Assembly (NCBI GenBank): GCA_041738755.1
Contig: JBGSPE010000003.1
Coordinates: forward strand, 62,602-126,601
DNA: 64,000 bases
Source of the DNA: Minisyncoccia bacterium
GTDB lineage: Bacteria; Patescibacteriota; Minisyncoccia; Phycocordibacterales; UBA918
Reading direction: 5' to 3'
Shown: piece after piece, positions 1 to 64,000 of the stretch
Position numbering within the stretch: the stretch's first letter is position 1
Layout: every line of letters begins with the position of its first letter
Position numbers and translations under genes: made by a program
The notes under the pieces: model-generated
The model's database searches: none
The model's input: only the letters and a program-made list of their open reading frames with translations
Told to the model about the DNA's origin: nothing

Positions 1-279
1 AAAGGAACGACCGTAGTGACGACCGGACTCATCGAAAGTGTCCGTGAACTCCTGACTAAAAAAGGCGACAAAATGGCCTTTATTAAACTTGTAGACCAGA
101 CTGACTCGATTGAACTCACCGCCTTCCCTTCTACCTACCTTGAACAAAAAGACATTCTTCAACCCGGCACCTGTGTTGCTATCAAAGGCAAGCTTGATAT
201 CAGAAACGACGAACCGAGTATTTTAATTGATAGAGCTAAAAATATCGCACCTGTTGACAATGCTAATGTTACTGTCTAA
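1..279 (+). CDS. dnaE: 3' end of DNA polymerase III alpha subunit (C-terminal OB-fold region); the 5' part lies outside the window
   Basis: The reading frame is open from position 1. The tail '...AFIKLVDQTDSIELTAFPSTYLEQKDILQPGTCVAIKGKLDIRNDEPSILIDRAKNI' resembles the DnaE C-terminal OB-fold by eye. The first in-frame start-like codon at 16 is GTG. Confidence 0.45.
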   Translation, partial: KGTTVVTTGLIESVRELLTKKGDKMAFIKLVDQTDSIELTAFPSTYLEQKDILQPGTCVAIKGKLDIRNDEPSILIDRAKNIAPVDNANVTV

Positions 280-315
280 TATGGCTTCAGAAGCAGATCT
301 ATATCTGGAGAAATT

Positions 316-645
316 TTGATGCGACACATGCGCGAAGCTACTCTCGTATTCGACCCAAGAATCTCACACCCGCTATATAAGAAGCATAAGGTAGATAAGG
401 TTAACGTCATTCGAGTCTTGTCGAGCGAACGTTTAACAGATGAAGAAAGTTGCCTCTTCGAAAACAAAGCCAAAATAATATTTCCAGATCATTTTCTCGA
501 AATAGTCAGGTTCAACGAACAGACTGTCTATCTTGCGTTCAATTTTTCTGATGACGCTATCCTGGATAAATCTTTCCAAAGTTTACTTGTAAATTTTCAC
601 GGCTGGTTAAAACTTGCACGAATTGAGGATTTCGTATTGGCTTAG
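316..645 (+). CDS. Hypothetical protein, 109 aa
   Basis: ORF with GGAGA 9 nt upstream of the ATG; a hairpin plus T-run terminator follows; no recognisable motifs. Confidence 0.4.
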   Translation: MMRHMREATLVFDPRISHPLYKKHKVDKVNVIRVLSSERLTDEESCLFENKAKIIFPDHFLEIVRFNEQTVYLAFNFSDDAILDKSFQSLLVNFHGWLKLARIEDFVLA

Positions 646-652
646 TTCTACT

Positions 653-688
653 AAAAATCGCGCCGAGCAATCGACGCGGTTTTTCTTT
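653..688 (+). terminator. Rho-independent terminator after ORF 316..645
   Basis: Stem tcgcgccga(658-666)/tcgacgcgg(671-679) with a GCAA loop, followed by TTTTCTTTT. Confidence 0.45.
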
Positions 689-739
689 TCCCTAAACATA
701 TCTGTTAACAGCTATGTTTAGCACACGGTGTTTGACTGA

Positions 740-952
740 TTTAATACTCATGCTACGATGTATTACATCAGAGATTGTAGTGGCCACCAACCATTAGTTT
801 ATGTATCATATATGATACATAAATGGACTACTTCCCTAATCTGAACTAATGAGCGCTGTGCAGGCATACCTGCCAGAATCTCGGTGGAACCGCGGTCTAG
901 ATCGCCCGAGTGAGTATACGAACCTTCGTGTATTCACTCGGGCGCTTTTTTA
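740..952 (+). promoter_or_regulatory. T-box riboswitch leader of thrS (antiterminator/terminator switch); the 5' boundary is approximate
   Basis: AATCTCGGTGGAACCGCGG at 877-895 matches the T-box consensus AATTAGGGTGGTACCGCGG. Antiterminator: CUCGG(880-884)/CCGAG(906-910) and GCGG(892-895)/UCGC(902-905), leaving a 7-nt UGGAACC bulge. The competing terminator stem is cgcccgagtga(903-913)/tcactcgggcg(934-944) followed by CTTTTTT. Stem-III-like hairpin GCAGG CAUA CCUGC at 861-874. ACC-A (Thr codon plus purine) at 786-789 and 790-793. Possible promoter TTGACT (733-738)/TACGAT (755-760). Confidence 0.55.
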
Positions 953-1106
953 TTCACTTTATTAACCTAACCACAAAGATTTTCAAAATTAGATAACGTA
1001 CAAGGCATGGAGAAAAAGTTTTTCGAGTCGTATCAGGCATACGGTGAGAAAAACTTTGAGGCTCCATAACGCAGTAATTTGCTAATTTTGAAAATCATCA
1101 CACTTT

Positions 1107-2858
1107 ATGTCAGAACAACTAAACAATAAACGACACACACTAGCCCACCTCTTGGCTGCGGCGGTCATTGAAACGTATCCCCATGCAAAATTGACCCTTG
1201 GTCCGGCTATCGATACGGGCTTCTACTACGATATCGACTTCGCTGAGGGAGATGTACCTGGTGACAGTGATCTCAAAGACCTCCAAAAGTTGATGAAGAA
1301 ACTCATCAACAAATGGACTGAATTCACTCACGAAGTCGTGACGGTAGATCGTGCTCAAGAAGTCTTTGCTGGTAACCAGTACAAGCTTGAATTGATTGAT
1401 GAAATTGATTCACGAGGCGAGACGATTACCCTCTACACAGTCGGTGGATTTACCGACCTTTGTCGGGGTGGACACTGTAACAATCCGAAAGAAGACATTA
1501 GTACTGATGCCTTTAAGCTCGACAAAATTGCGGGAGCCTACTGGCGCGGAGATGAAAAAAACCCAATGCTCACTCGTATCTACGGCATCGCATTTGATAC
1601 AAAAGAAGAACTTGAAGGCTACGAAAAGCAACTTGAAGAAGCAAAAGCCCGTGACCATCGTAAACTTGGGAAAGAACTTGACCTCTTTACCTTCTCTGAT
1701 TTGGTCGGACCTGGTCTTCCGCTCTTCACTCCGCGCGGTACGATGATGCGTGATCTTATCGTCGATAAAATCATGACTATTCAAGCCAAATACGGCTATC
1801 AAAAAGTCACCATCCCTCACATAACCAAAAGTGACCTCTACAAAACCTCTGGTCATTGGGAAAAGTTTGGTGATGAACTTTTCAAAGTAAAAGGTCAATC
1901 TGACGCTGAGTTTGTCATGAAGCCTATGAACTGTCCGCATCATACCCAAATTTTCGACAGCCGACCGCGCTCATACAAAGAACTTCCTATTCGCTATGCT
2001 GAAACAACCATGGTCTACCGGGATGAACAAGCCGGTGAATTGATTGGGTTAGGGCGCGTTCGAAGTATCACACAAGATGACGGTCACGTGTTCTGTACTG
2101 TTGATCAGATTGACCAAGAAGTCGAAAATATCGTTCGAGTGATACAAGAATTCTACACCTCACTAGGAATGTACAATGATGGTAATTTCTGGGTTTCACT
2201 CTCTACTAGCGATCCAAACAAGCCGGAAGACTATCTTGGTGATAGAGAAAACTGGAAAAAAGCTGAGACTATGCTCGAAGCAGTTGCTACGAGACTCAAC
2301 TTACCGTATAAGCGGATTGAAGGTGAAGCTGCATTTTACGGACCAAAACTCGACTTTATGTTCAAAGACGCCATTGGTCGTGAACGTCAGCTGGCGACCG
2401 CTCAGCTTGATTTTGTGATGCCGGAGCGTTTCTCTCTTTCCTACACAGATAACACTGGAGTGAAGCAAACACCCGTCATGATTCACCGAGCAATCGCGGG
2501 GTCACTCGAACGGTTTATGGCTATCATGATTGAGCACTTTGCAGGTAACTTCCCGCTTTGGCTCTGCCCAACACAACTAGCCATCATCCCCGTAGCAGAT
2601 ACACATACCCCGTACGCGCGAGAGATTGCAGCCCATTTGAAAAACCATAATTTCCGGATTGAACTTGATGAATCAAACGAAAGTATGGGTAAGAAGATTC
2701 GCACAGCTAAGAAGGACCGACTCCCCTACTTCATCGTCATCGGTGATAAGGAAGTGGAGAATAAGACCGTTACTCTTGAATCACGTGATACCGGTGAGTC
2801 AGTAACTCTGAACTTAGAGGAACTAATAGAGAAACTGACTGCAGAAAATACCAGGTAG
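1107..2858 (+). CDS. thrS: Threonyl-tRNA synthetase, short form lacking the N-terminal TGS domain but retaining the editing domain
   Basis: 583 aa. N-terminus 'RHTLAHLLAAAVIETYPHAKLTLGPAIDTGFYYDIDF' is editing-domain-like; class II core motifs and anticodon-binding C-terminus recognised by eye. Confidence 0.9.
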   Translation: MSEQLNNKRHTLAHLLAAAVIETYPHAKLTLGPAIDTGFYYDIDFAEGDVPGDSDLKDLQKLMKKLINKWTEFTHEVVTVDRAQEVFAGNQYKLELIDEIDSRGETITLYTVGGFTDLCRGGHCNNPKEDISTDAFKLDKIAGAYWRGDEKNPMLTRIYGIAFDTKEELEGYEKQLEEAKARDHRKLGKELDLFTFSDLVGPGLPLFTPRGTMMRDLIVDKIMTIQAKYGYQKVTIPHITKSDLYKTSGHWEKFGDELFKVKGQSDAEFVMKPMNCPHHTQIFDSRPRSYKELPIRYAETTMVYRDEQAGELIGLGRVRSITQDDGHVFCTVDQIDQEVENIVRVIQEFYTSLGMYNDGNFWVSLSTSDPNKPEDYLGDRENWKKAETMLEAVATRLNLPYKRIEGEAAFYGPKLDFMFKDAIGRERQLATAQLDFVMPERFSLSYTDNTGVKQTPVMIHRAIAGSLERFMAIMIEHFAGNFPLWLCPTQLAIIPVADTHTPYAREIAAHLKNHNFRIELDESNESMGKKIRTAKKDRLPYFIVIGDKEVENKTVTLESRDTGESVTLNLEELIEKLTAENTR

Positions 2859-2871
2859 AACTACCCACAAT

Positions 2872-2905
2872 AAAAAGGCCGGCCCTTATGGGCCGGCCTT
2901 TTTAT
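2872..2905. terminator. Bidirectional rho-independent terminator between thrS and the convergent giant gene
   Basis: Perfect stem ggccggccc(2877-2885)/gggccggcc(2890-2898) with a TTAT loop, flanked by AAAAA and TTTTT. Confidence 0.7.
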
Positions 2906-2946
2906 TATCAGCAAGAACACGCTCTTCGTGAAACAAGTAATCTGAT

Positions 2947-5900
2947 TTATATCTCTTCCAATTCCGCAACCACTTCAATATTCACACTATCGGTAAATGT
3001 CGTATTAGTCACCGGCTCAGTACAACTGAAGGTAAAGAGGCTCTTAGCATTAATCGGACCACTACCCTCAGTACCACTGGTACCGCTTGGATTCCGGTCT
3101 ACCCCTGGTCCATAGACCCGGCAATTCATTGGGTAGGTGGCTGCCGTAGACCACGTCAATGTAATAGTTTCACCTTGTTTGACTCGATACCTATCAGCAG
3201 TAAGATTTAAACCAGGATCTGGTGGCGGAATTGTAAAGGTAAAGACACGACTGTTATCCCCTTCATTAGTTTCAGTTACGGTATTTGTACTATCGACGAA
3301 GACTCTTGTCCGCGCAGCACCAAATGGTATTGAGCCAGTTACCCGTTCTGTTCGATTAACCGCTGAACCAACAGTGAGTAGTCCAAGTGAACCAGTAGTA
3401 GTGAACTCATACCCATCACCACTACGGTCAAACTGTAATTCGTAGTTAGCGCTAGCTAACGTATCACTTTCACCGTCGTTTCTCGTTTGAAATACAATAT
3501 CAATATAGTCATACATTCCTGTCACACTATTAAACGTTGGTGAAAGATTGTACGTAATATCTGGTTGGGTAAGATTTGGATAATTTCGAGTGGTAACAGT
3601 AACCGTCCTGTCGGTAGTACCACCAAGACCTGTACACGAAACAGTATAGACGGCGTTCGTTCCTGGAACTGGTGGTGTGACTGAATTGTCAGTCCCATTT
3701 TCGTTAGGCGACCCTCCGGTTGAGAAGCCACTACCAGCCGTTGCGGTACAACTTGAAGCACCAACACTCGTCCAGCGCAGCGCTATGGTATCACCAGGAT
3801 TTATCGTTGGATTGCTACTTAACCAAGCTCCAGTGCCGTTCACTCTTGTTTGTAGGGTCACACTCGGTGGTGGTGGTAAAGTGATGGTTACGGTGTGATT
3901 TGTACAGGCAGCTGGAAGTGTATTACCGATATCACGAGCACACGCTCTCACCGTATATGTCCCATCGGCTAACCACGTATTGTTAATTGTCCATTGCTGA
4001 CCTGTGGTGTATGTCGGTGATGGAGATGGAGTATCGTTTGATCCATTATTTTGCCAATCAATCGTGTAGTAGAACTGCGACGTTGGATTTGGATGTGTAG
4101 ACACAATTCTAAACTGCACTGGAGTACCAGCTACTCCAGCTGTACTTGCAGCTGGGAAGTTTACTGTTGGAGCATTGGGGGCTTGGGCATTTAAGTTTAC
4201 CTGAACGGTATCTGATTCGGTACCACACGTCAGAATATATGGGCTACTTTGTGTAATTGTCGCACCCACACTTCCATTTGCAGTGACAATTTGTGATCCG
4301 GCAGTTATACCAGCGCCACTTAACGTACACGTCGGTGTAGCACCAGTACTTGTCCACGTTAAACTCACCCCAGTGTTGTAATTCACCGATACCGGACCAT
4401 TAGACCCGTTGACCCTTAGGTCAGGCAATGTTGGACACGAAGCAGGAGTAAACCGTGTCACGGTGGAAGAATTTGGAGACTGTCCCGCCGCGTTGTTAGC
4501 TCGAACATAGAATGAATATGAAGTGTTCGTGCCTCCAGTGAAGGTGTAGTTTGAACCACCTGAGTTTGCGATAAATGTACCGTTACTGTAGTACACACTG
4601 TAACTAGTAGCTCCCGGCACATCATTCCAATCAAGGAAGAGCTGGTTAGTACCACAGGCCTGTGGAGTGGCGGTGAGGCCGGTTGGTGTAGCAGGCGCAC
4701 AGATAGTTGGCGTCGTCGCCGTTACGGTAGAAGAGTTTCCTGATTGAACTGAAGCTGCGTTATTCGCTCGGACATAAAACGAATAGCTGGTGTTTGGTGA
4801 CCCTGTAAAGGTGTAATTTGAACCAACTGAATTACCAACGAAGGTACCGTTACTGAGATACACACTGTAGCTGGCTGCATTAGTCGAATCATTCCAATCA
4901 AGGAAGAGTTGGTTGGTACCACAGGCTTGTGGTGTAGCAGTAAGACCAGTTGGCGTAGTTGCTGCTGGAGGTGCGCACACAGCTGGAGCATTGGCAGTCG
5001 CGAAGGCTGACCAGGCAGAGTTTCCAACAGCATTTTTAGCTCGGACTTGGAAGTCGTAGGTGGATCCAGGATTAAGTCCAGTGATAGTTCGGGGACTCGT
5101 GACATCATTCACTATTGTCCAACCACCACTTGGAGAAAGGCGGAACTGAATATCGTAGCCGGTTGCACCAGTTACATTTGACCAAGAAACAGTGACTGCT
5201 CCTGTGCCACAAGAGCCCGGAGTGGCGGTGGGGGTTGCAGGTTGTGCTGGTGCAGTCGCACACGCAACTGGCGCAGTCGCATTCATCGCTCCTGAGTAGG
5301 CAGATGAACCAGCACTATTAGTCGCTCGCACCGTATATGACTGGGCAGAGCCATTGGCTAGACCAGTGTGACTAAATGAAGTACTTGGTCCATCGTAGAT
5401 GACAGTACCTGCACCGTTGCGGAGCTGGTAGCTGGTGGCTCCAGAGACGGCTGACCAGGAGACATTTATCTGACCAGTACCACAAGCTTGAGGGGTGGCG
5501 GTAGGGGTGGCTGGGGTAGCTGGGGTAGCTGGGGTCACGGTAATAGTTGTCCAACCACTACAGTTATTTCCCTCATTAGACTCTGTCACTTCAGAACTTA
5601 TGTCCGCACAGACTTGTAGATAATAAGTACCAGGCCCTGAAAAGGTGTAGTTTACGTTGGCGTTTGACTCACTATAACCAGCTGGAAAACCAGCTGGAAT
5701 ACCACTCCTAAACAAAGCTGGCTGACTTGGTAAGCCTCCATTTCCGGCATTAGTATCAGTGTCAAACCAAAATCGAACATTGAAAGGTGCGCCGGTTGAA
5801 AGAGTACCTTGGTTTCGTACAAGCGCACTATAATTGGTTGCGCTACCCGGATTGACTGACGTTGCCCCACTGACTGAGGGGACGATAACATCTGACTGAC

Positions 5901-8328
5901 CACAACTACTTGGAGCCGTTGCGCTCCTTGCTCCTGAGTACGCAGATGAGCCGCCAGCGTTAATGGCTCGCACCGTATATGACTGGGCAGAGCCATTGGC
6001 TAGACCAGTGTGACTAAATGAAGTACTTGGTCCATCGTAGATGACGGTACCGGCACCGTTGCGGAGCTGGTAGCTGGTGGCTCCAGAAACAGCATTCCAA
6101 GAAACGTTTATTTGACCAGTTCCACATGAGCCGGGAGTAGCGGTAGGGGTGGTGGGGGTGGTTGGTGCACAAATATTTGGTGATGTCCGACTTATCGAGG
6201 CTGATTCCGCTCCCGCTCCAGCTCCATTCCAAGCTCGCACTCGGTAGGTATACAGGGAATTAGGTAACGGTGCAGTATGGGTGAATGAGGTGACATTACC
6301 GACGTTTTGCCATGCTCCATTAATTTGAATATCATATCCAGACGCTCCGGCAACACTGTTCCAGGTAAGGTTAATTTGATTCGTACCACAGGAGCTGGGA
6401 GTGCCGTTAAGGCCAGTTGGGGTGGCGGGTGGACAAACATTTGGTGTTGTTGCATTAACAGAACCTGAGTAGGCAGATGAACCAGCACTATTAGTCGCTC
6501 GCACCGTATATGACTGGGCTGAGCCATTAGCTAAACCAGTGTGACTAAATGAAGTACTTGGTCCATCGTAGATGACAGTACCTGCGCCGTTGCGGAGCTG
6601 GTAGCTGGTGGCTCCAGAGACGGCTGACCAGGAGACATTTATCTGACCAGTACCACAAGCTTGAGGAGTTGCGGTAGGGGTGGTGGGTTGTAAAGGTGTG
6701 ACTGGGCAGTTAGTTTGATACCGTGCAATCATAGTAGTGACACCATTTATGAATGTTGTTTCTACACACTGATTGGGAGGAAAAGCGGCAAGCCAAGTAA
6801 AGTAATCCATTACAGGTAGTGGGGTTCTAATATCAGGAGTCCATCCTCGGCCGACACATGTATCACCCGCGGTTGTGATAGCAATACTACTAATTCCAGG
6901 ATTGGCACAAACATCAAACGTAATAGGTGGGACTGGAGGTCCCGGAATATCGATAGGATGAGCATTGACTACCGAAAATGGTACTACACTGGCCCCGAGC
7001 ATACACAGTACTATCAGTAGTGGCCCCAGACTGTCGGGAGCTTTCGTGTTGTGGCGAAGTGTATACTCACGACGATGGACAATCCAAACCAGGATAAGTA
7101 ACACGAGTAATAAAGCTGCACCACCATAAAGAAATAAAGGATTGAATATAATTCCCTCAGAGAGTGTTATGTTTTCAGACGGTTCTTGGTGACACGCTCC
7201 ACCCAATACGTCACAGTCATACGTTACTGTTTCTTGCGACACCGGTACACCATCTCTTTCAATTGTGGATGTTAGCAAAATAGCATTCTGATTGGTAGGA
7301 GGCACAAAACTTGGTATACTCGCATCAGAAATACTATCCCCTGCAACTGACGCTACCGTTAATCCGGCAGGATCAGTCAGTTCAAATGATAAACGATACG
7401 GTGTAAGTTCAGCCGTGGCTGGCGTAGCAATACAGTAAAATAGGTCTGCTGACTGATTAGCAGACAACGGAATATCACGTACGCCAGCAACCAATATTCG
7501 TGGGTCAGGTGTAGCTTTTAGAAACTGAAAGTCCTGTATTGACTTAGCTCCCCTATCATCAATAATTGCATTAACTAAAAATTCTTTATCACTAGTGGGC
7601 TTGGTAGTATACGTAATCACTTCTTCACTATTAGCGGCGATGGTAAGGATACTCGATTTAGTATCAAGCCGACTGTCTTCAGTCGGGTATGGTCCCAGAT
7701 ACTGATTCCACTGTATCGGAACAACTTTGTCTTCATCTGTTGCGTTGATTACTGCAACGCTTATAGTTACACTCTGATCATCGGTGATTATTGTTTGATC
7801 AAAACTCTCATACGGTTGACCATTAATCTGCATCGTGTTGTGATCAAGCTGTACCACCTCACTTTCTGAGGCAATTGTAAAACGTGGACCATATCCCAAC
7901 CCTATTGCCGTCTCACCCATGAATGACATTACGTACTGGATAGCGTAATCACCCATTGGCTGATTTTCAGGTACCACCCATTCGTCAGCAAAAGAATACT
8001 TGCCTTGTGCCGGTAGTATGATATTTTCTTCGACCACATAGGTATCGACTAATCGCAACGATTGATCTTCCCGAATTTGAAACACTCTTGCTCGCAGTTC
8101 TGCAACGGGGACCGTGATGCTATTTTGATTTTCAATACTTCCAGTGAATCCAACCGGGGTTTGTGGTACCCCGATGGCTACCGTACTAGTGACAGCCAGT
8201 TTAATATTAGTCAGTGCAAAGTTGTCAGTACAGAAGAGGTTATTACGAGCGGCAGGAGTTTCGGTTGGTGCCTGTTGTGCGAATATTGTACTCACTGAAG
8301 AGAAAAGCAACATAAGTACAAGGGTCAC
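2947..8328 (-). CDS. Giant secreted surface protein (1793 aa) with a signal peptide, an N-terminal ~420-aa module, an internal two-helix membrane hairpin, ~6 fibronectin-III-like modules and CARDB-like motifs
   Basis: Signal peptide MTLVLMLLFSSVSTIFAQQ. Near-identical Fn3-type modules (TPTATPQACGTGQINVSWSAVSGATSYQLRNG...) occur three times, plus two copies of a second module. CARDB-type 'TESNEGNN'/'TETNEGDN' motifs. Internal LFLYGGAALLLVLLILVWIV-HRREYTLRHNTKAPDS-LGPLLIVLCMLGASVVPFSVVNA. Confidence 0.75.
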   Translation of the reverse strand: MTLVLMLLFSSVSTIFAQQAPTETPAARNNLFCTDNFALTNIKLAVTSTVAIGVPQTPVGFTGSIENQNSITVPVAELRARVFQIREDQSLRLVDTYVVEENIILPAQGKYSFADEWVVPENQPMGDYAIQYVMSFMGETAIGLGYGPRFTIASESEVVQLDHNTMQINGQPYESFDQTIITDDQSVTISVAVINATDEDKVVPIQWNQYLGPYPTEDSRLDTKSSILTIAANSEEVITYTTKPTSDKEFLVNAIIDDRGAKSIQDFQFLKATPDPRILVAGVRDIPLSANQSADLFYCIATPATAELTPYRLSFELTDPAGLTVASVAGDSISDASIPSFVPPTNQNAILLTSTIERDGVPVSQETVTYDCDVLGGACHQEPSENITLSEGIIFNPLFLYGGAALLLVLLILVWIVHRREYTLRHNTKAPDSLGPLLIVLCMLGASVVPFSVVNAHPIDIPGPPVPPITFDVCANPGISSIAITTAGDTCVGRGWTPDIRTPLPVMDYFTWLAAFPPNQCVETTFINGVTTMIARYQTNCPVTPLQPTTPTATPQACGTGQINVSWSAVSGATSYQLRNGAGTVIYDGPSTSFSHTGLANGSAQSYTVRATNSAGSSAYSGSVNATTPNVCPPATPTGLNGTPSSCGTNQINLTWNSVAGASGYDIQINGAWQNVGNVTSFTHTAPLPNSLYTYRVRAWNGAGAGAESASISRTSPNICAPTTPTTPTATPGSCGTGQINVSWNAVSGATSYQLRNGAGTVIYDGPSTSFSHTGLANGSAQSYTVRAINAGGSSAYSGARSATAPSSCGQSDVIVPSVSGATSVNPGSATNYSALVRNQGTLSTGAPFNVRFWFDTDTNAGNGGLPSQPALFRSGIPAGFPAGYSESNANVNYTFSGPGTYYLQVCADISSEVTESNEGNNCSGWTTITVTPATPATPATPTATPQACGTGQINVSWSAVSGATSYQLRNGAGTVIYDGPSTSFSHTGLANGSAQSYTVRATNSAGSSAYSGAMNATAPVACATAPAQPATPTATPGSCGTGAVTVSWSNVTGATGYDIQFRLSPSGGWTIVNDVTSPRTITGLNPGSTYDFQVRAKNAVGNSAWSAFATANAPAVCAPPAATTPTGLTATPQACGTNQLFLDWNDSTNAASYSVYLSNGTFVGNSVGSNYTFTGSPNTSYSFYVRANNAASVQSGNSSTVTATTPTICAPATPTGLTATPQACGTNQLFLDWNDVPGATSYSVYYSNGTFIANSGGSNYTFTGGTNTSYSFYVRANNAAGQSPNSSTVTRFTPASCPTLPDLRVNGSNGPVSVNYNTGVSLTWTSTGATPTCTLSGAGITAGSQIVTANGSVGATITQSSPYILTCGTESDTVQVNLNAQAPNAPTVNFPAASTAGVAGTPVQFRIVSTHPNPTSQFYYTIDWQNNGSNDTPSPSPTYTTGQQWTINNTWLADGTYTVRACARDIGNTLPAACTNHTVTITLPPPPSVTLQTRVNGTGAWLSSNPTINPGDTIALRWTSVGASSCTATAGSGFSTGGSPNENGTDNSVTPPVPGTNAVYTVSCTGLGGTTDRTVTVTTRNYPNLTQPDITYNLSPTFNSVTGMYDYIDIVFQTRNDGESDTLASANYELQFDRSGDGYEFTTTGSLGLLTVGSAVNRTERVTGSIPFGAARTRVFVDSTNTVTETNEGDNSRVFTFTIPPPDPGLNLTADRYRVKQGETITLTWSTAATYPMNCRVYGPGVDRNPSGTSGTEGSGPINAKSLFTFSCTEPVTNTTFTDSVNIEVVAELEEI

Positions 8329-8482
8329 AGCATAAAAAAACCTAGCGCAGTCATACTAAGCACATACACGCTAATCTGTGGCCGTACTATGCCTGGACGC
8401 TTGGTATAGTGCGCGAGCACTGGAGGAAGCAATAAAACGAGATTGGTTACTACTGCTAAAAGATAACGGTAAATCATAATCA

Positions 8483-9919
8483 TTATTTATAGTGAGGCAT
8501 ATCTTCACTCCGGGTATTTCTTGGGATTGCAGAGTTACGCGGCTTTCGGTGAGTCCAGATCCAGGCGAAGATAAAGAAGGTAACTAAAACTACACCAAAC
8601 AAGAGAATTGGCATATTAAGTTTTAAAAAGGACGTACCGTCTATTGCAACATCTTCTTGCTCAGTTTGCTCTAGGCCACACACACTATCGGCAAACTGTT
8701 CACATAAAAATGGAATCGTATAACTCTCTACCTCTCCCCCGCCGAGCAATAATTTCACTTGCAGAGTAACGGCTTGAAGGTCAGTCTCTGGAGTGAACGC
8801 TTGTATAAAAGCGTAAGTATCCTCGAGTAAGATGCTGGTCTGTGTGTATTTTGAAAGTTCCGCACCTGAGGCATCAAGCAAGGTCAACTCAATCGTCGTA
8901 TCAGGAATCGGGGTAGTATATGGTGCTTCAAGACAAACTACCATGGAAACTGACTGTCCGGCTCTTAGCGGGAAAGCTGTGAGACCAGCAACGGTACTTC
9001 GTACCTCATACCCTTCTGCGCGGACAATTGGAATGTTTAACATTCGTTTTGAATCACCATCTTGCAGTTGTGCTACGAGATGAATCTTCGATTCTAATTG
9101 ACCAATGACATCATAAGAAACCTCAACCGACTCACCAGCTGGAATGGTAAGTGACTCAGTTTGGGTGTATCGGAGATTAGCTTCTGTGAGAGCATGGTTG
9201 GCATACTGTAACCACTGTACCGTGACTGTTTTATCAATTGTACTTGGATTAGAAACTACTGTAGTAACAGCAATTGCATCATTGCGTGGGGCGACAGGCA
9301 AGGTAGTGACGTCGTAGGTTTGGCCAGCAATTGTTGTCCGACTTTTTTCAAACGTAACCAGTGAATTAACGTCGGCTCCGCCAACGGTAAACTCGGTCGT
9401 GCCAAGAGACGTACTATCTGCTGTGAATTCTCCAGCAAGGGGTTGACCATTTTGGGCATGGAGTGAGTAACTCACATAATAGGTACCTTGTTCAACAGTG
9501 GTTGGCACCTGCCACGTTACCGTAGTGGGCATTTTGGAGTTTGCTCCCAGACCTAGATTTTCCCTTACAACAAACTGATCAATCGACACATCAACTGATG
9601 CGTCAGCATTACTTCCACCCAGTTTAAACACTTTAGCAACGAGGGTAGCTCCAGCAATGGCTAGTGTGTTTTTGTTTTCGATGACGACTTCAAAGGTAAG
9701 TGTTTCGCCTTGATTAATAGTTAGCGCCTCTCCTTCCCGGGAGATGGTCACGAGGCTGGACTGGAAATACTCACTACATAAGCCAACAATATCGGTAGCG
9801 AACGGTTGCGCTACGGGTCTTGGAGGAGCTTCACTTCCCTCTTGAGCGATGACAAGTGGAACCTGAGAGAACAGTGTGATGGCTGCGATGAACGCAGAGA
9901 GGATTTGGGTCTTACTCAT
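8483..9919 (-). CDS. Membrane-anchored surface protein (478 aa; signal peptide, beta-rich ectodomain, Cys pair, C-terminal TM and basic tail); paralog of the N-terminal module of 2947..8328
   Basis: Signal peptide MSKTQILSAFIAAITLFSQVPLVIAQE. C-terminus ...FLCEQFADSVCG...ILLFGVVLVTFFIFAWIWTHRKPRN. Same layout and Cys positions as the first 420 aa of the giant neighbour. Confidence 0.7.
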   Translation of the reverse strand: MSKTQILSAFIAAITLFSQVPLVIAQEGSEAPPRPVAQPFATDIVGLCSEYFQSSLVTISREGEALTINQGETLTFEVVIENKNTLAIAGATLVAKVFKLGGSNADASVDVSIDQFVVRENLGLGANSKMPTTVTWQVPTTVEQGTYYVSYSLHAQNGQPLAGEFTADSTSLGTTEFTVGGADVNSLVTFEKSRTTIAGQTYDVTTLPVAPRNDAIAVTTVVSNPSTIDKTVTVQWLQYANHALTEANLRYTQTESLTIPAGESVEVSYDVIGQLESKIHLVAQLQDGDSKRMLNIPIVRAEGYEVRSTVAGLTAFPLRAGQSVSMVVCLEAPYTTPIPDTTIELTLLDASGAELSKYTQTSILLEDTYAFIQAFTPETDLQAVTLQVKLLLGGGEVESYTIPFLCEQFADSVCGLEQTEQEDVAIDGTSFLKLNMPILLFGVVLVTFFIFAWIWTHRKPRNSAIPRNTRSEDMPHYK

Positions 9920-9987
9920 TACCTGTATTATACAGTTTTTACCTCATATAACAGTTAGTGGTGTTAACTAGTGTAGTTTGAAAAACA

Positions 9988-10020
9988 ACAAAAGCCGGCC
10001 CCTCTAGGGCCGGCTTTTGT
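9988..10020 (-). terminator. Rho-independent terminator downstream of gene 10041..12980
   Basis: Stem gccggccc(9994-10001)/gggccggc(10006-10013) with a TCTA loop, plus an A/T run; read on the minus strand it is stem then UUUUGUUGUUUUU. Confidence 0.6.
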
Positions 10021-10040
10021 TGATTTAAAGAAATGAGAGA

Positions 10041-12980
10041 TTATGCGACTTCTTTCACTGCCTTCATAATTGACATCTTGACCGCTGACGCCTCGTCAGT
10101 GTACGTTCCGTCAATTGCTCCAGTGAGCGCATCAATCATGTTCTTAATCTTTTCATCACTCAACTTCGCTGTTGTGGTGGTAAGGAGGTCAGAGACAACA
10201 TGTTGTTCACCTCGACGGTTTCGGTACACCGCATCTAAGTCAGCAGCAGCGTCAGCGAGTGCGAACATTGGTCGATTACCAATCATTTCGTATGCCGCAA
10301 CGATGTTGCCAGTGACGATAGCTTCGGCGAGCGAACCTGAACCTTCAGGCACCATAGTTGGTGTGAATGAAGGCGCTTTCGCTTCAGTGGCTGCATCAAC
10401 TCGACACACTGCACAGAGATTTTGCATCCGAGCTTCATTGATTACAATCCAACCATCTTCAAGTGGGTATGATTTCTTGGCTTCGACAATCACTGCGTCA
10501 AGCGCATCATTTCGTTCAACCGTACCTTCAGTGGTACTAATAAAGTACTGAACCGCGTCGCTTGAAAGAAGTGCCTTTTGAGCATGCGCTCGATTTTCAA
10601 GATCAGTTACTATTTCATCACTAACTGGAATTTGATTGACCGGAGTGTTGGCATAGTTTGCATATCCTACAACTGCTTCCGTTGGAAGATTAGCCGGGAT
10701 AGAAGCAACTGTTGAGGTAGCGACTGGTGCTACAGACGGTGTTACAAAGAGATCTGGTCGGACTGCTTCTGCTTGTCGCATCATCTGGTGTGAAGTATCA
10801 GCCTCAGGGTAGGTGTAGTCAATATTTGCAGTAACGGCAACTTGTCGTCGGATGACAATGAGGTAGGTTACGTATAATGCCCACGCCATCAAGAGGAGGT
10901 AGAAGAAGAGGGTCAATACGGGACCAGCTTCAAACCCAGTGTATGGCACATCAGTGAGTGAAATACCAGCGACAAGTGGTTGTTGGTCTCGTGCTTGTAA
11001 GAGAACAGTTTCGTCTTCGACTTCTACTTCAACTGAACATTCACGGTCTCGTGATCCTCGGGCAGCATTAATAGTGTATTCGGTATCTCGAGTTGGTCGG
11101 AGTTCAATTTCTCCATCATAGAGTTCATCTTTATCTCGAGCTGGCACACCATCAGTTGTGACGATTACGTTTCCTCGGTCATCTTCAATCGTGACTGCAG
11201 TAGCGCGGCTCGTGTCCCAGGTAAGGGTAATCTCTTCACCTCGGCGGATAGTCGTATCTGAGATAGTGAGTTCACATCGTGGAGTTGAACTTCCACCACC
11301 TCCGCCACCACCTCCGTTATCTTCATCAACATTGATTACTACCGGACAATCAACACTTCGATTTCCTTCCGTTGCGGTGAGTACGTAGGTAGTATTTGAG
11401 TTAGGTGAGACAGTTTGCGTTCCATTCAAGGTCGTAGCGTTGATAACGCTAATTGAGACACTATCGACTCCGGTGGTATTCCAGGTCAAAACTGAACTAT
11501 CACCTTCATCGATACTGTTTGGTGAAGCGGCAAAGGTAACGTTATTTTCACAGGTAAGCGTATCAGTTACCGGTGGTTGCACCGTTACTGGTGCTGGACA
11601 AGAAACCGTATCTCCATTGCTATCAGTTGCGGTGAGCGTAAAGTTAGTATTGGTATTTACAAAGAGACTTTGTGAACCAGTCAGCCCCACCATTCCAGCC
11701 GTCGGAGTAATCGATACTGAATTGGCACCGGTTACTACCCAAGCAAGCGTTGTTGTACCACCACCATTTGGAAGAATAGCTGGAGTAGCGGTGAAGCTTT
11801 CACAGACTGGTACCGGATCATCTGATACGGTTACCGTAACCTGACAATCATCTGTTTGGTTATTCGCACCGAATACCGTAAGGGTGTAGGTAAGCGTAGC
11901 AAGCGGTGTCACTGAGACAGAACCGTTAACAGGGACATCTCCCACACCATTATTGATAACCACTCGATTGGCGTTCACTGTTGTCCAGGCGAGAGTCACT
12001 GGCGTACCAGTTGTAACTGTTCCTGGAGTTGCGGTGAAGCTTTCACAGTTTGGAGCCACTGGAGTTACACAATCGTTATCAATTTGAGTTCGTACAATTT
12101 GACTATGGACAAACGTACCGAAGTTGTTGAGTTCGTAAGCTGTTGCACGAGCTTGGTTTGTCACTTCAAAGTCCCCACACTGCGTTGGTGCAGTCACCTT
12201 CCCTACCCACGTGATAGTTCCATACTCACCTGGAGTTAGAACGTGACCATTAAAAAGGAGGGTTCGTGTACTGTCTTGATAGACGGGTGTATTGCCATAA
12301 CCAGCAGTGAGGTTTGCGGTGAGCGTATAACGGAGGTATTGAATGTGATTTTGAATAGCATCTTCAATTCGAACGCCGTCGCCGGTACAATTTGCAGTAC
12401 CAATGTTCTTGACGACAATCGTGTAGGTAAGTTCATCTCCCACCATAGCATTTGTCTTATCAACTGCCTTAGTGATTTCAAGCTTACACTCGGTTACGAC
12501 TGGTGGTGGTAAACAAATGATTGAGACTTGGGTACGACACTTATCGTTACCATCCTCAGCTTCAATAACATACGTAGTATTCACGAGAATATTAGTGTAG
12601 GTTTTTGAACCTTGTGGTCCGCTGACTGATTCACCATTAATGGTGACATTTGAGAAGCCACTCACATCCCAGGTAAGGGTGATTGATCCACCAGAAATAA
12701 TTTCAGTGAAATCTGTCTTCAGTGAACACTTCTTGAAAACAATGTTGTTTGAAACGCTTCCAAGGTCTGGCTGATTGCCTACATTACCAGAAACTGAAGG
12801 AAGTGTCGGAGTCTCAAGTAAGTCGAGACTACCGAAGCCCGGAAGACTTGCCCCATCAAGGATTGAAGCGTTTGCCAATTGCGGTCCTGCCACAAACGTA
12901 ACCAACGCTAAAACCACTACTGTGACTTTAAAGGTCTTGAGTAATGTGTTCATAATACTATTGTTATAATTGCTATTCAT
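10041..12980 (-). CDS. Large surface protein with DUF11/Ig-like repeat modules, a poly-Gly linker, an LPXTG-like 'VPYTG' motif plus TM plus RRQ, and a 266-aa C-terminal cytoplasmic domain
   Basis: Start chosen at ATG 12980 (GGAG 12 nt upstream) giving MNSNYNNSIMNTLLKTFKVTVVVLALVTFVAGPQLANA; the track start at 13118 is probably not used. Repeated ~90-aa beta modules ('ITKAVDKTNAMVGDELTYTIVVKNIGTANCTGDGV' DUF11-like). 'DEDNGGGGGGGGSS'. '...SLTDVPYTGFEAGPVLTLFFYLLLMAWALYVTYLIVIRRQ' then 266 further residues. Confidence 0.7.
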   Translation of the reverse strand: MNSNYNNSIMNTLLKTFKVTVVVLALVTFVAGPQLANASILDGASLPGFGSLDLLETPTLPSVSGNVGNQPDLGSVSNNIVFKKCSLKTDFTEIISGGSITLTWDVSGFSNVTINGESVSGPQGSKTYTNILVNTTYVIEAEDGNDKCRTQVSIICLPPPVVTECKLEITKAVDKTNAMVGDELTYTIVVKNIGTANCTGDGVRIEDAIQNHIQYLRYTLTANLTAGYGNTPVYQDSTRTLLFNGHVLTPGEYGTITWVGKVTAPTQCGDFEVTNQARATAYELNNFGTFVHSQIVRTQIDNDCVTPVAPNCESFTATPGTVTTGTPVTLAWTTVNANRVVINNGVGDVPVNGSVSVTPLATLTYTLTVFGANNQTDDCQVTVTVSDDPVPVCESFTATPAILPNGGGTTTLAWVVTGANSVSITPTAGMVGLTGSQSLFVNTNTNFTLTATDSNGDTVSCPAPVTVQPPVTDTLTCENNVTFAASPNSIDEGDSSVLTWNTTGVDSVSISVINATTLNGTQTVSPNSNTTYVLTATEGNRSVDCPVVINVDEDNGGGGGGGGSSTPRCELTISDTTIRRGEEITLTWDTSRATAVTIEDDRGNVIVTTDGVPARDKDELYDGEIELRPTRDTEYTINAARGSRDRECSVEVEVEDETVLLQARDQQPLVAGISLTDVPYTGFEAGPVLTLFFYLLLMAWALYVTYLIVIRRQVAVTANIDYTYPEADTSHQMMRQAEAVRPDLFVTPSVAPVATSTVASIPANLPTEAVVGYANYANTPVNQIPVSDEIVTDLENRAHAQKALLSSDAVQYFISTTEGTVERNDALDAVIVEAKKSYPLEDGWIVINEARMQNLCAVCRVDAATEAKAPSFTPTMVPEGSGSLAEAIVTGNIVAAYEMIGNRPMFALADAAADLDAVYRNRRGEQHVVSDLLTTTTAKLSDEKIKNMIDALTGAIDGTYTDEASAVKMSIMKAVKEVA

Positions 12981-13191
12981 AAATTCAATACTCCGACCTA
13001 CCAGGTTGCGGTACGCGAGAGTAACAAAGTCTACGAAACTATGTGTGAGAGAACTGTGGCCAGTAAAGTGTACCAGCACCTGATAATTTATAATATACCA
13101 TATATTGAGTTTTGTCAATAGTTATAGGCTTTTGTACTTCTCTTAAACAACCTCTCGTAACATTGCCTAAGCTGGCCAATCTGCTTGATTC

Positions 13192-13872
13192 TTACAACGT
13201 TCGAACTGAAATTTGCTTGGCTTCGACAATAAAGCGGTCGTCAGTACTTCCAAAACTATTACAGGTAGCCAGTGTGAGGAGTTTTTGATCCCCCGCAATT
13301 GGAACGGTGACATCTTGAGCTCGCGCTTTATAGGTATTTTGCACTTCATATACCACAACTGCCGTGTCAGTCGTAACTTCGATAGTATCTCCCCACTCAA
13401 GATCTTCAATACCATTAAAGGCTTGGAAGTTACGATTGAGGACAGTTGGGAGGTAGCTCGAGTGGCCCAAGATAAAGACGTTCCCATCTTGTGCAAGATG
13501 AGCAGAATCAGGGTGTCGTACCACTCCACTCAAAAGAGCATTATCAAGATCAGCTACGGTTCGAGATGTTGGATTTAAGACCGGGACGGTTCGGTCAAGC
13601 TTGGCAATATAAATTGAACGCGGCAAAACCGGACCGACAGTCTCATCAAGCTCATCAATTGAAGCCGCTTGTTCGATAGCCTGATTCTGTTCAGGCACGA
13701 TAATTTCTTGCGCTGGCTCAAATGGCACGACTTCTTCCTTTGGTTCAGGGACAAAATCAATTGCCACCAAGAGTAAGTATGAGAGTGAAAAAATCACAAA
13801 AAAGACACCGAAGAAAGCGGTCTTTCGTTCCCAAATTGCATCAGTGAGTGTTTGAATAGTGTGTCGAGACAT
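13192..13872 (-). CDS. Sortase family transpeptidase with an N-terminal TM anchor
   Basis: TM 'TAFFGVFFVIFSLSYLLLVAIDF'; His region 'VFILGHSSY'; catalytic 'LLTLATCNSFGSTDDRFIV' (TLxTC plus the conserved Arg). Confidence 0.75.
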   Translation of the reverse strand: MSRHTIQTLTDAIWERKTAFFGVFFVIFSLSYLLLVAIDFVPEPKEEVVPFEPAQEIIVPEQNQAIEQAASIDELDETVGPVLPRSIYIAKLDRTVPVLNPTSRTVADLDNALLSGVVRHPDSAHLAQDGNVFILGHSSYLPTVLNRNFQAFNGIEDLEWGDTIEVTTDTAVVVYEVQNTYKARAQDVTVPIAGDQKLLTLATCNSFGSTDDRFIVEAKQISVRTL

Positions 13873-13887
13873 AAAATGTATCCCGAT

Positions 13888-13915
13888 ATTATACGCACTT
13901 TTATTAAAAAGTCAA
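13888..13915 (-). promoter_or_regulatory. Near-consensus sigma70-type promoter for the sortase/surface-protein transcript
   Basis: On the minus strand: TTGACT (plus 13910-13915), 16-nt spacer, TATAAT (plus 13888-13893); leader to the sortase ATG at 13872 is about 8-10 nt. Confidence 0.45.
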
Positions 13916-13998
13916 TACTTAGGCCCTCTTCTTTAAAATAAGGGATTAAAACCATAACTATTGACAAATAGGTTGTAAAGTAGTATGTTGCGAAGACT

Positions 13999-15024
13999 AT
14001 GAATAACGTTACCATTGAAGTTGAAAAGAAAACTGTCGTCATGAAGTCTTTGGCAATCCTAGGCCTCATTTTTATCATTAGTTTCATTGCGTGGTTATCA
14101 GTTCAAATCGTTGCGGTAGCGCCAAGCGCCTTCTCTTCCCTGGCCTCGCTCGCAAGCAGCATCTCAGATGCGCGTGAAGAGGTGGTTGAAGAAATGAAGG
14201 AACCAGAAGTCCTCACCATCCAGAGCAACACTCAAACTATTACCACGAGCGAGCAAGTGGTACTTTCCTGGGACGACGTAGACGCACCTGGTACCTATGC
14301 ATTTGTGTACGAATGTTCAAATGGAGTAACGGTTGAAATTACGGGAGTTGATGGATTTCGAAATATCGCCTGTGGCACCAACTACAACCTTGGTGATATC
14401 CAAAACCTGACCTTCACCGTTGCCTCAAATGAAATTCGCAGTACCGACATCGCGTACACTATTTCATTTTTAAGAAGTGATGAAACAAAGCCATCACACA
14501 TCGGAAGCGGTACAGTAACCGTTACAAATCTTGCGATTGCTGATCCAAATGAACCAGTAGTCGAAGCAGAGGAGGAAACCCCAGAAGTCGTAGTTGAAGA
14601 AGAGGCTCCAGCCGTTACTCCTCCGGTGGTAGTTGAAGAGCCAGAATTTGTTTTCGAAATCCCCGTCTCAAATCCAAATGGTACCGCCGACCTTACAACT
14701 CGATTTCTCAATGTTGGAGAAATTATCAATAATCGCTTTGTTGCAGGCACAGTTGAGAGAGATGAAACAGGAGCTATTCAATTTGAAGTCCGAAACATTG
14801 GTAATAAAACTTCAGAGTCATGGAGTTTCGAAGTAAGCTTACCTGACGGTTCAACCTATGAGTCAACTACGCAAGCGCCACTTCGACCAAACGAACGAGC
14901 AACCCTTGCCCTTGGCTTCGAAGCTGATGGCGGATCAAGTTTTACGTTTGAAGTTTCCGTTGAAAGTGACGATGAACGAACTGAAAACAATAATTCATTC
15001 CGACAAATCGTTTCATTTCGATAG
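13999..15024 (+). CDS. N-terminally membrane-anchored protein with a Glu/Pro/Val-rich linker and a CARDB-like domain
   Basis: TM 'LAILGLIFIISFIAWLSVQIVAVA'; linker 'EPVVEAEEETPEVVVEEEAPAVTPPVVVEEPE'; C-terminal 'DERTENNNSFRQIV' CARDB-type signature. Possible promoter TTGACA(13961-13966)/TATGTT(13984-13989). Confidence 0.65.
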   Translation: MNNVTIEVEKKTVVMKSLAILGLIFIISFIAWLSVQIVAVAPSAFSSLASLASSISDAREEVVEEMKEPEVLTIQSNTQTITTSEQVVLSWDDVDAPGTYAFVYECSNGVTVEITGVDGFRNIACGTNYNLGDIQNLTFTVASNEIRSTDIAYTISFLRSDETKPSHIGSGTVTVTNLAIADPNEPVVEAEEETPEVVVEEEAPAVTPPVVVEEPEFVFEIPVSNPNGTADLTTRFLNVGEIINNRFVAGTVERDETGAIQFEVRNIGNKTSESWSFEVSLPDGSTYESTTQAPLRPNERATLALGFEADGGSSFTFEVSVESDDERTENNNSFRQIVSFR

Positions 15025-15030
15025 AAATAC

Positions 15031-15066
15031 AAAAAGTCCCGGGCCATTGGCCCGGGACTTTTTGTA
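15031..15066. terminator. Bidirectional terminator between 13999..15024 and gyrB
   Basis: Stem gtcccgggcc(15036-15045)/gcccgggac(15050-15058) flanked by AAAAA and TTTTT. Confidence 0.65.
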
Positions 15067-15069
15067 TTT

Positions 15070-17145
15070 CTAAATATCCACGTTCGCCATTTTGGCGTTG
15101 TTTTGAATAAATGATTTTCGACTTGGAACGTCGTTCCCCATCAAAATATCAAACACTCGGTCGGCCGCCATCGCGTCTTCGACACAGACTTGCTTCAAGA
15201 TTCGATTGGCTGGATTCATCGTTGTTTCCCAGAGCTCGTCCGCGTTCATTTCTCCCAGACCCTTGTACCGTTGAATACGTGCCTTCCCTGTCTTCTTGAC
15301 CACCTCTTCGGTCTCTTCCTCTTCACTCTCATCTACTACTTCAACATCCTCACTCACGTCTTCACCCATATCCTTAAGGATAGAGAATTTTTCAGTGTCA
15401 TCAAACGCATACCGAACGTCTTTCCCTTTCTGAATTTTATAGAGTGGTGGTTGCGCAATATAGACAAATCCTCCATCAACTAACTGTCTAAAGTAGCGGT
15501 AGAACAGCGTTAAGAGTAACGTTCGAATGTGTGCACCGTCAACGTCTGCGTCAGTTGCGATAATAATCTTGTGATACCGTAATCGAGAGATATCAAACAC
15601 GTCGCCAATTGCTGTCCCAAGCGCAATCACGAGATTTTTAATCTGTTCTGACGCCAGCATTTTATCAATTCGGGCCCGCTCGACATTAAGAATCTTACCT
15701 CTAAGTGGCAAAATAGCCTGCGTCTTTCGGTCCCGCCCCATCTTGGCTGATCCACCGGCTGAGTCTCCCTCCACAATAAAGATTTCGGAATCTTCCGCCC
15801 GCTTACTTTGACAGTCGGCCAACTTACCCGGAAGTGACATCCCTTCAAGGGCACCCTTACGAAGCACGCTATCCTTAGCTGCCTTAGCTGCCTTACGGGC
15901 TTTTACCGCAATAATCACTTTGTTTATGATGGCTTTTGCGTCATCTGGGTTTTCTTCAAGGAAATTATTAAATGCCTCACCAAAGACTGATTCGGTTGCA
16001 CTTCTAGCCTCCACTGATCCAAGCTTGGCTTTGGTTTGTCCTTCAAATTGAATCTCAGGCATCTTTACCGATACTACTGCCGTGATACCTTCGAGTACAT
16101 CGTCACCGGTAAAGCCAGCGTCTTTGTCTTTGACTGAGAAAAAATTATTTTTCTTAGCGTAGGTATTGAGGGTTCTTGTTAGCGCGGTTTTAAAACCAGT
16201 GATGTGAGTCCCGTGCTCTGGGTTATAGATATTGTTCGCAAACGCAGTGATTCTCGGTGAAATATCATCGACGTATTGAAGCGCAACTTCTACCGACAAC
16301 ACCGCCGCATCAACCTCATTTTTTTCAACGTAGAAAATATTTTTATGAACGGGCTTTTGGTACTTGTTATTAAACGCCACCAATGACCGTAGTCCACCTT
16401 CAAAGTAGAAAGTCTGTTGTGGTACGACCAAGTGCTCATCGGCCAGATATTGCTTACCCTTAAGATCAAGTTTCTTTTGAACATCTTCATCGATGTCTCT
16501 CGCATCAATCACCGTCAGATGCATAGCTTTCACCAAGTACGCTTGTTGTCTCAAGTGGGTGAAGATTCGCTTGTAGTCGTATTTAATTTCTTTGAAGATA
16601 TCAATATCTGCCTTGAATGTAATCACCGTACCTTGGAGTTTTGAGGGACCTATTTTCTTAGTTTTATAAACTGGCTTCCCAATTTTATATTCCTGCATGT
16701 GATAGCTACCGTCTCGATGCACTTCTGCAATCAAGTGCTCTGAAAGAGCATTCACAACCGATACCCCTACCCCGTGCAGTCCACCAGACACCTTATAACC
16801 TGATTCATCACCACCAAACTTTCCTCCGGCGTGCAGCACGGTCAAAATAGTTTCAAGGGCAGATACACCAGTCTGCTTATGAACATCAACTGGAATTCCT
16901 CGGCCATTATCAACGACGCGAATATAATTGTCAGGCAAGAGTGCCACTTCAACCCGATTAGCAAAACCGCCCATCGCTTCATCGCGTGAGTTATCAAAAA
17001 TCTCCCAGATCAAGTGATGCAATCCATCAGGACCAGTCGTGCCAATGTACATCCCCGGACGCTTTCGCACTGGCTCGAGTCCTTCGAGAACGGAAATTGA
17101 GGAAGCGTCGTAATTTTTACTCTTTTCAGGTTTTTTCGCCGGCAT
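15070..17145 (-). CDS. gyrB: DNA gyrase subunit B
   Basis: 691 aa. N-terminal GHKL ATPase ('LEGLEPVRKRPGMYIGTTGPDGLHHLIWEIFDNSRDE'), Toprim 'EGDSAGGSAK', C-terminal GyrB tail. Confidence 0.9.
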   Translation of the reverse strand: MPAKKPEKSKNYDASSISVLEGLEPVRKRPGMYIGTTGPDGLHHLIWEIFDNSRDEAMGGFANRVEVALLPDNYIRVVDNGRGIPVDVHKQTGVSALETILTVLHAGGKFGGDESGYKVSGGLHGVGVSVVNALSEHLIAEVHRDGSYHMQEYKIGKPVYKTKKIGPSKLQGTVITFKADIDIFKEIKYDYKRIFTHLRQQAYLVKAMHLTVIDARDIDEDVQKKLDLKGKQYLADEHLVVPQQTFYFEGGLRSLVAFNNKYQKPVHKNIFYVEKNEVDAAVLSVEVALQYVDDISPRITAFANNIYNPEHGTHITGFKTALTRTLNTYAKKNNFFSVKDKDAGFTGDDVLEGITAVVSVKMPEIQFEGQTKAKLGSVEARSATESVFGEAFNNFLEENPDDAKAIINKVIIAVKARKAAKAAKDSVLRKGALEGMSLPGKLADCQSKRAEDSEIFIVEGDSAGGSAKMGRDRKTQAILPLRGKILNVERARIDKMLASEQIKNLVIALGTAIGDVFDISRLRYHKIIIATDADVDGAHIRTLLLTLFYRYFRQLVDGGFVYIAQPPLYKIQKGKDVRYAFDDTEKFSILKDMGEDVSEDVEVVDESEEEETEEVVKKTGKARIQRYKGLGEMNADELWETTMNPANRILKQVCVEDAMAADRVFDILMGNDVPSRKSFIQNNAKMANVDI

Positions 17146-17237
17146 GCAGAATGTTTAAACAAATAATTGCTGGTCATTATAACATTTTTAGACCCATTCT
17201 GCCCATGTAAAAAAACGTTAAAATAAGGGATAATTAG

Positions 17238-17265
17238 TTGACTTTTTTAATATTATGTGTATAAT
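17238..17265 (+). promoter_or_regulatory. Near-consensus sigma70-type promoter for ORF 17296
   Basis: TTGACT(17238-17243), 16-nt spacer, TGTATAAT(17258-17265); SD GAGAGGAAG 6 nt before the ATG at 17296. Confidence 0.5.
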
Positions 17266-17295
17266 ATTAGATGTCATTTCTGAGAGGAAGTCGAA

Positions 17296-17793
17296 ATGGA
17301 AGATGTTCTTAATCAAGAAGCAGAGACCACTCAACATATACCGGTTGTGGCAAAAATCCTGCTTGCGGTGTTAGCCGTTACTGCTGGTTCACTCCTCAAC
17401 AGCTCAGGTGGGGCACTGCTTGCGGGCATTGCTGTATACCTCGCTTTCAAGACAGTTCGGAACACATCCGGGCATGATCGATGGTTACTCATCACTGCCG
17501 GTATCATCGGCCTCAATGTGAGTCTTACCACCCTGTGGTATGGGGTAATCGGCAACTACGTTGATCCTGAACTGGCGCCAATCTGGTCGAAGTTTGAGTG
17601 TGATTACTCAGGCGGAAGCGATGTGTACTGCCCCAGTTACGTTACTGATAAGCGGGACAAAATCCTGGCGAAGCGAGGTGTCACTACCACCATTGTCTGG
17701 TGGGCTACTGGGAGCGCCCTTAATCAGGGCGAACCAGTCACGCACCACAATGTGCAAGGTCTGGCGATAACCTATTGGTTTCCCGAATTCTAA
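17296..17793 (+). CDS. Small integral membrane protein (165 aa), function unknown
   Basis: Strong promoter and SD; 3-4 hydrophobic helices; two Cys near the C-terminus ('FECDYSGGSDVYCPSY'). Confidence 0.6.
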   Translation: MEDVLNQEAETTQHIPVVAKILLAVLAVTAGSLLNSSGGALLAGIAVYLAFKTVRNTSGHDRWLLITAGIIGLNVSLTTLWYGVIGNYVDPELAPIWSKFECDYSGGSDVYCPSYVTDKRDKILAKRGVTTTIVWWATGSALNQGEPVTHHNVQGLAITYWFPEF

Positions 17794-17804
17794 ACTGCCC
17801 GAGT

Positions 17805-17852
17805 GGTGTGTGTCTCAAAATGTACAGAGACACACACCCGCGGGCTTTTTTA
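17805..17852. terminator. Bidirectional terminator between 17296..17793 and pheT
   Basis: 11-bp perfect stem gtgtgtgtctc(17806-17816)/gagacacacac(17828-17838), then CCGCGGGCTTTTTT. Confidence 0.6.
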
Positions 17853-17855
17853 TTA

Positions 17856-19793
17856 CTACCGGACTTCCCAACCTTTGTCGGCGACGACCTTGTAGACGGT
17901 ATCCATATATCCAGCAACCTCATCATCAGTCAAGGTTTTTTCAAATGACTGAAAGACGAGACGGAAGGCGTAGGAGGTTCTCCCCTCTTTTGTAAAGGTG
18001 TCAAAGAGAGAAAGTCGGACAAGCAAGTCGCCAGCAGCGTGTGTGATGGTTGCTTCAATATCATAGGCCAACTCTCCTTCGCCCACCCACAGCGCAATAT
18101 CGCGACTAATGGCTGGATAGACTGACACTGCTTTGTACATTGCCGGACTATGGGAAATAAATTCTCCGTATGAAGATGGCACCGGTAAGGTTGGTAATAG
18201 AGCTGAAAGATTTGCTTCCGCTACCCCTTTATCGACCTTCCAATCGATTGGAAGGTTTAGTATGGTTTCAACTGTAGCACAAGCGGTCTTGAGGATGGCG
18301 TCATCTTTCGGATTATAACCATTGCCCTTGGTACGAACTCCAAGTGCGAGAGAAACATACTCAGTAACTGACGTGGAGGTCTTATCAAACACGGTACCAA
18401 TTTCAAATACCCTGACATCTGTCACGCCAAGTAAATCAGTATGAAGAAAGTTAGCATCGAGCGCTTTTTCAATGTTTTTAGTAAGTGTATTGCGAAGATA
18501 ACTCTTATCGGCAGCGAGAGCATTTTGTAATTGTATTTCTGCTTTATTGGTGAAGGACGAGGTAATAATTTCTGAAAAACCATTTTCAATCAGCTCTTGT
18601 CGAATGGCTTCGGTATAAAATTGTCGCACGTTTACTCGACTGACTGACTGGGGTTCTGGTGGGATTGCCACAATGGTATGGAGTCCATGGATACGACCAA
18701 TCTCCTCAATAAAATCTTCTGCAATCAATAAGTCATTACGCTCCCATGGTCCAACGACCGTAAAGCTCTCAGGTGTTTCGGCTGTCACCTCTGCTCCAAT
18801 TCGAAGCATAATGTCTTTCATTTCAGATGGTGACAAAGATAAGCCGAGCAATGCGTTTACCTGCACAAAGGGTACCGTCACTTCAGGATTTATTTTTTTA
18901 GCTTGATATGAGTCAACCCAACCCTCGAAGGTACCACCAGCGGTATCAGTGATAAGTTTTATGACTTCTGCCTGCGCAATCGGAACGAGTTCACGAGATG
19001 GTTCGTTTTCAAATCGCTTACTAGCGTCAATGACGATACCGAGGCGGCGAGCAGTTTTACGAGTGATAGTTGGATTAAAGTGAGCCGCTTCAATAAGAAT
19101 ATGTTTAGTACCGCTGTGTACCCCAGCAAACCGACCGCCTTTTACTCCCGCCAAACCAATTGGGGTATCGGTCGCTCCATCAACAATCAGTAACTCAGTT
19201 CCCTTGAGAGTTACGACTCTGTCACCTTCAGTCCCACCCTCAGGGAGTAAAGAAACCGTTTCATCTGGTCGGGCATGGCGTATGACAAAATTCCACTTCC
19301 CATCAACCTGGGTAAACAAGTCGGCATCATAGGCATGAGTTGGTTCACCAATGGCATACATGACGTAGTTGGTAGCATCGACAATGTTATTGATAGAACG
19401 GACTCCGAGTGCATTGAGTCGCTTCTTCAACCACTCAGGTGATTCTTTTACTTCAATGCCAGTTATTAAGGCAGCTGAGAAACGAGGGCAAGCGGTAGGA
19501 TTTTCAATTGTAATAGTGATTTTATCAGTGACGGCAAGCTCTACCGTTTGTTGTAGCGGATCAAGTGTAAGCTGCGTATTAAGCAGTGAAGCGAGCTCAC
19601 GCGCAATTCCTCTGTGACAGAGGCAGTCACTAGCCCGGTTCGGTAGCACACTCACGTCAATCACCGTCTCCCCTGCCACCTCATCAACACCATCCACTTC
19701 AAAAGAATGGAAGGTCAAAAGCTCTTCCACTTTTTCTGGAGATGGGAGACTGTCTCCAACATACTCTTTTAACCATGAGTGTACGACTTTCAT
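17856..19793 (-). CDS. pheT: Phenylalanyl-tRNA synthetase beta subunit, short form without the N-terminal tRNA-binding domain
   Basis: Start set at ATG 19793 ('MKVVHSWLKEYVGDSLPSPEKVEELLTFHSFEVDGVD', the canonical PheT N-terminus); the track's longer start at 19856 is probably not used. B3/4 and B5 regions recognisable. Confidence 0.85.
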   Translation of the reverse strand: MKVVHSWLKEYVGDSLPSPEKVEELLTFHSFEVDGVDEVAGETVIDVSVLPNRASDCLCHRGIARELASLLNTQLTLDPLQQTVELAVTDKITITIENPTACPRFSAALITGIEVKESPEWLKKRLNALGVRSINNIVDATNYVMYAIGEPTHAYDADLFTQVDGKWNFVIRHARPDETVSLLPEGGTEGDRVVTLKGTELLIVDGATDTPIGLAGVKGGRFAGVHSGTKHILIEAAHFNPTITRKTARRLGIVIDASKRFENEPSRELVPIAQAEVIKLITDTAGGTFEGWVDSYQAKKINPEVTVPFVQVNALLGLSLSPSEMKDIMLRIGAEVTAETPESFTVVGPWERNDLLIAEDFIEEIGRIHGLHTIVAIPPEPQSVSRVNVRQFYTEAIRQELIENGFSEIITSSFTNKAEIQLQNALAADKSYLRNTLTKNIEKALDANFLHTDLLGVTDVRVFEIGTVFDKTSTSVTEYVSLALGVRTKGNGYNPKDDAILKTACATVETILNLPIDWKVDKGVAEANLSALLPTLPVPSSYGEFISHSPAMYKAVSVYPAISRDIALWVGEGELAYDIEATITHAAGDLLVRLSLFDTFTKEGRTSYAFRLVFQSFEKTLTDDEVAGYMDTVYKVVADKGWEVR

Positions 19794-19795
19794 AT

Positions 19796-20059
19796 TCAGT
19801 CCGTTAGAGATAGAAAACTTTTTAAACGATTTTTTATGTATCTTTTTCCCATACAAGTTTTTAAGTATTTTTCTCTGTTAAACGCGTCAGTTTGACTAAG
19901 ACACATTTCGTAATAAATAATTTCAACAGGAAGTCTATCCTTTGTGGAAGTGACATAACCTTGTTGATGTTGTTTAAAACGTTTTCGTAAATCATTTGTA
20001 CAACCAGTATATAACTTATTATCGTTAAGACTTTTGAGTACATAGACATAATATGACAT
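19796..20059 (-). CDS. Freestanding GIY-YIG nuclease-domain protein (87 aa) inserted between pheS and pheT
   Basis: 'YYVYVLKSLNDNKLYTGCTNDLRKRFKQHQQG' carries GIY-YIG hallmarks (YVYxL...YxGxT.dlxxRxxxH). Its stop TGA lies 2 nt before the pheT ATG. Confidence 0.65.
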   Translation of the reverse strand: MSYYVYVLKSLNDNKLYTGCTNDLRKRFKQHQQGYVTSTKDRLPVEIIYYEMCLSQTDAFNREKYLKTCMGKRYIKNRLKSFLSLTD

Positions 20060-20075
20060 ATTAATCTCTAACGGA

Positions 20076-20801
20076 CTAAAACTGATTTACAAACCTAAGG
20101 TCGCCGGTGTAATAATCACGAATATCTTCTACGCCATATCGCATCACCCCAAGCCTATCAACTCCAATCCCAAAGGCATACCCTGAATAAACAGTTGGAT
20201 CAATACCGCAGTTGCGAAGTACGTTTGGGTGCACCATTCCGGCCCCCATGACTTCAATCCACTTCCCCGCGAGCTTTGAATTACCATCAAGTAGTTTCAT
20301 ATCTACCTCAACACCTGGTTCGACAAACGGGAAGAAGCTCGGTCGAAAGCGTACCTCAGTGCTCCCACTAAAAAACTTTGAAAAGAAGTATTCGAGCGTG
20401 CCCTTGAGGTGACCAAGATTAATATCTTTGTCGACATGCAATCCTTCCAGCTGATAAAACTGCGCTTCGTGAGTAGCGTCAGTAGCTTCATTTCGGAATA
20501 CCTTACCCGGTACAATCATCTTGATTGGTGGTTGGTTATGTTCCATAAACCGAGCTTGAACTGGACTGGTATGAGTTCGCAGTACCATTGGCTCGCTAAC
20601 ATCTTTGGTCTTAAACCAAAACGTATCCTGCATATCGCGCGACGGGTGATCTTTCGCTACGTTTAATTTATCAAAATTGTATTCTTCTGTTTCAGCTTCT
20701 GGACCTTCCGCAAACACAAAACCAATCTCCGAAAAGATGTGATTGATTTCGGCAATCATCTGTGACAGCGGATGTTGATGGCCAGCCGGGATTTGGTGCA
20801 T
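20076..20801 (-). CDS. pheS: Phenylalanyl-tRNA synthetase alpha subunit (catalytic core only, 241 aa)
   Basis: Class II motifs: 'FRNEATDATHEAQFYQLEGL' (motif 2), 'GYAFGIGVDRLGVMRYGVEDIR' (motif 3). Confidence 0.85.
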   Translation of the reverse strand: MHQIPAGHQHPLSQMIAEINHIFSEIGFVFAEGPEAETEEYNFDKLNVAKDHPSRDMQDTFWFKTKDVSEPMVLRTHTSPVQARFMEHNQPPIKMIVPGKVFRNEATDATHEAQFYQLEGLHVDKDINLGHLKGTLEYFFSKFFSGSTEVRFRPSFFPFVEPGVEVDMKLLDGNSKLAGKWIEVMGAGMVHPNVLRNCGIDPTVYSGYAFGIGVDRLGVMRYGVEDIRDYYTGDLRFVNQF

Positions 20802-20806
20802 AGGAA

Positions 20807-21964
20807 TTAGTTATCTGCTTCGATTGTTGTAAGCAACTCAAAATATCGACCGTCTTCCTCTACGTATATATTGTCATCGGTAACCACTACCTCAAAGTCA
20901 TCCCCTTCGTAAATCTTTTGGGTATTTTGCCACGCTCGGTCGTCAATCTCTGTAACATAGAGACCGTCTTCTAATTTGAGAATAACAAGATCATTCACAT
21001 CAGGAAAGAAGAAGAACGAGTCGACTGTTTGCCACTTTCTATCAAGTTTGATTTCACTCCGGCAAGCGCGCGTATTGGCAAACCATAGTGGTGTGGTTGT
21101 AGAGAGCCGTTGTGTATCAACCTGCAAAGCGACATGCTCACCATACCGGGTCGCCAGTGTACTCGTCGCGGCATCAAACACGCAGAAATAGTGCGGTACA
21201 GTGTTCTCTGATCCAACCCAGCGCGCGTACAGTTCATTTTCTCTTAAGACGATGCGCATATTGTTTCGCTCAATAAATGCTTCAGTGGTAGAAGCAACCG
21301 GGACACTGCTCGTTGCAAACCGAAACTGTTCAAGTTGTGTTTCAATTCGGTCAACCAATGTCGATGAGGCAGCAGTACTACTCGCCATCTCGGTGAAAAG
21401 GCTCATTACAAAATCAAATTCAGTGTTAGCTGTCAGGGTACCCGTAGCGGTGGTGGTTGTAACCAAAAATGGTTCGGTGGTTGTACCTTTTGCAAAAAGG
21501 TTAGTTGAGGTACTGCTCTCAATAAACACCCCGACTCCAGTGGCATTTCGGTATTCTGGAATTGGGCGGATTTGTGGTTCGACCGGCATGTTAAAGGCTG
21601 CTACCTCAGTCACTATATATGGATCAACCGGAAGTTCTTTTACCCAAGTTTGTAAACCATTCCCTTGTACCACCAACCGATGAACTCCATTTTCAATATT
21701 TTGGATATAGTAGGCACTCCGAAAGAGACGCGGACGGTCTACTTGCACCTCATCTAAATAGACGTCTACATCAAGATTATTTGTCGTAATATAAATTCCA
21801 CCCGTAGTAACAATTGTCGTTTCTTCATTTTCAAAACTCAGACGGTAGCCTGACGTGTAAAAAATAAAAATCGGCAAGGTGACGAGAAAAATTGCCAAAA
21901 GTAAAAAGAAGAAACTTTGCCGTTTACGATATGAGAGTAATTTAATTTGTGGTTCAGTTGGCAT
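20807..21964 (-). CDS. Membrane-anchored PEGA-domain protein
   Basis: N-terminal TM 'FFFLLLAIFLVTLPIFIFYT'; PEGA-like 'LDVDVYLDEVQVDRPRLF...NIENGVHRLVVQGNGLQTWVKELPVDP'. Confidence 0.55.
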   Translation of the reverse strand: MPTEPQIKLLSYRKRQSFFFLLLAIFLVTLPIFIFYTSGYRLSFENEETTIVTTGGIYITTNNLDVDVYLDEVQVDRPRLFRSAYYIQNIENGVHRLVVQGNGLQTWVKELPVDPYIVTEVAAFNMPVEPQIRPIPEYRNATGVGVFIESSTSTNLFAKGTTTEPFLVTTTTATGTLTANTEFDFVMSLFTEMASSTAASSTLVDRIETQLEQFRFATSSVPVASTTEAFIERNNMRIVLRENELYARWVGSENTVPHYFCVFDAATSTLATRYGEHVALQVDTQRLSTTTPLWFANTRACRSEIKLDRKWQTVDSFFFFPDVNDLVILKLEDGLYVTEIDDRAWQNTQKIYEGDDFEVVVTDDNIYVEEDGRYFELLTTIEADN

Positions 21965-21969
21965 AGAGG

Positions 21970-23529
21970 TTATTTGACTCGTTTTGGGGTTACCCAGAAG
22001 CCCATGTACCGACCAAACATCAGTCGGGTCTGGGCATCAAGACCTGGCAAAGCGCTAAAGATAATCATCGTGATAGGAACCATAATCCACTGGAGTACCA
22101 TTACGACATATTTAAAACGAGAGTATTTCTCTGGTCGAGGCGGTGTCAGTGACAGTGAGATGATTGAAGAAATAACTAATCCAATCATCGCGATAATGAG
22201 AAGATTTCGCACCATGATAGGTAACTCGTAGGAAAGTACTGTTTCATGAAATTCACGAGTCCCTAAGAAAATTGGAGCCCACCCTAAAATGAAAAGCATG
22301 ATGGGATTGGTCACCAGTGACCAATACCCTTCCCCTTGAAGTGCCGCAATTGCTAGTCGCTTTTTGAGAGGAATATTTTTGTTCTTCGTAAAGTGAAAAG
22401 TAATGTATACCCAGTTCTCAACACCATAGGTCCACCGTCGGTGTTGTTTGTAGATATTTTTAATTGTTCCGAAGAAGGTTGGTGCGATTGTAGCGTCCAT
22501 CGAGATGGGATATGAAAGCGGCACAATATCAAACACTCCATCATTGGCAATCAAAAGGTTCCAATAAATACGCGAATCTTCACTCACGACATTTGCTTGC
22601 CCATAGCCTATTTCATAGAGCGCTTGGTATGACACAGAGTGAGACGAGAACGTAGCGGACTTATCAGGCCGTTCCTGCATAATCATTTGCCAAAAGGTAC
22701 TCGACATCGCCATTACCCGAGACAAAGCCGGAGCTTCCCAGAGATTGTTATTAAATAATGGCACCGGTTGAAAAGCACTCTTGTAAGGATGTTCACTATT
22801 CAAGAAGTGCCACATAAGGCAGTTAAAGTAGTCAGGGTAAATAACCGTATCCACATCAAAAATAGAAGTGATGATATCTTCGTTCGGGATGTTGTTGGCA
22901 GCAATTATCTCAGTATGAACCTGATGAAGGGCATGGTGTGTGTTTGACCCCTTACCAGCCAGTTCACCTGGAATATCTGCTGGGTGAGCTGAAACCAAGA
23001 AGTGACCAAACATATGACCGTACTTTTCTTGCATGGCATGACCTTGCGCAACAGCCCCCTCGCCTGCTCGCTCTTCAGCTGCCAACACAACAATCATTTT
23101 TTTAAGATCATACTTGGCTGCAGTAAGACCTCGTAGTGCTTCTTCAAGCACCTCTACCGGTTCGCTGTAATACGGAAAGATAATTAAATGATGGAATTTT
23201 TGGTACGGTAGTGCACTAACCAGCATCTGCCAATCAAGTTGCATATGGTGCTTAAGACGCTTCCAGTTATACCGGACGTGGTAAGAAAGGAAGATTGTCT
23301 TTAATACCCAGTAGATAGCAAAAGCAATAATGAAATAAGCCGCCCAGAATGGGAAATAGATTGAAGCGAGAATCACTCCAATCAAAGCTGACCACGATAG
23401 CGCTCCTGGAACAATCTCAAGAAACCGATAAAAACGTCTATCAGACCCGGTGAGTTCCGTGGCACGACCGACCTTAAAGTCAGGCCGTCTCGCGTAAGGA
23501 AGTAAATGCGACTGTGATTCTTCCGACAT
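21970..23529 (-). CDS. Family-2 glycosyltransferase, processive beta-glycan-synthase-like (QxxRW) integral membrane protein
   Basis: DxD 'FDVDTVIYPDYF'; 'VVSEDSRIYWN'; 'KQHRRWTYGVENW' (QxxRW); N- and C-terminal TM helices. Confidence 0.65.
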   Translation of the reverse strand: MSEESQSHLLPYARRPDFKVGRATELTGSDRRFYRFLEIVPGALSWSALIGVILASIYFPFWAAYFIIAFAIYWVLKTIFLSYHVRYNWKRLKHHMQLDWQMLVSALPYQKFHHLIIFPYYSEPVEVLEEALRGLTAAKYDLKKMIVVLAAEERAGEGAVAQGHAMQEKYGHMFGHFLVSAHPADIPGELAGKGSNTHHALHQVHTEIIAANNIPNEDIITSIFDVDTVIYPDYFNCLMWHFLNSEHPYKSAFQPVPLFNNNLWEAPALSRVMAMSSTFWQMIMQERPDKSATFSSHSVSYQALYEIGYGQANVVSEDSRIYWNLLIANDGVFDIVPLSYPISMDATIAPTFFGTIKNIYKQHRRWTYGVENWVYITFHFTKNKNIPLKKRLAIAALQGEGYWSLVTNPIMLFILGWAPIFLGTREFHETVLSYELPIMVRNLLIIAMIGLVISSIISLSLTPPRPEKYSRFKYVVMVLQWIMVPITMIIFSALPGLDAQTRLMFGRYMGFWVTPKRVK

Positions 23530-23649
23530 GTGTACCCCGGAGTATACCGCGTTTTCAGGGGGAAATAAAGGTATTGTGGTGCTTATTTAACTCAGCGCGT
23601 AAGAGTATTTAGACCATCGGATAATTGCCTCTATGGTATTATTATATAT

Positions 23650-24036
23650 ATGAAATGTCTCACTTGCTCAAAAGAGCTAAAGCCCTATCAAAAGAAATAT
23701 TGTTCAAATCTGTGCCAACATGAGCAGCAGAATCGTGAATATATTAAACTCTGGAAAGCAGGACAGGCAGATGGAAATCGTGGCAAAAAAGTAAAGCTTT
23801 TATCAAAACACTTACGTCGCTACTTAATATCTAAACATGACGAAAAATGTTCTCAATGTGCATGGTCAATAAAACATTCAGTTACTGGAGTTGTACCTCT
23901 TGAGATTGATCATATTGATGGTAATGCAGAGAATAATGCCGAAGAAAACCTACGACTCTTATGTCCAAATTGTCACGCACTAACCCCGCACTTTAGAAAC
24001 TTAAATCGCGGACACGGTCGAACATGGAGAAAATAA
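23650..24036 (+). CDS. HNH endonuclease with an N-terminal Cys-rich zinc finger
   Basis: 'CxxC...CxxxC' N-terminus; HNH core 'EIDHIDGNAENNAEENLRLLCPNCHA'. Confidence 0.65.
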   Translation: MKCLTCSKELKPYQKKYCSNLCQHEQQNREYIKLWKAGQADGNRGKKVKLLSKHLRRYLISKHDEKCSQCAWSIKHSVTGVVPLEIDHIDGNAENNAEENLRLLCPNCHALTPHFRNLNRGHGRTWRK

Positions 24037-24066
24037 AAGGACCGCTGTGAAGCGGTCCTTTTATTA
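24037..24066. terminator. Hairpin terminator after the HNH gene (also downstream of tRNA-Thr on the other strand)
   Basis: Stem ggaccgct(24039-24046)/agcggtcc(24051-24058) with a GTGA loop, plus TTTTATT. Confidence 0.55.
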
Positions 24067-24084
24067 GATTGTTTCAAATTTTTG

Positions 24085-24157
24085 AGCCGCCTGTCAGGCT
24101 CGAACTGACGACCTACGCGTTACAAATGCGTTGCTCTACCAACTGAGCTAAGGCGGC
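24085..24157 (-). tRNA. tRNA-Thr (anticodon UGU), CCA not encoded, discriminator U73
   Basis: Folded by hand as a cloverleaf: acceptor GCCGCCU/AGGCGGC, D-arm GCUC-AGUUGGUA-GAGC, anticodon loop UUUGUAA, variable AGGUC, T-arm GUCAG-UUCGAGC-CUGAC. There is one A31-C39 mismatch. Confidence 0.8.
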
Positions 24158-24230
24158 TAAAAAATTTTAAACTCTTTGAAGAAATATTTTTTGTTACAAA
24201 TGGTTCGAACGTATCCCATACGTTCTTACC

Positions 24231-24254
24231 TCTCCCAACTAAACCAAGGCGGCT
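24231..24254 (-). repeat. Duplicated 5' fragment (~24 nt) of the tRNA-Thr gene, 74 nt upstream of it
   Basis: Minus-strand AGCCGCCUUGGUUUAGUUGGGAGA versus tRNA 5' AGCCGCCUUAGCUCAGUUGGUAGA. No matching 3' acceptor strand; the adjacent perfect hairpin gaacgtat-ggg-atacgttc (24203-24221) does not complete a cloverleaf. Confidence 0.4.
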
Positions 24255-24297
24255 TATTTATTGGTGCCCTGCATCATAGCAAATCCTCCAAAATTTA

Positions 24298-24741
24298 CTA
24301 GTGGGTATCTTCGAGCTTGTCGTGCCGAATTCGCGCTTGCTCTTCGGGAGTCAAAGCAACCTTGGCTTTATGCTCTGCAACCTTGCTTAAGTGATTATCA
24401 GAAAACGTATTTCTCATTTCAGCCCGGAGAAGTTTGGCTTTCTGACGATTATTTTCAAAATGAGCTTCGATATATTCATATGTTCTAAGCAGCACCGTTA
24501 GAAACGTACGAAGTAGTGAATGAATACTGTAATACCACCCCAGCTGTACCACATACCGAGCAAAGTTTCGCCACGCCTCTTTAGCTCGGCGACCTACTTC
24601 AATAAACAGATAATCAAGCCAACTACGAAAGCGCTTCAGAATGAAGCGCTTTCCTGTTCTTTTTTCAAATTGTACCACTACCGTTAACACTATCCATAAG
24701 CTCAGGCTTATTACAAACGTTGTGAGAGGTGGTGTAAGCAT
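24298..24741 (-). CDS. Hypothetical membrane protein (147 aa)
   Basis: ORF with an N-terminal TM pair and a basic/helical C-terminus; no family recognised. Confidence 0.45.
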   Translation of the reverse strand: MLTPPLTTFVISLSLWIVLTVVVQFEKRTGKRFILKRFRSWLDYLFIEVGRRAKEAWRNFARYVVQLGWYYSIHSLLRTFLTVLLRTYEYIEAHFENNRQKAKLLRAEMRNTFSDNHLSKVAEHKAKVALTPEEQARIRHDKLEDTH

Positions 24742-24745
24742 TACA

Positions 24746-25330
24746 TTATTTTACCGCCACTCGGGAAATTTTCACAATTGAAACATTTTCGCCGAATTTC
24801 TGAACGGCACCACTTACCATTTCCTTAATAGTTATATCTGGGTTTTTGATGAATGGTTGTTCAAGGAGGATTTGATCTCTAAAGTAAGAAGCCAACTTCC
24901 CTTCCATAATTTTCTCTTGCATGTCAGCTGGCTTATCAGCTACCTCAGCTGCAAAAACTTCTTTAGCTTTTTCGATTGCTTCAGCTGGTACTTCTTCACG
25001 TGTGATGAAGCCCGGATTATTAGCTGCTACTTGCATTGCAATGTCACGAGCCAACGCTACGAACTCAACGTTCTTAGAAACAAAGTCTGTCTCACAACCA
25101 AGCAGTACCATAGCAGCCACCTCGTTCGTATTATGAACATATGAACCTACAGCGCCCGCGCCAATCTCTCTATCAGACTTCTTATCAGCAGCTTCACTTC
25201 GCTTCTTCTTAAGGATGATGACCGCCTTCTCCATGTCACCATCTGCTTCTTCGAGTGCTCGCTTACACTGCATCACTGAAATACCAGTCATGTCACGAAG
25301 TTCTTTTAATTGTGCTGAAGTAATTTCCAT
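24746..25330 (-). CDS. tsf: Elongation factor Ts (short form)
   Basis: Start at ATG 25330 'MEITSAQLKELRDMTGISVMQCKRALEE' (UBA-like N-terminus typical of EF-Ts); the track start at 25339 is a TTG. Confidence 0.85.
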   Translation of the reverse strand: MEITSAQLKELRDMTGISVMQCKRALEEADGDMEKAVIILKKKRSEAADKKSDREIGAGAVGSYVHNTNEVAAMVLLGCETDFVSKNVEFVALARDIAMQVAANNPGFITREEVPAEAIEKAKEVFAAEVADKPADMQEKIMEGKLASYFRDQILLEQPFIKNPDITIKEMVSGAVQKFGENVSIVKISRVAVK

Positions 25331-25387
25331 AAAATACAAAACTTAAGAATGAACAAATAAATTTGACCGAGCTGGCAGCGTGCCGAC

Positions 25388-26143
25388 TTACGCAGTCTTT
25401 CGTCGTGTGAATGAAGATTCACGAGGGGCTACTGGGCGTGGGACATATGCTGCTGCTCCTTCTTGATATGCCTTAGCGAGTTCTTCAAGTACGAGCTTCA
25501 CACTTGTTTGTAGTGAATCATTGGCTACAACTGGATAGGTAATTTTATCAGCGTCACAGTCAGAACTCATGATACCGATAACGGGTACACCACAGGTAGC
25601 AGCTTCCGTGACCGCAATCACATCGTGTCGTGGGTCAACCACCACCATGAAGTCAGGAGCCTTTGTAATTTTTGAAATACCAAAGAAATTGAATGTGAGT
25701 TTATCCATTTCTCGACCAATCATCACTCGTTCTTTCTTTGTGTACTTTCGTTCAAGTTCACCTGATTCTTTTTCCTTCGTAAGGGTATCGAGTCGGTTGA
25801 TACGCTTTTTGATTTCTGGCAGGTTAGTCAACATCCCTCCAATCCATCGGTTTGCTACATATTGGAAACCTCCCTCTTCAGCGATTTTCTTCACGAGCTT
25901 TGAAGATTCATCTTTTGTACCAACAAACATTACCGTCTTACCAGTAAGACCAGCTTGTTTGAGAACTTCTTTTGCTGTTTCAATTGAAGCTGAGGTTTTC
26001 TCGAGATCGAAGACATCGACACCATCTTTAGTGGCGAAAAGGTACGGAATAACGGTTGGGTGTCGGCGACTCTTTTTGAAACCAAAATGAGCTCCGGCTG
26101 TAAACAGACGTTGGATTAATGTTGTATCGTTGGATGTTGACAT
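25388..26143 (-). CDS. rpsB: 30S ribosomal protein S2
   Basis: 'LFTAGAHFGFKKSRRHPTVIPYLFATKDGVDVFDLEKT...' and the conserved rpsB-tsf order. ATG at 26143 preferred over the TTG at 26161. Confidence 0.9.
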   Translation of the reverse strand: MSTSNDTTLIQRLFTAGAHFGFKKSRRHPTVIPYLFATKDGVDVFDLEKTSASIETAKEVLKQAGLTGKTVMFVGTKDESSKLVKKIAEEGGFQYVANRWIGGMLTNLPEIKKRINRLDTLTKEKESGELERKYTKKERVMIGREMDKLTFNFFGISKITKAPDFMVVVDPRHDVIAVTEAATCGVPVIGIMSSDCDADKITYPVVANDSLQTSVKLVLEELAKAYQEGAAAYVPRPVAPRESSFTRRKTA

Positions 26144-26203
26144 AATAATAGTTATAGGCAAAAAGCGTAACCGCTTAGCGACGAGATGGTAGCATAGCCA
26201 CCA

Positions 26204-27199
26204 TTATTCTGCAACAGCTTCGCCACTAGCTTCAGCTGTTAAAGCCTCGACGATTGAACCAATTCCCCCAGCCATAATCTCTTCGAGGTTATGCCACGAC
26301 TGCTTAATCCTGTGGTCAGTCACCCGACTCTGCGGGAAATTATAGGTACGAATCTTTTCCGACCGGTCCCCTGTCCCAATTTGACCTTTTCGTTCTGAAG
26401 CATGCTTCTTTGCCCCCTCTTCATCATGAATAGCTTCGAGCTTCGCCATCAGGAGTGTCATAGCCTTTTCTCGGTTTTTGAGCTGAGAACGTTCTGATTG
26501 TGAGCGAACATCGATACCGGTTGGCTTATGGATGAGCCTAACGGCAGTTTCTACCTTGTTGACGTTCTGCCCACCTGCTCCACCTGCTCGCGAGAACTCC
26601 ATATCAATATCTCCAGGATTAATCTCAAAGAGAGGCTTTTTACGCATTGGTAACACCGCCACAGATGCAGTAGAGGTGTGAATTCGGCCCGCTTTTTCAG
26701 TTACCGGGATTCGTTGTACTCGGTGCACACCGGTTTCGTACCGGAGTGAATCGTAGACAGTCGGGCCTACAATTTCAAAGGCAGCCTCTTTGTACCCACC
26801 TGAAGTAGCTCTTGATTCGTGATCTTTTGAGTACGCCCACCGTTGTACTTCGGCATACCCGAGATACATGAGAGCAAGCTCTTCAGCAAACAGAGCCGCT
26901 TCATCTCCACCAGCGGCCGCTCGTACTTCAAGCACTACTCCGTACGGTTTCACCTCTTCTTCTTTCGAAGACTCAATGATTCTCGCCATTTCATCAAACG
27001 ACGCTTTGAGTTGCTCATCGAGCTCGGCTAATTCTTCGTTGGCTAATTCGACCATTTCTGGGTCATTCAAAAGCTCCGCAGCGAGCTCGCGTTTTTTCAT
27101 CAATGCATCAAACTGCGTACACAAAAATTGTGTCTTATGATTGTCTCTAAAAGATTGTAGGGTTTCTTCAGAAAAGTCCATGGGAGGTATACTACACAA
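26204..27199 (-). CDS. prfA: Peptide chain release factor 1
   Basis: PxT tripeptide '[14 protein letters not shown]' (PVT) and GGQ '[11 protein letters not shown]'. The start is ambiguous: TTG at 27199 or ATG at 27181. Confidence 0.8.
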
Positions 27200-27275
27200 T
27201 AAAACGTGAAAATAGAAGCGTTCTTAACTCATGCTAATTAACAAAGGCGATAAAATGATTTAGATGCTAGGCACA

Positions 27276-27331
27276 AAAACAAAAATCGCGTGAGGTGTAC
27301 TAGACGTACATTGAACGCGATTTTTGTTTTT
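27276..27331. terminator. Two-tier hairpin terminator downstream of rpmE
   Basis: Outer stem atcgcgt(27285-27291)/acgcgat(27315-27321), inner tgtac/gtaca, flanked by A-run and T-run. Confidence 0.5.
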
Positions 27332-27347
27332 TAACGACGCAGATGAA

Positions 27348-27602
27348 TTATTTTTTCGCCTTTGCCTGTCGAGCTTTGAACCGTTCTACTCTACCTGCAG
27401 TATCCATCACCTTCTCCTGTCCAGTATAAAACGGGTGTGAAGCACTGGTTACATCTACTTGTGCCAAGGGGTATTCTTGACCATCAGTCCACTTGTCAGT
27501 AGCTTTTGTAGCAATTGTTGAACCAACCAATACACGCTCCCCGCTGGTGTTATCGTGGAAAATGACTGGTCGGTAGTTCTTTGGGTGAATATCAGCTTTC
27601 AT
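27348..27602 (-). CDS. rpmE: 50S ribosomal protein L31, Cys-less (type B-like)
   Basis: '[15 protein letters not shown]...[24 protein letters not shown]'; no CxxC zinc-ribbon cysteines. Confidence 0.8.
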
Positions 27603-27644
27603 ATATGACGAACACTATAGCAGATAGTAGCCTTTTGGCAATAC

Positions 27645-29009
27645 TTATTGGCCAAGAATCTGAATTTCTCCCGCTAAGCGAGATTTTCGATTCATAACCT
27701 GGTCACCATAGAAGGCATTGGCAGGATTTGAAGCTCCACCCCAGCCTGAGTAGTACCGTAATGCGGCGAGCCTATCTCCAGCGTAGGTACCATCGGCCCC
27801 GTTGTCTCGCATCAAAAGAGCGGTCGCGATAAAGGCGTCCTGATTGTTAAATGGATTTGAAGGACCACTTCCACCATTAATTCTTCGAATTGCATCACTC
27901 GCTTGGTTATAGACAAATCCTCCAGCCCCATTGCTGACAATTCCACCATAGATAGCCCAGGTTGAAGGAATGAACTGTGATGGCCCCATGGCTCCACCCC
28001 AGCCATGTCGAACGCCATTTTGGTAGATTGGACAAGAAACGGTTCGAGTAAATGGATCAAAGCCAAGGATATTTGCAATTGCCATGAAGACTGGTTCATC
28101 ACGTGTTGGGTGCATAACTGGTCGATCGCTTTTGTTGTCAGTAAAGAGACAGCCTCCAAGGTTTGAACCGAGGTTACTTTCTTGTTCAAGGATGGCTAGA
28201 ATAAGTGCGGTATCAACGCCAGTTACCTGATTGGCATACTTAGCCAGTCGTACCGCTTCTGGGAACGGAATACTCCCTCCACCTCCGAGGAGTTGGAAGA
28301 GTGCATTTCGAAGCTGAGCAGCTGTTCGCTGCTGTGATTCGAGTAGTTCTTGGTAGACTGACTCCTCACCCTTTGTCACAGTCAAAATCTCTTCTTTTTG
28401 CTGTTCCTTTACCTCTATCCGTTCCTTTTCAAGTTCTTGAATCAGTCGCATCTCTGCTTCTGTTTGTTGCTTGACCTCAAGCTCACCTCGCTCATTAATA
28501 GTATCTCGTTTGATACCATGCAAAATTTCCAGTGAATCATTTAATGACTCTTTGAGATTTTGATAGGTTGCTACATCAGTAAAAAACTCCGAGAAACTCT
28601 CTTTACTTAACATCACCTCAACCAAACTAAAATCATCAATAGTGGCCGACTTGCGTACCAAGTCTGCTAATGATTGCTGTTGCTTCATCGACTTCTCTTC
28701 TAAGATTGAAAGGACCACTCCCTTTTCACCAATCTGATCTGAGAGTTGTTCAATCGCTACTGAACGGGCTTGAATACCGAGCTGTGCTTGCTTAATCTCA
28801 CCTTCAATAATTGCCATGTCTCGTTCGAGTGAGCGGCGTTCCGTCCGCTTCCCCTCTACAAGTTTTTCTTGGGCTTGAATTTGTCGTTCAACATTTGAGA
28901 GTTCTGCTTGCAAACGCGCTCGACGCTCCGCTTCTGTTTCAGCGAATGCCTGCAGTGGCCCGAGCAATAAACTGACACTAAGAAATATCGTAAGGAATGT
29001 CCTAAACAT
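27645..29009 (-). CDS. Secreted coiled-coil protein with a C-terminal lytic-transglycosylase (SLT-family) domain
   Basis: Signal peptide; ~230-aa heptad-rich region; SLT motifs 'ILEQESNLGSN' (catalytic Glu-Ser), 'GPSQFIPSTW' (GLMQ-like), 'ALRYYSGWGG' (AYNAG-like). Confidence 0.65.
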   Translation of the reverse strand: MFRTFLTIFLSVSLLLGPLQAFAETEAERRARLQAELSNVERQIQAQEKLVEGKRTERRSLERDMAIIEGEIKQAQLGIQARSVAIEQLSDQIGEKGVVLSILEEKSMKQQQSLADLVRKSATIDDFSLVEVMLSKESFSEFFTDVATYQNLKESLNDSLEILHGIKRDTINERGELEVKQQTEAEMRLIQELEKERIEVKEQQKEEILTVTKGEESVYQELLESQQRTAAQLRNALFQLLGGGGSIPFPEAVRLAKYANQVTGVDTALILAILEQESNLGSNLGGCLFTDNKSDRPVMHPTRDEPVFMAIANILGFDPFTRTVSCPIYQNGVRHGWGGAMGPSQFIPSTWAIYGGIVSNGAGGFVYNQASDAIRRINGGSGPSNPFNNQDAFIATALLMRDNGADGTYAGDRLAALRYYSGWGGASNPANAFYGDQVMNRKSRLAGEIQILGQ

Positions 29010-29095
29010 GGTTATAAGTATACCAAAAAATAACGAACCAGATAGTCACCCTTACCCACATCTACCGGCGCCTGCTCTAAAATGATGTATAGCTG

Positions 29096-30121
29096 ATGTT
29101 ATACTCAGAACATATGTCAAACCAATATGATTTTGTAGCCATCGGCGATATTTTAATCGACGCTTTTATTGAACTAAATAAAGACCAAGCTGATGTATCA
29201 ATTGACCTCGATTCGGGACGAAAAACCCTCCATATGCCATTTGGCGGTAAAATCCCCTACAACGATGTCGTTGTCTTACCAGCTGTCGGAAATTCTCCGA
29301 ACGCCGCTGTGTCCGCTCACCGGCTAGGGCTTGAAACCGCCCTCGTGACGAATATTGGCCATGATAAATTTGGAAAGGAGTGTCTTGATGCGCTTCGCCA
29401 GGAAGGTATTCATACTGACTTTGTAAAGATTCATGAGGGTAAAAAGACCAACTACCACTACGTACTTCGCTATGGTGCGGAACGAACAATTTTGATTAAT
29501 CACGAAACCTACCCATACGCACTCCCTGATTTCCCTGTCCCACCTCGATACATCTACTTCTCTTCAGTTGGTGAACATGGTATCGCCTTCCATCACGAAA
29601 TTGCTCAGTATGTCATCGAACACCCTGAGACAAAGCTCGTATTCCAACCAGGAACCTTCCAAATTAAGCTCGGCGCAGTTGAACTCAAAGATGTCTACAG
29701 CAATACCGAAATCTTCTTCTGTAACAAAGAAGAAGCGCAGGAAATCTTAAATACCACCGAACAACATCTCCCGACGCTCCTACGCGGTATTCGTGCGCTT
29801 GGTCCAAAAATCCCTGTTATTACTGATGGTCCAGCGGGAGCCTATGTTATTGATGGCGATGATCAAGCATGGCATATGCCAATGTACCCAGATCCGAGCG
29901 AACCAGTTGACCGAACTGGTGCGGGTGATTCATTTGCCTCAACCTTCACGGCCGCTATCGCGCTCGGCAAAAGTCCGGAAGAAGCACTGTCGTGGGGACC
30001 GGTTAACTCGATGTCAGTGGTACAAAAAATTGGCGCTCAAGCTGGACTCCTTACTATGGAAGAACTCCAAAGTTACCTAGATAACCGACCAGCCGACTAC
30101 GTACCAACCAAAATTAATTAG
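29096..30121 (+). CDS. PfkB-family carbohydrate/nucleoside kinase
   Basis: N-terminal 'FVAIGDILIDAF' and C-terminal 'PVDRTGAGDSFASTF' (PfkB signature 2). An alternative start ATG lies at 29114. Confidence 0.7.
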   Translation: MLYSEHMSNQYDFVAIGDILIDAFIELNKDQADVSIDLDSGRKTLHMPFGGKIPYNDVVVLPAVGNSPNAAVSAHRLGLETALVTNIGHDKFGKECLDALRQEGIHTDFVKIHEGKKTNYHYVLRYGAERTILINHETYPYALPDFPVPPRYIYFSSVGEHGIAFHHEIAQYVIEHPETKLVFQPGTFQIKLGAVELKDVYSNTEIFFCNKEEAQEILNTTEQHLPTLLRGIRALGPKIPVITDGPAGAYVIDGDDQAWHMPMYPDPSEPVDRTGAGDSFASTFTAAIALGKSPEEALSWGPVNSMSVVQKIGAQAGLLTMEELQSYLDNRPADYVPTKIN

Positions 30122-30132
30122 TCTCTAATTAC

Positions 30133-30168
30133 AAAAAAGCCGAGGACCGTTGGTCCTCGGCTTTTTTA
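30133..30168. terminator. Bidirectional rho-independent terminator between the pfkB-like gene and transketolase
   Basis: Stem gccgaggacc(30139-30148)/ggtcctcggc(30152-30161), AAAAAA upstream and TTTTTT downstream. Confidence 0.7.
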
Positions 30169-30183
30169 ATATCTCTACTTCTC

Positions 30184-31170
30184 TTATTCCAAAGCCTTCG
30201 TCGCAGCAGCAATAATCGCTGGCACATCCATACCATAGTGCGCTACCAATTCATCAGGCTCACCTGACTGTCCAAACACATCATCAATTCCCACTCGAAC
30301 AATTTTCGTTGGTCTGACTTCACTTAGAAATTCTGCTACCGCACTACCCAATCCCCCTATCTTTTGGTGCTCTTCAACGGTAACTAAGGCATCGTGTCCC
30401 TCCGCTAAGGCACGAACGGCTTCAGTATCAAGTGGCTTAATCGTTGCCAAGTGAAGCACCGTCGCTCCAATTCCTTGGGTTTCAAGTTCTTTGGCTGCCA
30501 TCAGCGCATTAAAGAGGAGTGAACCTGTAACCACAATCCCGACAGAAGTAGCGTGCGAGGCATTTTTGGTATACATGATTTCGCCTTTACCAATTTCAAA
30601 CGGTGACGCAGCTGTGGTAACAACCGGTGTATCGCTTCGTCCCAACCGGAAGTACACTGGCCCGTCATACTTCGCTGCAGCCAAGGCTACTTTCCTTGCT
30701 TCATGAATATCAGCTGGTGCAATGACCACCATATTTGGCATCGCGCGCATAATTGCAATATCTTCAGTCATTTGGTGTGTGGCGCCATCTGGTCCAACGG
30801 AAATACCGGCGTGAGCACCGACGATTTTTACATTGCTATTATTGTACGCAATAGTCGTACGAATCTGTTCCCAGTTACGGCCTGGTGAGAAGGTTGCATA
30901 GGACGCAATAAATGGAATCTTCCCCATTGCTGCCATCCCAGAAGCCACTGACGCTAGGTTCTGCTCTGCCACACCGACTTGCACAAATCGCTTTGGAAAG
31001 GCTTTTGCAAACGCATCTGTTTTGGTTGATTCTGTAAGGTCACAACAAAGAGCAACGACCCGCTCATCACGAGTACCAGCTTCGAGAAGTCCTTCACCAT
31101 AGCCAACTCGATTGGCTTTTCGTTCAACTCCTTCTGGAGTAAGGTTTGGTTGTAAATGACTGGCGAACAT
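30184..31170 (-). CDS. Transketolase, C-terminal (pyrimidine-binding plus C-terminal domain) subunit of a split enzyme
   Basis: 'FVQVGVAEQNLASVASGMAAMGKIPFIASYATFS...' transketolase central and C-terminal regions. Confidence 0.85.
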   Translation of the reverse strand: MFASHLQPNLTPEGVERKANRVGYGEGLLEAGTRDERVVALCCDLTESTKTDAFAKAFPKRFVQVGVAEQNLASVASGMAAMGKIPFIASYATFSPGRNWEQIRTTIAYNNSNVKIVGAHAGISVGPDGATHQMTEDIAIMRAMPNMVVIAPADIHEARKVALAAAKYDGPVYFRLGRSDTPVVTTAASPFEIGKGEIMYTKNASHATSVGIVVTGSLLFNALMAAKELETQGIGATVLHLATIKPLDTEAVRALAEGHDALVTVEEHQKIGGLGSAVAEFLSEVRPTKIVRVGIDDVFGQSGEPDELVAHYGMDVPAIIAAATKALE

Positions 31171-31190
31171 ATAATGACTGGGAAATATAA

Positions 31191-32087
31191 TTATGAAATA
31201 TCTTGAGCTTGAATCGTTCCGGCAAGCGTACGGAGTTTTTCAAGAGCAACAGCTGCTTGCTGACCTTTGGCTACTCGGTCCTCCGGCCCCTTCCCTGGTG
31301 GATTACCGTGCCACCTGAAATCTCGTTCAAACACATCGACTCCTTTTGAGGCAATCGTGTGCGCAATAATAAGTGATGGCTGACTATATACGGCCTGGGC
31401 TTTTCCGATAGCATCATTTAAGGCGCGCATACTATGTCCATCAACTTCTTGTACATCGAAGTTAAAGGCGGCAAACTTTTCTGCCAGTGGTTCAAGGGGC
31501 ATAACATCTTTTGTGTAGCCATCAATCTGAATACCATTTCGGTCAACAATTACAATCAAATTATGTAATTGTTCCTTACCTGCCAAAAGAGCGGCTTCCC
31601 AGATTTGTCCTTCGTTCAATTCCCCATCACCGGTAAGACAATAGAAGTACTTTGATGAGTAGGGGTTGTCCATTCGCTCGGCCAAAGCCATACCAATCGC
31701 TTGTGAGAGACCTGACCCCAGCGGTCCTGAACTTGTTTCAATTCCAGGTAGTACCTCTTTGTGTGGGTGACCCTGCAAACGACTACCAAACTTCCGAAGG
31801 GTTAACAATTCATCAACCGAGAAGTATCCTGCGTGAGCCAAAGTAGCGTAGAGCACGGGGCAGATGTGGCCGTTTGAAAGTACAAGTCTGTCACGCTCTT
31901 CCCACTCAGGATTCTTTGGGTCATGTTTTAAAATTGCAAAATAAAGGAGCGTAAAGATATCCGCCATTCCTAAGGGGCCTGCAGTGTGACCACTACCAGC
32001 TTCAGAAAGCATTTCAATAATACTTTGGCGGATAGTATTAGCGGTGAGTTCCAGTGTGCGAACTTCAGTTGAGGTAAGGTACTTCAT
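31191..32087 (-). CDS. Transketolase, N-terminal thiamine-diphosphate-binding subunit
   Basis: 'SGHTAGPLGMADIF...', 'LTGDGELNEGQIWEA', 'IVIVDRNGIQIDG' TPP-binding motifs. Confidence 0.85.
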   Translation of the reverse strand: MKYLTSTEVRTLELTANTIRQSIIEMLSEAGSGHTAGPLGMADIFTLLYFAILKHDPKNPEWEERDRLVLSNGHICPVLYATLAHAGYFSVDELLTLRKFGSRLQGHPHKEVLPGIETSSGPLGSGLSQAIGMALAERMDNPYSSKYFYCLTGDGELNEGQIWEAALLAGKEQLHNLIVIVDRNGIQIDGYTKDVMPLEPLAEKFAAFNFDVQEVDGHSMRALNDAIGKAQAVYSQPSLIIAHTIASKGVDVFERDFRWHGNPPGKGPEDRVAKGQQAAVALEKLRTLAGTIQAQDIS

Positions 32088-32131
32088 ATAATGCTAGTAG
32101 TATAGCAACTCACGTACGCTGTTGCTGTGAC

Positions 32132-32788
32132 TTATTCACCGACCAGTGCCTTCAGTGCTTCATAGGCAGCGCGTGGATCAGCCTGCTTCACAATCGCCGA
32201 GCCAGCAATAAATCTATCAGCTCCTGCTTTTTTTAATGATTGAATCGTGTCAGCATTTACCCCTCCGTCGACCGTAATAGAATAGTTAGGAAACCGTTGT
32301 CGCAGTAAGGCGACTTTTTCGATTGTTTTTGTATCGAATACTTGTCCTTGGGCACCAATCGTTTCTACTCCCATCACTTGAATATAGTCTGCCTCCTCTA
32401 CGTATGGCAAGAACGTTTCAAGCGGGGTATCACCATGGAAGGCAACACCAATTGAGACTGTCGTATGTTCTTTGAAGCGCTTAAAAGCCTCAAGTGAAAG
32501 TGACTCAACGTGAAAAACCAACATATCAGCCCCTGCCTTTACCCAGGCGTTTGCAGCAGCTATCGGGTTCGCTACCATCAAATCAATCTCCAGAGTGTAA
32601 CGGTCAGTGTGTGGTTTAACCGCTACCGGTTCACCAAGAGGGTTGTATGGCCACGAAACAGTTGGGACAAATACACCGTCGACGACATCAATCTGTAACT
32701 CACGAGCAAAGAGAAGTGCTCCTGTTGCGGACACTACCTCGGCTTCTGTAGTCGGTATGAGAGCAGGAACAATCGAAATGTACGTCAT
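32132..32788 (-). CDS. rpe: Ribulose-phosphate 3-epimerase-like TIM-barrel enzyme
   Basis: 'IDVVDGVFVPT', 'EIDLMVANP', 'FHVES', 'ITVDGGVN...GSAIV' match the Rpe pattern; pathway neighbours are rpiB and tkt. Confidence 0.65.
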   Translation of the reverse strand: MTYISIVPALIPTTEAEVVSATGALLFARELQIDVVDGVFVPTVSWPYNPLGEPVAVKPHTDRYTLEIDLMVANPIAAANAWVKAGADMLVFHVESLSLEAFKRFKEHTTVSIGVAFHGDTPLETFLPYVEEADYIQVMGVETIGAQGQVFDTKTIEKVALLRQRFPNYSITVDGGVNADTIQSLKKAGADRFIAGSAIVKQADPRAAYEALKALVGE

Positions 32789-32793
32789 AATAA

Positions 32794-33264
32794 TTATTTA
32801 GATACTTGTTCAGCTTTTTTGATTCTCCGCTGGTACTTTGTCTCAGGTGAAGCGGGTGTTGTAAGCCACTCAAGGATGACTTCTTTGGCTTCTTTTTGCG
32901 AGACAAAGCGAGACCCAATAGAAAGTATATTGGCATCATTATGTTCACGACTAAGCCTCACAATGTCTTTATTGCCACCATAGTATACGGTGGCTCGGAC
33001 GTTCTGAAATCGATTTGCGAGCATTGCTTCACCTTGACCTGAACCACCGAAAATAACTGCTTTTGTCGTAGCTGGTTGTGTGCTCACCGCTTTGGCTGCC
33101 AAGCTAATGTAATCTGGATAATCATCTTCAGGAGCAAGCGTCGTTGCTCCATGATCAACCACTTCGTACCCTTCAAGTAATAACCATAGCTTCACACTAT
33201 TTTTCAACTCAAAACCAGCATGATCAGTAGCCAAGTGAATCGTACATGAGGTTGAGTCGTTCAT
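32794..33264 (-). CDS. rpiB: Ribose-5-phosphate isomerase B (RpiB/LacAB family)
   Basis: 'IHLATDHAGFELK', 'DYPDY', 'AVIFGGSGQGEAMLANR', 'REHNDANILSIGSRF'. Confidence 0.8.
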   Translation of the reverse strand: MNDSTSCTIHLATDHAGFELKNSVKLWLLLEGYEVVDHGATTLAPEDDYPDYISLAAKAVSTQPATTKAVIFGGSGQGEAMLANRFQNVRATVYYGGNKDIVRLSREHNDANILSIGSRFVSQKEAKEVILEWLTTPASPETKYQRRIKKAEQVSK

Positions 33265-33266
33265 TG

Positions 33267-34283
33267 TTAGGTAGTCATCCGCGCCACAGCTGCCACGTGT
33301 TCGACCAATGTTTGTGTGTAGCTTGTCTCGTTGTCGTACCAGGCAAACACCTTTACGAGGTTGCCATCAACCACTCGAGTAAATGAGAGGTCGGCAATAG
33401 AGCCTACTTTTGAACCAATAATATCTGACGATACCAACGGTTCGCTCGTAGCCGTAAAAATATGCTTCCATCGATCTTCCCCGGCCGCTTTCGTGAGTGC
33501 CGCATTTACTTCTTCAACAGTAGTATTACGAGAAGCGATGAATGTTACATCAACGATTGATCCAACTGGTACTGGTACCCGCAAGGCAATTCCATCGAAC
33601 TTACCGGCAAGTTCAGGATGAGCTTTGGTCGTCGCCTTGGCAGCACCGGTTGATGAAGGAATAATATTAAGAGCTGCCGCCCTGCCATCACGAAACTCTT
33701 TTTTGCTTGGACCGTCAACCAATGCTTGAGAAGCGGTGTAGGCATGCACCGTACTTAAAATGGCTTTTTCAATTCCAATGGCTTCTTTTAAGATAGCAAC
33801 CAGTGGACTTGTGGCGTTTGTGGTGCACGAAGCGTTAGATGAAATCTGACAGGTCTTTAGTGCTCCTTCATTGACTCCCATCAATACCGTCGCTCCAATT
33901 CCCATTTCGTCTCCACTCGCCGGAGCTGAAATAACTACTCGTTTTGCTCCCGCAGTAAGGTGCTTTTTTGAAGCCTCATACGAAGTAAAGAAACCTGTTG
34001 ATTCAACCACCACGTCGATATTCATACTTCCCCACGGCAACTGCTCTGGTTCACGTTGCTGGACAAATTCAATCCGCTTACCGTCGACGACGAGTGCGTT
34101 ACCATCAACCGTTACGGTAAATGGACTTCGTCCATAGGCAGAGTCGTACGTCAAAAGGTACGCGAGATTATCGATACTACCAAGATCATTCACTGCCACG
34201 ATTTCAATATCGGGATGATTAAATGCCGATCGAAAAAACGTTCGACCGATTCTACCAAAACCATTGATTGCTACTCTTGCCAT
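33267..34283 (-). CDS. gap: Glyceraldehyde-3-phosphate dehydrogenase
   Basis: 'MARVAINGFGRIGR' Rossmann fold and active-site 'SNASCTTNA'. Confidence 0.9.
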   Translation of the reverse strand: MARVAINGFGRIGRTFFRSAFNHPDIEIVAVNDLGSIDNLAYLLTYDSAYGRSPFTVTVDGNALVVDGKRIEFVQQREPEQLPWGSMNIDVVVESTGFFTSYEASKKHLTAGAKRVVISAPASGDEMGIGATVLMGVNEGALKTCQISSNASCTTNATSPLVAILKEAIGIEKAILSTVHAYTASQALVDGPSKKEFRDGRAAALNIIPSSTGAAKATTKAHPELAGKFDGIALRVPVPVGSIVDVTFIASRNTTVEEVNAALTKAAGEDRWKHIFTATSEPLVSSDIIGSKVGSIADLSFTRVVDGNLVKVFAWYDNETSYTQTLVEHVAAVARMTT

Positions 34284-34353
34284 AATAAATAAAAATACTA
34301 ATTAACTTCCTCTACTATACAAGGAATAGAGCGTAAGTTCATTCTTGTTATCC

Positions 34354-35934
34354 TCACGTAAGAGTCTTTCGATACGAAACAAAGAGCAAGAACAAAAGTA
34401 AAAAGAGTAACGTGAGTGAGAGGAGTGGAATTTGATACGCTATGAAAAAATCTGGCCAAAATACCATCTGTTCTGAACTACGACTTGTGTAAAAATCAAT
34501 TATTTGCGAGCGAGTTCCCACCACGCGGGCCTCATAATCATAGATAGTAATCGTGAGACCTGAAGTGCCAGAAAGCATCAGTGGAGCAACCGTAGCTTCA
34601 TAGGCAGTATCGTCGTTATTTATTCGTAGAAGAAATGAGTATGATTTTCGATTGTCAGTTGGGTCAGTCAAGGTGGCGATAATAGTTTTAAGATTTTGAG
34701 CGATAGCAGATTTCGGGATTGAAACAAGAAATAGTTCTTCACTTTTTAGTGACAGTCCCTCACTACCAAATGAGTCAGTTCGGCTCCCCTGGGTAATAAA
34801 TATCTCTGATGGATCAGGCATTCTAAACTCTGGCAATAACCGTTCTGCTTCAGGTACTTCTATAACCGGAGGCGGAACGCCTATTAATCCACCTCCGCTT
34901 CCCTCCCCTCCATCACCAGTACTCTCGAAAGCGAAGACTTGTGCAATGGCTCCTGATGAAACGCGGCCAGATTGATCGACCACAAACGCTGTGTAGTAGA
35001 CAGGAGAATATTGTTCAAGAATGTTTCTATCAAGAAATGTCGTACCACTCCCCTGATAGATAACCGCTCCATCTTGTACATGAGTTGGATACCCCAAGTG
35101 GCTCCGGACAATGCGCACATATGAAAATCCCGCAAAGGTAGGTAGTTGCCAATTCAGCGCCACATCAGTGTTTTGTGCCACCGCACTAAACCGAACGACG
35201 TTCTCAGGAGCAAATAATGCTTCATTACCCAACGTCGTAAATTGCCCTCGCTCCAAAATAGAAGGGATACCTTGTGGTGAATACCCAATCACTTCATATT
35301 CATACACTGTCCCAGGCTCTAAGTCAGTGAGCGTAGTTTGATAGTCACGAAGGAACCGTTCGGTAGCAATGTACCCTAGCTCATATGAACCCGTTCTTCC
35401 CCACCGCACTTCAAAGCGAGCTGGCCTGGCAGTTTTAATAGCAAAACTCGTCGTCGAAAATCCTGATGAAATAACAAGTTCATCAAGTACCACTCTCGTG
35501 GCAGTACCACCGTTGCTTGTACTCGAAGCAACCACCGGGTCAGGTGGGGGCGGAGGCGTATCTGGTGTAGTGGTCGAAAGGGTCGATGACGTAGCCGAAT
35601 AATTCCCCGCAGCATCAAATGTTTGGACGTAATATTGATATGTCGTTGATGGGGAGAGGCCGGTATCAGAAAAATTCGTCTGCGTTGTGGTCGCAAACGG
35701 ATTATTGTCGCGATACAAAACGTAGCCAGCAACAGCAAAATTATCTATTGAGGCGGACCATACGACATCGATTTGCGTACTGGCAATCGGCGTAACTGAG
35801 AGTAAGGTGGGGGTCGTTGGCGCTTCGAGATCTTCACCACCAAATATCCTAATATTGAACTGCGAAGTATCTACCTGAGCCCAAGCCACGGAAACAAACA
35901 AGAACGTACTGAAGATAAGCGTAAGTACTTTCAT
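34354..35934 (-). CDS. Secreted Fn3-repeat protein with a C-terminal TM anchor (last gene of surface module 2)
   Basis: Signal peptide 'MKVLTLIFSTFLFVSVAWAQ'; three Fn3-like modules ('...YQYYVQTFDAAGNYS'); poly-Pro linker; C-terminal 'IPLLSLTLLFLLLFLLFVSYRK'. Confidence 0.65.
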   Translation of the reverse strand: MKVLTLIFSTFLFVSVAWAQVDTSQFNIRIFGGEDLEAPTTPTLLSVTPIASTQIDVVWSASIDNFAVAGYVLYRDNNPFATTTQTNFSDTGLSPSTTYQYYVQTFDAAGNYSATSSTLSTTTPDTPPPPPDPVVASSTSNGGTATRVVLDELVISSGFSTTSFAIKTARPARFEVRWGRTGSYELGYIATERFLRDYQTTLTDLEPGTVYEYEVIGYSPQGIPSILERGQFTTLGNEALFAPENVVRFSAVAQNTDVALNWQLPTFAGFSYVRIVRSHLGYPTHVQDGAVIYQGSGTTFLDRNILEQYSPVYYTAFVVDQSGRVSSGAIAQVFAFESTGDGGEGSGGGLIGVPPPVIEVPEAERLLPEFRMPDPSEIFITQGSRTDSFGSEGLSLKSEELFLVSIPKSAIAQNLKTIIATLTDPTDNRKSYSFLLRINNDDTAYEATVAPLMLSGTSGLTITIYDYEARVVGTRSQIIDFYTSRSSEQMVFWPDFFIAYQIPLLSLTLLFLLLFLLFVSYRKTLT

Positions 35935-35942
35935 TCACTCTA

Positions 35943-36710
35943 TTATAACGGAAGTGCAGTCATGGTGCTGGTTGCTATGTAGAGACCGGAGGCTACTCCA
36001 GCATTCTGACCCACTCCCACACGAAACTTCACTGTAGTGGTGGAACCGTTGGGATGGTTAGGCTGACCTGAGCGAGCAATCAATATGTCATTAGTAGTTA
36101 ATGCTCTCCAGCACCGATCTGTAACATTTCCTGTACCAATATTACAGGCAATACCATTGTCTCTAAATGTTGAACCTGCATGGATTCCTTCGACTGTAAA
36201 TCCAAAAAATGCTTCCCCATCGCCTACCTCAAACAGGAAGTCTGGAGTTGTTGTTGCTGGATAATTTGCGATACTATCAGTTGGGCTATTCATAGCAGGG
36301 TCGTTCGGGGTCGTAATCGTCAAGCTGTAGCCGGACGGACTATCAGTTGTAACGACGACACTAGTTGATCCATTAGAGGTACCACCACTCAATCCGCCAA
36401 TATCAGGGCTAAGGAAGACCTCAGTCGCATCACTGATACTAATAAAGACCTCTTGCATCTGCTGATAGCCCGCTCGCAAGCTATACGTGGTACTGTCAGA
36501 TGGTCCGGTTGCCGATTCTCCAATCGTACTTTCAAGTGAAAAAGAGTCTGATTCAGAAAGCCCACCACCATTATTGATGCTATCGCTTTGAATTTGATAA
36601 TTGCTACTTGAGCGGACTTGCGCAAACCCCAGCTGAAGGCTGGTCAAAATGAGGGTGGTGCAAATCAAGGCGGTAAAAGAATCTTTGAGTAACAGAGAGA
36701 GCATAGTCAC
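35943..36710 (-). CDS. Small secreted beta-rich protein, paralog A (WxL/TasA-like size and layout; conserved Cys pair)
   Basis: Signal peptide; 'GIACNIGTGNVTDRCWRAL...TTTVKFRVGVGQNAGVASGLYIATSTMTALPL'; paralog of 37773..38486. Confidence 0.6.
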   Translation of the reverse strand: MTMLSLLLKDSFTALICTTLILTSLQLGFAQVRSSSNYQIQSDSINNGGGLSESDSFSLESTIGESATGPSDSTTYSLRAGYQQMQEVFISISDATEVFLSPDIGGLSGGTSNGSTSVVVTTDSPSGYSLTITTPNDPAMNSPTDSIANYPATTTPDFLFEVGDGEAFFGFTVEGIHAGSTFRDNGIACNIGTGNVTDRCWRALTTNDILIARSGQPNHPNGSTTTVKFRVGVGQNAGVASGLYIATSTMTALPL

Positions 36711-37750
36711 TATGCCTTACGCTTAAATTCAAATCGCTTAAAGAAAAGTCGGAAACTAAAAATAAAAATGAGGAGAATGAGAAATATTCCACCAATAATT
36801 TTATACGGAATTACCCAGAAAGAGGTCGTGACGGTATCTACGATATCATCGTAACCACGATTTATTTGCGCTGTAACAGTATACCGGCCAAGGAGCAATT
36901 CTCTGTCCCAGGTGAGTTCACGCACCCGCAGTGACTTCGGTAAAACAAACCACGGTTCAAGCTCAATGTATCCTACCTCTTCACCAAACATATTGGTGAT
37001 AGAAATTTCTCCGTACGGATTCACATGAACAGACCCGGTATTTTCATACAAAATTCCCAAATCAATAGGACCTTCTTGGTACCACCAGGCATCACCTACT
37101 GTACTAATACTTTTGGTTTCACCTGAGGTTTCAATGTCTCCTTCAACAGTAATGAAAAAGAGTGAACCAATCCGAGCAATAACTGGTGACCGTGGTCCGT
37201 CAGCAATTTGATTCTCATCAATGCGAACGGTAGAGACTAAAACACTACCGTAGTAGCCCCCTGGTTCTACGTCTGGTGGGATGCTGATTGTTACAGGAAT
37301 ACGAGCTCGCTCACCAAGCTTCAGCTGGAAGGTATCTTGCGGCACCGATACATAATCTCGAATACTATACGGACCGCGAGTTTCACCAGTCAAACTGGCC
37401 GCCCCACTTCCATCAGTACTTCCAACAATATCTTCAATTTCTAACTTAAATTCTCGATTGTCACTAATTCGGTTGGTAACCGAAATTTCTCGGACTACTG
37501 TTTGTCCTGGTTGTAAAGCAATTTCAGTTCGGCCTGGACCAACCACAAAATCTCCGACCGCAATGTCATTACCAGAGATTTGTTCAGAGACGTACCAATT
37601 TCCTGATGGAATAGCACTATCCGGTGTGGTGGTCGGTGTTGTGGTGGCACCCGGAAGAGTTTCATCAGCTTGTGCACCAACTTCGAAGGTAGGTAGTAAC
37701 AGCGTTACAAAAAGAAAGAATATGAGAGCTTTTTTGCCTGTAGTCGCCAT
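36710..37750 (-). CDS. Secreted protein with a C-terminal TM anchor and basic tail (DUF916-like arrangement)
   Basis: Signal peptide 'ALIFFLFVTLLLPTFEVGAQA'; ~300-aa beta-rich ectodomain; C-terminal 'IIGGIFLILLIFIFSFRLFFKRFEFKRKA'. Confidence 0.6.
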   Translation of the reverse strand: MATTGKKALIFFLFVTLLLPTFEVGAQADETLPGATTTPTTTPDSAIPSGNWYVSEQISGNDIAVGDFVVGPGRTEIALQPGQTVVREISVTNRISDNREFKLEIEDIVGSTDGSGAASLTGETRGPYSIRDYVSVPQDTFQLKLGERARIPVTISIPPDVEPGGYYGSVLVSTVRIDENQIADGPRSPVIARIGSLFFITVEGDIETSGETKSISTVGDAWWYQEGPIDLGILYENTGSVHVNPYGEISITNMFGEEVGYIELEPWFVLPKSLRVRELTWDRELLLGRYTVTAQINRGYDDIVDTVTTSFWVIPYKIIGGIFLILLIFIFSFRLFFKRFEFKRKA

Positions 37751-37772
37751 AATCTGTGACCTTCAGGGTACC

Positions 37773-38486
37773 TTATATATTAAAGAGAGACAAGGTCGCT
37801 GTTGCGGTGTAGGTTTGAGCTGTTAGGGCTGGTGTTGCCGCATTAGGAACATGCACTCGAAATTGCAAGGTAGTTGTAGCTCCTGTTGGGGCAGCTGAAC
37901 CCCGGTTTACAATTTCAAATGGCGTTGTACTTGGTGCTTTCCAGCAGTGCTCTCCTGTGTCAGTACCAGCTGGTACATTACAGGCATTTGAACCGTTATG
38001 TAAGAAGGCATCAGCAGTATCAGGAGTCGAAGAAGAGAAGACTGAGTACGCAAATTGGGCAGATCCAGTTGTTGTAAAGTTATATGAAGGAAAGCCACCT
38101 ACGTCCCCAGCATAGTCAACGATTGATTCACTGTCATCAATATCTCCAATCATAGCTTGCGGGGTGCCATTATCGAAGAAATCAATCTCAACCCGATAGC
38201 CAGCCGCATTGTTTGAAAGGACAGAGAATCTCGTTGTACCAGTCGCATTTCCTCCCGTGAGACCATTGATACTACCGGCCATAGTGACATTCACTGGATC
38301 CACCAAGAAAGAACTCTCAGCAATAATAGTCTGTCGAATCCGAAAATCAGGCGTGGTATCAACCTGTCCCCGGCTGATTTGTGGCTCAAACGTAAAGTAA
38401 CTGGCAAACAAGACAGTCATGAGCGCAACGGTTATAACTAATGATTGCTTACTAATGAGCAAGAGGTTTTTAAGTGGGACGTTCAT
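37773..38486 (-). CDS. Small secreted beta-rich protein, paralog B
   Basis: Signal/TM '[16 protein letters not shown]'; '[19 protein letters not shown]...[34 protein letters not shown]', same Cys-x12-13-CW and C-terminal pattern as paralog A. Confidence 0.6.
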
Positions 38487-38587
38487 AATGGTTTTAATTT
38501 TATACTCTTATTTTATAATAATTTTGTGGGTTTTTTCGTCAAAATTGAAGGTTCTGTGTATAAGTTACTCAAGTAAAAGCAGGATTT

Positions 38588-41500
38588 TTAGATATCTGCG
38601 CCTCCCCCGCTACCACCACCTGACGCTTGGTTGTAGACTCGAACCTGGATTTCATCCAAGCTAAAGACACTTGTCTGATCAGCAGTTAATCTCACTCTGA
38701 AATTTGTATTACTAAATTCTGCTACAGACCATGGTGTTCGACCCCACAAGTCTGACGGTCCGCCCGCAGTCAAAACCACATCCGAACTGGCGACATTAGT
38801 TAACTCTTTGGTATCAGTCCATGATGAGCCACCATCCCATGACAACTGAGCGGAGAGTATAGCGGTTGGATTTGAACTTCTTATCTCCAATTTTATTTCA
38901 ATACCCTGGATAGTATTACCAGTATTTATTGGGAAACTATGATTTTGCCAAACTGAAGGATTAGTGTTATTGGCAATTGCACGCGTTTCATCAACCCCAT
39001 CATAAGAATTAGCAATATCTCTCCAACCACTACCTCCTGTTGGCCGTCTAAAATTTGGATCATTCCCAATCTGCTCACCCGGACCAGCCCCTCCACCAAC
39101 AACAATCCCGTCACCCACAGGTGCTTCTCCTCCAATATCACTCGCTCGTCCTCCCCCGCCACCGCGTGATTCAAATCGACTATGTTGCCTTGGACTCACA
39201 CTACCGAAGATATCTTGTACTCCATTTTCATCTTCAGCCACCACTCCACCAGGGTAGAGATTAATAGTCACGGCAGAGTCTCTTGGTGGAGCATTCCAGT
39301 CAGCTACTACGAGGTAATTTTGTGCACTTGAAGTACTAATAACAAAATCTTCATTGAACACAATTGTGCCAGTCTCTGACTCAGCATCAATTATCATAAC
39401 GCCAGTGCCAGCAATCACTTCATCACCAGCAAGCCCTCCATTAAACTCACCACTAGGCATTAAGTCTCTCACGAGTCGAATATTGGTAAAGTCTGCGGAA
39501 TCAATATTAGTTACACCACTCAAATCAAAAGTAAGACTGGTCAAAGTCGCAGTACCACTTTCAGGAATGAGTTTAAAAGCAAATAATTCCTCGTCAGTCT
39601 TGTTTTGGAAATTAAAGGCGTTACTCACCTGCCCCTGATCATGGTTTGCAATAGTGCTACTACCACTGATTGCCTCGTTTACAAAGAACCAATTAGTATT
39701 ATTGCCACCATCAACAGAACTAGTGGCCGAGATAGAAGTAGAAGCAAACGAATCCTTTACATCGACAAACTCTACATTAATTTGTGAGCCAGACACATCA
39801 AGCCCCCACGCTGTCCCACTTGCAGTAGAGCGAAGATATACTTCGTTACCAGCAGTACCAGCCAAATCGATATTTTGGATAGTACTGGTTGCTCCTGCCA
39901 AAAATGCCGCTGACGTACCGGGGAGCATCGTATAGGTATTTGTCACAGTTAGTGGTGCACCGTAGGTTACCGACTGAGTGGTGGAGCCATTTTGTGATTC
40001 GTTAGTAACAGTTAGATTATAGAATTCAAGCGTTCCTGTCGCTACCTGCGCTGCCACACCACCAAACACAACCGTACTCGTTGCCGGTTCAAAACTTCCC
40101 GCGTTTGTAAAGTCACCTAATATAGATAACTCATCTGTGACTTTGAGACTACCGTTTTGGGAAATTTGTACATCACTGGTTGAAGCGGTAACGATGTTGG
40201 CCGTCTGGCCAATGACTTGACGGTTATTTATAAGTGAATTCACCCCACCATCATCTCTAAATCCAACCACAACATATAATCCTTCTCCAAAGGTAACTCC
40301 AGTTGCAAATTGATCCCCAGCAGAACTCGTCAGAGATTGTGGACCCCAAGTAATACCATCGGAAGACGTTATCGCCGTAGGCACAAATGCTAACAGATCA
40401 AAATCAATTGTACTTCCAACAGCAATAAATTCGTTGTTACCATACTCCACATCATACAAGAAGCCAGCAAATCCCGGAGTCACACCAAGACTCCAGTCCG
40501 TCCCATTATTTGAATACATAATGACATCACCAGTTTCATCTGGCCCTAGTGCGCCCACCGCTACAAACTGACCATTTCCATAGGTGACGCTTTGCCAATC
40601 ATCATCGTTGCCAAGGGCCGATTGAGCTGTCCAATTGATGCCGTCTGGTGAGGTCATAATCCTAGTAGTACCCGTTGCTGCCACCGCCACAAAGAGGCCG
40701 TCACCGTAGGTTACCCCAGTCCAGGAATCATCATTGCCCGCTGCCGAGCGGTCAGTCCAAGTGACACCGTCGGATGAAGTATAGATACGATTTTCGGTAC
40801 TGACAGTGGTATCACAAACTTCACCAGTAAGTCCGCAAGATACCGCAACAAACAAACCATCTCCGTACGTAACGCTTTGCAAAGGAACCGAGGCAATAGT
40901 TTGAACTATCCACGTGATGCCGTCGGATGAGGTCATGACTCGGTCAGTACCTGGTCCATTACCAACCGCTACAAACTGACCATTGCCGTAGGTGACACCT
41001 GCCCAAGCGTCGTTATTTCCAGCAGCCGACTGAGCAGTCCAGGTTTCGCCATCGGGTGAGGTCATCACAGCATCTCCAACGCCAGTGGCGTCACCGACTG
41101 CCACAAACGTACCGTTACCGTAGGCGATATCTAACCAAGCATCATCATTATTTACCGCACTAATCGAATTCCAAGACGCACTGGCTTGAAATACACCATC
41201 CACCACCACATCATAGAGTCGATTGGTACCACTAAAATCACCTGTTAAATCGCTATCACTACCACTCAAATACAAGGTAGTGTTAGAAAAATCAATATCT
41301 CCGTTTTGGGTAAAATCTCCCGTGACGGTTAGTTCAGTGTGCGGATCCAAGGTTCCACTGCTGGAAATCGTAAGGTCAGTAACAGATACATTAGTAATGA
41401 AATCAATAGTACCAGTAACAGCGACATCACCAAGCTCTGGTGTTGCGACGGCAGTAGAGACGGTTTTGTTGCTACCGCTCAAGAACAATGTGCCGTCATT

Positions 41501-44500
41501 CAACAAACTGCCGTTACCTACTAAATCACCAGCTACTGAGAGTGATGTAGTACTTATAAGGGTAGTGTCAGGGGCAATAGTAAGATCGCTCGTTGAAGCC
41601 ACACCTATAGTAGCAATCCCGCCCTGTTCGTACATAACCCGCTGTGTACCGGCAATGGCAACAGCGACTGACGTTCCTGCTCCAGAGGAAACTGCTTCTA
41701 GTTGTACTCCCGTACCCGCAACTGTACTGGTTGCCCAAGAAATACCATCGAGAGATGTCATAACCTGAGCGTTATTCGAAACATCAACACCAACCGCCGT
41801 AAAATAGCCCTGCTCATATATAACGTCTTTCCATTGACCAACCGGAGCAGTCTGAGTTGTCCAGATGATGCCGTCAGGCGAGGTCATGACGTAGTCATCA
41901 CTACCACCACCCACAGCCACAAAGGTACCGTTACCGTAAGTAACACCTTGCCAGTTATCAGTGTCTCCGTCGGTTGCTTGGGCCGTCCAAGTAATACCAT
42001 CGGGAGAGGTCATAACAGCGTCTCCAAATTCGCCATTACCTACAGCCACGAAGGTGTCATTACCATATGCAGCATCACTCCAGTAATCATTGTTCCCCGC
42101 TGCGGTCGTAGTCGCCCAGCTGAGACCATTGGTTGAGTACATCACCACATCATCAGCAGCAACATTAAAACTAGACGGTGTGCCGACAGCCACATAGGTT
42201 CCATTCCCATACGTGACACCGAACCAGTTATCATTATCTCCCGCAGCACTTCCAGAAGTCCAATTGATACCGTCCGGTGAGACAGCTACCGATGGTGTAA
42301 GACCAACATACGGGATACCAACCGAAACAAACTGCCCACCTGCGTAAATGATATCAAGACCTAGATAAAGTCCAAATGGAGAGTCAGTCGTAGTGGTTGC
42401 CCATGATATACCATCCATTGAGTACATAATCTCATCATTAGAACTTAATCCACCAATTCCAACTGCGACAAAGGTATTGGTACCGTACGCGACACCGTAC
42501 CACTCTTCATTATTACCAGCTGCACTTTGGGTTACCCATCCATCTGTCCCAGTGGGGTCAATCACCACATCACCAAGTGTGTTACTGCCGCTAAAGTTAC
42601 CTGATAATTGCGGTAATGAACCTCCTACAATCAATGTCGTTTCAGAAAAATCTATTGAACCATTTTGTGTAAAGTCACCGTTTAACGTTAAGTTTGCGGT
42701 TGGAGCGAAGATAGTAGACGACGCCACAAGCAACGCCGCTGAAGTGGCGGTTGAACCAATTGATGTAGTTGCACCATCTACATCAAAGAGAACGTCTCCG
42801 TCATCATCAAAATCATAAAATGCTGCTGTACCAAGATCTATCTCCCCGGTCGTACTTGAGTGTTGCAATCGTACAGTATCCGACCACAAATCAATATCCA
42901 AAATATCAGTCTCACCATTAAGGTACGTCAGTGTAGTGGCACTGGTCGTAGCAGACTCATCGACAAAAAGAGTGAGCGGGGTGGTTTCATTAAAAGCGGG
43001 TGTACCCTCTGCGTACATCACCCGGTCGCCAGAAGAACTAACGGCTACAAATTGACCGTTGCCGTACGTGACACTCTGCCAGGAATCATTATTTCCTACC
43101 GCCGTACGAACAGTCCACGTCACACCATCCGGTGAAGTCATGACTCGGTCAAGACCAGTACCTACCGCGACAAAGAGCCCATTGCTGTACGTGACACTTT
43201 GCCACGAGTCATTATTTCCGGCGGCAGTCGAGGTGGCCCAGGTGATACCGTCAGTTGAGACCATGACGCGGTCACTCCCCGAATTTCCAACCGCTACAAA
43301 CAGACCGTTGCCGTACGTGACACTCTGCCAATTATCATTGTTATCAGCTGCTGATTGAACCGTCCAATTGATACCATTGGAGGAAGTCATGACGCGGTCG
43401 CCAGAGTCACCCACGGCTACAAAAAGACCATTAGCGTAGGTGACACTACGCCAGGAATCATTATCTCCAGCAGCTGTTGAGGTCGCCCAATTGATACCAT
43501 CGGAGGAAGTCATGACTACATCTTCCGTTCCGAGGTTTCGAACACCGACTGCCACAAAGAGACCATTTCCATAGGTCACACTTTGCCAACGATCATTATT
43601 TCCAGCCGCTGGACGAGCGGTCCAAGCAACACCATCAGATGAAGTCATGACACAATCATCGGCACTTCCATCCAAAACTGTACAACCTCCCACAGCCACA
43701 AAGAGACCATTGGCATAGGTGACACTACGCCACGTATCATTGTCCCCAGCGGCAGTTGAGGTGGCCCAATTAAAACCATCTACTGAAGTCATGACTCGGT
43801 CTGCTGTGATACCAACCGCTACATATAATCCATTATTATAAGTAACACTATTCCACATATCATTATCTCCAGCGGCGGTTGTTGTAGACCAACCACTTAG
43901 TCCTACTTCCTGATACTCTGGTAACGTAAGACTGAAGTTTCCAAAAGCATCAGTTGTGGTACTAAATGTATTCAACACATCGATACTACTATCTGCGTAC
44001 ATTACTCGGTCCCCTGAGTTACCGACCGCTACAAAACGATTGTTTGCAAAGGTAACAGCCAGCCAACCGTCATTATCACCGGCGGCAGGGCGGGCGGTCC
44101 AATTGATGCCGTCAGGAGAGGTCATGACGGTATCAGGACCTTCACCGACTGCTACAAATAATCCGTTGCCATACGTAACGTCATACCATAAATCGTCATC
44201 GCCAGCGGCAGACCGAACAGTCCAAGTAATACCGTCAAGAGAGGTCATGACTCCGTCAGTACTCGGACCAGTACCGACAGTCACAAACAGTCCGTTGCCA
44301 TAGGTGACACTTTGCCAAGTATCATTATTACCGGCAGCAGACTGCACGGTCCAGGTAATGCCGTTTGAGGAAGTAATGACACGGTCACCGAAACTACCAA
44401 CCGCTACAAACAGTCCGTTGCCGTAGGTGACACTTTGCCAGAAATCGTCATTTCCAGCCGCAGACTGCACGGTCCAGGTAATCCCATCAGATGAGGTCAT

Positions 44501-45739
44501 GACGCATTCTACATCTGAAAGGCAAGAACCGACTGCTACAAACAGTCCGTTGCCGTACGTAACATCCCACCACGAATCATTATTACCGGCGGCTGAGCTT
44601 GTTGCCCAGGTAATCCCATCAGATGAGGTCATGACGCGGTCGCCAAAAACACCAACCGCTACAAACAGTCCGTTGCCGTAGGTGACACCAAGCCACTGAT
44701 CATCATTACCAGCGGCTGAGCTTGTTGCCCAGGTAATCCCATCAGATGAGGTCATGACTTGGTCAAGCCCTGTAGCGACGGCAACGTAGGTGCCATTACC
44801 ATAAGTGATACTTTGCCAAAAGTCATCATTTCCAGCCGCGGTTGTAGTTGCCCAGTCACTCAATATTGTCTCAGTACCTAATGGTGTTACAACAGAGGCT
44901 GTAACAGTACTTGTTGCAGTAATTGGGGTACTACCATCACTTTCGTATAACGTTCCTGAAAGAGTAATTGGCCCACCACTCGGTTCACCCATAACCTCAG
45001 CTAACGCCACTGCTACCATCGCCGCATCATCGGTCGCTTGTGTCCAACCAGCAGTTACGTCGGTACTAGCAACGGTGTCGTAGGTATAAAAGCCCGCTAA
45101 TTGTGCTCCAAAATCTTCCTCATCGCGACTCGTCCAACCAGAGAGCGGTGTTATGCCCGTGACTGCTGCGAGCCCAGAAAAGAGCCCGAGCGAAACATGC
45201 GCAGTCCGACCAGACAAAGGTACGGTGACGCTAGGATTAACAGCGTTAGCAACAATTGAATTATCAAAAGCCACTACTTCAGTATCAGCGCCAGCTGTAA
45301 ACGTATAAGCCACTGCATGCTTCCCTCCTCCGCCGGTTTCATTGACCGATACTGTTTGGGCACCAGTTGGAATACTGGACGTACCAACGTACGCATACAC
45401 ACAGGCTGGTTCCGTCACCGTGTCACATGCTCTAGCAACCCTCGTAAGAGTCAAACTCCCATACGTCACACTATCAATCCGATCAGCTGCAGAGGTATTT
45501 TGCACAATATATACCAACACTCCACGCGGTGTTCCAACCGGCGTATGAGTCCAACTAAAATCTACTGTTGATCCCGCAGCGACATTGCCATCTTCAGAAA
45601 ACGCATCGAACGCTACCGCGGCCTCTGCGGTGACAGCTGAAACAAGGAAGCTTCCAAAGGCAAACAAAACCCCAACCGTCATACATATATATGTACGGTA
45701 CGTTGCTTTGAAAGCTGATTGTATATGAAGTATTTTCAT
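38588..45739 (-). CDS. Giant secreted protein (2383 aa) built of ~30+ tandem Asp-box-like (S-x-D-G-x-T-W) propeller-blade repeats with a Gly-rich C-terminal domain
   Basis: Signal peptide 'MTVGVLFAFGSFLVSAVTAEA'. ~45-aa unit 'vMTSsDGiTWatssAAGNnDsWqsVTYGNGLFVAVG' repeated throughout. C-terminus poly-Gly 'GGGGGRASDIGGE...' and 'GGGSGGGADI'. Confidence 0.7.
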   Translation of the reverse strand: MKILHIQSAFKATYRTYICMTVGVLFAFGSFLVSAVTAEAAVAFDAFSEDGNVAAGSTVDFSWTHTPVGTPRGVLVYIVQNTSAADRIDSVTYGSLTLTRVARACDTVTEPACVYAYVGTSSIPTGAQTVSVNETGGGGKHAVAYTFTAGADTEVVAFDNSIVANAVNPSVTVPLSGRTAHVSLGLFSGLAAVTGITPLSGWTSRDEEDFGAQLAGFYTYDTVASTDVTAGWTQATDDAAMVAVALAEVMGEPSGGPITLSGTLYESDGSTPITATSTVTASVVTPLGTETILSDWATTTAAGNDDFWQSITYGNGTYVAVATGLDQVMTSSDGITWATSSAAGNDDQWLGVTYGNGLFVAVGVFGDRVMTSSDGITWATSSAAGNNDSWWDVTYGNGLFVAVGSCLSDVECVMTSSDGITWTVQSAAGNDDFWQSVTYGNGLFVAVGSFGDRVITSSNGITWTVQSAAGNNDTWQSVTYGNGLFVTVGTGPSTDGVMTSLDGITWTVRSAAGDDDLWYDVTYGNGLFVAVGEGPDTVMTSPDGINWTARPAAGDNDGWLAVTFANNRFVAVGNSGDRVMYADSSIDVLNTFSTTTDAFGNFSLTLPEYQEVGLSGWSTTTAAGDNDMWNSVTYNNGLYVAVGITADRVMTSVDGFNWATSTAAGDNDTWRSVTYANGLFVAVGGCTVLDGSADDCVMTSSDGVAWTARPAAGNNDRWQSVTYGNGLFVAVGVRNLGTEDVVMTSSDGINWATSTAAGDNDSWRSVTYANGLFVAVGDSGDRVMTSSNGINWTVQSAADNNDNWQSVTYGNGLFVAVGNSGSDRVMVSTDGITWATSTAAGNNDSWQSVTYSNGLFVAVGTGLDRVMTSPDGVTWTVRTAVGNNDSWQSVTYGNGQFVAVSSSGDRVMYAEGTPAFNETTPLTLFVDESATTSATTLTYLNGETDILDIDLWSDTVRLQHSSTTGEIDLGTAAFYDFDDDGDVLFDVDGATTSIGSTATSAALLVASSTIFAPTANLTLNGDFTQNGSIDFSETTLIVGGSLPQLSGNFSGSNTLGDVVIDPTGTDGWVTQSAAGNNEEWYGVAYGTNTFVAVGIGGLSSNDEIMYSMDGISWATTTTDSPFGLYLGLDIIYAGGQFVSVGIPYVGLTPSVAVSPDGINWTSGSAAGDNDNWFGVTYGNGTYVAVGTPSSFNVAADDVVMYSTNGLSWATTTAAGNNDYWSDAAYGNDTFVAVGNGEFGDAVMTSPDGITWTAQATDGDTDNWQGVTYGNGTFVAVGGGSDDYVMTSPDGIIWTTQTAPVGQWKDVIYEQGYFTAVGVDVSNNAQVMTSLDGISWATSTVAGTGVQLEAVSSGAGTSVAVAIAGTQRVMYEQGGIATIGVASTSDLTIAPDTTLISTTSLSVAGDLVGNGSLLNDGTLFLSGSNKTVSTAVATPELGDVAVTGTIDFITNVSVTDLTISSSGTLDPHTELTVTGDFTQNGDIDFSNTTLYLSGSDSDLTGDFSGTNRLYDVVVDGVFQASASWNSISAVNNDDAWLDIAYGNGTFVAVGDATGVGDAVMTSPDGETWTAQSAAGNNDAWAGVTYGNGQFVAVGNGPGTDRVMTSSDGITWIVQTIASVPLQSVTYGDGLFVAVSCGLTGEVCDTTVSTENRIYTSSDGVTWTDRSAAGNDDSWTGVTYGDGLFVAVAATGTTRIMTSPDGINWTAQSALGNDDDWQSVTYGNGQFVAVGALGPDETGDVIMYSNNGTDWSLGVTPGFAGFLYDVEYGNNEFIAVGSTIDFDLLAFVPTAITSSDGITWGPQSLTSSAGDQFATGVTFGEGLYVVVGFRDDGGVNSLINNRQVIGQTANIVTASTSDVQISQNGSLKVTDELSILGDFTNAGSFEPATSTVVFGGVAAQVATGTLEFYNLTVTNESQNGSTTQSVTYGAPLTVTNTYTMLPGTSAAFLAGATSTIQNIDLAGTAGNEVYLRSTASGTAWGLDVSGSQINVEFVDVKDSFASTSISATSSVDGGNNTNWFFVNEAISGSSTIANHDQGQVSNAFNFQNKTDEELFAFKLIPESGTATLTSLTFDLSGVTNIDSADFTNIRLVRDLMPSGEFNGGLAGDEVIAGTGVMIIDAESETGTIVFNEDFVISTSSAQNYLVVADWNAPPRDSAVTINLYPGGVVAEDENGVQDIFGSVSPRQHSRFESRGGGGGRASDIGGEAPVGDGIVVGGGAGPGEQIGNDPNFRRPTGGSGWRDIANSYDGVDETRAIANNTNPSVWQNHSFPINTGNTIQGIEIKLEIRSSNPTAILSAQLSWDGGSSWTDTKELTNVASSDVVLTAGGPSDLWGRTPWSVAEFSNTNFRVRLTADQTSVFSLDEIQVRVYNQASGGGSGGGADI

Positions 45740-45742
45740 AGG

Positions 45743-48700
45743 TTAGCTGGTTGGTTCACTTGGAGTTGGTAATGGTTCTGGTTCGGGAGTTAGCTCTGGT
45801 TCTGGCTCGGGTTCTGGTTCTGGTAGCGGCTCAGGGGTTGGCTCTGGTTCTGGAACTACCGGTTCCACTGGTGGTTCAACGCTTGGCTCTGGTGGTCCGC
45901 CTTCCCCGCTTTGACCACCTCCTCCACTCGTTTCATCAACTGATTCCTCATCTGTTGGTTCAGCTGGCGGGTTTGGTGGCTCTGATTCAGGAGTTGGTTC
46001 TGGTTGTACGGGTGCTGGAGTGCCGTCAATATTATTGTTATCAAGCAACTGCCGTAAATCATTGGCGTCGATACACACTCCATCCACACACAATTCTTCT
46101 TTTACCTCGATTCGGTTCGTCTTAATGCCAGCCACTTGTAGGATTCCGTCAACGAATCCTTGCGCCAGAGATACCAATCTATCAAACAGTGTCTCATCAA
46201 TATTTTCTCCTACCGTTTGAACTGATGATGTACTCATAAGCGAAGCTAGGCTAGCCGCTTGCGTTTCACCGATGAAGCGGTAGCTCAAATCAACAAACAT
46301 CACGATTTGTCCTACTTGTACTGATTGACCATTAACATCCCGAGTCTCACTTGGCGTACCAGCCAACCCTGCGAGCTGCTCTGCCACACTCTGATCTGCC
46401 AAGACTTGATTAGCACTATTAATCTGCTCAATCATCGATTCGCCGTTCAAGGGCACACACGGTGAACCATTATCAGCTCCACCACCGTAGTAACATCCGT
46501 CATGGACCCGTGGATCATTTGGGTCAGTGATTGGTTGGTATACCGGGTCAACCAAATCATCACCAAACTGATTGATGAAGGTTCGAGAATATTTTCGTGA
46601 TGAATCAAAGTCTTCAAGCGCGATACCAACAACCGTACCTGTTGCAGTCGCCTTCATTGCTACCCCCGGAAGTGAAGATAATGTCAGTTGATCACCTTTT
46701 TTAATTGGACCATTTTCAGTTGAAAGTTGAATTGGGACACGACCTGAGAGCGCAATTGGATACGCCGTCTCACCAGCTCTCGTTGACTCATCATCTGCTC
46801 CCATTAATACACCTGGCTTAGTTGAGACCACACCGATAATCGGGTCAGTTCCTTCATCTGCCCGAACCACTGAAAGCTCACCATCGAGTGAAACAATTTC
46901 TCCGGTCTCAAGTGACTGGCTTGAGAAATACATTTCAGCGAGGTCAGAGTTACCGGTGAATTGTGAGACTGAAGCAATTCGTCCTTGCACTGACGCAATA
47001 CAAGCACCGTCATTGTCGACACAGATACCACCTCGTCCGATTTGGAGTCCAGCCATATTGGTTCCGTCTCCAATCGTCGTCGTACCGTACGCAGTTACAT
47101 TAAAGACTGATGTATTGGTGTTACGGAAATCAACAAAGCGTGAGGTGGTTGATGAGAATGACCCGCCACTGTTACCAAAGTTAAGCTCAAGTCCTGTTCC
47201 AGTAAAGGTCGAGGTATCTTGGAAGAGGCTCATGAGTGTTGCGCTTGTAATACTTGAAGAGAACCCGCGAATGGCATTGCCCTGCGTAGTGCCTCGCGTC
47301 TGGAAGAAGCCTCCAGCTGGAGCTAGTACGCCACCAGCATCCCCTTCAGTGATACCCCGAACTCCAAAGGTTCGTCCCGTTCCAGAAATAGCCGTATTCT
47401 CTCCTTGTGTATTGCTACCCCGGTTGGTTTGAATCTCAAGACCTCGAACCGTATTTCCAAAAATGGTATCGTCTTCAACCCGAAAAATACTGCCGATGAT
47501 AGTTGTGGTAGCGGTGTTATTTGCATCAAGGTTAAAGAAATTACCGTATTGCAATGCCCCATTAGAACTATTGGTAGTCGTAATCCACTGCTGAAGCGCT
47601 GCGGTACCAGTACCAGTGAGACTATCTACCTGTAATGCCAACCGAGAACTTGGTGATGTCGTCCCAAGGCCGATGTTGCCGGTAGTGAGGTTACCGTATA
47701 GCGCATTCCCAAGACTCAAGAAGTTACTCGTACCACTCGTCGGTAACTCTATGTTGTCACCAATTAAAATATTGTTACTGCCCGTACTCGTGTTACTACC
47801 GGTATTATCACCAAGGAAGATATTGTTGTTGCCGGTTACACCCGCACCAGCAAAATTACCGATGAAAATATTTTCCGTCCCCTCACTATCTGTACCAGCT
47901 GATTGACCAATGGCGATAGTGTAGTCTGCTAAGGTATCACGGAGCGCCGATGTTCCAAGAGCGATATTGAAATCCCCAGTGGAAGCAAACACCCCAGCAT
48001 CAGTACCTATATAGGTATTATTACTTTCTGTTGTGAGGCTAAAACCAGCACTTTTACCGAACAATACATTACCATCTCCACTAGTCACAGACCCTCCTGC
48101 GCTAATACCAAAGAAGGCATTGTTGCTACCAGTCACACCACTATGCATGTCATTAAATTCATTCAGTCCAAACGCTACGTTGTAATTAACATCATTAGCT
48201 GACAGTAACCCATCTCCGTTGTATCGCACAATTGAACCAGTCGTGAGATTAATATCCCCTGCAACGGTAAGTCGACTACTTAGAGTAGTCGTCCCGATTC
48301 CGATATTTCCACTAGAATCAATCAACATCCGAGATGTTCCACCGACTGAAAACCCTAACGTATTAGTACCACCAAACATTCCAGTATCGGTATCATTTTC
48401 AAATGAAAATGCCGGCGCATTAGCGAGACTGGTACTTAAACGTGCGAGACCAACACTACTGATATAAGCAGCTCCGCCAAAGTTAAATTCTCCTGTAAAA
48501 TCTCCAGTGACACCGCTCAAAGTACCAGTAACATTTGCGTTACCTGCGACAGTGAGGAGTTGAGATGGGGTAGTGGTACCAATCCCCACATTACCACTCG
48601 CATCAATCCGAAGTCGTTCGGTGCCAGCAGTGGAGAAACCAAGAATATCAGTACCACCTCTGAACATACCGGTATTAGTATCACCACTAAAAGAAAAACT

Positions 48701-51700
48701 TGGTGAACTAGTTGACCCATCCATCATTCGAATACCAAATAAGTCAGTGATGTTATAGTTCAAACTTGTGAGATTTATTTGATCGGACGTAACGTCAAAT
48801 TCTAAACCTTGAATATAAACACCCGTAATGCCTCCTACACCGACCCTTAAATCATTACCATTATCAGCAATCACTAAATCTGCAGTGGAACCAGAATTAA
48901 TTTTAAATCCATTATTTCCAAAACCAATTGAGCCTACGTCTCCTCCGTCACCATCATTAAATTGAATCAAGGTACTTGGTCCAGCGGTAGCAATATTATC
49001 GAGTCCGCCTTGGATCAAAAGACCTGAGCGATTGGCATTATTACCATCATTCAAAATAGCTGCCGCAAAGTCTGCCGCATCTGCAAAGACATTGAGGCGT
49101 GAGGTACCACCGGTACCACCAATTGAGAGATTGTCGGTGAGTGAGGTGAGGTAGGTGTTAGCACCTCCGTCAGTGAAGAGTGATGCTCCACCTGAGATTC
49201 CAAGTGTCGAAGTCGCCACCCAGTTAAACCCTGAGCCAGTGCTCTGGAGGACCATACCGTTTGAGCCGGTACTTGAGGCGTTGTCGACGAGGGCTCCGGT
49301 GATACGAACGCCGCCAGCGACTGTGAGACGTTGTGAGGGAGTGGTGGTTCCGATGCCCACGAGGCCACTGGCGTTAATACGGAGGCGTTCGGTAGCAGCG
49401 GTACTAAAGCCAAGTTGGTTGTTGGCTGCCGAAAACATTCCATTATCAGCGTCCAAATCGACACCGAAATCAACGTTAGTTGGACTACCTGCACTATCAG
49501 TAGTGTATCTAAAAGCTTCGATGATTCCAGAGGTATTATTATAATACAGACTACCATCACCAAAGTTAACACCCGATGAATCAATGACTAACATTTCAGT
49601 GCCTCCAGCTCGTACTGAAATTACATTTGAAGACTCTGCAGTAATTCCCGTATCAGCATCCCCTACAAAGCTAAGTCCGCCGGTACCGAGAGCCCCTTGA
49701 GCCAAGAAAAGTGTGTCCGTAAAGAGACCGCCGCCAGCAACGGTGAGAGCTTCACTTGGTGATGTGGTACCGATACCGATATTCCCGCTTGCATCAATGC
49801 GGAGACGTTCGGTACCGGCAGTTGCAAAACCGAGAATATCAGTAGAGGTACTAAACATACCGGTATCAGTATCTCCGCTAAATGAATACACAGGGGTAAC
49901 TGCACCACCTAGCTTACCAGGCGTAATTTTAAAACTTCCATCGATAAATGATCCTGGTAGATCGAAGCGAAGATCAGCTCCCCCATACACTTCAAAGTCT
50001 CCACCTTGAACATACAGATTCGTTATGTCAGCGCCGGCAGTTGAAATGCCACCGCCACTTAAAAACTGAGCAGCAATTGCTCCATCAACTGTCGCGACGA
50101 GAGCGCCAGAAGTGCGATAAAACCCAGTATCAGTATCAGCTGCAAAGGTAATAGACGGAGCACTAACAGTTCCTGTTGCTGCCCGAAACGCCCCTGTCAT
50201 CGCGACTGAACCATTAGCCAGGAAGTCTCCAGACCCGAAGCCAAGCGTACTGGTTGCTACCCAATTAAATCCAGAACCAGTGCTTTGGAGGACCATACCG
50301 TTTGAACCAGTACTTGAGGCGTTATCAACCAAGGCTCCCGTGATGCGGACACCGCCAGCGACGGTGAGACGTTGAGATGGGGTGGTGGTGCCAATCCCGA
50401 CAAAGCCATTACTATTTAATATAGTCAGGTCAGGTGCAATCAAATTTCCCACAGCTGAAAAACTCAAATTAGCATTTAACGATTGCCCAATCGAAGCACT
50501 ATCTGGAGTACCATCAGCGTCACTGATAAAGAGCAATTGCGCTACGTTCCCAACCCCAACATTATCATTTGTCGATAAAATAAAGTCGACCTGTCCAGTA
50601 TTTTTATGAATGTGCAATAGACCTTCAGGAGTAGTAGTACCGATGCCGACATTCCCACTCGCACCAATCGTCAATCGTTCAGTACCATTTGTACTAAATC
50701 CAATGAGTCCATAATCAGAACTGAACATACCACTACCACCAAAGTTAAACTGTGGTGCCGATTCGGTACTTGTTCCAAATGACTTAAACGCCACTGAATT
50801 CACACCTCCAGGATCAATAAAGGTTGAAACGTCAAAAAATCCAACTTCAAATTCGTTTAAAAATATTGACGGCACCCCGTTAGCGACCAGTCTTATTTCG
50901 CCCGCTAATTCACTCTCAATTCCAGTATCCGTATCTCCAGCAAACGAAATTCCTCCGGTACCGAGAGCCCCTTGAGCCAAGAAGAGAGTATCTGTCATGT
51001 CGACAGAGCCATCCGCGAAAAAGTCTCCGCCGCCTCCGCCAGAAATACCCAATGTCGACGTCGCCACCCAATTGAAGCCGGTGCCGGTACTTTGGAGGAC
51101 CTGTCCTGTAGTACCACTGGCATTATTGCTATCAAAGAGGGCTCCGGTGATACGGACGTTACCGGCAACTGTGAGACGCTGACTTGGAGTACTTGTCCCA
51201 ATTCCCACGTTGCCACCGCCCGAAATAGTCAAAATATTTGTATTTCCTCCAGCACCAATATTAAGATTACGACTTGATTGTGTTGAGTAGATAAATGCAT
51301 CTAAATTCCCTGATGTTTCAACTCCCATAAACAGATCGGGTCCGGCAACATTACCATGATCAAACCTGATTTGATTGTTTGTAACATTAATTTTCGCACG
51401 ATCTTGATTCCCCAGGTCAGTCTGTACTGTAAACACCTCATTCCCCGTATCATCAAATACCGCCAATGCTCGAGCTTTAGAATCCTGAATGGTTAAAGTT
51501 CCAGGAGGTGATGTGGTGCCAATTCCAACATTTCCACTACTCAACAGAGATAAGGCTGGCGTTGAAGAAAGTCCACTTGCCGAAGCGTTGGTACCAAGGT
51601 AAATATTTTGTGCTCCCAAAAATAATTCGTTTCCAGTGTAAATTGCCGCGTCGTTCTCAACCGAAAAACCATTCATGACGTTGGTAAGCGTTGACAATGA

Positions 51701-53674
51701 TGAGTACTCACGAATGAAAAAATCTCCCGAACCACCAGCGCCCGCTGCCAGACGCAGTTCTGCGGCAGCAACAGTTCCATTTGTAGTATTTTGAATGCTC
51801 ACCCCTCGAGCAGTATTTCCTGTACCGACCACATGCAGCTGGGAAGTAGGACTTGAAGTCCCAATTCCCACCTCACCCGAGAGTCGCTCAATCGCAAAAA
51901 ATGGTGAATCATCAAAACTTGAGCCGGTATCAATTGAAAATGTATCTGTAGCCGCTCGGTAGCCCTGGATAATTTGAGGATTACCATTTGATAAAAAGCG
52001 CATAGCAGTGTCACCACTAGAAATATTATCGATATCCACTCCAGTAAATGAACCATTGGTTGAAATGAAGGTAGCTACGACAGCCTGATTATCAATAACT
52101 GTGAATTTTCTTTGTGGTGTACTTGTTCCAACCCCAACTCCCCCACCAGCGGTAACAAACACGCCCTCATCACCTCCATCACCAGATAACCAGTTTGAAC
52201 CAAGTGCAATGTTGGCAACTGTACCACTCATAGTAAGGGTTGATGAGAGTGTCGCAGCAGCCGCATTCACAGTACCAGTGAAGGTTGGTGAGTCAGAGAA
52301 GACCGAGAAGCCTGTGCCAGTTTCGTCAGAGAGTAACGCCGCAAGTTGAGCTGAGTTGGTAAATGAAGATGAGAAACCAAGTGTTGAAGTGGCTACCCAG
52401 TTAAACCCAGTACCAGTACTTTGAAGAACTGAGCCATTTGAGCCAGTTGAAGATGCGTTATCAACCAATGCTCCAGTGATGCGTACACCGCCAGCGATAG
52501 TGAGGCGTTGTGATGGAGTGGTGGTGCCGATACCAACAAAACCACTATTCACCACTCGCATCGCTTCAGTCGCTCCGTTGTTCCCCACTCCAAAAATAAT
52601 GGCATCGGTGGTTCCAACTCCGGTAGTTGAGCGTAGAGTCAGGGTTGAACCAACTGCCGTACCACCATTTACGAGCGGTGCAATAATCGAGGTAGTAAAG
52701 GTCGGAGTGGTTGAAAAAACAACGTTCCCAGTTCCAGTTTCATTAGTGATTGAACTAAGGAGTTGGGCTGAGGTAATACTGCTGGCTGCAGTACCGTACA
52801 GTGTTCCACTTGTCGGTAAGGTAAGCGTTGTAGCTGCAGTAGTGGTAAACGTTAAGTTATGGGCACCCGTTCGAGTAAAGGTATTAGCTCCAATAGTAAA
52901 GGCGCCAGGCAATACTGGAGTACCGGTGAATGTTGGTGACACAGAAAAAACAACATTCCCTGTGCCTGTCTCATCACCCAAGATGGCAGCGAGTTTGGCA
53001 GAGGTATCAATACTTGTCGTACCAAAGAGTCCCAAGGTTGAAGTTGATACCGTCAATACTCCACCCGTATTTGTAAGTCCTGTACCTGTTAAATCAGTGA
53101 AATTCTCACCGTTGATAACGAGGTTGGTCGTGGTAGCAGTCTGTGACGTGAGATTTGTAATGCTTGAAGAGGCGCTTGAGATTAAACCGCCAGTGAAGGT
53201 GAGAAGACCTGAAGCGGTATCTGCTTGATCTGAACGGAGGAAAGACGTAGATGCGACACCACCAACTCTTTGGGCTTCAAAGGCGGCTGGTACGGTTCCA
53301 AATGGTTTCCGAGGGACCATCTCGCCATCACCTTCAACATTGATAGAGAGAAAGAGCGGTTGATTGAAATCAACCGAAGAGAGTGGCGTGGTTGAACCAA
53401 GCATGATTGAAAAGAGACCGTTCACGACAGACACTTCATTGGCACCAGTTAGTGTCTCAGTCCAGAGAAGTGTACCGCCCGTCACTGCCGTATAGAGACG
53501 GAACTCCATGGCGTATGGGCCGTCGGCGACAGCGAGTCCGGTGGGGTCAGTGAGCTTACCTTGGTAGTTGATGGTGGGGGTGGGTTGGGCCAAGGTATTC
53601 GAAATAAAAACAACATTGCTCACGAGCAACGTGGCAAAGACAAATCCTGTGATGAGGCGCAGTGACTTCATCAT
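45743..53674 (-). CDS. Giant secreted fibre-like protein (2643 aa) with repeated 'GNVGIGTT(T/S)P...LTVAGGVRITGAL' modules, a possible auto-chaperone-like region, and a Pro/Glu-rich C-terminus
   Basis: Signal peptide 'LITGFVFATLLVSNVVFISNTLA'. >4 near-identical ~50-aa modules 'GIGTTTPSQRLTVAGGVRITGALVDNASSTGSNG(M/S)VLQSTG(S/T)GFNWVATSTLG'. C-terminal 'NSDLAEMYFSS' region. Final ~90 aa 'PEPEPEPEPELTPEPEPLPTP'. Confidence 0.7.
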   Translation of the reverse strand: MMKSLRLITGFVFATLLVSNVVFISNTLAQPTPTINYQGKLTDPTGLAVADGPYAMEFRLYTAVTGGTLLWTETLTGANEVSVVNGLFSIMLGSTTPLSSVDFNQPLFLSINVEGDGEMVPRKPFGTVPAAFEAQRVGGVASTSFLRSDQADTASGLLTFTGGLISSASSSITNLTSQTATTTNLVINGENFTDLTGTGLTNTGGVLTVSTSTLGLFGTTSIDTSAKLAAILGDETGTGNVVFSVSPTFTGTPVLPGAFTIGANTFTRTGAHNLTFTTTAATTLTLPTSGTLYGTAASSITSAQLLSSITNETGTGNVVFSTTPTFTTSIIAPLVNGGTAVGSTLTLRSTTGVGTTDAIIFGVGNNGATEAMRVVNSGFVGIGTTTPSQRLTIAGGVRITGALVDNASSTGSNGSVLQSTGTGFNWVATSTLGFSSSFTNSAQLAALLSDETGTGFSVFSDSPTFTGTVNAAAATLSSTLTMSGTVANIALGSNWLSGDGGDEGVFVTAGGGVGVGTSTPQRKFTVIDNQAVVATFISTNGSFTGVDIDNISSGDTAMRFLSNGNPQIIQGYRAATDTFSIDTGSSFDDSPFFAIERLSGEVGIGTSSPTSQLHVVGTGNTARGVSIQNTTNGTVAAAELRLAAGAGGSGDFFIREYSSLSTLTNVMNGFSVENDAAIYTGNELFLGAQNIYLGTNASASGLSSTPALSLLSSGNVGIGTTSPPGTLTIQDSKARALAVFDDTGNEVFTVQTDLGNQDRAKINVTNNQIRFDHGNVAGPDLFMGVETSGNLDAFIYSTQSSRNLNIGAGGNTNILTISGGGNVGIGTSTPSQRLTVAGNVRITGALFDSNNASGTTGQVLQSTGTGFNWVATSTLGISGGGGGDFFADGSVDMTDTLFLAQGALGTGGISFAGDTDTGIESELAGEIRLVANGVPSIFLNEFEVGFFDVSTFIDPGGVNSVAFKSFGTSTESAPQFNFGGSGMFSSDYGLIGFSTNGTERLTIGASGNVGIGTTTPEGLLHIHKNTGQVDFILSTNDNVGVGNVAQLLFISDADGTPDSASIGQSLNANLSFSAVGNLIAPDLTILNSNGFVGIGTTTPSQRLTVAGGVRITGALVDNASSTGSNGMVLQSTGSGFNWVATSTLGFGSGDFLANGSVAMTGAFRAATGTVSAPSITFAADTDTGFYRTSGALVATVDGAIAAQFLSGGGISTAGADITNLYVQGGDFEVYGGADLRFDLPGSFIDGSFKITPGKLGGAVTPVYSFSGDTDTGMFSTSTDILGFATAGTERLRIDASGNIGIGTTSPSEALTVAGGGLFTDTLFLAQGALGTGGLSFVGDADTGITAESSNVISVRAGGTEMLVIDSSGVNFGDGSLYYNNTSGIIEAFRYTTDSAGSPTNVDFGVDLDADNGMFSAANNQLGFSTAATERLRINASGLVGIGTTTPSQRLTVAGGVRITGALVDNASSTGSNGMVLQSTGSGFNWVATSTLGISGGASLFTDGGANTYLTSLTDNLSIGGTGGTSRLNVFADAADFAAAILNDGNNANRSGLLIQGGLDNIATAGPSTLIQFNDGDGGDVGSIGFGNNGFKINSGSTADLVIADNGNDLRVGVGGITGVYIQGLEFDVTSDQINLTSLNYNITDLFGIRMMDGSTSSPSFSFSGDTNTGMFRGGTDILGFSTAGTERLRIDASGNVGIGTTTPSQLLTVAGNANVTGTLSGVTGDFTGEFNFGGAAYISSVGLARLSTSLANAPAFSFENDTDTGMFGGTNTLGFSVGGTSRMLIDSSGNIGIGTTTLSSRLTVAGDINLTTGSIVRYNGDGLLSANDVNYNVAFGLNEFNDMHSGVTGSNNAFFGISAGGSVTSGDGNVLFGKSAGFSLTTESNNTYIGTDAGVFASTGDFNIALGTSALRDTLADYTIAIGQSAGTDSEGTENIFIGNFAGAGVTGNNNIFLGDNTGSNTSTGSNNILIGDNIELPTSGTSNFLSLGNALYGNLTTGNIGLGTTSPSSRLALQVDSLTGTGTAALQQWITTTNSSNGALQYGNFFNLDANNTATTTIIGSIFRVEDDTIFGNTVRGLEIQTNRGSNTQGENTAISGTGRTFGVRGITEGDAGGVLAPAGGFFQTRGTTQGNAIRGFSSSITSATLMSLFQDTSTFTGTGLELNFGNSGGSFSSTTSRFVDFRNTNTSVFNVTAYGTTTIGDGTNMAGLQIGRGGICVDNDGACIASVQGRIASVSQFTGNSDLAEMYFSSQSLETGEIVSLDGELSVVRADEGTDPIIGVVSTKPGVLMGADDESTRAGETAYPIALSGRVPIQLSTENGPIKKGDQLTLSSLPGVAMKATATGTVVGIALEDFDSSRKYSRTFINQFGDDLVDPVYQPITDPNDPRVHDGCYYGGGADNGSPCVPLNGESMIEQINSANQVLADQSVAEQLAGLAGTPSETRDVNGQSVQVGQIVMFVDLSYRFIGETQAASLASLMSTSSVQTVGENIDETLFDRLVSLAQGFVDGILQVAGIKTNRIEVKEELCVDGVCIDANDLRQLLDNNNIDGTPAPVQPEPTPESEPPNPPAEPTDEESVDETSGGGGQSGEGGPPEPSVEPPVEPVVPEPEPTPEPLPEPEPEPEPELTPEPEPLPTPSEPTS

Positions 53675-54429
53675 GGCGATTGTTGATTAAGTGGAACAGT
53701 GATGACAGGAATTTCAGCGCCGATGATTTCGCTCTGCCCATTCACTTGACTCACGAATTTCTGCCCTGAAGCATCGGTGCGAATGACAATCCGATCAGAA
53801 AATAAATCTTGTAACTCTAGTAATTCACCTTCACTCAGCTGTGATGGGAGTAGCAAAATTCCTTCCGTACTCGACGCAAAGCTTCGTACCTGATCAGGTA
53901 CTGTTTTGAAATCTGCGGTATAGACGTCTGCTTCTGGTGTTGATGCAAGAGTGGTCACCACCGGAGGTGCAGGCGTCACATCAGTGGCCAAGAGTGAAAG
54001 TGACGAGACTTTGGTACTGGCTACCTGGACCTCAGGATTGGTGAGTTGTGAGAAGGTATTCTCAAACAAGTACCCGCTAAAGAGTCCAAGGAAGACTGCC
54101 GCTGCCACGACCACTTTGGTGCGATTGGCTTTGACTCGGTGCGCCTTTGCTCGAGCTACCTTTCTTTGCGTCACCTCTTCTCGCAATGAGCGTTCCTGTT
54201 TTCTTTCTTCACTCAGTTTTTGTTTTCGGATGGATTGCTCAATCTCCATGATGGATTCGTAGTGCTTGAGTGACTCAACGTCGATGTACCACTGGCGGCC
54301 AATGTGGCTGGCGACGATTTTCCCCTCCCGAGCAAGTCTGGTGATGTAGTCACTTGAGTAACTGACGAGCGCGGTGGCTGACTTTATGCTGTGGAGTTTT
54401 TTGCCGTCGATTTCAAGAACCTTTGCCAT
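53671..54429 (-). CDS. Membrane-tethered HTH protein (excisionase/MerR-type HTH_17-like N-terminus, single TM, ~130-aa extracytoplasmic C-terminus), paralog 1
   Basis: 'HSIKSATALVSYSSDYITRLAREGKIVASHIGRQWYIDVESL', then a Lys/Arg/Glu-rich helix, TM 'VVVAAAVFLGLFSGYLF'. Its stop overlaps the giant gene start (ATGA at 53671-53674). Confidence 0.6.
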   Translation of the reverse strand: MAKVLEIDGKKLHSIKSATALVSYSSDYITRLAREGKIVASHIGRQWYIDVESLKHYESIMEIEQSIRKQKLSEERKQERSLREEVTQRKVARAKAHRVKANRTKVVVAAAVFLGLFSGYLFENTFSQLTNPEVQVASTKVSSLSLLATDVTPAPPVVTTLASTPEADVYTADFKTVPDQVRSFASSTEGILLLPSQLSEGELLELQDLFSDRIVIRTDASGQKFVSQVNGQSEIIGAEIPVITVPLNQQSP

Positions 54430-54494
54430 ACTGTTGTAACTTTAATTATAAAGCTAAAACGGGAAAAACTGGCAGGCAAAATGTGTATAAAAAA

Positions 54495-55427
54495 CTACGG
54501 GAGAAGGAGTAAAATATTTGCGAGTGCAACGTTCAAGCTTGAGTCATACTCACTACCTGAAGCAGAGATTTCTAAGTTGGTTGCCAAAAGTCCAAAACTT
54601 ACAAGGAAGGCACCGACGACCGCTAAGGCTGGTACTAAGAGACTGGTTTTTGTCGCTGGTTGTTGTGTCCGTGTTTTTGAAACAGTTGCTTTTGGAATAT
54701 TACCAGGGGTAAAAGATGTCGGAACGGTAGATTGTGCGTGAGTGCTTAGTGATTGTACAGACGGCGTTACTGAATGTCTTTGTACCTGGGGTTGAATTGG
54801 GCGCTTAACGGCTACTCCCGGACGTCGTGGGCGTATCATCACGGCTTTTTTAGCCACTGCAGGGGCAATGACTGGTATTTCCTCAGGGATTACAGGCGTT
54901 TCTTCTTCATCTGAGATATCAGCAATTACCAAAGTTCCTGACAACGCTACCTCAGGCAACGGTTCAGGCTTGAAATTAGTAGGTTTTTTATTCTCAGTAC
55001 TGATTTTAACCTTTTCTGAATCAGCGATATTGACGTTGAGCCGAGTTGGCTTGGAGTGCTTCTTCACACTCGGCATGAGTGACTGATCGTCTTCTTCGTA
55101 GGAAACCTCAGTCCGTGAATCTAACCCGTTTTGACCGAGAACGATTCTGGCTGTTTTATTTTTCAGATATGGTTCTACGGCTACCCGAGATACGTAGTTT
55201 TTACTTACTACTTTCTCTGTTATCTCGGATTCGTTAGTAGTCTTGTACTTACCATCTCGGTGCTCAATGAGTGAATCTTCGTGTATATACCATGCTCGAC
55301 CGACTAATCTCGCGTCGACTTTTTTAGCTCGAGCGAGCTGCCCGAGATAATCAGGAGTGTAGCGATATTTTAAAGCCAAGCTGGTAGCTTTAATATATTC
55401 TCGGCCATGAAAAGTAACTGCGTCCAT
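54495..55427 (-). CDS. Membrane-tethered HTH protein, paralog 2 (same N-terminal domain, long Pro-rich linker, TM near the C-terminus)
   Basis: 'EYIKATSLALKYRYTPDYLGQLARAKKVDARLVGRAWYIHEDSL'; TM 'LLVPALAVVGAFLVSFGLLATNL'. ATG at 55427 preferred over the TTG at 55433. Confidence 0.6.
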   Translation of the reverse strand: MDAVTFHGREYIKATSLALKYRYTPDYLGQLARAKKVDARLVGRAWYIHEDSLIEHRDGKYKTTNESEITEKVVSKNYVSRVAVEPYLKNKTARIVLGQNGLDSRTEVSYEEDDQSLMPSVKKHSKPTRLNVNIADSEKVKISTENKKPTNFKPEPLPEVALSGTLVIADISDEEETPVIPEEIPVIAPAVAKKAVMIRPRRPGVAVKRPIQPQVQRHSVTPSVQSLSTHAQSTVPTSFTPGNIPKATVSKTRTQQPATKTSLLVPALAVVGAFLVSFGLLATNLEISASGSEYDSSLNVALANILLLLP

Positions 55428-55443
55428 ACTCAAGTAGTGTATC

Positions 55444-55470
55444 AGAAAAACCCCTCTTGCAAGGGGCCCT
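55444..55470 (-). terminator. Rho-independent terminator downstream of gatB, ~20 nt before the start of HTH paralog 2
   Basis: Minus strand: CCCCU-UGCAAG-AGGGG followed by UUUUUCUGAU. Confidence 0.5.
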
Positions 55471-55494
55471 TACTAACGAAACCGGGTATTACTT

Positions 55495-56916
55495 TTATGC
55501 AGCTGCCAAGGCCTCTTCTAGAGCGGATTTGAGTGTCTCAGGGTTGGCTGAGCCTCTGGTACGCTTCATTCCTTGCCCAACCAAGAATTGGATGGCTGTC
55601 ACCTTGCCAGCTTTATACTCAGCGACCACTTCAGGATGATCTTTAAGGATTGTGACGATGATATCAGTGAGCGCCGAAACATCCGATATCTGTAGCAAAT
55701 TCCTAGCCGTAGCGAGTTCACGTGGACCAGTGTTTGAACCAAATAACTCCGGGAGTATATCCTTCCCGACTCGTGAGTTAATTTCATTTTTCACAAGCAT
55801 GGTCGCGAGCTCAAGGAAGTGTTCAGCTTTCATATGTGCAAGCATTTTTCCTTCACTGGTCATTAAGGCAACCACGTCAGACGTAAGGTAATTAGCAGCG
55901 AGCTTAAGTACCGCCGTGTCTTCCTCATTCGCAATAGATACTACGGATTGGAAGTACGTATCAATCTCAAGATTACCCATGAGAGTATCAATTATGTCAC
56001 TCGTTAATCCGAGATTTCTATACTCTTCCCTCTTAATACTTGGTAATTTAGGCATTATCTCGGCTAGACGAGCGCTTGAAAATTGCTCATGTTCGCTGAC
56101 AATAATCTTTGGAATGTCTGGGTCTGGGAAGTAGCGGTAGTCTTTGGCGGTCTCTTTTGAACGCTGCGAGAACGTGGTCAGCTTGTTCTCATTCCAACCT
56201 CTCGTCTCCTGCTTCACTTCTTCACCCGCTTCAATCAGTGCAATCTGTCTTTCAATCTCGTAGGCGATTGCTCCCTCCACTGACTTGAACGAATTGAGAT
56301 TCTTCACTTCTACCTTGGTACCAAAGTTGTCAGGGTCCGCTGACACTGAGATGTTAGCTTCGACCCGCATCTCTCCCCGCTCCATGTTGGCGTCACTGAT
56401 GCCAAGCGTCCGAAGGAGGATTTGCAACTCTCTTGCAAATGCCCCAGCGGTCTTCGCGTCATGGATGACCGGCTCAGTGACAAGTTCCATTAAGGGGACT
56501 CCCGCTCGGTTGAAATCAACGAGGCTTCCGTCCACTCTATCGTGAACGCTTCGAGCGGTGTCTTCTTCGAGATGAACTCGTGTAAGCTCAACTCCTTCCA
56601 ACATACCGCCAGTCAAAAATGGCCACGCGTACTGACTGATCTGATACGCCTTCGGGATGTCAGGATAAAAATAATTCTTCCGATCAAACTCAGAGTAGTT
56701 GGCAGCAGTTGCTCCAACCGCTTGTCCGAAGAGAAGCACTTTTTCAATCGCTGATTCATTAGGGACTGGTAAGGTGCCGGGATGAGCGAGACAAATCGGA
56801 CACGTATGTGTGTTTGGCTCACCACCATGGGGGTCATTTTTACAACCGCAGAACATTTTGCTCTTGGTCTTTAGCTCGGCATGAACCTCTAAGCCGATTG
56901 TTGGTGTGTACTTCAT
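55495..56916 (-). CDS. gatB: Asp-tRNA(Asn)/Glu-tRNA(Gln) amidotransferase subunit B
   Basis: Start at 'MKYTPTIGLEVHAELKTKSKMFCGC...'; the track N-extension is probably not used. GatB/GatE catalytic and YqeY-like tail domains. Confidence 0.85.
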   Translation of the reverse strand: MKYTPTIGLEVHAELKTKSKMFCGCKNDPHGGEPNTHTCPICLAHPGTLPVPNESAIEKVLLFGQAVGATAANYSEFDRKNYFYPDIPKAYQISQYAWPFLTGGMLEGVELTRVHLEEDTARSVHDRVDGSLVDFNRAGVPLMELVTEPVIHDAKTAGAFARELQILLRTLGISDANMERGEMRVEANISVSADPDNFGTKVEVKNLNSFKSVEGAIAYEIERQIALIEAGEEVKQETRGWNENKLTTFSQRSKETAKDYRYFPDPDIPKIIVSEHEQFSSARLAEIMPKLPSIKREEYRNLGLTSDIIDTLMGNLEIDTYFQSVVSIANEEDTAVLKLAANYLTSDVVALMTSEGKMLAHMKAEHFLELATMLVKNEINSRVGKDILPELFGSNTGPRELATARNLLQISDVSALTDIIVTILKDHPEVVAEYKAGKVTAIQFLVGQGMKRTRGSANPETLKSALEEALAAA

Positions 56917-56924
56917 AATGTGTG

Positions 56925-57902
56925 CTACGTATTGTACGTTTCTCGCAGGTGTGAGACAAGCGCATCTTGGAGGATTTTGCACGATTCAGGGTCATCTTGA
57001 CTGATTACAAACACACGATTCTCAGTTTTGGCAAGGGTAGCGATTGCAGTATCAATAAAGTCTTGTTCTACAAGGTCTTTTTTGGTCAAAATAATCCACT
57101 CTTCCCTTTCGAGTAGTGATTTATCATATGAAGATAGCTCTTCTCGAATGGTGTAATGCGTATCTACCGGTGATTCGTTCTCAAGTGATACGAGGTGAAG
57201 GAGCATCTTGGTGCGAGAGACGTGCCGTAAGAACCGGTGTCCAAGGCCCTTTCCTTCGGCCGCACCAGCAATGAGCCCTGGTACATCAGCCAAAATAAAT
57301 CCATACAAGTCACCGAGGTGTGGTTCGAGTGTGGTGAATGGATAAGCGCCAATCTTAGAAGTGGCGTTCGTGAAAATATTTAAAAGTGTCGACTTACCAG
57401 CATTAGGGAGGCCAATCAAACCGACGTCGACCATGAGCGCCACCTCAATCAAGAAGTCGCCATCTTCACCTTTGATACCGGGAGTACTTTCTTTGGGAGA
57501 TTGGTTGGTTGATGACTTGAAGTATTCGTTCCCGAGGCCACCATTTCCCCCTTTGAGGATTCGTTCGGTTTGACCTTCTTTCGTTAATTCAAAACTCCGG
57601 TTGCGACCAAGATCAGTCACCCGTGAACCAACGGGGATATCAATGTAAAGATCCTCACCGTTCTTGCCGTGCTTGCTATCGCTCATTCCAGCTTCACCGT
57701 GTACGGCCGTAAAAACCTTATTGCCTGTATATTTGGCTAGGTAGTTTACATCACGAATAGCCCGTACATAGACGGCTCCCCCGTTACCTCCATTGCCTCC
57801 TGAAGGCCCAGCTAAAGGGCGAAACTTCTCGTGTCGCCACCGTACCACGCCAGCTCCGCCGTTCCCGGCTTTGGCATATATCGTTAATTCATCGACAAAC
57901 AT
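56925..57902 (-). CDS. obg: GTPase Obg (N-terminal Gly-rich Obg fold plus G domain; no C-terminal TGS extension)
   Basis: 'MFVDELTIYAKAGNGGAGVVRWRHEKF...', G1 'GLPNAGKST', G3 'ADVPG', G4 'TKKD'. Confidence 0.9.
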   Translation of the reverse strand: MFVDELTIYAKAGNGGAGVVRWRHEKFRPLAGPSGGNGGNGGAVYVRAIRDVNYLAKYTGNKVFTAVHGEAGMSDSKHGKNGEDLYIDIPVGSRVTDLGRNRSFELTKEGQTERILKGGNGGLGNEYFKSSTNQSPKESTPGIKGEDGDFLIEVALMVDVGLIGLPNAGKSTLLNIFTNATSKIGAYPFTTLEPHLGDLYGFILADVPGLIAGAAEGKGLGHRFLRHVSRTKMLLHLVSLENESPVDTHYTIREELSSYDKSLLEREEWIILTKKDLVEQDFIDTAIATLAKTENRVFVISQDDPESCKILQDALVSHLRETYNT

Positions 57903-57959
57903 CCTGGCACAGTACCGTACTTGCCCATATTATGCAATAAAAATAACGTTCGATAAGAA

Positions 57960-58298
57960 CTATGACGAGATAAACTTGCTACCGATAGTACTCACGATAC
58001 TCATCAATAGTGAACCAAGTAAGGCATACCAGAAGCCATCTACCGCAAAGCCATCAATGAATGACGCAGCAAACATAAAGAGGAGTGCGTTAATCACAAA
58101 AGAAAATAAACCAAGAGTGACGATAGTGATGGGGAGCGTAAGGATGAATAGAATTGGTCGGACAATGGCATTAAGAATACCGAGAATAAGCGCAGCGATA
58201 ATCGCCGGGTATAAGCCAGTGACGGTGATACCAGGGACAAATTCGGCAATCAATAATAATCCCAGGGCACTAAAGAGGATTCGTAGTATAAGTTGCAT
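57960..58298 (-). CDS. Small 4-TM membrane protein, YvlD/phage-holin-4-like family
   Basis: 112 aa, 'LLLIAEFVPGITVTGLYPAIIAALILGILNAIVRPILFILTLPI...' pattern typical of the YvlD/Phage_holin_4_2 family. Confidence 0.5.
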   Translation of the reverse strand: MQLILRILFSALGLLLIAEFVPGITVTGLYPAIIAALILGILNAIVRPILFILTLPITIVTLGLFSFVINALLFMFAASFIDGFAVDGFWYALLGSLLMSIVSTIGSKFISS

Positions 58299-58335
58299 AT
58301 CAGCTATTGTAGCTGACTTATGTATTCACGCAAAC

Positions 58336-58362
58336 AAAAATAACCCCGAAGGGTTATGTTTG
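58336..58362 (-). terminator. Terminator downstream of secA
   Basis: Minus strand: AUAACCC-UUCG-GGGUUAU followed by UUUUGUUUG. Confidence 0.5.
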
Positions 58363-58372
58363 TTGATTTCGA

Positions 58373-60895
58373 CTATTTGGTCACGATGGTCCAACCTGAC
58401 TCTAGGAGTTCTTCAGCCTTTTTGTACTTGAGCTCTCTGGTCTCTTCACCATTGGTGACCATGACGATGTCATTTCGGTTGAAGGTCTCAACTTTCACAA
58501 TTGGTGTACTTTTCTTGCTCTTGCTCTCGGCAGTTGCTCCGGCAGCAGCTTGTGCTGCGATAGCTTCTTCTTTTCGTGCAGCTTCTTCTTTGACAACCAC
58601 TTGTGGTTGGAGGTTCGGGAGGATTTCTGACATTCGGTACAGGGTCGCTGCTTCCATTTCTTTGAAGAGTCTGGTTCCTTCTTTTCGGTATTCAATGAGT
58701 GGGTCTCGTTGACCATAGGCACGCAAGCCCACGCTTGAGCGGGTGTAGCTCATCACCTCAAGGTGCTCTACCCAGAGCATATCAATCATCTGTAGCGCCA
58801 AACGACGGAAGAGATCGAGGAAGACGGTCTCACCGAACTCACTTTTCTTTTGCTCAATGAGCGGTGACACCTGGGCGTAACTCGCTTCAAGTTCTCCGAG
58901 GACTTTGGCGACTTCGCTCTCATCACCCGTCAGGAGCTTTCGCCGTCTGGCATAGATAGTCTGGCGATGTTGGTTTAAGACATCATCGTACGCGAGGATT
59001 TGCTTTCGCGAATCAAAGTGGAAGCCTTCAATTTTGGTCTGAGCACTTTCGAGAGTTCGGGAAATCAGCTTCATTTCAATTGGTTGATCGGCTGGGATAC
59101 CAAAGGTACCCATGAGACTCTGGACGCGCGCGCCACCAAAGACTCGCATCAGTGAGTCGTCCATTGAAACAAAGAACTGCGTTTCTCCTGGGTCACCTTG
59201 TCGTCCAGCTCGTCCGCGCAACTGATTATCGATACGCCTGGCTTCGTGTCGTTCGGTACCAAGGACAAAGAGTCCACCCAAGGCTTTCACAGCATCAGAT
59301 TCTTCCGTGCTGGCTTCCGGTCCACCGAGCTTGATGTCGACTCCTCGACCAGCCATGTTGGTAGCGAGTGTTACCGCACCAACCTTTCCGGCTGCGGCAA
59401 TAATTTCTCCTTCTTGCTCATGATTCTTGGCGTTCAACATCTGGTGTGGGATTGAAGCTTTAGAAAGCGCTACCGCTAGTCGTTCGTTTGATTCAATCGA
59501 AGCTGTACCAATCAAGAGTGGTTGTCCCTTCTGGTGAATTTCTTTTACCTTATTAATGATAGCGGTAAACTTTCCTTCTTCATTTTGATAGATAAGGTCG
59601 TTATGGTCGCGGCGCGCAATGGTTCGGTTCGTTGGTACAGGAATCACCTCAAGGTTGTACACGGTGAAAAACTCTTCTTGTGAGGTAAGGGCGGTACCCG
59701 TCATACCAGAAAGCTTGTCGTAGAGTCGGAAATAGTTTTGGTAGGTAATTGATGCAAAGGTCTTTGACTCCTTTTGAATCTGAACACCCTCCTTGGCTTC
59801 CACGGCTTGATGGAGTCCATCAGACCAACGACGTCCTGGTTGGAGTCGGCCGGTGAATTCATCCACAATCACCACCTCACCGTCGCGTACAACGTACTCT
59901 TTATTATTGGTGAAAATTGCTCGGGCTCGCACAGCGGTCTCTAAGTGGTGTACGTAGCGAATTCCTTTTTCGGTATAAATATTTTCAATACCAAGGTGCT
60001 TTTCAGCTGCTTCGATACCAGCATCAGTCAGTGTAGCGCTCTTAAGCTTCTCATCGATGATGTAGTGCTCCTCAGGCGTTAATTTGGCTGCAATCGTAGC
60101 AAACAGTGGGTAGAGGTTTTCGGTGTCAGCAGCGGGCGCTGAGATGATAAGCGGGGTTCTCGCTTCATCGATAAGAATGGAGTCAATTTCGTCGATAATC
60201 GCGTACGCGTGATGTGGTTGTCGTAACTTATCCGCTTCGTATTCGATATTGTCACGCAAATAATCAAACCCAAACTCACTGTTAGTACCGTAGGTAATAT
60301 CAGCTCGATAGGCTTCGTGTCGTGAACACGGTCGCAAGAAATCATAGACGACTTTGTATGAACCTTTTTCGTCTCGTTCTTCATCAACCTCTTGGTGACC
60401 AGCGTCATAGAGATATGAGGCATTGTGATTGATAACACCAACCGTCAAACCAAGACCAGCATAAATCTGACCCATCCAAACAGCATCTCGTCGAGCCAGG
60501 TAGTCGTTTACCGTAATAACATGCACTCCTTTCCCGGTGAGGGCATTTAGAGTAGCTGGTAGCGTTCCTACCAACGTCTTCCCTTCACCAGTACGCATCT
60601 CGGTAATCTTTCCTCGATGGAGAATAATCCCACCAATCATCTGCACATCGTAGTGTCGCATGGCCATGGTGCGCTTGGCTGACTCACGCACGAGCGCAAA
60701 GACTTCTGGCAAAACACTCTCCAAAGTCGCGCCAGCAGCCACCTTATCTCGATTGGCCTGAAGCTGGGTTTTGAGACCTCCATCACTTAAGGCAGCTATT
60801 TCTGCCTCTTTTTCATTAATAGCCTTAATAATAGGCTTAATTTCTGCTAATTCCTTTTCGTAGGTCGGACCGAAAAATTTATCTAAGAATGACAT
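58373..60895 (-). CDS. secA: Preprotein translocase ATPase SecA
   Basis: Start at ATG 60895 'MSFLDKFFGPTYEKELAEIK...' (canonical SecA N-terminus). DEAD motor motifs 'MRTGEGKTLV' and 'DEID'. No Zn-finger C-terminal tail. Confidence 0.9.
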   Translation of the reverse strand: MSFLDKFFGPTYEKELAEIKPIIKAINEKEAEIAALSDGGLKTQLQANRDKVAAGATLESVLPEVFALVRESAKRTMAMRHYDVQMIGGIILHRGKITEMRTGEGKTLVGTLPATLNALTGKGVHVITVNDYLARRDAVWMGQIYAGLGLTVGVINHNASYLYDAGHQEVDEERDEKGSYKVVYDFLRPCSRHEAYRADITYGTNSEFGFDYLRDNIEYEADKLRQPHHAYAIIDEIDSILIDEARTPLIISAPAADTENLYPLFATIAAKLTPEEHYIIDEKLKSATLTDAGIEAAEKHLGIENIYTEKGIRYVHHLETAVRARAIFTNNKEYVVRDGEVVIVDEFTGRLQPGRRWSDGLHQAVEAKEGVQIQKESKTFASITYQNYFRLYDKLSGMTGTALTSQEEFFTVYNLEVIPVPTNRTIARRDHNDLIYQNEEGKFTAIINKVKEIHQKGQPLLIGTASIESNERLAVALSKASIPHQMLNAKNHEQEGEIIAAAGKVGAVTLATNMAGRGVDIKLGGPEASTEESDAVKALGGLFVLGTERHEARRIDNQLRGRAGRQGDPGETQFFVSMDDSLMRVFGGARVQSLMGTFGIPADQPIEMKLISRTLESAQTKIEGFHFDSRKQILAYDDVLNQHRQTIYARRRKLLTGDESEVAKVLGELEASYAQVSPLIEQKKSEFGETVFLDLFRRLALQMIDMLWVEHLEVMSYTRSSVGLRAYGQRDPLIEYRKEGTRLFKEMEAATLYRMSEILPNLQPQVVVKEEAARKEEAIAAQAAAGATAESKSKKSTPIVKVETFNRNDIVMVTNGEETRELKYKKAEELLESGWTIVTK

Positions 60896-60971
60896 AGTGG
60901 AGCTAGTATATATGTTTGTGGGGCCAATTACAAAGAAAACAGCGCTTTTTACACCGCTTACCACCATACCT

Positions 60972-61019
60972 AGCCAGACTCCTTTATGTATCAGGCATGA
61001 TACATAAAGGAGTCTGGCT
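60972..61019. repeat. Perfect 22-bp-arm inverted repeat (4-nt loop GGCA) upstream of secA; its inner 11-nt arms are identical to the palindrome at 798-823
   Basis: agccagactcctttatgtatca-ggca-tgatacataaaggagtctggct. No flanking U-run on either strand. Confidence 0.5.
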
Positions 61020-61235
61020 TCGTACTACATAAACTCTGAAGTTGTCCCCTGCGTAGAATTTGAGGCGACAAGATTTTAATTTAGGAAGTGTACTCAGATG
61101 TACAGTGACTAGATTAAAATCGCAGTCAACAATGAATTCTACCGGGAGCCAGCTTCAGAGACGCGAAATCGCCCCGAAGGGCGATTTACGCAATAAACTT
61201 GACACGCAGGTGGCGAACCTCCCCCGCATCATGGA

Positions 61236-61421
61236 TTATTTTTTTGAGGTCTTCTTCTTTGCAGCCTTCTTTGCTACCTTCTTGACGGTCTTCTTAGCAG
61301 GAGCTTTTTTAGCTACCTTCTTGACTACCTTCTTAGGTGCCTTCTTTGCTACTTTCTTCACAGTCTTCTTGACTGCCTTCTTTGCAACTTTCTTTGCTGG
61401 CTTCTTTTTTGCTGCTGGCAT
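61236..61421 (-). CDS. Small Lys/Ala-rich histone-H1-like basic protein (AKK(A/V) repeats)
   Basis: 'MPAAKKKPAKKVAKKAVKKTVKKVAKKAPKK...'; the DNA is a degenerate ~12-bp tandem repeat. ATG at 61421 preferred over the upstream TTG at 61466. Confidence 0.55.
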   Translation of the reverse strand: MPAAKKKPAKKVAKKAVKKTVKKVAKKAPKKVVKKVAKKAPAKKTVKKVAKKAAKKKTSKK

Positions 61422-61572
61422 GTTTGTTGTGTGGTGAGAAAAGTTATGAATAAGATTCGACCGCAATTTCTTCTCTTTTCAAAGAACTCATTTGAGAAGA
61501 CTTTTGCATTACTATAATTATCACTCTAAAAAAAATTAAAACAATTTTTTATTTTTGTTTTGTGGGGATAAA

Positions 61573-62586
61573 CTAAATTTGTAAAACTTCCCTTTCAATT
61601 TTTATTTTTGTTTTTAAAAAAACTTTTTCGGAAATATTTTTTACAAATGAATTTATTTCCGCTGCGGTTGCGCCACCATGGTTCACCAAGACGAGAGCTT
61701 GTGCTTCATACAGTCCGACATTTCCTTCAGTGTACCCGCGAAGTTTGCAGAGCTTATCAAGTATCCAACCGAGTGATACCTTCATCTTATCGCTTCCTTC
61801 AGGGTAACCTGGTAGTTCAGAATAGTGTTGTTTTAATTCGTTATATTGTTCTATTGGAATGACTGGATTCTTAAAGAATGAACCAGCGGTACCAACCACG
61901 TGCCAGTTGGGAAACTTCGCGGAACGAATCGCGACCACACTCGCACGTACCTGTGCTGGAGTGAGGGTCGGTTCATCAAGGAGTGATTTTAAATCTGCGT
62001 AGGTAAGCTTCGGTGCGTAATTTTTTTTGAGTACAAACGTCACTGACAAAATAATCCACTCACTTCCCTCTACAGTTTTAAAAAACGATTGACGATACAA
62101 AAACGCACATTCTTGATTTGAAAATGTTTTTTTTGTAAATGTTTTTTTATTAAACGCAACAACGTGTGAAATTATGTGTGACACTTCAACTCCGTACGCC
62201 CCAACATTTTGTACTGGTGTCGCTCCGACACTTCCGGGAATCGCACTCAAGTTCTCCAAACCCCACAGTTCTCTCTCAGTTGTATCGGCCACCAACGCAT
62301 CAAACACAACCCCAGCGCCAGCCGTAACCTCCACTATGTCACCGACTTCGTGATACGTGATTCCACCTATTTTCATGAGCGCCACGATGCCGCGAAAGCC
62401 CTCATCAGACACCAGTACATTTGACCCACCACCAAGTACCAAGAGTGGTGTCTCCTGTACGCTTGCATACTGCGCTACGAGTTCTAGCTCTTCTTCTGTT
62501 GTTACCTCCACTACATAATCAGCAACACCACCTACTTGTAAGGTGGTGTACTGACTTAAGCGTATGTTTTCTTTAAGTGGTGGCAT
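61573..62586 (-). CDS. murB: UDP-N-acetylenolpyruvoylglucosamine reductase
   Basis: FAD-binding N-terminus 'LSQYTTLQVGGVADYVVEVTTEEELELVAQYA...LLVLGGGSNVLV' and MurB C-terminal domain; contains an internal KKTFTKKTFS insertion. Confidence 0.85.
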   Translation of the reverse strand: MPPLKENIRLSQYTTLQVGGVADYVVEVTTEEELELVAQYASVQETPLLVLGGGSNVLVSDEGFRGIVALMKIGGITYHEVGDIVEVTAGAGVVFDALVADTTERELWGLENLSAIPGSVGATPVQNVGAYGVEVSHIISHVVAFNKKTFTKKTFSNQECAFLYRQSFFKTVEGSEWIILSVTFVLKKNYAPKLTYADLKSLLDEPTLTPAQVRASVVAIRSAKFPNWHVVGTAGSFFKNPVIPIEQYNELKQHYSELPGYPEGSDKMKVSLGWILDKLCKLRGYTEGNVGLYEAQALVLVNHGGATAAEINSFVKNISEKVFLKTKIKIEREVLQI

Positions 62587-64000
62587 TATTGGCAGCCCTC
62601 TTGCGGCGCACGGCCGGCTTCGATATTACCAGCGATACAGGTGGCACTACGAGCAAAACTTGGCACCGCAGTTTGACCATCGCGGAGTGTTTGGAGAGCT
62701 TTTTCGTTGTCTCCCTTTTCGTAGTACAAGAAAGCGAGTGTAGCCCAATTCTGAGCATTCTCTGGAGCTACTTCAACGCGGTACTGGAAGAGATCAAGGA
62801 GGAAATCAGTTTGATTTGCTTGATTAGCAGCGCCAAGGAGGAAGTCACTCATGGCAAAGCGCACGCGGGCATCTTCCCCATTATTGAGCGCAATTGCTTC
62901 TTCTGGTCGATTCACATAGAAGAGCGCTCCAGCGTAGTACTCTCTCGCCTCAAGGTTTCGCTCATCAAGTCGGAAGGCTTCTTCCATAAAGTTCACCGCT
63001 GCTTCGTTATCATTTTGACTCAAAGCCACAAAGCCTTGTTGGATGATAATTGACTGTTTATTTGGTGAAAGTGAACGAGCCAGTGCCATTTGTTCAGCCG
63101 CTTTATCGAGCTGATTGATTGAACGGTAATAGGTACCGGCAAAGACATGTACCCTGGCATCACCCGGCTTCTCAGCCATCAAACGATTGAGCTGTGCCTC
63201 AGTCGCTTCAAGGTACGCAGCACGAGTCTCCTCATCGACTTCAGGATTACGAGCGAGACCAATGGTTTGCTGCGCGAGCTGTTCGGTGATTTCTTGATGG
63301 GCAAATGAATTACGGTCGATAGCGGTCAAGAAATGCTCAAGACGAATATCCGGATTTTGTTCCTGAAAACCGTTCAAAATATCTCCGGCAGCTCGCATCC
63401 CTGGTACGTGGGCGAAGTAGATAATCGCCAAGGTTCCCAAGATAACAATCGGCGCCACAAACTGCGTGATAATAACTTCGTCTACCTTTGCCTTCTCCAC
63501 CTTCGCTATCGGCGTGCTCACGCGTGAGTGAATCAGACCAAGAATAATCGCAAAGAAGATATAGCTCACAATGTTATCAAACACCACAAAGTTGTGGGTG
63601 AAGTATCCAGCCAAAAGACCGAGCAAAACCCCTCGCTCAAGTACGGTGAAGGTCTCATCCTTTTTATTCAGAATTGGTCGCAAGAATAAGTAGTACGCAC
63701 AGGCAAGGAAGATACCCAAGTACGCGATAAGTCCCAAGAACCCACCAGCAATCAACCAATCGAAGAAGATATTGTGTGACCGATCAAACCACTGTTCTTG
63801 CGCGTATAGTCGAGGGTCAAAGTTTTCATTAAAAACATAGTTGAAGTTACTCTGACCATACCCAAGGACCGGTCGTTCTTTCACCCCGTCCCAGGCCATA
63901 CCCCAGATGATGCCTCGAATACTCAAGTCATCAATAGAAATATTAGCGATACGGGCGAGGTTTGGATTACTCTGAATAACCGCTGAATCACGAGCAACCA
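62586..64000 (-). CDS. O-antigen-ligase-like (Wzy_C) membrane protein with a C-terminal TPR region; the 5' part probably continues beyond the window
   Basis: '...LGYGQSNFNYVF...HNIFFDWLIAGGFLGLIAYLGIFL' (end of a Wzy_C-type domain) followed by TPR-like helical repeats. The frame is open to the window edge. Confidence 0.5.
   Translation of the reverse strand, partial: VARDSAVIQSNPNLARIANISIDDLSIRGIIWGMAWDGVKERPVLGYGQSNFNYVFNENFDPRLYAQEQWFDRSHNIFFDWLIAGGFLGLIAYLGIFLACAYYLFLRPILNKKDETFTVLERGVLLGLLAGYFTHNFVVFDNIVSYIFFAIILGLIHSRVSTPIAKVEKAKVDEVIITQFVAPIVILGTLAIIYFAHVPGMRAAGDILNGFQEQNPDIRLEHFLTAIDRNSFAHQEITEQLAQQTIGLARNPEVDEETRAAYLEATEAQLNRLMAEKPGDARVHVFAGTYYRSINQLDKAAEQMALARSLSPNKQSIIIQQGFVALSQNDNEAAVNFMEEAFRLDERNLEAREYYAGALFYVNRPEEAIALNNGEDARVRFAMSDFLLGAANQANQTDFLLDLFQYRVEVAPENAQNWATLAFLYYEKGDNEKALQTLRDGQTAVPSFARSATCIAGNIEAGRAPQEGCQ

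What the first reader, a model, noticed from the sequence alone, without database searches (positions are those of the whole stretch)
45743..53674. 2643-aa fibre-like protein with tail-fibre-type 'GNVGIGTT(S/T)P' repeats, a possible auto-chaperone-like 'SDLAEMY' region and a PE-rich C-terminus
'GIGTTTPSQRLTVAGGVRITGALVDNASST' modules recur at least four times. Such repeats are characteristic of proteins annotated as tail-fibre-domain proteins in other genomes. The C-terminal 'QFTGNSDLAEMYFSS' followed by a globular segment resembles the self-cleaving intramolecular-chaperone domains of phage fibres and spikes (assignment tentative). The last ~90 aa are (P-E-P)n with no TM or sorting motif. This could be a domesticated phage-fibre-like adhesin, or a tailocin or contact-dependent structure.
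Basis: partly seen in the sequence, partly recalled or inferred. Interest (0 to 1): 0.55.

Follow-up and report, generated by a model that had tools for sequence, protein, structure and literature searches.

The report
Phage-like surface fibre of an ultrasmall bacterium
This chromosomal gene of an ultrasmall (Patescibacteria/CPR) bacterium encodes a 2643-residue secreted fibre made of phage-tail-fibre-type modules, ending in a phage phi29-type self-cleaving folding domain; it is a good candidate for how these bacteria attach to other cells.

Summary
ORF 45743-53674 (-) encodes 2643 aa with a signal peptide and 11 'G-x-V-G-I-G-T' motifs. A 60-aa module occurs four times. 'SDLAEMY' lies at aa 2243, and the last 99 aa are rich in Pro and Glu.

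- The repeats match the 'capping loop' motif of Bdellovibrio MAT trimeric fibres, and the protein hits solved MAT structures and phage tail-fibre PHROGs.
- The C-terminal domain is a Peptidase_G2-type intramolecular chaperone, not S74. S2243|D2244-L-A-E aligns with the phi29 gp12 cleavage site S691|D692-F-A-E. The AlphaFold model becomes confident exactly at D2244, and its best PDB matches are phi29 gp12.

It is not a prophage or tailocin gene. The window holds housekeeping and surface-protein genes only. The order gatB, two HTH/TM genes, fibre, giant repeat protein, p237 recurs in at least 20 Patescibacteria species.

At least 109 relatives keep 'SDLAE.YF' 340-490 aa from the C-terminus. In 61 full-length relatives the N-terminal ~200 aa and C-terminal ~600 aa are conserved and the middle is mosaic.

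Trimerisation, self-cleavage, surface display and adhesion are inferred, not shown.

Verdict: a new variant of a known kind, of moderate interest.

The parts
45743..53674 (-). Whole fibre gene, 2643 aa plus stop. Its first ATG overlaps the stop codon of the upstream gene (ATGATGA). Only 3 nt separate its stop from the ATG of the downstream giant gene.
53588..53674 (-). Sec-type signal peptide, aa 1-29 (MMKSLRL-ITGFVFATLLVSNVVFI-SNTLA|QP). It is the only hydrophobic segment of the protein. The cleavage after TLA is inferred from the sequence.
   Evidence: sequence
53270..53587 (-). Conserved N-terminal 'INYQG' domain, aa ~30-135, predicted to be an Ig-like beta-sandwich. Putative cell-proximal anchor. 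Widespread in Patescibacteria; not found in phage collections.
48185..53227 (-). Stalk, aa ~150-1830, with 11 capping-loop motifs (G-x-V-G-I-G-T-x-x-P). These are beta-helix fibre modules homologous to Bdellovibrio MAT fibres and phage tail fibres. This is the part that varies between orthologues.
52373..52547 (-). Long module, copy 1 (DNA repeat family D1; aa ~376-434).
51044..51218 (-). Long module, copy 2, diverged (D1; aa ~819-877).
50237..50411 (-). Long module, copy 3 (D1; aa ~1088-1146).
49196..49370 (-). Long module, copy 4 (D1; aa ~1435-1493).
47615..48184 (-). Short-period Asn/Gly-rich repeats, aa ~1831-2020 ('NN.F.G..AG'). Internally repeated: aa 1845-1916 resemble aa 1944-2013. Aligned in 39-44% of relatives. 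Fold not determined.
46946..47614 (-). Conserved segment before the cleavage site, aa ~2021-2243. It would be the distal end of the mature fibre. Aligned in 95-97% of full-length relatives. Contains the Cys pair C2218/C2225.
46934..46948 (-). Predicted autoproteolysis motif S2243|D2244-L-A-E2247. It aligns with S691|D692-F-A-E695 of phi29 gp12 and is invariant in the family.
46580..46945 (-). Peptidase_G2-type intramolecular-chaperone core, aa 2244-~2365. This is the part shared with phage proteins.
46043..46579 (-). Patescibacteria-specific extension of the chaperone domain, aa ~2366-2544: helices, a long beta-hairpin, and Cys pairs C2394/C2406 and C2529/C2534. It has no phage counterpart.
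45746..46042 (-). Acidic Pro/Glu-rich disordered tail, aa 2545-2643. The composition, not the sequence, is conserved in the family.
53671..54429 (-). Upstream partner p252: N-terminal HTH_17-like region plus one TM segment. Conserved next to the fibre in at least 20 species.
54495..55433 (-). Upstream partner p312, with one C-terminal TM segment. Conserved between gatB and p252.
38588..45739 (-). Downstream partner: a 2383-aa secreted protein with 'YGNG.FVAVG...MTS.DGI.W' repeats (EPTP-like). Found downstream of the fibre in about 30 related loci.

Best explanation
The gene encodes a secreted, cell-surface, homotrimeric fibre of a Patescibacteria (Paceibacteria/Parcubacteria-type) bacterium. 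It is built like the 'mosaic adhesive trimer' (MAT) fibres of Bdellovibrio and like phage tail fibres.

Proposed mechanism; only the sequence and fold similarities are shown, every step below is inferred:
1. The N-terminal signal peptide sends the unfolded chain through Sec.
2. Outside the cell, the C-terminal Peptidase_G2-type intramolecular chaperone (aa 2244-~2544) brings three chains together. It sets the register of the conserved C-terminal segment and then of the beta-helical stalk, whose 11 capping loops mark the beta-helix segments.
3. After trimerisation the chain cuts itself between S2243 and D2244, with D2244 and E2247 as the catalytic pair, as in phi29 gp12. This releases a 400-residue chaperone with its acidic tail.
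4. The mature fibre (about 2214 residues per chain) is held at the cell by the conserved Ig-like N-terminal domain and projects outward.
5. It mediates contact with a host cell or another surface. The mosaic central ~1800 residues, which differ between species, carry the specificity.

The gene lies in a conserved, probably co-transcribed locus with two membrane HTH-like proteins and a giant repeat protein.
For: **Fibre nature**
- PHROG tail-fibre families hit with E from 5e-33 to 2e-20.
- phmmer hits solved Bdellovibrio MAT fibre structures: 8OND E 2.8e-7, 8OJN, 8OL4.
- The repeated motif equals the MAT capping-loop consensus. MATs are trimeric, surface-displayed fibres with a signal peptide and a conserved N-terminal domain.

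**Chaperone**
- Pfam Peptidase_G2 scores above its gathering cut-off.
- The family profile hits the phi29 gp12 autochaperone 3GQH from its first residue, D692.
- hhalign E 3.7e-5 pairs SDLAE with SDFAE. Mature gp12* ends at residue 691.
- The AF2 model has mean pLDDT 82 and turns confident at D2244.
- Foldseek's top PDB hits are 3SUC and 3GQH, E 4e-5 and 3.7e-4. In BFVD, 30 viral proteins match at E<=1e-3, among them ones named preneck appendage protein and tail fibre protein.
- 'SDLAE.YF' is invariant in 109 relatives and always lies 340-490 aa from the C-terminus.

**Cellular, not viral**
- There is a signal peptide and no LPXTG or C-terminal TM segment.
- The 64 kb hold only housekeeping and surface-protein genes.
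- The gene order around the fibre is conserved in at least 20 species-level genomes. All 48 genome loci found are Patescibacteria.
- The N-domain is absent from phage collections.

**Extracytoplasmic folding**: all six Cys lie in three close pairs in the last 430 aa.

**Variable middle, conserved ends**.
Against: - No experiment or multimer prediction was possible, so trimerisation, cleavage, surface retention and adhesion are all inferred.
- The Pfam hit is borderline and covers only positions 30-99 of a 228-position model.
- The structural match has a high rmsd (7-11 Å) and TM 0.23-0.50.
- From my memory of the 2009 phi29 gp12 structure paper, which I could not retrieve, release of the phi29 chaperone needs ATP. 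ATP is not available outside the cell.
- The segment just before the cleavage site is conserved rather than hypervariable, unlike phage and MAT receptor-binding tips.
- Homology of the N-domain to the MAT N-domain could not be tested because the afdb50 library was unavailable. It has no specific PDB match.
- A gene fixed at a core locus could equally be a general envelope component.
Confidence: 0.6

Rival explanations
1. It is a surface fibre of the same architecture and maturation, but its role is structural or enzymatic rather than host adhesion. Examples would be an S-layer-like coat, a spacer, or a carrier of glycan-degrading activity.
For: - The gene sits at a fixed core-genome locus next to gatB in many species, as expected of a housekeeping envelope component.
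- The distal pre-cleavage segment is conserved.
- Orthologues at the same locus carry beta-helix/NosD, LVIVD and lactonase-type beta-propeller domains.
- From memory, phi29 gp12, the closest chaperone relative, is an enzyme that degrades teichoic acid.
Against: - This protein has no recognisable enzymatic domain at E<0.1.
- Its closest solved relatives are adhesive MAT fibres.
- A mosaic middle that differs between species fits diversifying recognition better than a uniform coat.
Confidence: 0.2
2. The C-terminal G2-like domain is not cleaved. It stays as a permanent distal cap or binding domain, and the acidic tail acts as a functional extension.
For: - The domain (~300 aa) is about twice the size of phi29's 163 aa. 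It has a lineage-specific extension and a tail whose composition is conserved, which suggests roles beyond a disposable chaperone.
- The ATP-dependent release described for phi29 (from memory) cannot work outside the cell.
- The fold also resembles phage capsid decoration proteins, which are permanent structural parts.
Against: - S-D-x-A-E is strictly conserved and aligned with the phi29 cleavage site. This is hard to explain without catalysis.
- The domain always lies at the C-terminal end.
- The model's confidence boundary falls exactly at D2244.
Confidence: 0.12
3. It is a phage, prophage or tailocin tail fibre that happens to lie in a bacterial contig.
For: - It hits tail-fibre PHROGs and a phage-type chaperone.
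- IMG/VR contigs and jumbo phages carry relatives of the chaperone core.
Against: - It has a Sec signal peptide.
- No capsid, portal, terminase, sheath, tube or baseplate gene is among the ORFs scanned in the 64 kb.
- The same gene order with gatB, obg and secA recurs in at least 20 species.
- GC content is uniform across the window.
- The N-domain is absent from 50,697 phage genomes and from IMG/VR.
Confidence: 0.03

Closest known systems
Bdellovibrio bacteriovorus MAT (mosaic adhesive trimer) fibres, e.g. Bd2133, Bd3182, Bd2439 (Caulton et al. 2024, PMC10769870)
   Same: - A chromosomal gene of a bacterium that lives on other bacteria.
- A signal peptide followed by a conserved beta-rich N-terminal domain.
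- A long stalk of beta-helix segments marked by the same 'NVGIGTTxP' capping-loop motif.
- Direct sequence hits to the solved structures 8OND, 8OJN and 8OL4.
- Mosaic evolution. Some Patescibacteria relatives end in S74 (PF13884), as 13 of the 21 MATs do.
   Different: - It is 2.5 times longer (2643 aa against ~1000).
- Its terminal chaperone is Peptidase_G2-type, which is not among the termini listed for MATs.
- Variation sits in the middle of the protein, and the distal end is conserved. In MATs the tips are swapped.
- The host is a Patescibacteria cell, not a Gram-negative predator. No Patescibacteria appear in the MAT tables.
- Homology of the N-domains was not tested.
Phage phi29 pre-neck appendage protein gp12 (MEROPS/Pfam Peptidase_G2; PDB 3GQ7, 3GQH, 3SUC)
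   Same: - A C-terminal autochaperone that begins with D-x-A-E-Y-F straight after a Ser. S|DLAEMYF here aligns with S691|DFAEYF in gp12.
- The same fold by Foldseek.
- It follows a trimeric beta-helical passenger.
   Different: - Only the first ~120 residues of the domain are shared. The Patescibacteria domain is ~300 aa plus a 99-aa acidic tail, against 163 aa in gp12.
- This protein is exported, so it would fold without cytoplasmic ATP.
- The passenger is a fibre, not a pectate-lyase-type enzyme.
- No virion is involved.
[quoted passage not shown]
   Same: - The same logic: a C-terminal chaperone that drives trimerisation of a beta-helical stalk and then cuts itself off.
- The capping-loop motif is shared with MyRF and MATs.
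   Different: - There is no Pfam S74 hit at E<0.1.
- The motif is S-D-L-A-E-M, not S-D-x-x-x-K. It is a different catalytic family.
Trimeric autotransporter adhesins (YadA-type)
   Same: - Long, repetitive, trimeric bacterial surface fibres.
- Two relatives are labelled 'trimeric autotransporter adhesin' by JGI, and one lists PF05658 (recalled as YadA head).
   Different: - There is no C-terminal beta-barrel translocator or anchor.
- Polarity is opposite: here the N-terminus is cell-proximal and the C-terminus is removed.
- No Pfam hit to any YadA-type domain at E<0.1.

Membership tests
Peptidase_G2 (phi29 gp12-type intramolecular chaperone, PF11962) | Match to the family profile at or above the curated cut-off | tested here: met
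   25.7 bits against a gathering cut-off of 25, E 8.7e-6, aa 2227-2293. The match is borderline and covers only profile positions 30-99 of 228.
Peptidase_G2 (phi29 gp12-type intramolecular chaperone, PF11962) | Cleavage-site and catalytic motif Ser|Asp-x-x-Glu aligned with gp12 S691|D692...E695 | tested here: met
   SDLAE aligns with SDFAE by hmmsearch to 3GQH residue 1 and by hhalign. Mature gp12* ends at 691. The motif is invariant in the family. That D and E are the catalytic residues is from memory of MEROPS.
Peptidase_G2 (phi29 gp12-type intramolecular chaperone, PF11962) | Fold of the autochaperone domain | tested here: met
   Foldseek's top PDB hits are 3SUC (E 4e-5) and 3GQH (E 3.7e-4, TM 0.50 on the target). 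BFVD gives 'preneck appendage protein' hits at about 1e-10. The rmsd is high and only the N-terminal half matches.
Peptidase_G2 (phi29 gp12-type intramolecular chaperone, PF11962) | Location at the C-terminal end, after a trimeric beta-helical passenger | tested here: met
   The motif lies 340-490 aa from the C-terminus in 109 relatives. The passenger is homologous to trimeric MAT beta-helices.
Peptidase_G2 (phi29 gp12-type intramolecular chaperone, PF11962) | Autoproteolysis after trimerisation | not testable with these tools
   Needs expression with SDS-PAGE or MS, and D2244/E2247 mutants.
MAT fibres (Bdellovibrio mosaic adhesive trimers) | Signal peptide | tested here: met
   aa 1-29 have n-, h- and c-regions with TLA|Q, and form the only hydrophobic segment. 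No dedicated signal-peptide predictor was available.
MAT fibres (Bdellovibrio mosaic adhesive trimers) | Conserved ~130-aa beta-rich N-terminal domain homologous to that of the 21 MATs | tested here: inconclusive
   A conserved beta-sandwich of ~100 aa is present. No Bdellovibrio N-domain sequence or model was available to compare with: afdb50 was unavailable and the PDB has no specific match.
MAT fibres (Bdellovibrio mosaic adhesive trimers) | Beta-helical stalk with capping-loop motif | tested here: met
   11 motifs match the consensus of Supplementary Fig. 18. Sequence hits to 8OND, 8OJN and 8OL4.
MAT fibres (Bdellovibrio mosaic adhesive trimers) | Variable C-terminal tip, ending in S74 or a non-S74 adhesive fold | tested here: not met
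   The C-terminal ~600 aa are the most conserved part of the family, and the terminus is a G2-type chaperone. Variation is in the middle.
MAT fibres (Bdellovibrio mosaic adhesive trimers) | Trimeric, displayed on the cell surface, involved in prey or host handling | not testable with these tools
   No multimer prediction or experiment was possible.
Peptidase_S74 intramolecular chaperone (PF13884) | Profile match and S-D-x-x-x-K motif | tested here: not met
   No PF13884 hit at E<0.1. The motif is SDLAEM.
Phage or tailocin tail fibre | Encoded among virion or contractile-tail structural genes | tested here: not met
   The ORFs scanned across the 64 kb are housekeeping or cell-surface genes. Synteny with gatB is conserved.

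The most novel reading that the evidence does not exclude
The gatB-linked operon (two membrane HTH-like proteins, this fibre, the giant repeat protein and p237) is the core host-capture apparatus of Paceibacteria-type Patescibacteria.
- A phage-derived fibre is anchored by a lineage-specific N-domain.
- It is folded outside the cell by an enlarged, ATP-independent G2 chaperone, whose acidic tail replaces the ATP-driven release step.
- Its recombining middle region sets host range.

This would give an entry point to host attachment in the largest uncultivated part of the Patescibacteria. Only type IV pili turned up as an attachment mechanism in the literature searches, and only for Saccharibacteria.
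Probability: 0.2. Interest if true: 0.8.

Novelty: new variant of a known kind. Interest (0 to 1): 0.55.

Why it matters
Patescibacteria make up a large share of bacterial diversity. Those that have been cultivated live attached to other microbes. The attachment mechanisms that the literature searches returned were type IV pili in Saccharibacteria.

This work identifies a large, unannotated protein family. It has at least 109 members with the conserved cleavage motif, and all 48 genome loci found are Patescibacteria. It combines three parts:
- a cellular N-terminal anchor domain;
- phage and MAT-type fibre modules;
- a phi29-type self-cleaving chaperone.

The gene sits at a conserved chromosomal locus. 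This makes three questions directly testable: which surface organelle these cells use, whether a G2 chaperone can work outside the cytoplasm, and whether the mosaic middle region tracks host range.

It also extends the 'phage-fibre-like adhesin' idea from Gram-negative predators to ultrasmall episymbionts, with a different chaperone family.

Tried and rejected
- **Exact look-up of the 2643-aa product:** not on record. The 2642-aa call, P0196, is on record but carries no name or organism.
- **phmmer of the C-terminal 359 aa against PDB:** nothing. Only the family profile reached phi29 gp12.
- **NCBIfam:** no family for the fibre.
- **N-domain fold search in PDB:** only generic Ig-like hits, E>=0.01. 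The afdb50 library was unavailable, so the comparison with Bdellovibrio MAT N-domains could not be made.
- **The search for related loci with the wide alignments A2 and A3:** I rebuilt narrow alignments A4 and A5.
- **Representative-library search with A2:** the profile also took in stalk and tip columns (755 positions). The totals (27,008, 19,636 and 3,424) therefore overcount the chaperone family, and I used only the top hits.
- **Promoter and terminator scan:** at chance level.
- **Rfam:** only one tRNA, so there is no rRNA to place the organism.
- **The 2009 phi29 gp12 structure paper:** could not be retrieved. The ATP dependence of release and the catalytic roles of D and E are from memory.
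- **Prophage, tailocin, S74 and sortase-anchoring readings:** tested and rejected. A sortase gene is in the window, but the fibre has no LPXTG.
Full report
**1. Observation**

The ORF 45743-53674 on the - strand is real and encodes 2643 aa. A gene call that starts at the second Met (2642 aa) is already in public data, without a name, on a 161.8-kb NCBI contig and in a Logan assembly.

The protein is rich in Gly, Thr, Ser, Ala and Asn and has only 20 Lys.

The motif G-x-[VI]-G-[IV]-G-T occurs 11 times and nowhere else in the six-frame translation of the window.

A fourth copy, at ~806-878, is 63-78% identical. The DNA copies are only 63-79% identical, so these are old duplications maintained at the protein level.

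'SDLAEMY' starts at aa 2243. The last 99 aa contain 32 Pro and 22 Glu. The only hydrophobic segment is aa 5-30, and there is no LPXTG.

**2. The stalk**

PHROGs gives three tail-fibre families, with E from 5e-33 to 2e-20. The only solved structures hit by sequence are three Bdellovibrio bacteriovorus 'mosaic adhesive trimer' (MAT) fibres: 8OND/Bd2133 at E 2.8e-7, 8OJN and 8OL4.

The paper on those proteins describes trimeric, surface-displayed fibres. They have a signal peptide, a conserved ~130-aa beta-rich N-terminal domain, a beta-helical stalk and swappable tips. Thirteen of the 21 end in a self-cleaving S74 chaperone (PMC10769870). Its Supplementary Fig. 18 lists the 'capping loop' consensus (NVGIGTTTTTEKLN, NVGIGATSPSAKLQ and others). 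The repeats are therefore the edge loops of successive beta-helix segments of a MAT and phage-type fibre.

**3. The C-terminal domain**

- **Profile hits.** Pfam gives Peptidase_G2 ('IMC autoproteolytic cleavage domain') at aa 2227-2293, 25.7 bits against a cut-off of 25. It gives no S74 hit.
- **Relatives.** The last ~360 aa have 76 close relatives, all from Patescibacteria. In them 'GNSDLAE.YFS' is conserved.
- **Link to phi29.** A profile of these relatives hits PDB 3GQH, the phi29 gp12 C-terminal autochaperone. The alignment starts at residue 1 of that chain, pairing its 'DFAEYFES' with 'DLAEMYFSS'. The phi29 gene reads '...GGNTWS DFAEYFESLDG...', and mature gp12* ends at residue 691 (PMC6542822). 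So S2243|D2244 corresponds to S691|D692. hhalign gives E 3.7e-5.
- **Structure.** An AlphaFold2 model of aa 2200-2565 has mean pLDDT 82. Confidence rises from about 55 to above 88 exactly at D2244. Its best PDB matches are 3SUC (pre-mature gp12, E 4e-5) and 3GQH (E 3.7e-4).
- **Viral relatives.** In BFVD, 30 viral proteins match at E<=1e-3, among them 'preneck appendage protein' and 'tail fiber protein'. IMG/VR contigs and jumbo phages (PA5oct, Atu_ph07, Phosso) carry relatives at 28-43% identity. These cover only the first ~120 residues, and in nearly all IMG/VR ORFs they lie 120-146 aa from the C-terminus.

The remaining ~180 aa of the domain and the tail are specific to Patescibacteria.

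**4. Not a phage gene**

Every ORF scanned in the 64 kb is either housekeeping or a cell-surface protein.
- Housekeeping: ThrRS, GyrB, PheST, EF-Ts, S2, RF, split transketolase, Rpe, RpiB, GAPDH, GatB, Obg, SecA and MurB.
- Cell-surface: a sortase, and proteins with fn3, CARDB or DUF11 domains.

GC content is even across the window.

A scan of one genome per species found 48 loci with the chaperone cassette. All are Patescibacteria: Nomurabacteria, Paceibacteria, Kaiserbacteria, Parcubacteria, MAGs labelled Saccharibacteria, and Elulimicrobium.

In at least 20 of them the order gatB, p312, p252, fibre N-domain ... chaperone, giant repeat protein, p237 is the same as here.

The fibre's start overlaps the stop of p252 (ATGATGA), and 3 nt separate its stop from the next ATG. 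This suggests one transcript.

One complete Nomurabacteria chromosome has two copies, and only one of them is linked to gatB (L048 and L066).

**5. Family anatomy**

The full-length search returned 426 proteins at E<1e-10, mostly 1500-4500 aa. Their precomputed Pfam domains include LVIVD (PF08309), beta-helix (PF13229), NosD (PF05048), EPTP (PF03736) and S74 (PF13884); accession-to-name assignments other than EPTP are from memory.

Among the proteins fetched, 109 have 'SDLAE.YF', always 340-490 aa from the C-terminus. None has LPXTG. After the chaperone comes a tail of 39-190 aa (median 111) with about 28% Asp+Glu and almost no Lys or Arg.

Against 61 full-length relatives, aa 1-200 align in 80-85% and aa 2000-2600 in 95-97%. 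The middle aligns in only 2-44%. So the ends are conserved and the middle is mosaic.

This differs from MATs and most phage fibres, where the tip varies. From memory, it is closer to the layout of endosialidase or gp12, with an anchor, a functional middle, a conserved C-terminal stalk and a chaperone.

The N-terminal 'INYQG' domain has 119 relatives across Patescibacteria. It is predicted with pLDDT>90 as an Ig-like sandwich and has no specific PDB match. It was not found in IMG/VR or in 50,697 phage genomes.

All six Cys of the protein form three close pairs in the last 430 aa. This fits folding outside the cell.

**6. Most likely mechanism**

Only the similarities are shown; the steps are inferred.
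1. The chain is exported through Sec.
2. The G2-type chaperone brings three chains together and sets the register of the conserved C-terminal segment and the beta-helical stalk.
3. The chain cleaves itself at S2243|D2244.
4. A 400-aa chaperone-plus-tail fragment is released.
5. The mature fibre, ~2214 residues per chain, is retained through the N-domain.
6. The fibre makes contact with a host or another surface.

Scaling from Bd2133 (370 aa for about 150 Å) suggests a fibre of roughly 90 nm. This is a rough estimate.

Open problem: from memory, release of the phi29 chaperone needs ATP, which is absent outside the cell. The lineage-specific extension and the acidic tail may compensate, or the domain may stay attached.

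**7. Rivals**

- Same fibre, but with a structural or enzymatic role: 0.2.
- The chaperone-like domain is not cleaved: 0.12.
- Phage or tailocin fibre: 0.03.

**8. Novelty**

Phage-like trimeric fibres in bacteria (MATs) and G2 chaperones in phages are both known. Three things are not in the literature I could search:
- the combination of the two;
- its occurrence in Patescibacteria as a conserved core locus;
- the enlarged extracytoplasmic chaperone with an acidic tail.

The MAT paper's table of diverse MATs lists no Patescibacteria and no G2 terminus. I rate this a new variant of a known kind, interest 0.55.

Noticed in passing
window 38588-45739 (-): A 2383-aa secreted protein lies directly downstream, 3 nt after the fibre's stop. 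It has dozens of 'AAGN.D.W..VTYGNG.FVAVG....VMTS.DGI.W' repeats (Pfam EPTP, E 5e-11) and a C-terminal Gly/Ser stretch. Relatives lie downstream of the fibre in about 30 related loci. Its function is unknown.
   Followed up: partly
window 53671-54429 (-) and 54495-55433 (-): Two proteins (252 and 312 aa) each have one TM segment. p252 has a weak HTH_17 match. They always lie between gatB and the fibre in related genomes, and p252's stop overlaps the fibre's start codon. They may be membrane-bound regulators or assembly partners of the fibre.
   Followed up: partly
window 34354-38486 (-): A cluster of small secreted proteins. p237 and p255 look like paralogues. p346 has a weak WxLIP_PGBD match and a C-terminal TM segment. 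p526 has fn3 and a C-terminal TM segment. The cluster resembles the WxL-type surface-protein loci of Firmicutes. p237 is conserved downstream of the fibre locus in about 22 related genomes.
   Followed up: partly
window 2947-13872 (-): A sortase gene (13192-13872) lies next to three large surface proteins: 1025 aa with DUF11, 478 aa with a weak MG2 match, and 1793 aa with fn3 and CARDB. This may be a separate, sortase-dependent surface system. The fibre has no LPXTG.
   Followed up: no
L001 (about 7900-11800) and L002 (5687-11761): In two related metagenome contigs the orthologous fibre is split into several gene calls (for example 919 + 506 + 586 aa) or interrupted. This is probably a frameshift or an assembly problem in the repeats. 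Many database 'proteins' of this family are therefore fragments.
   Followed up: partly
L048 and L066 (both CP060229.1, Candidatus Nomurabacteria chromosome, 994,774 bp): One complete genome carries two fibre genes with the INYQG N-domain and the SDLAE cassette. Only one is at the gatB locus. The second cassette is more diverged (43% identity).
   Followed up: no
IMG/VR loci L004-L024: A class of phage ORFs of 180-2300 aa mostly ends in a ~125-aa domain that begins '[YW][AGS]DLAE.Y..D..Y.PGT'. Pfam mostly fails to recognise it: Peptidase_G2 scored below its cut-off in two of nine. It looks like a minimal version of the G2 chaperone core and seems under-annotated in phages.
   Followed up: partly
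window 30184-32087 (-): Transketolase is encoded as two separate genes, for the N-terminal and C-terminal halves, within a pentose-phosphate and GAPDH gene cluster.
   Followed up: no
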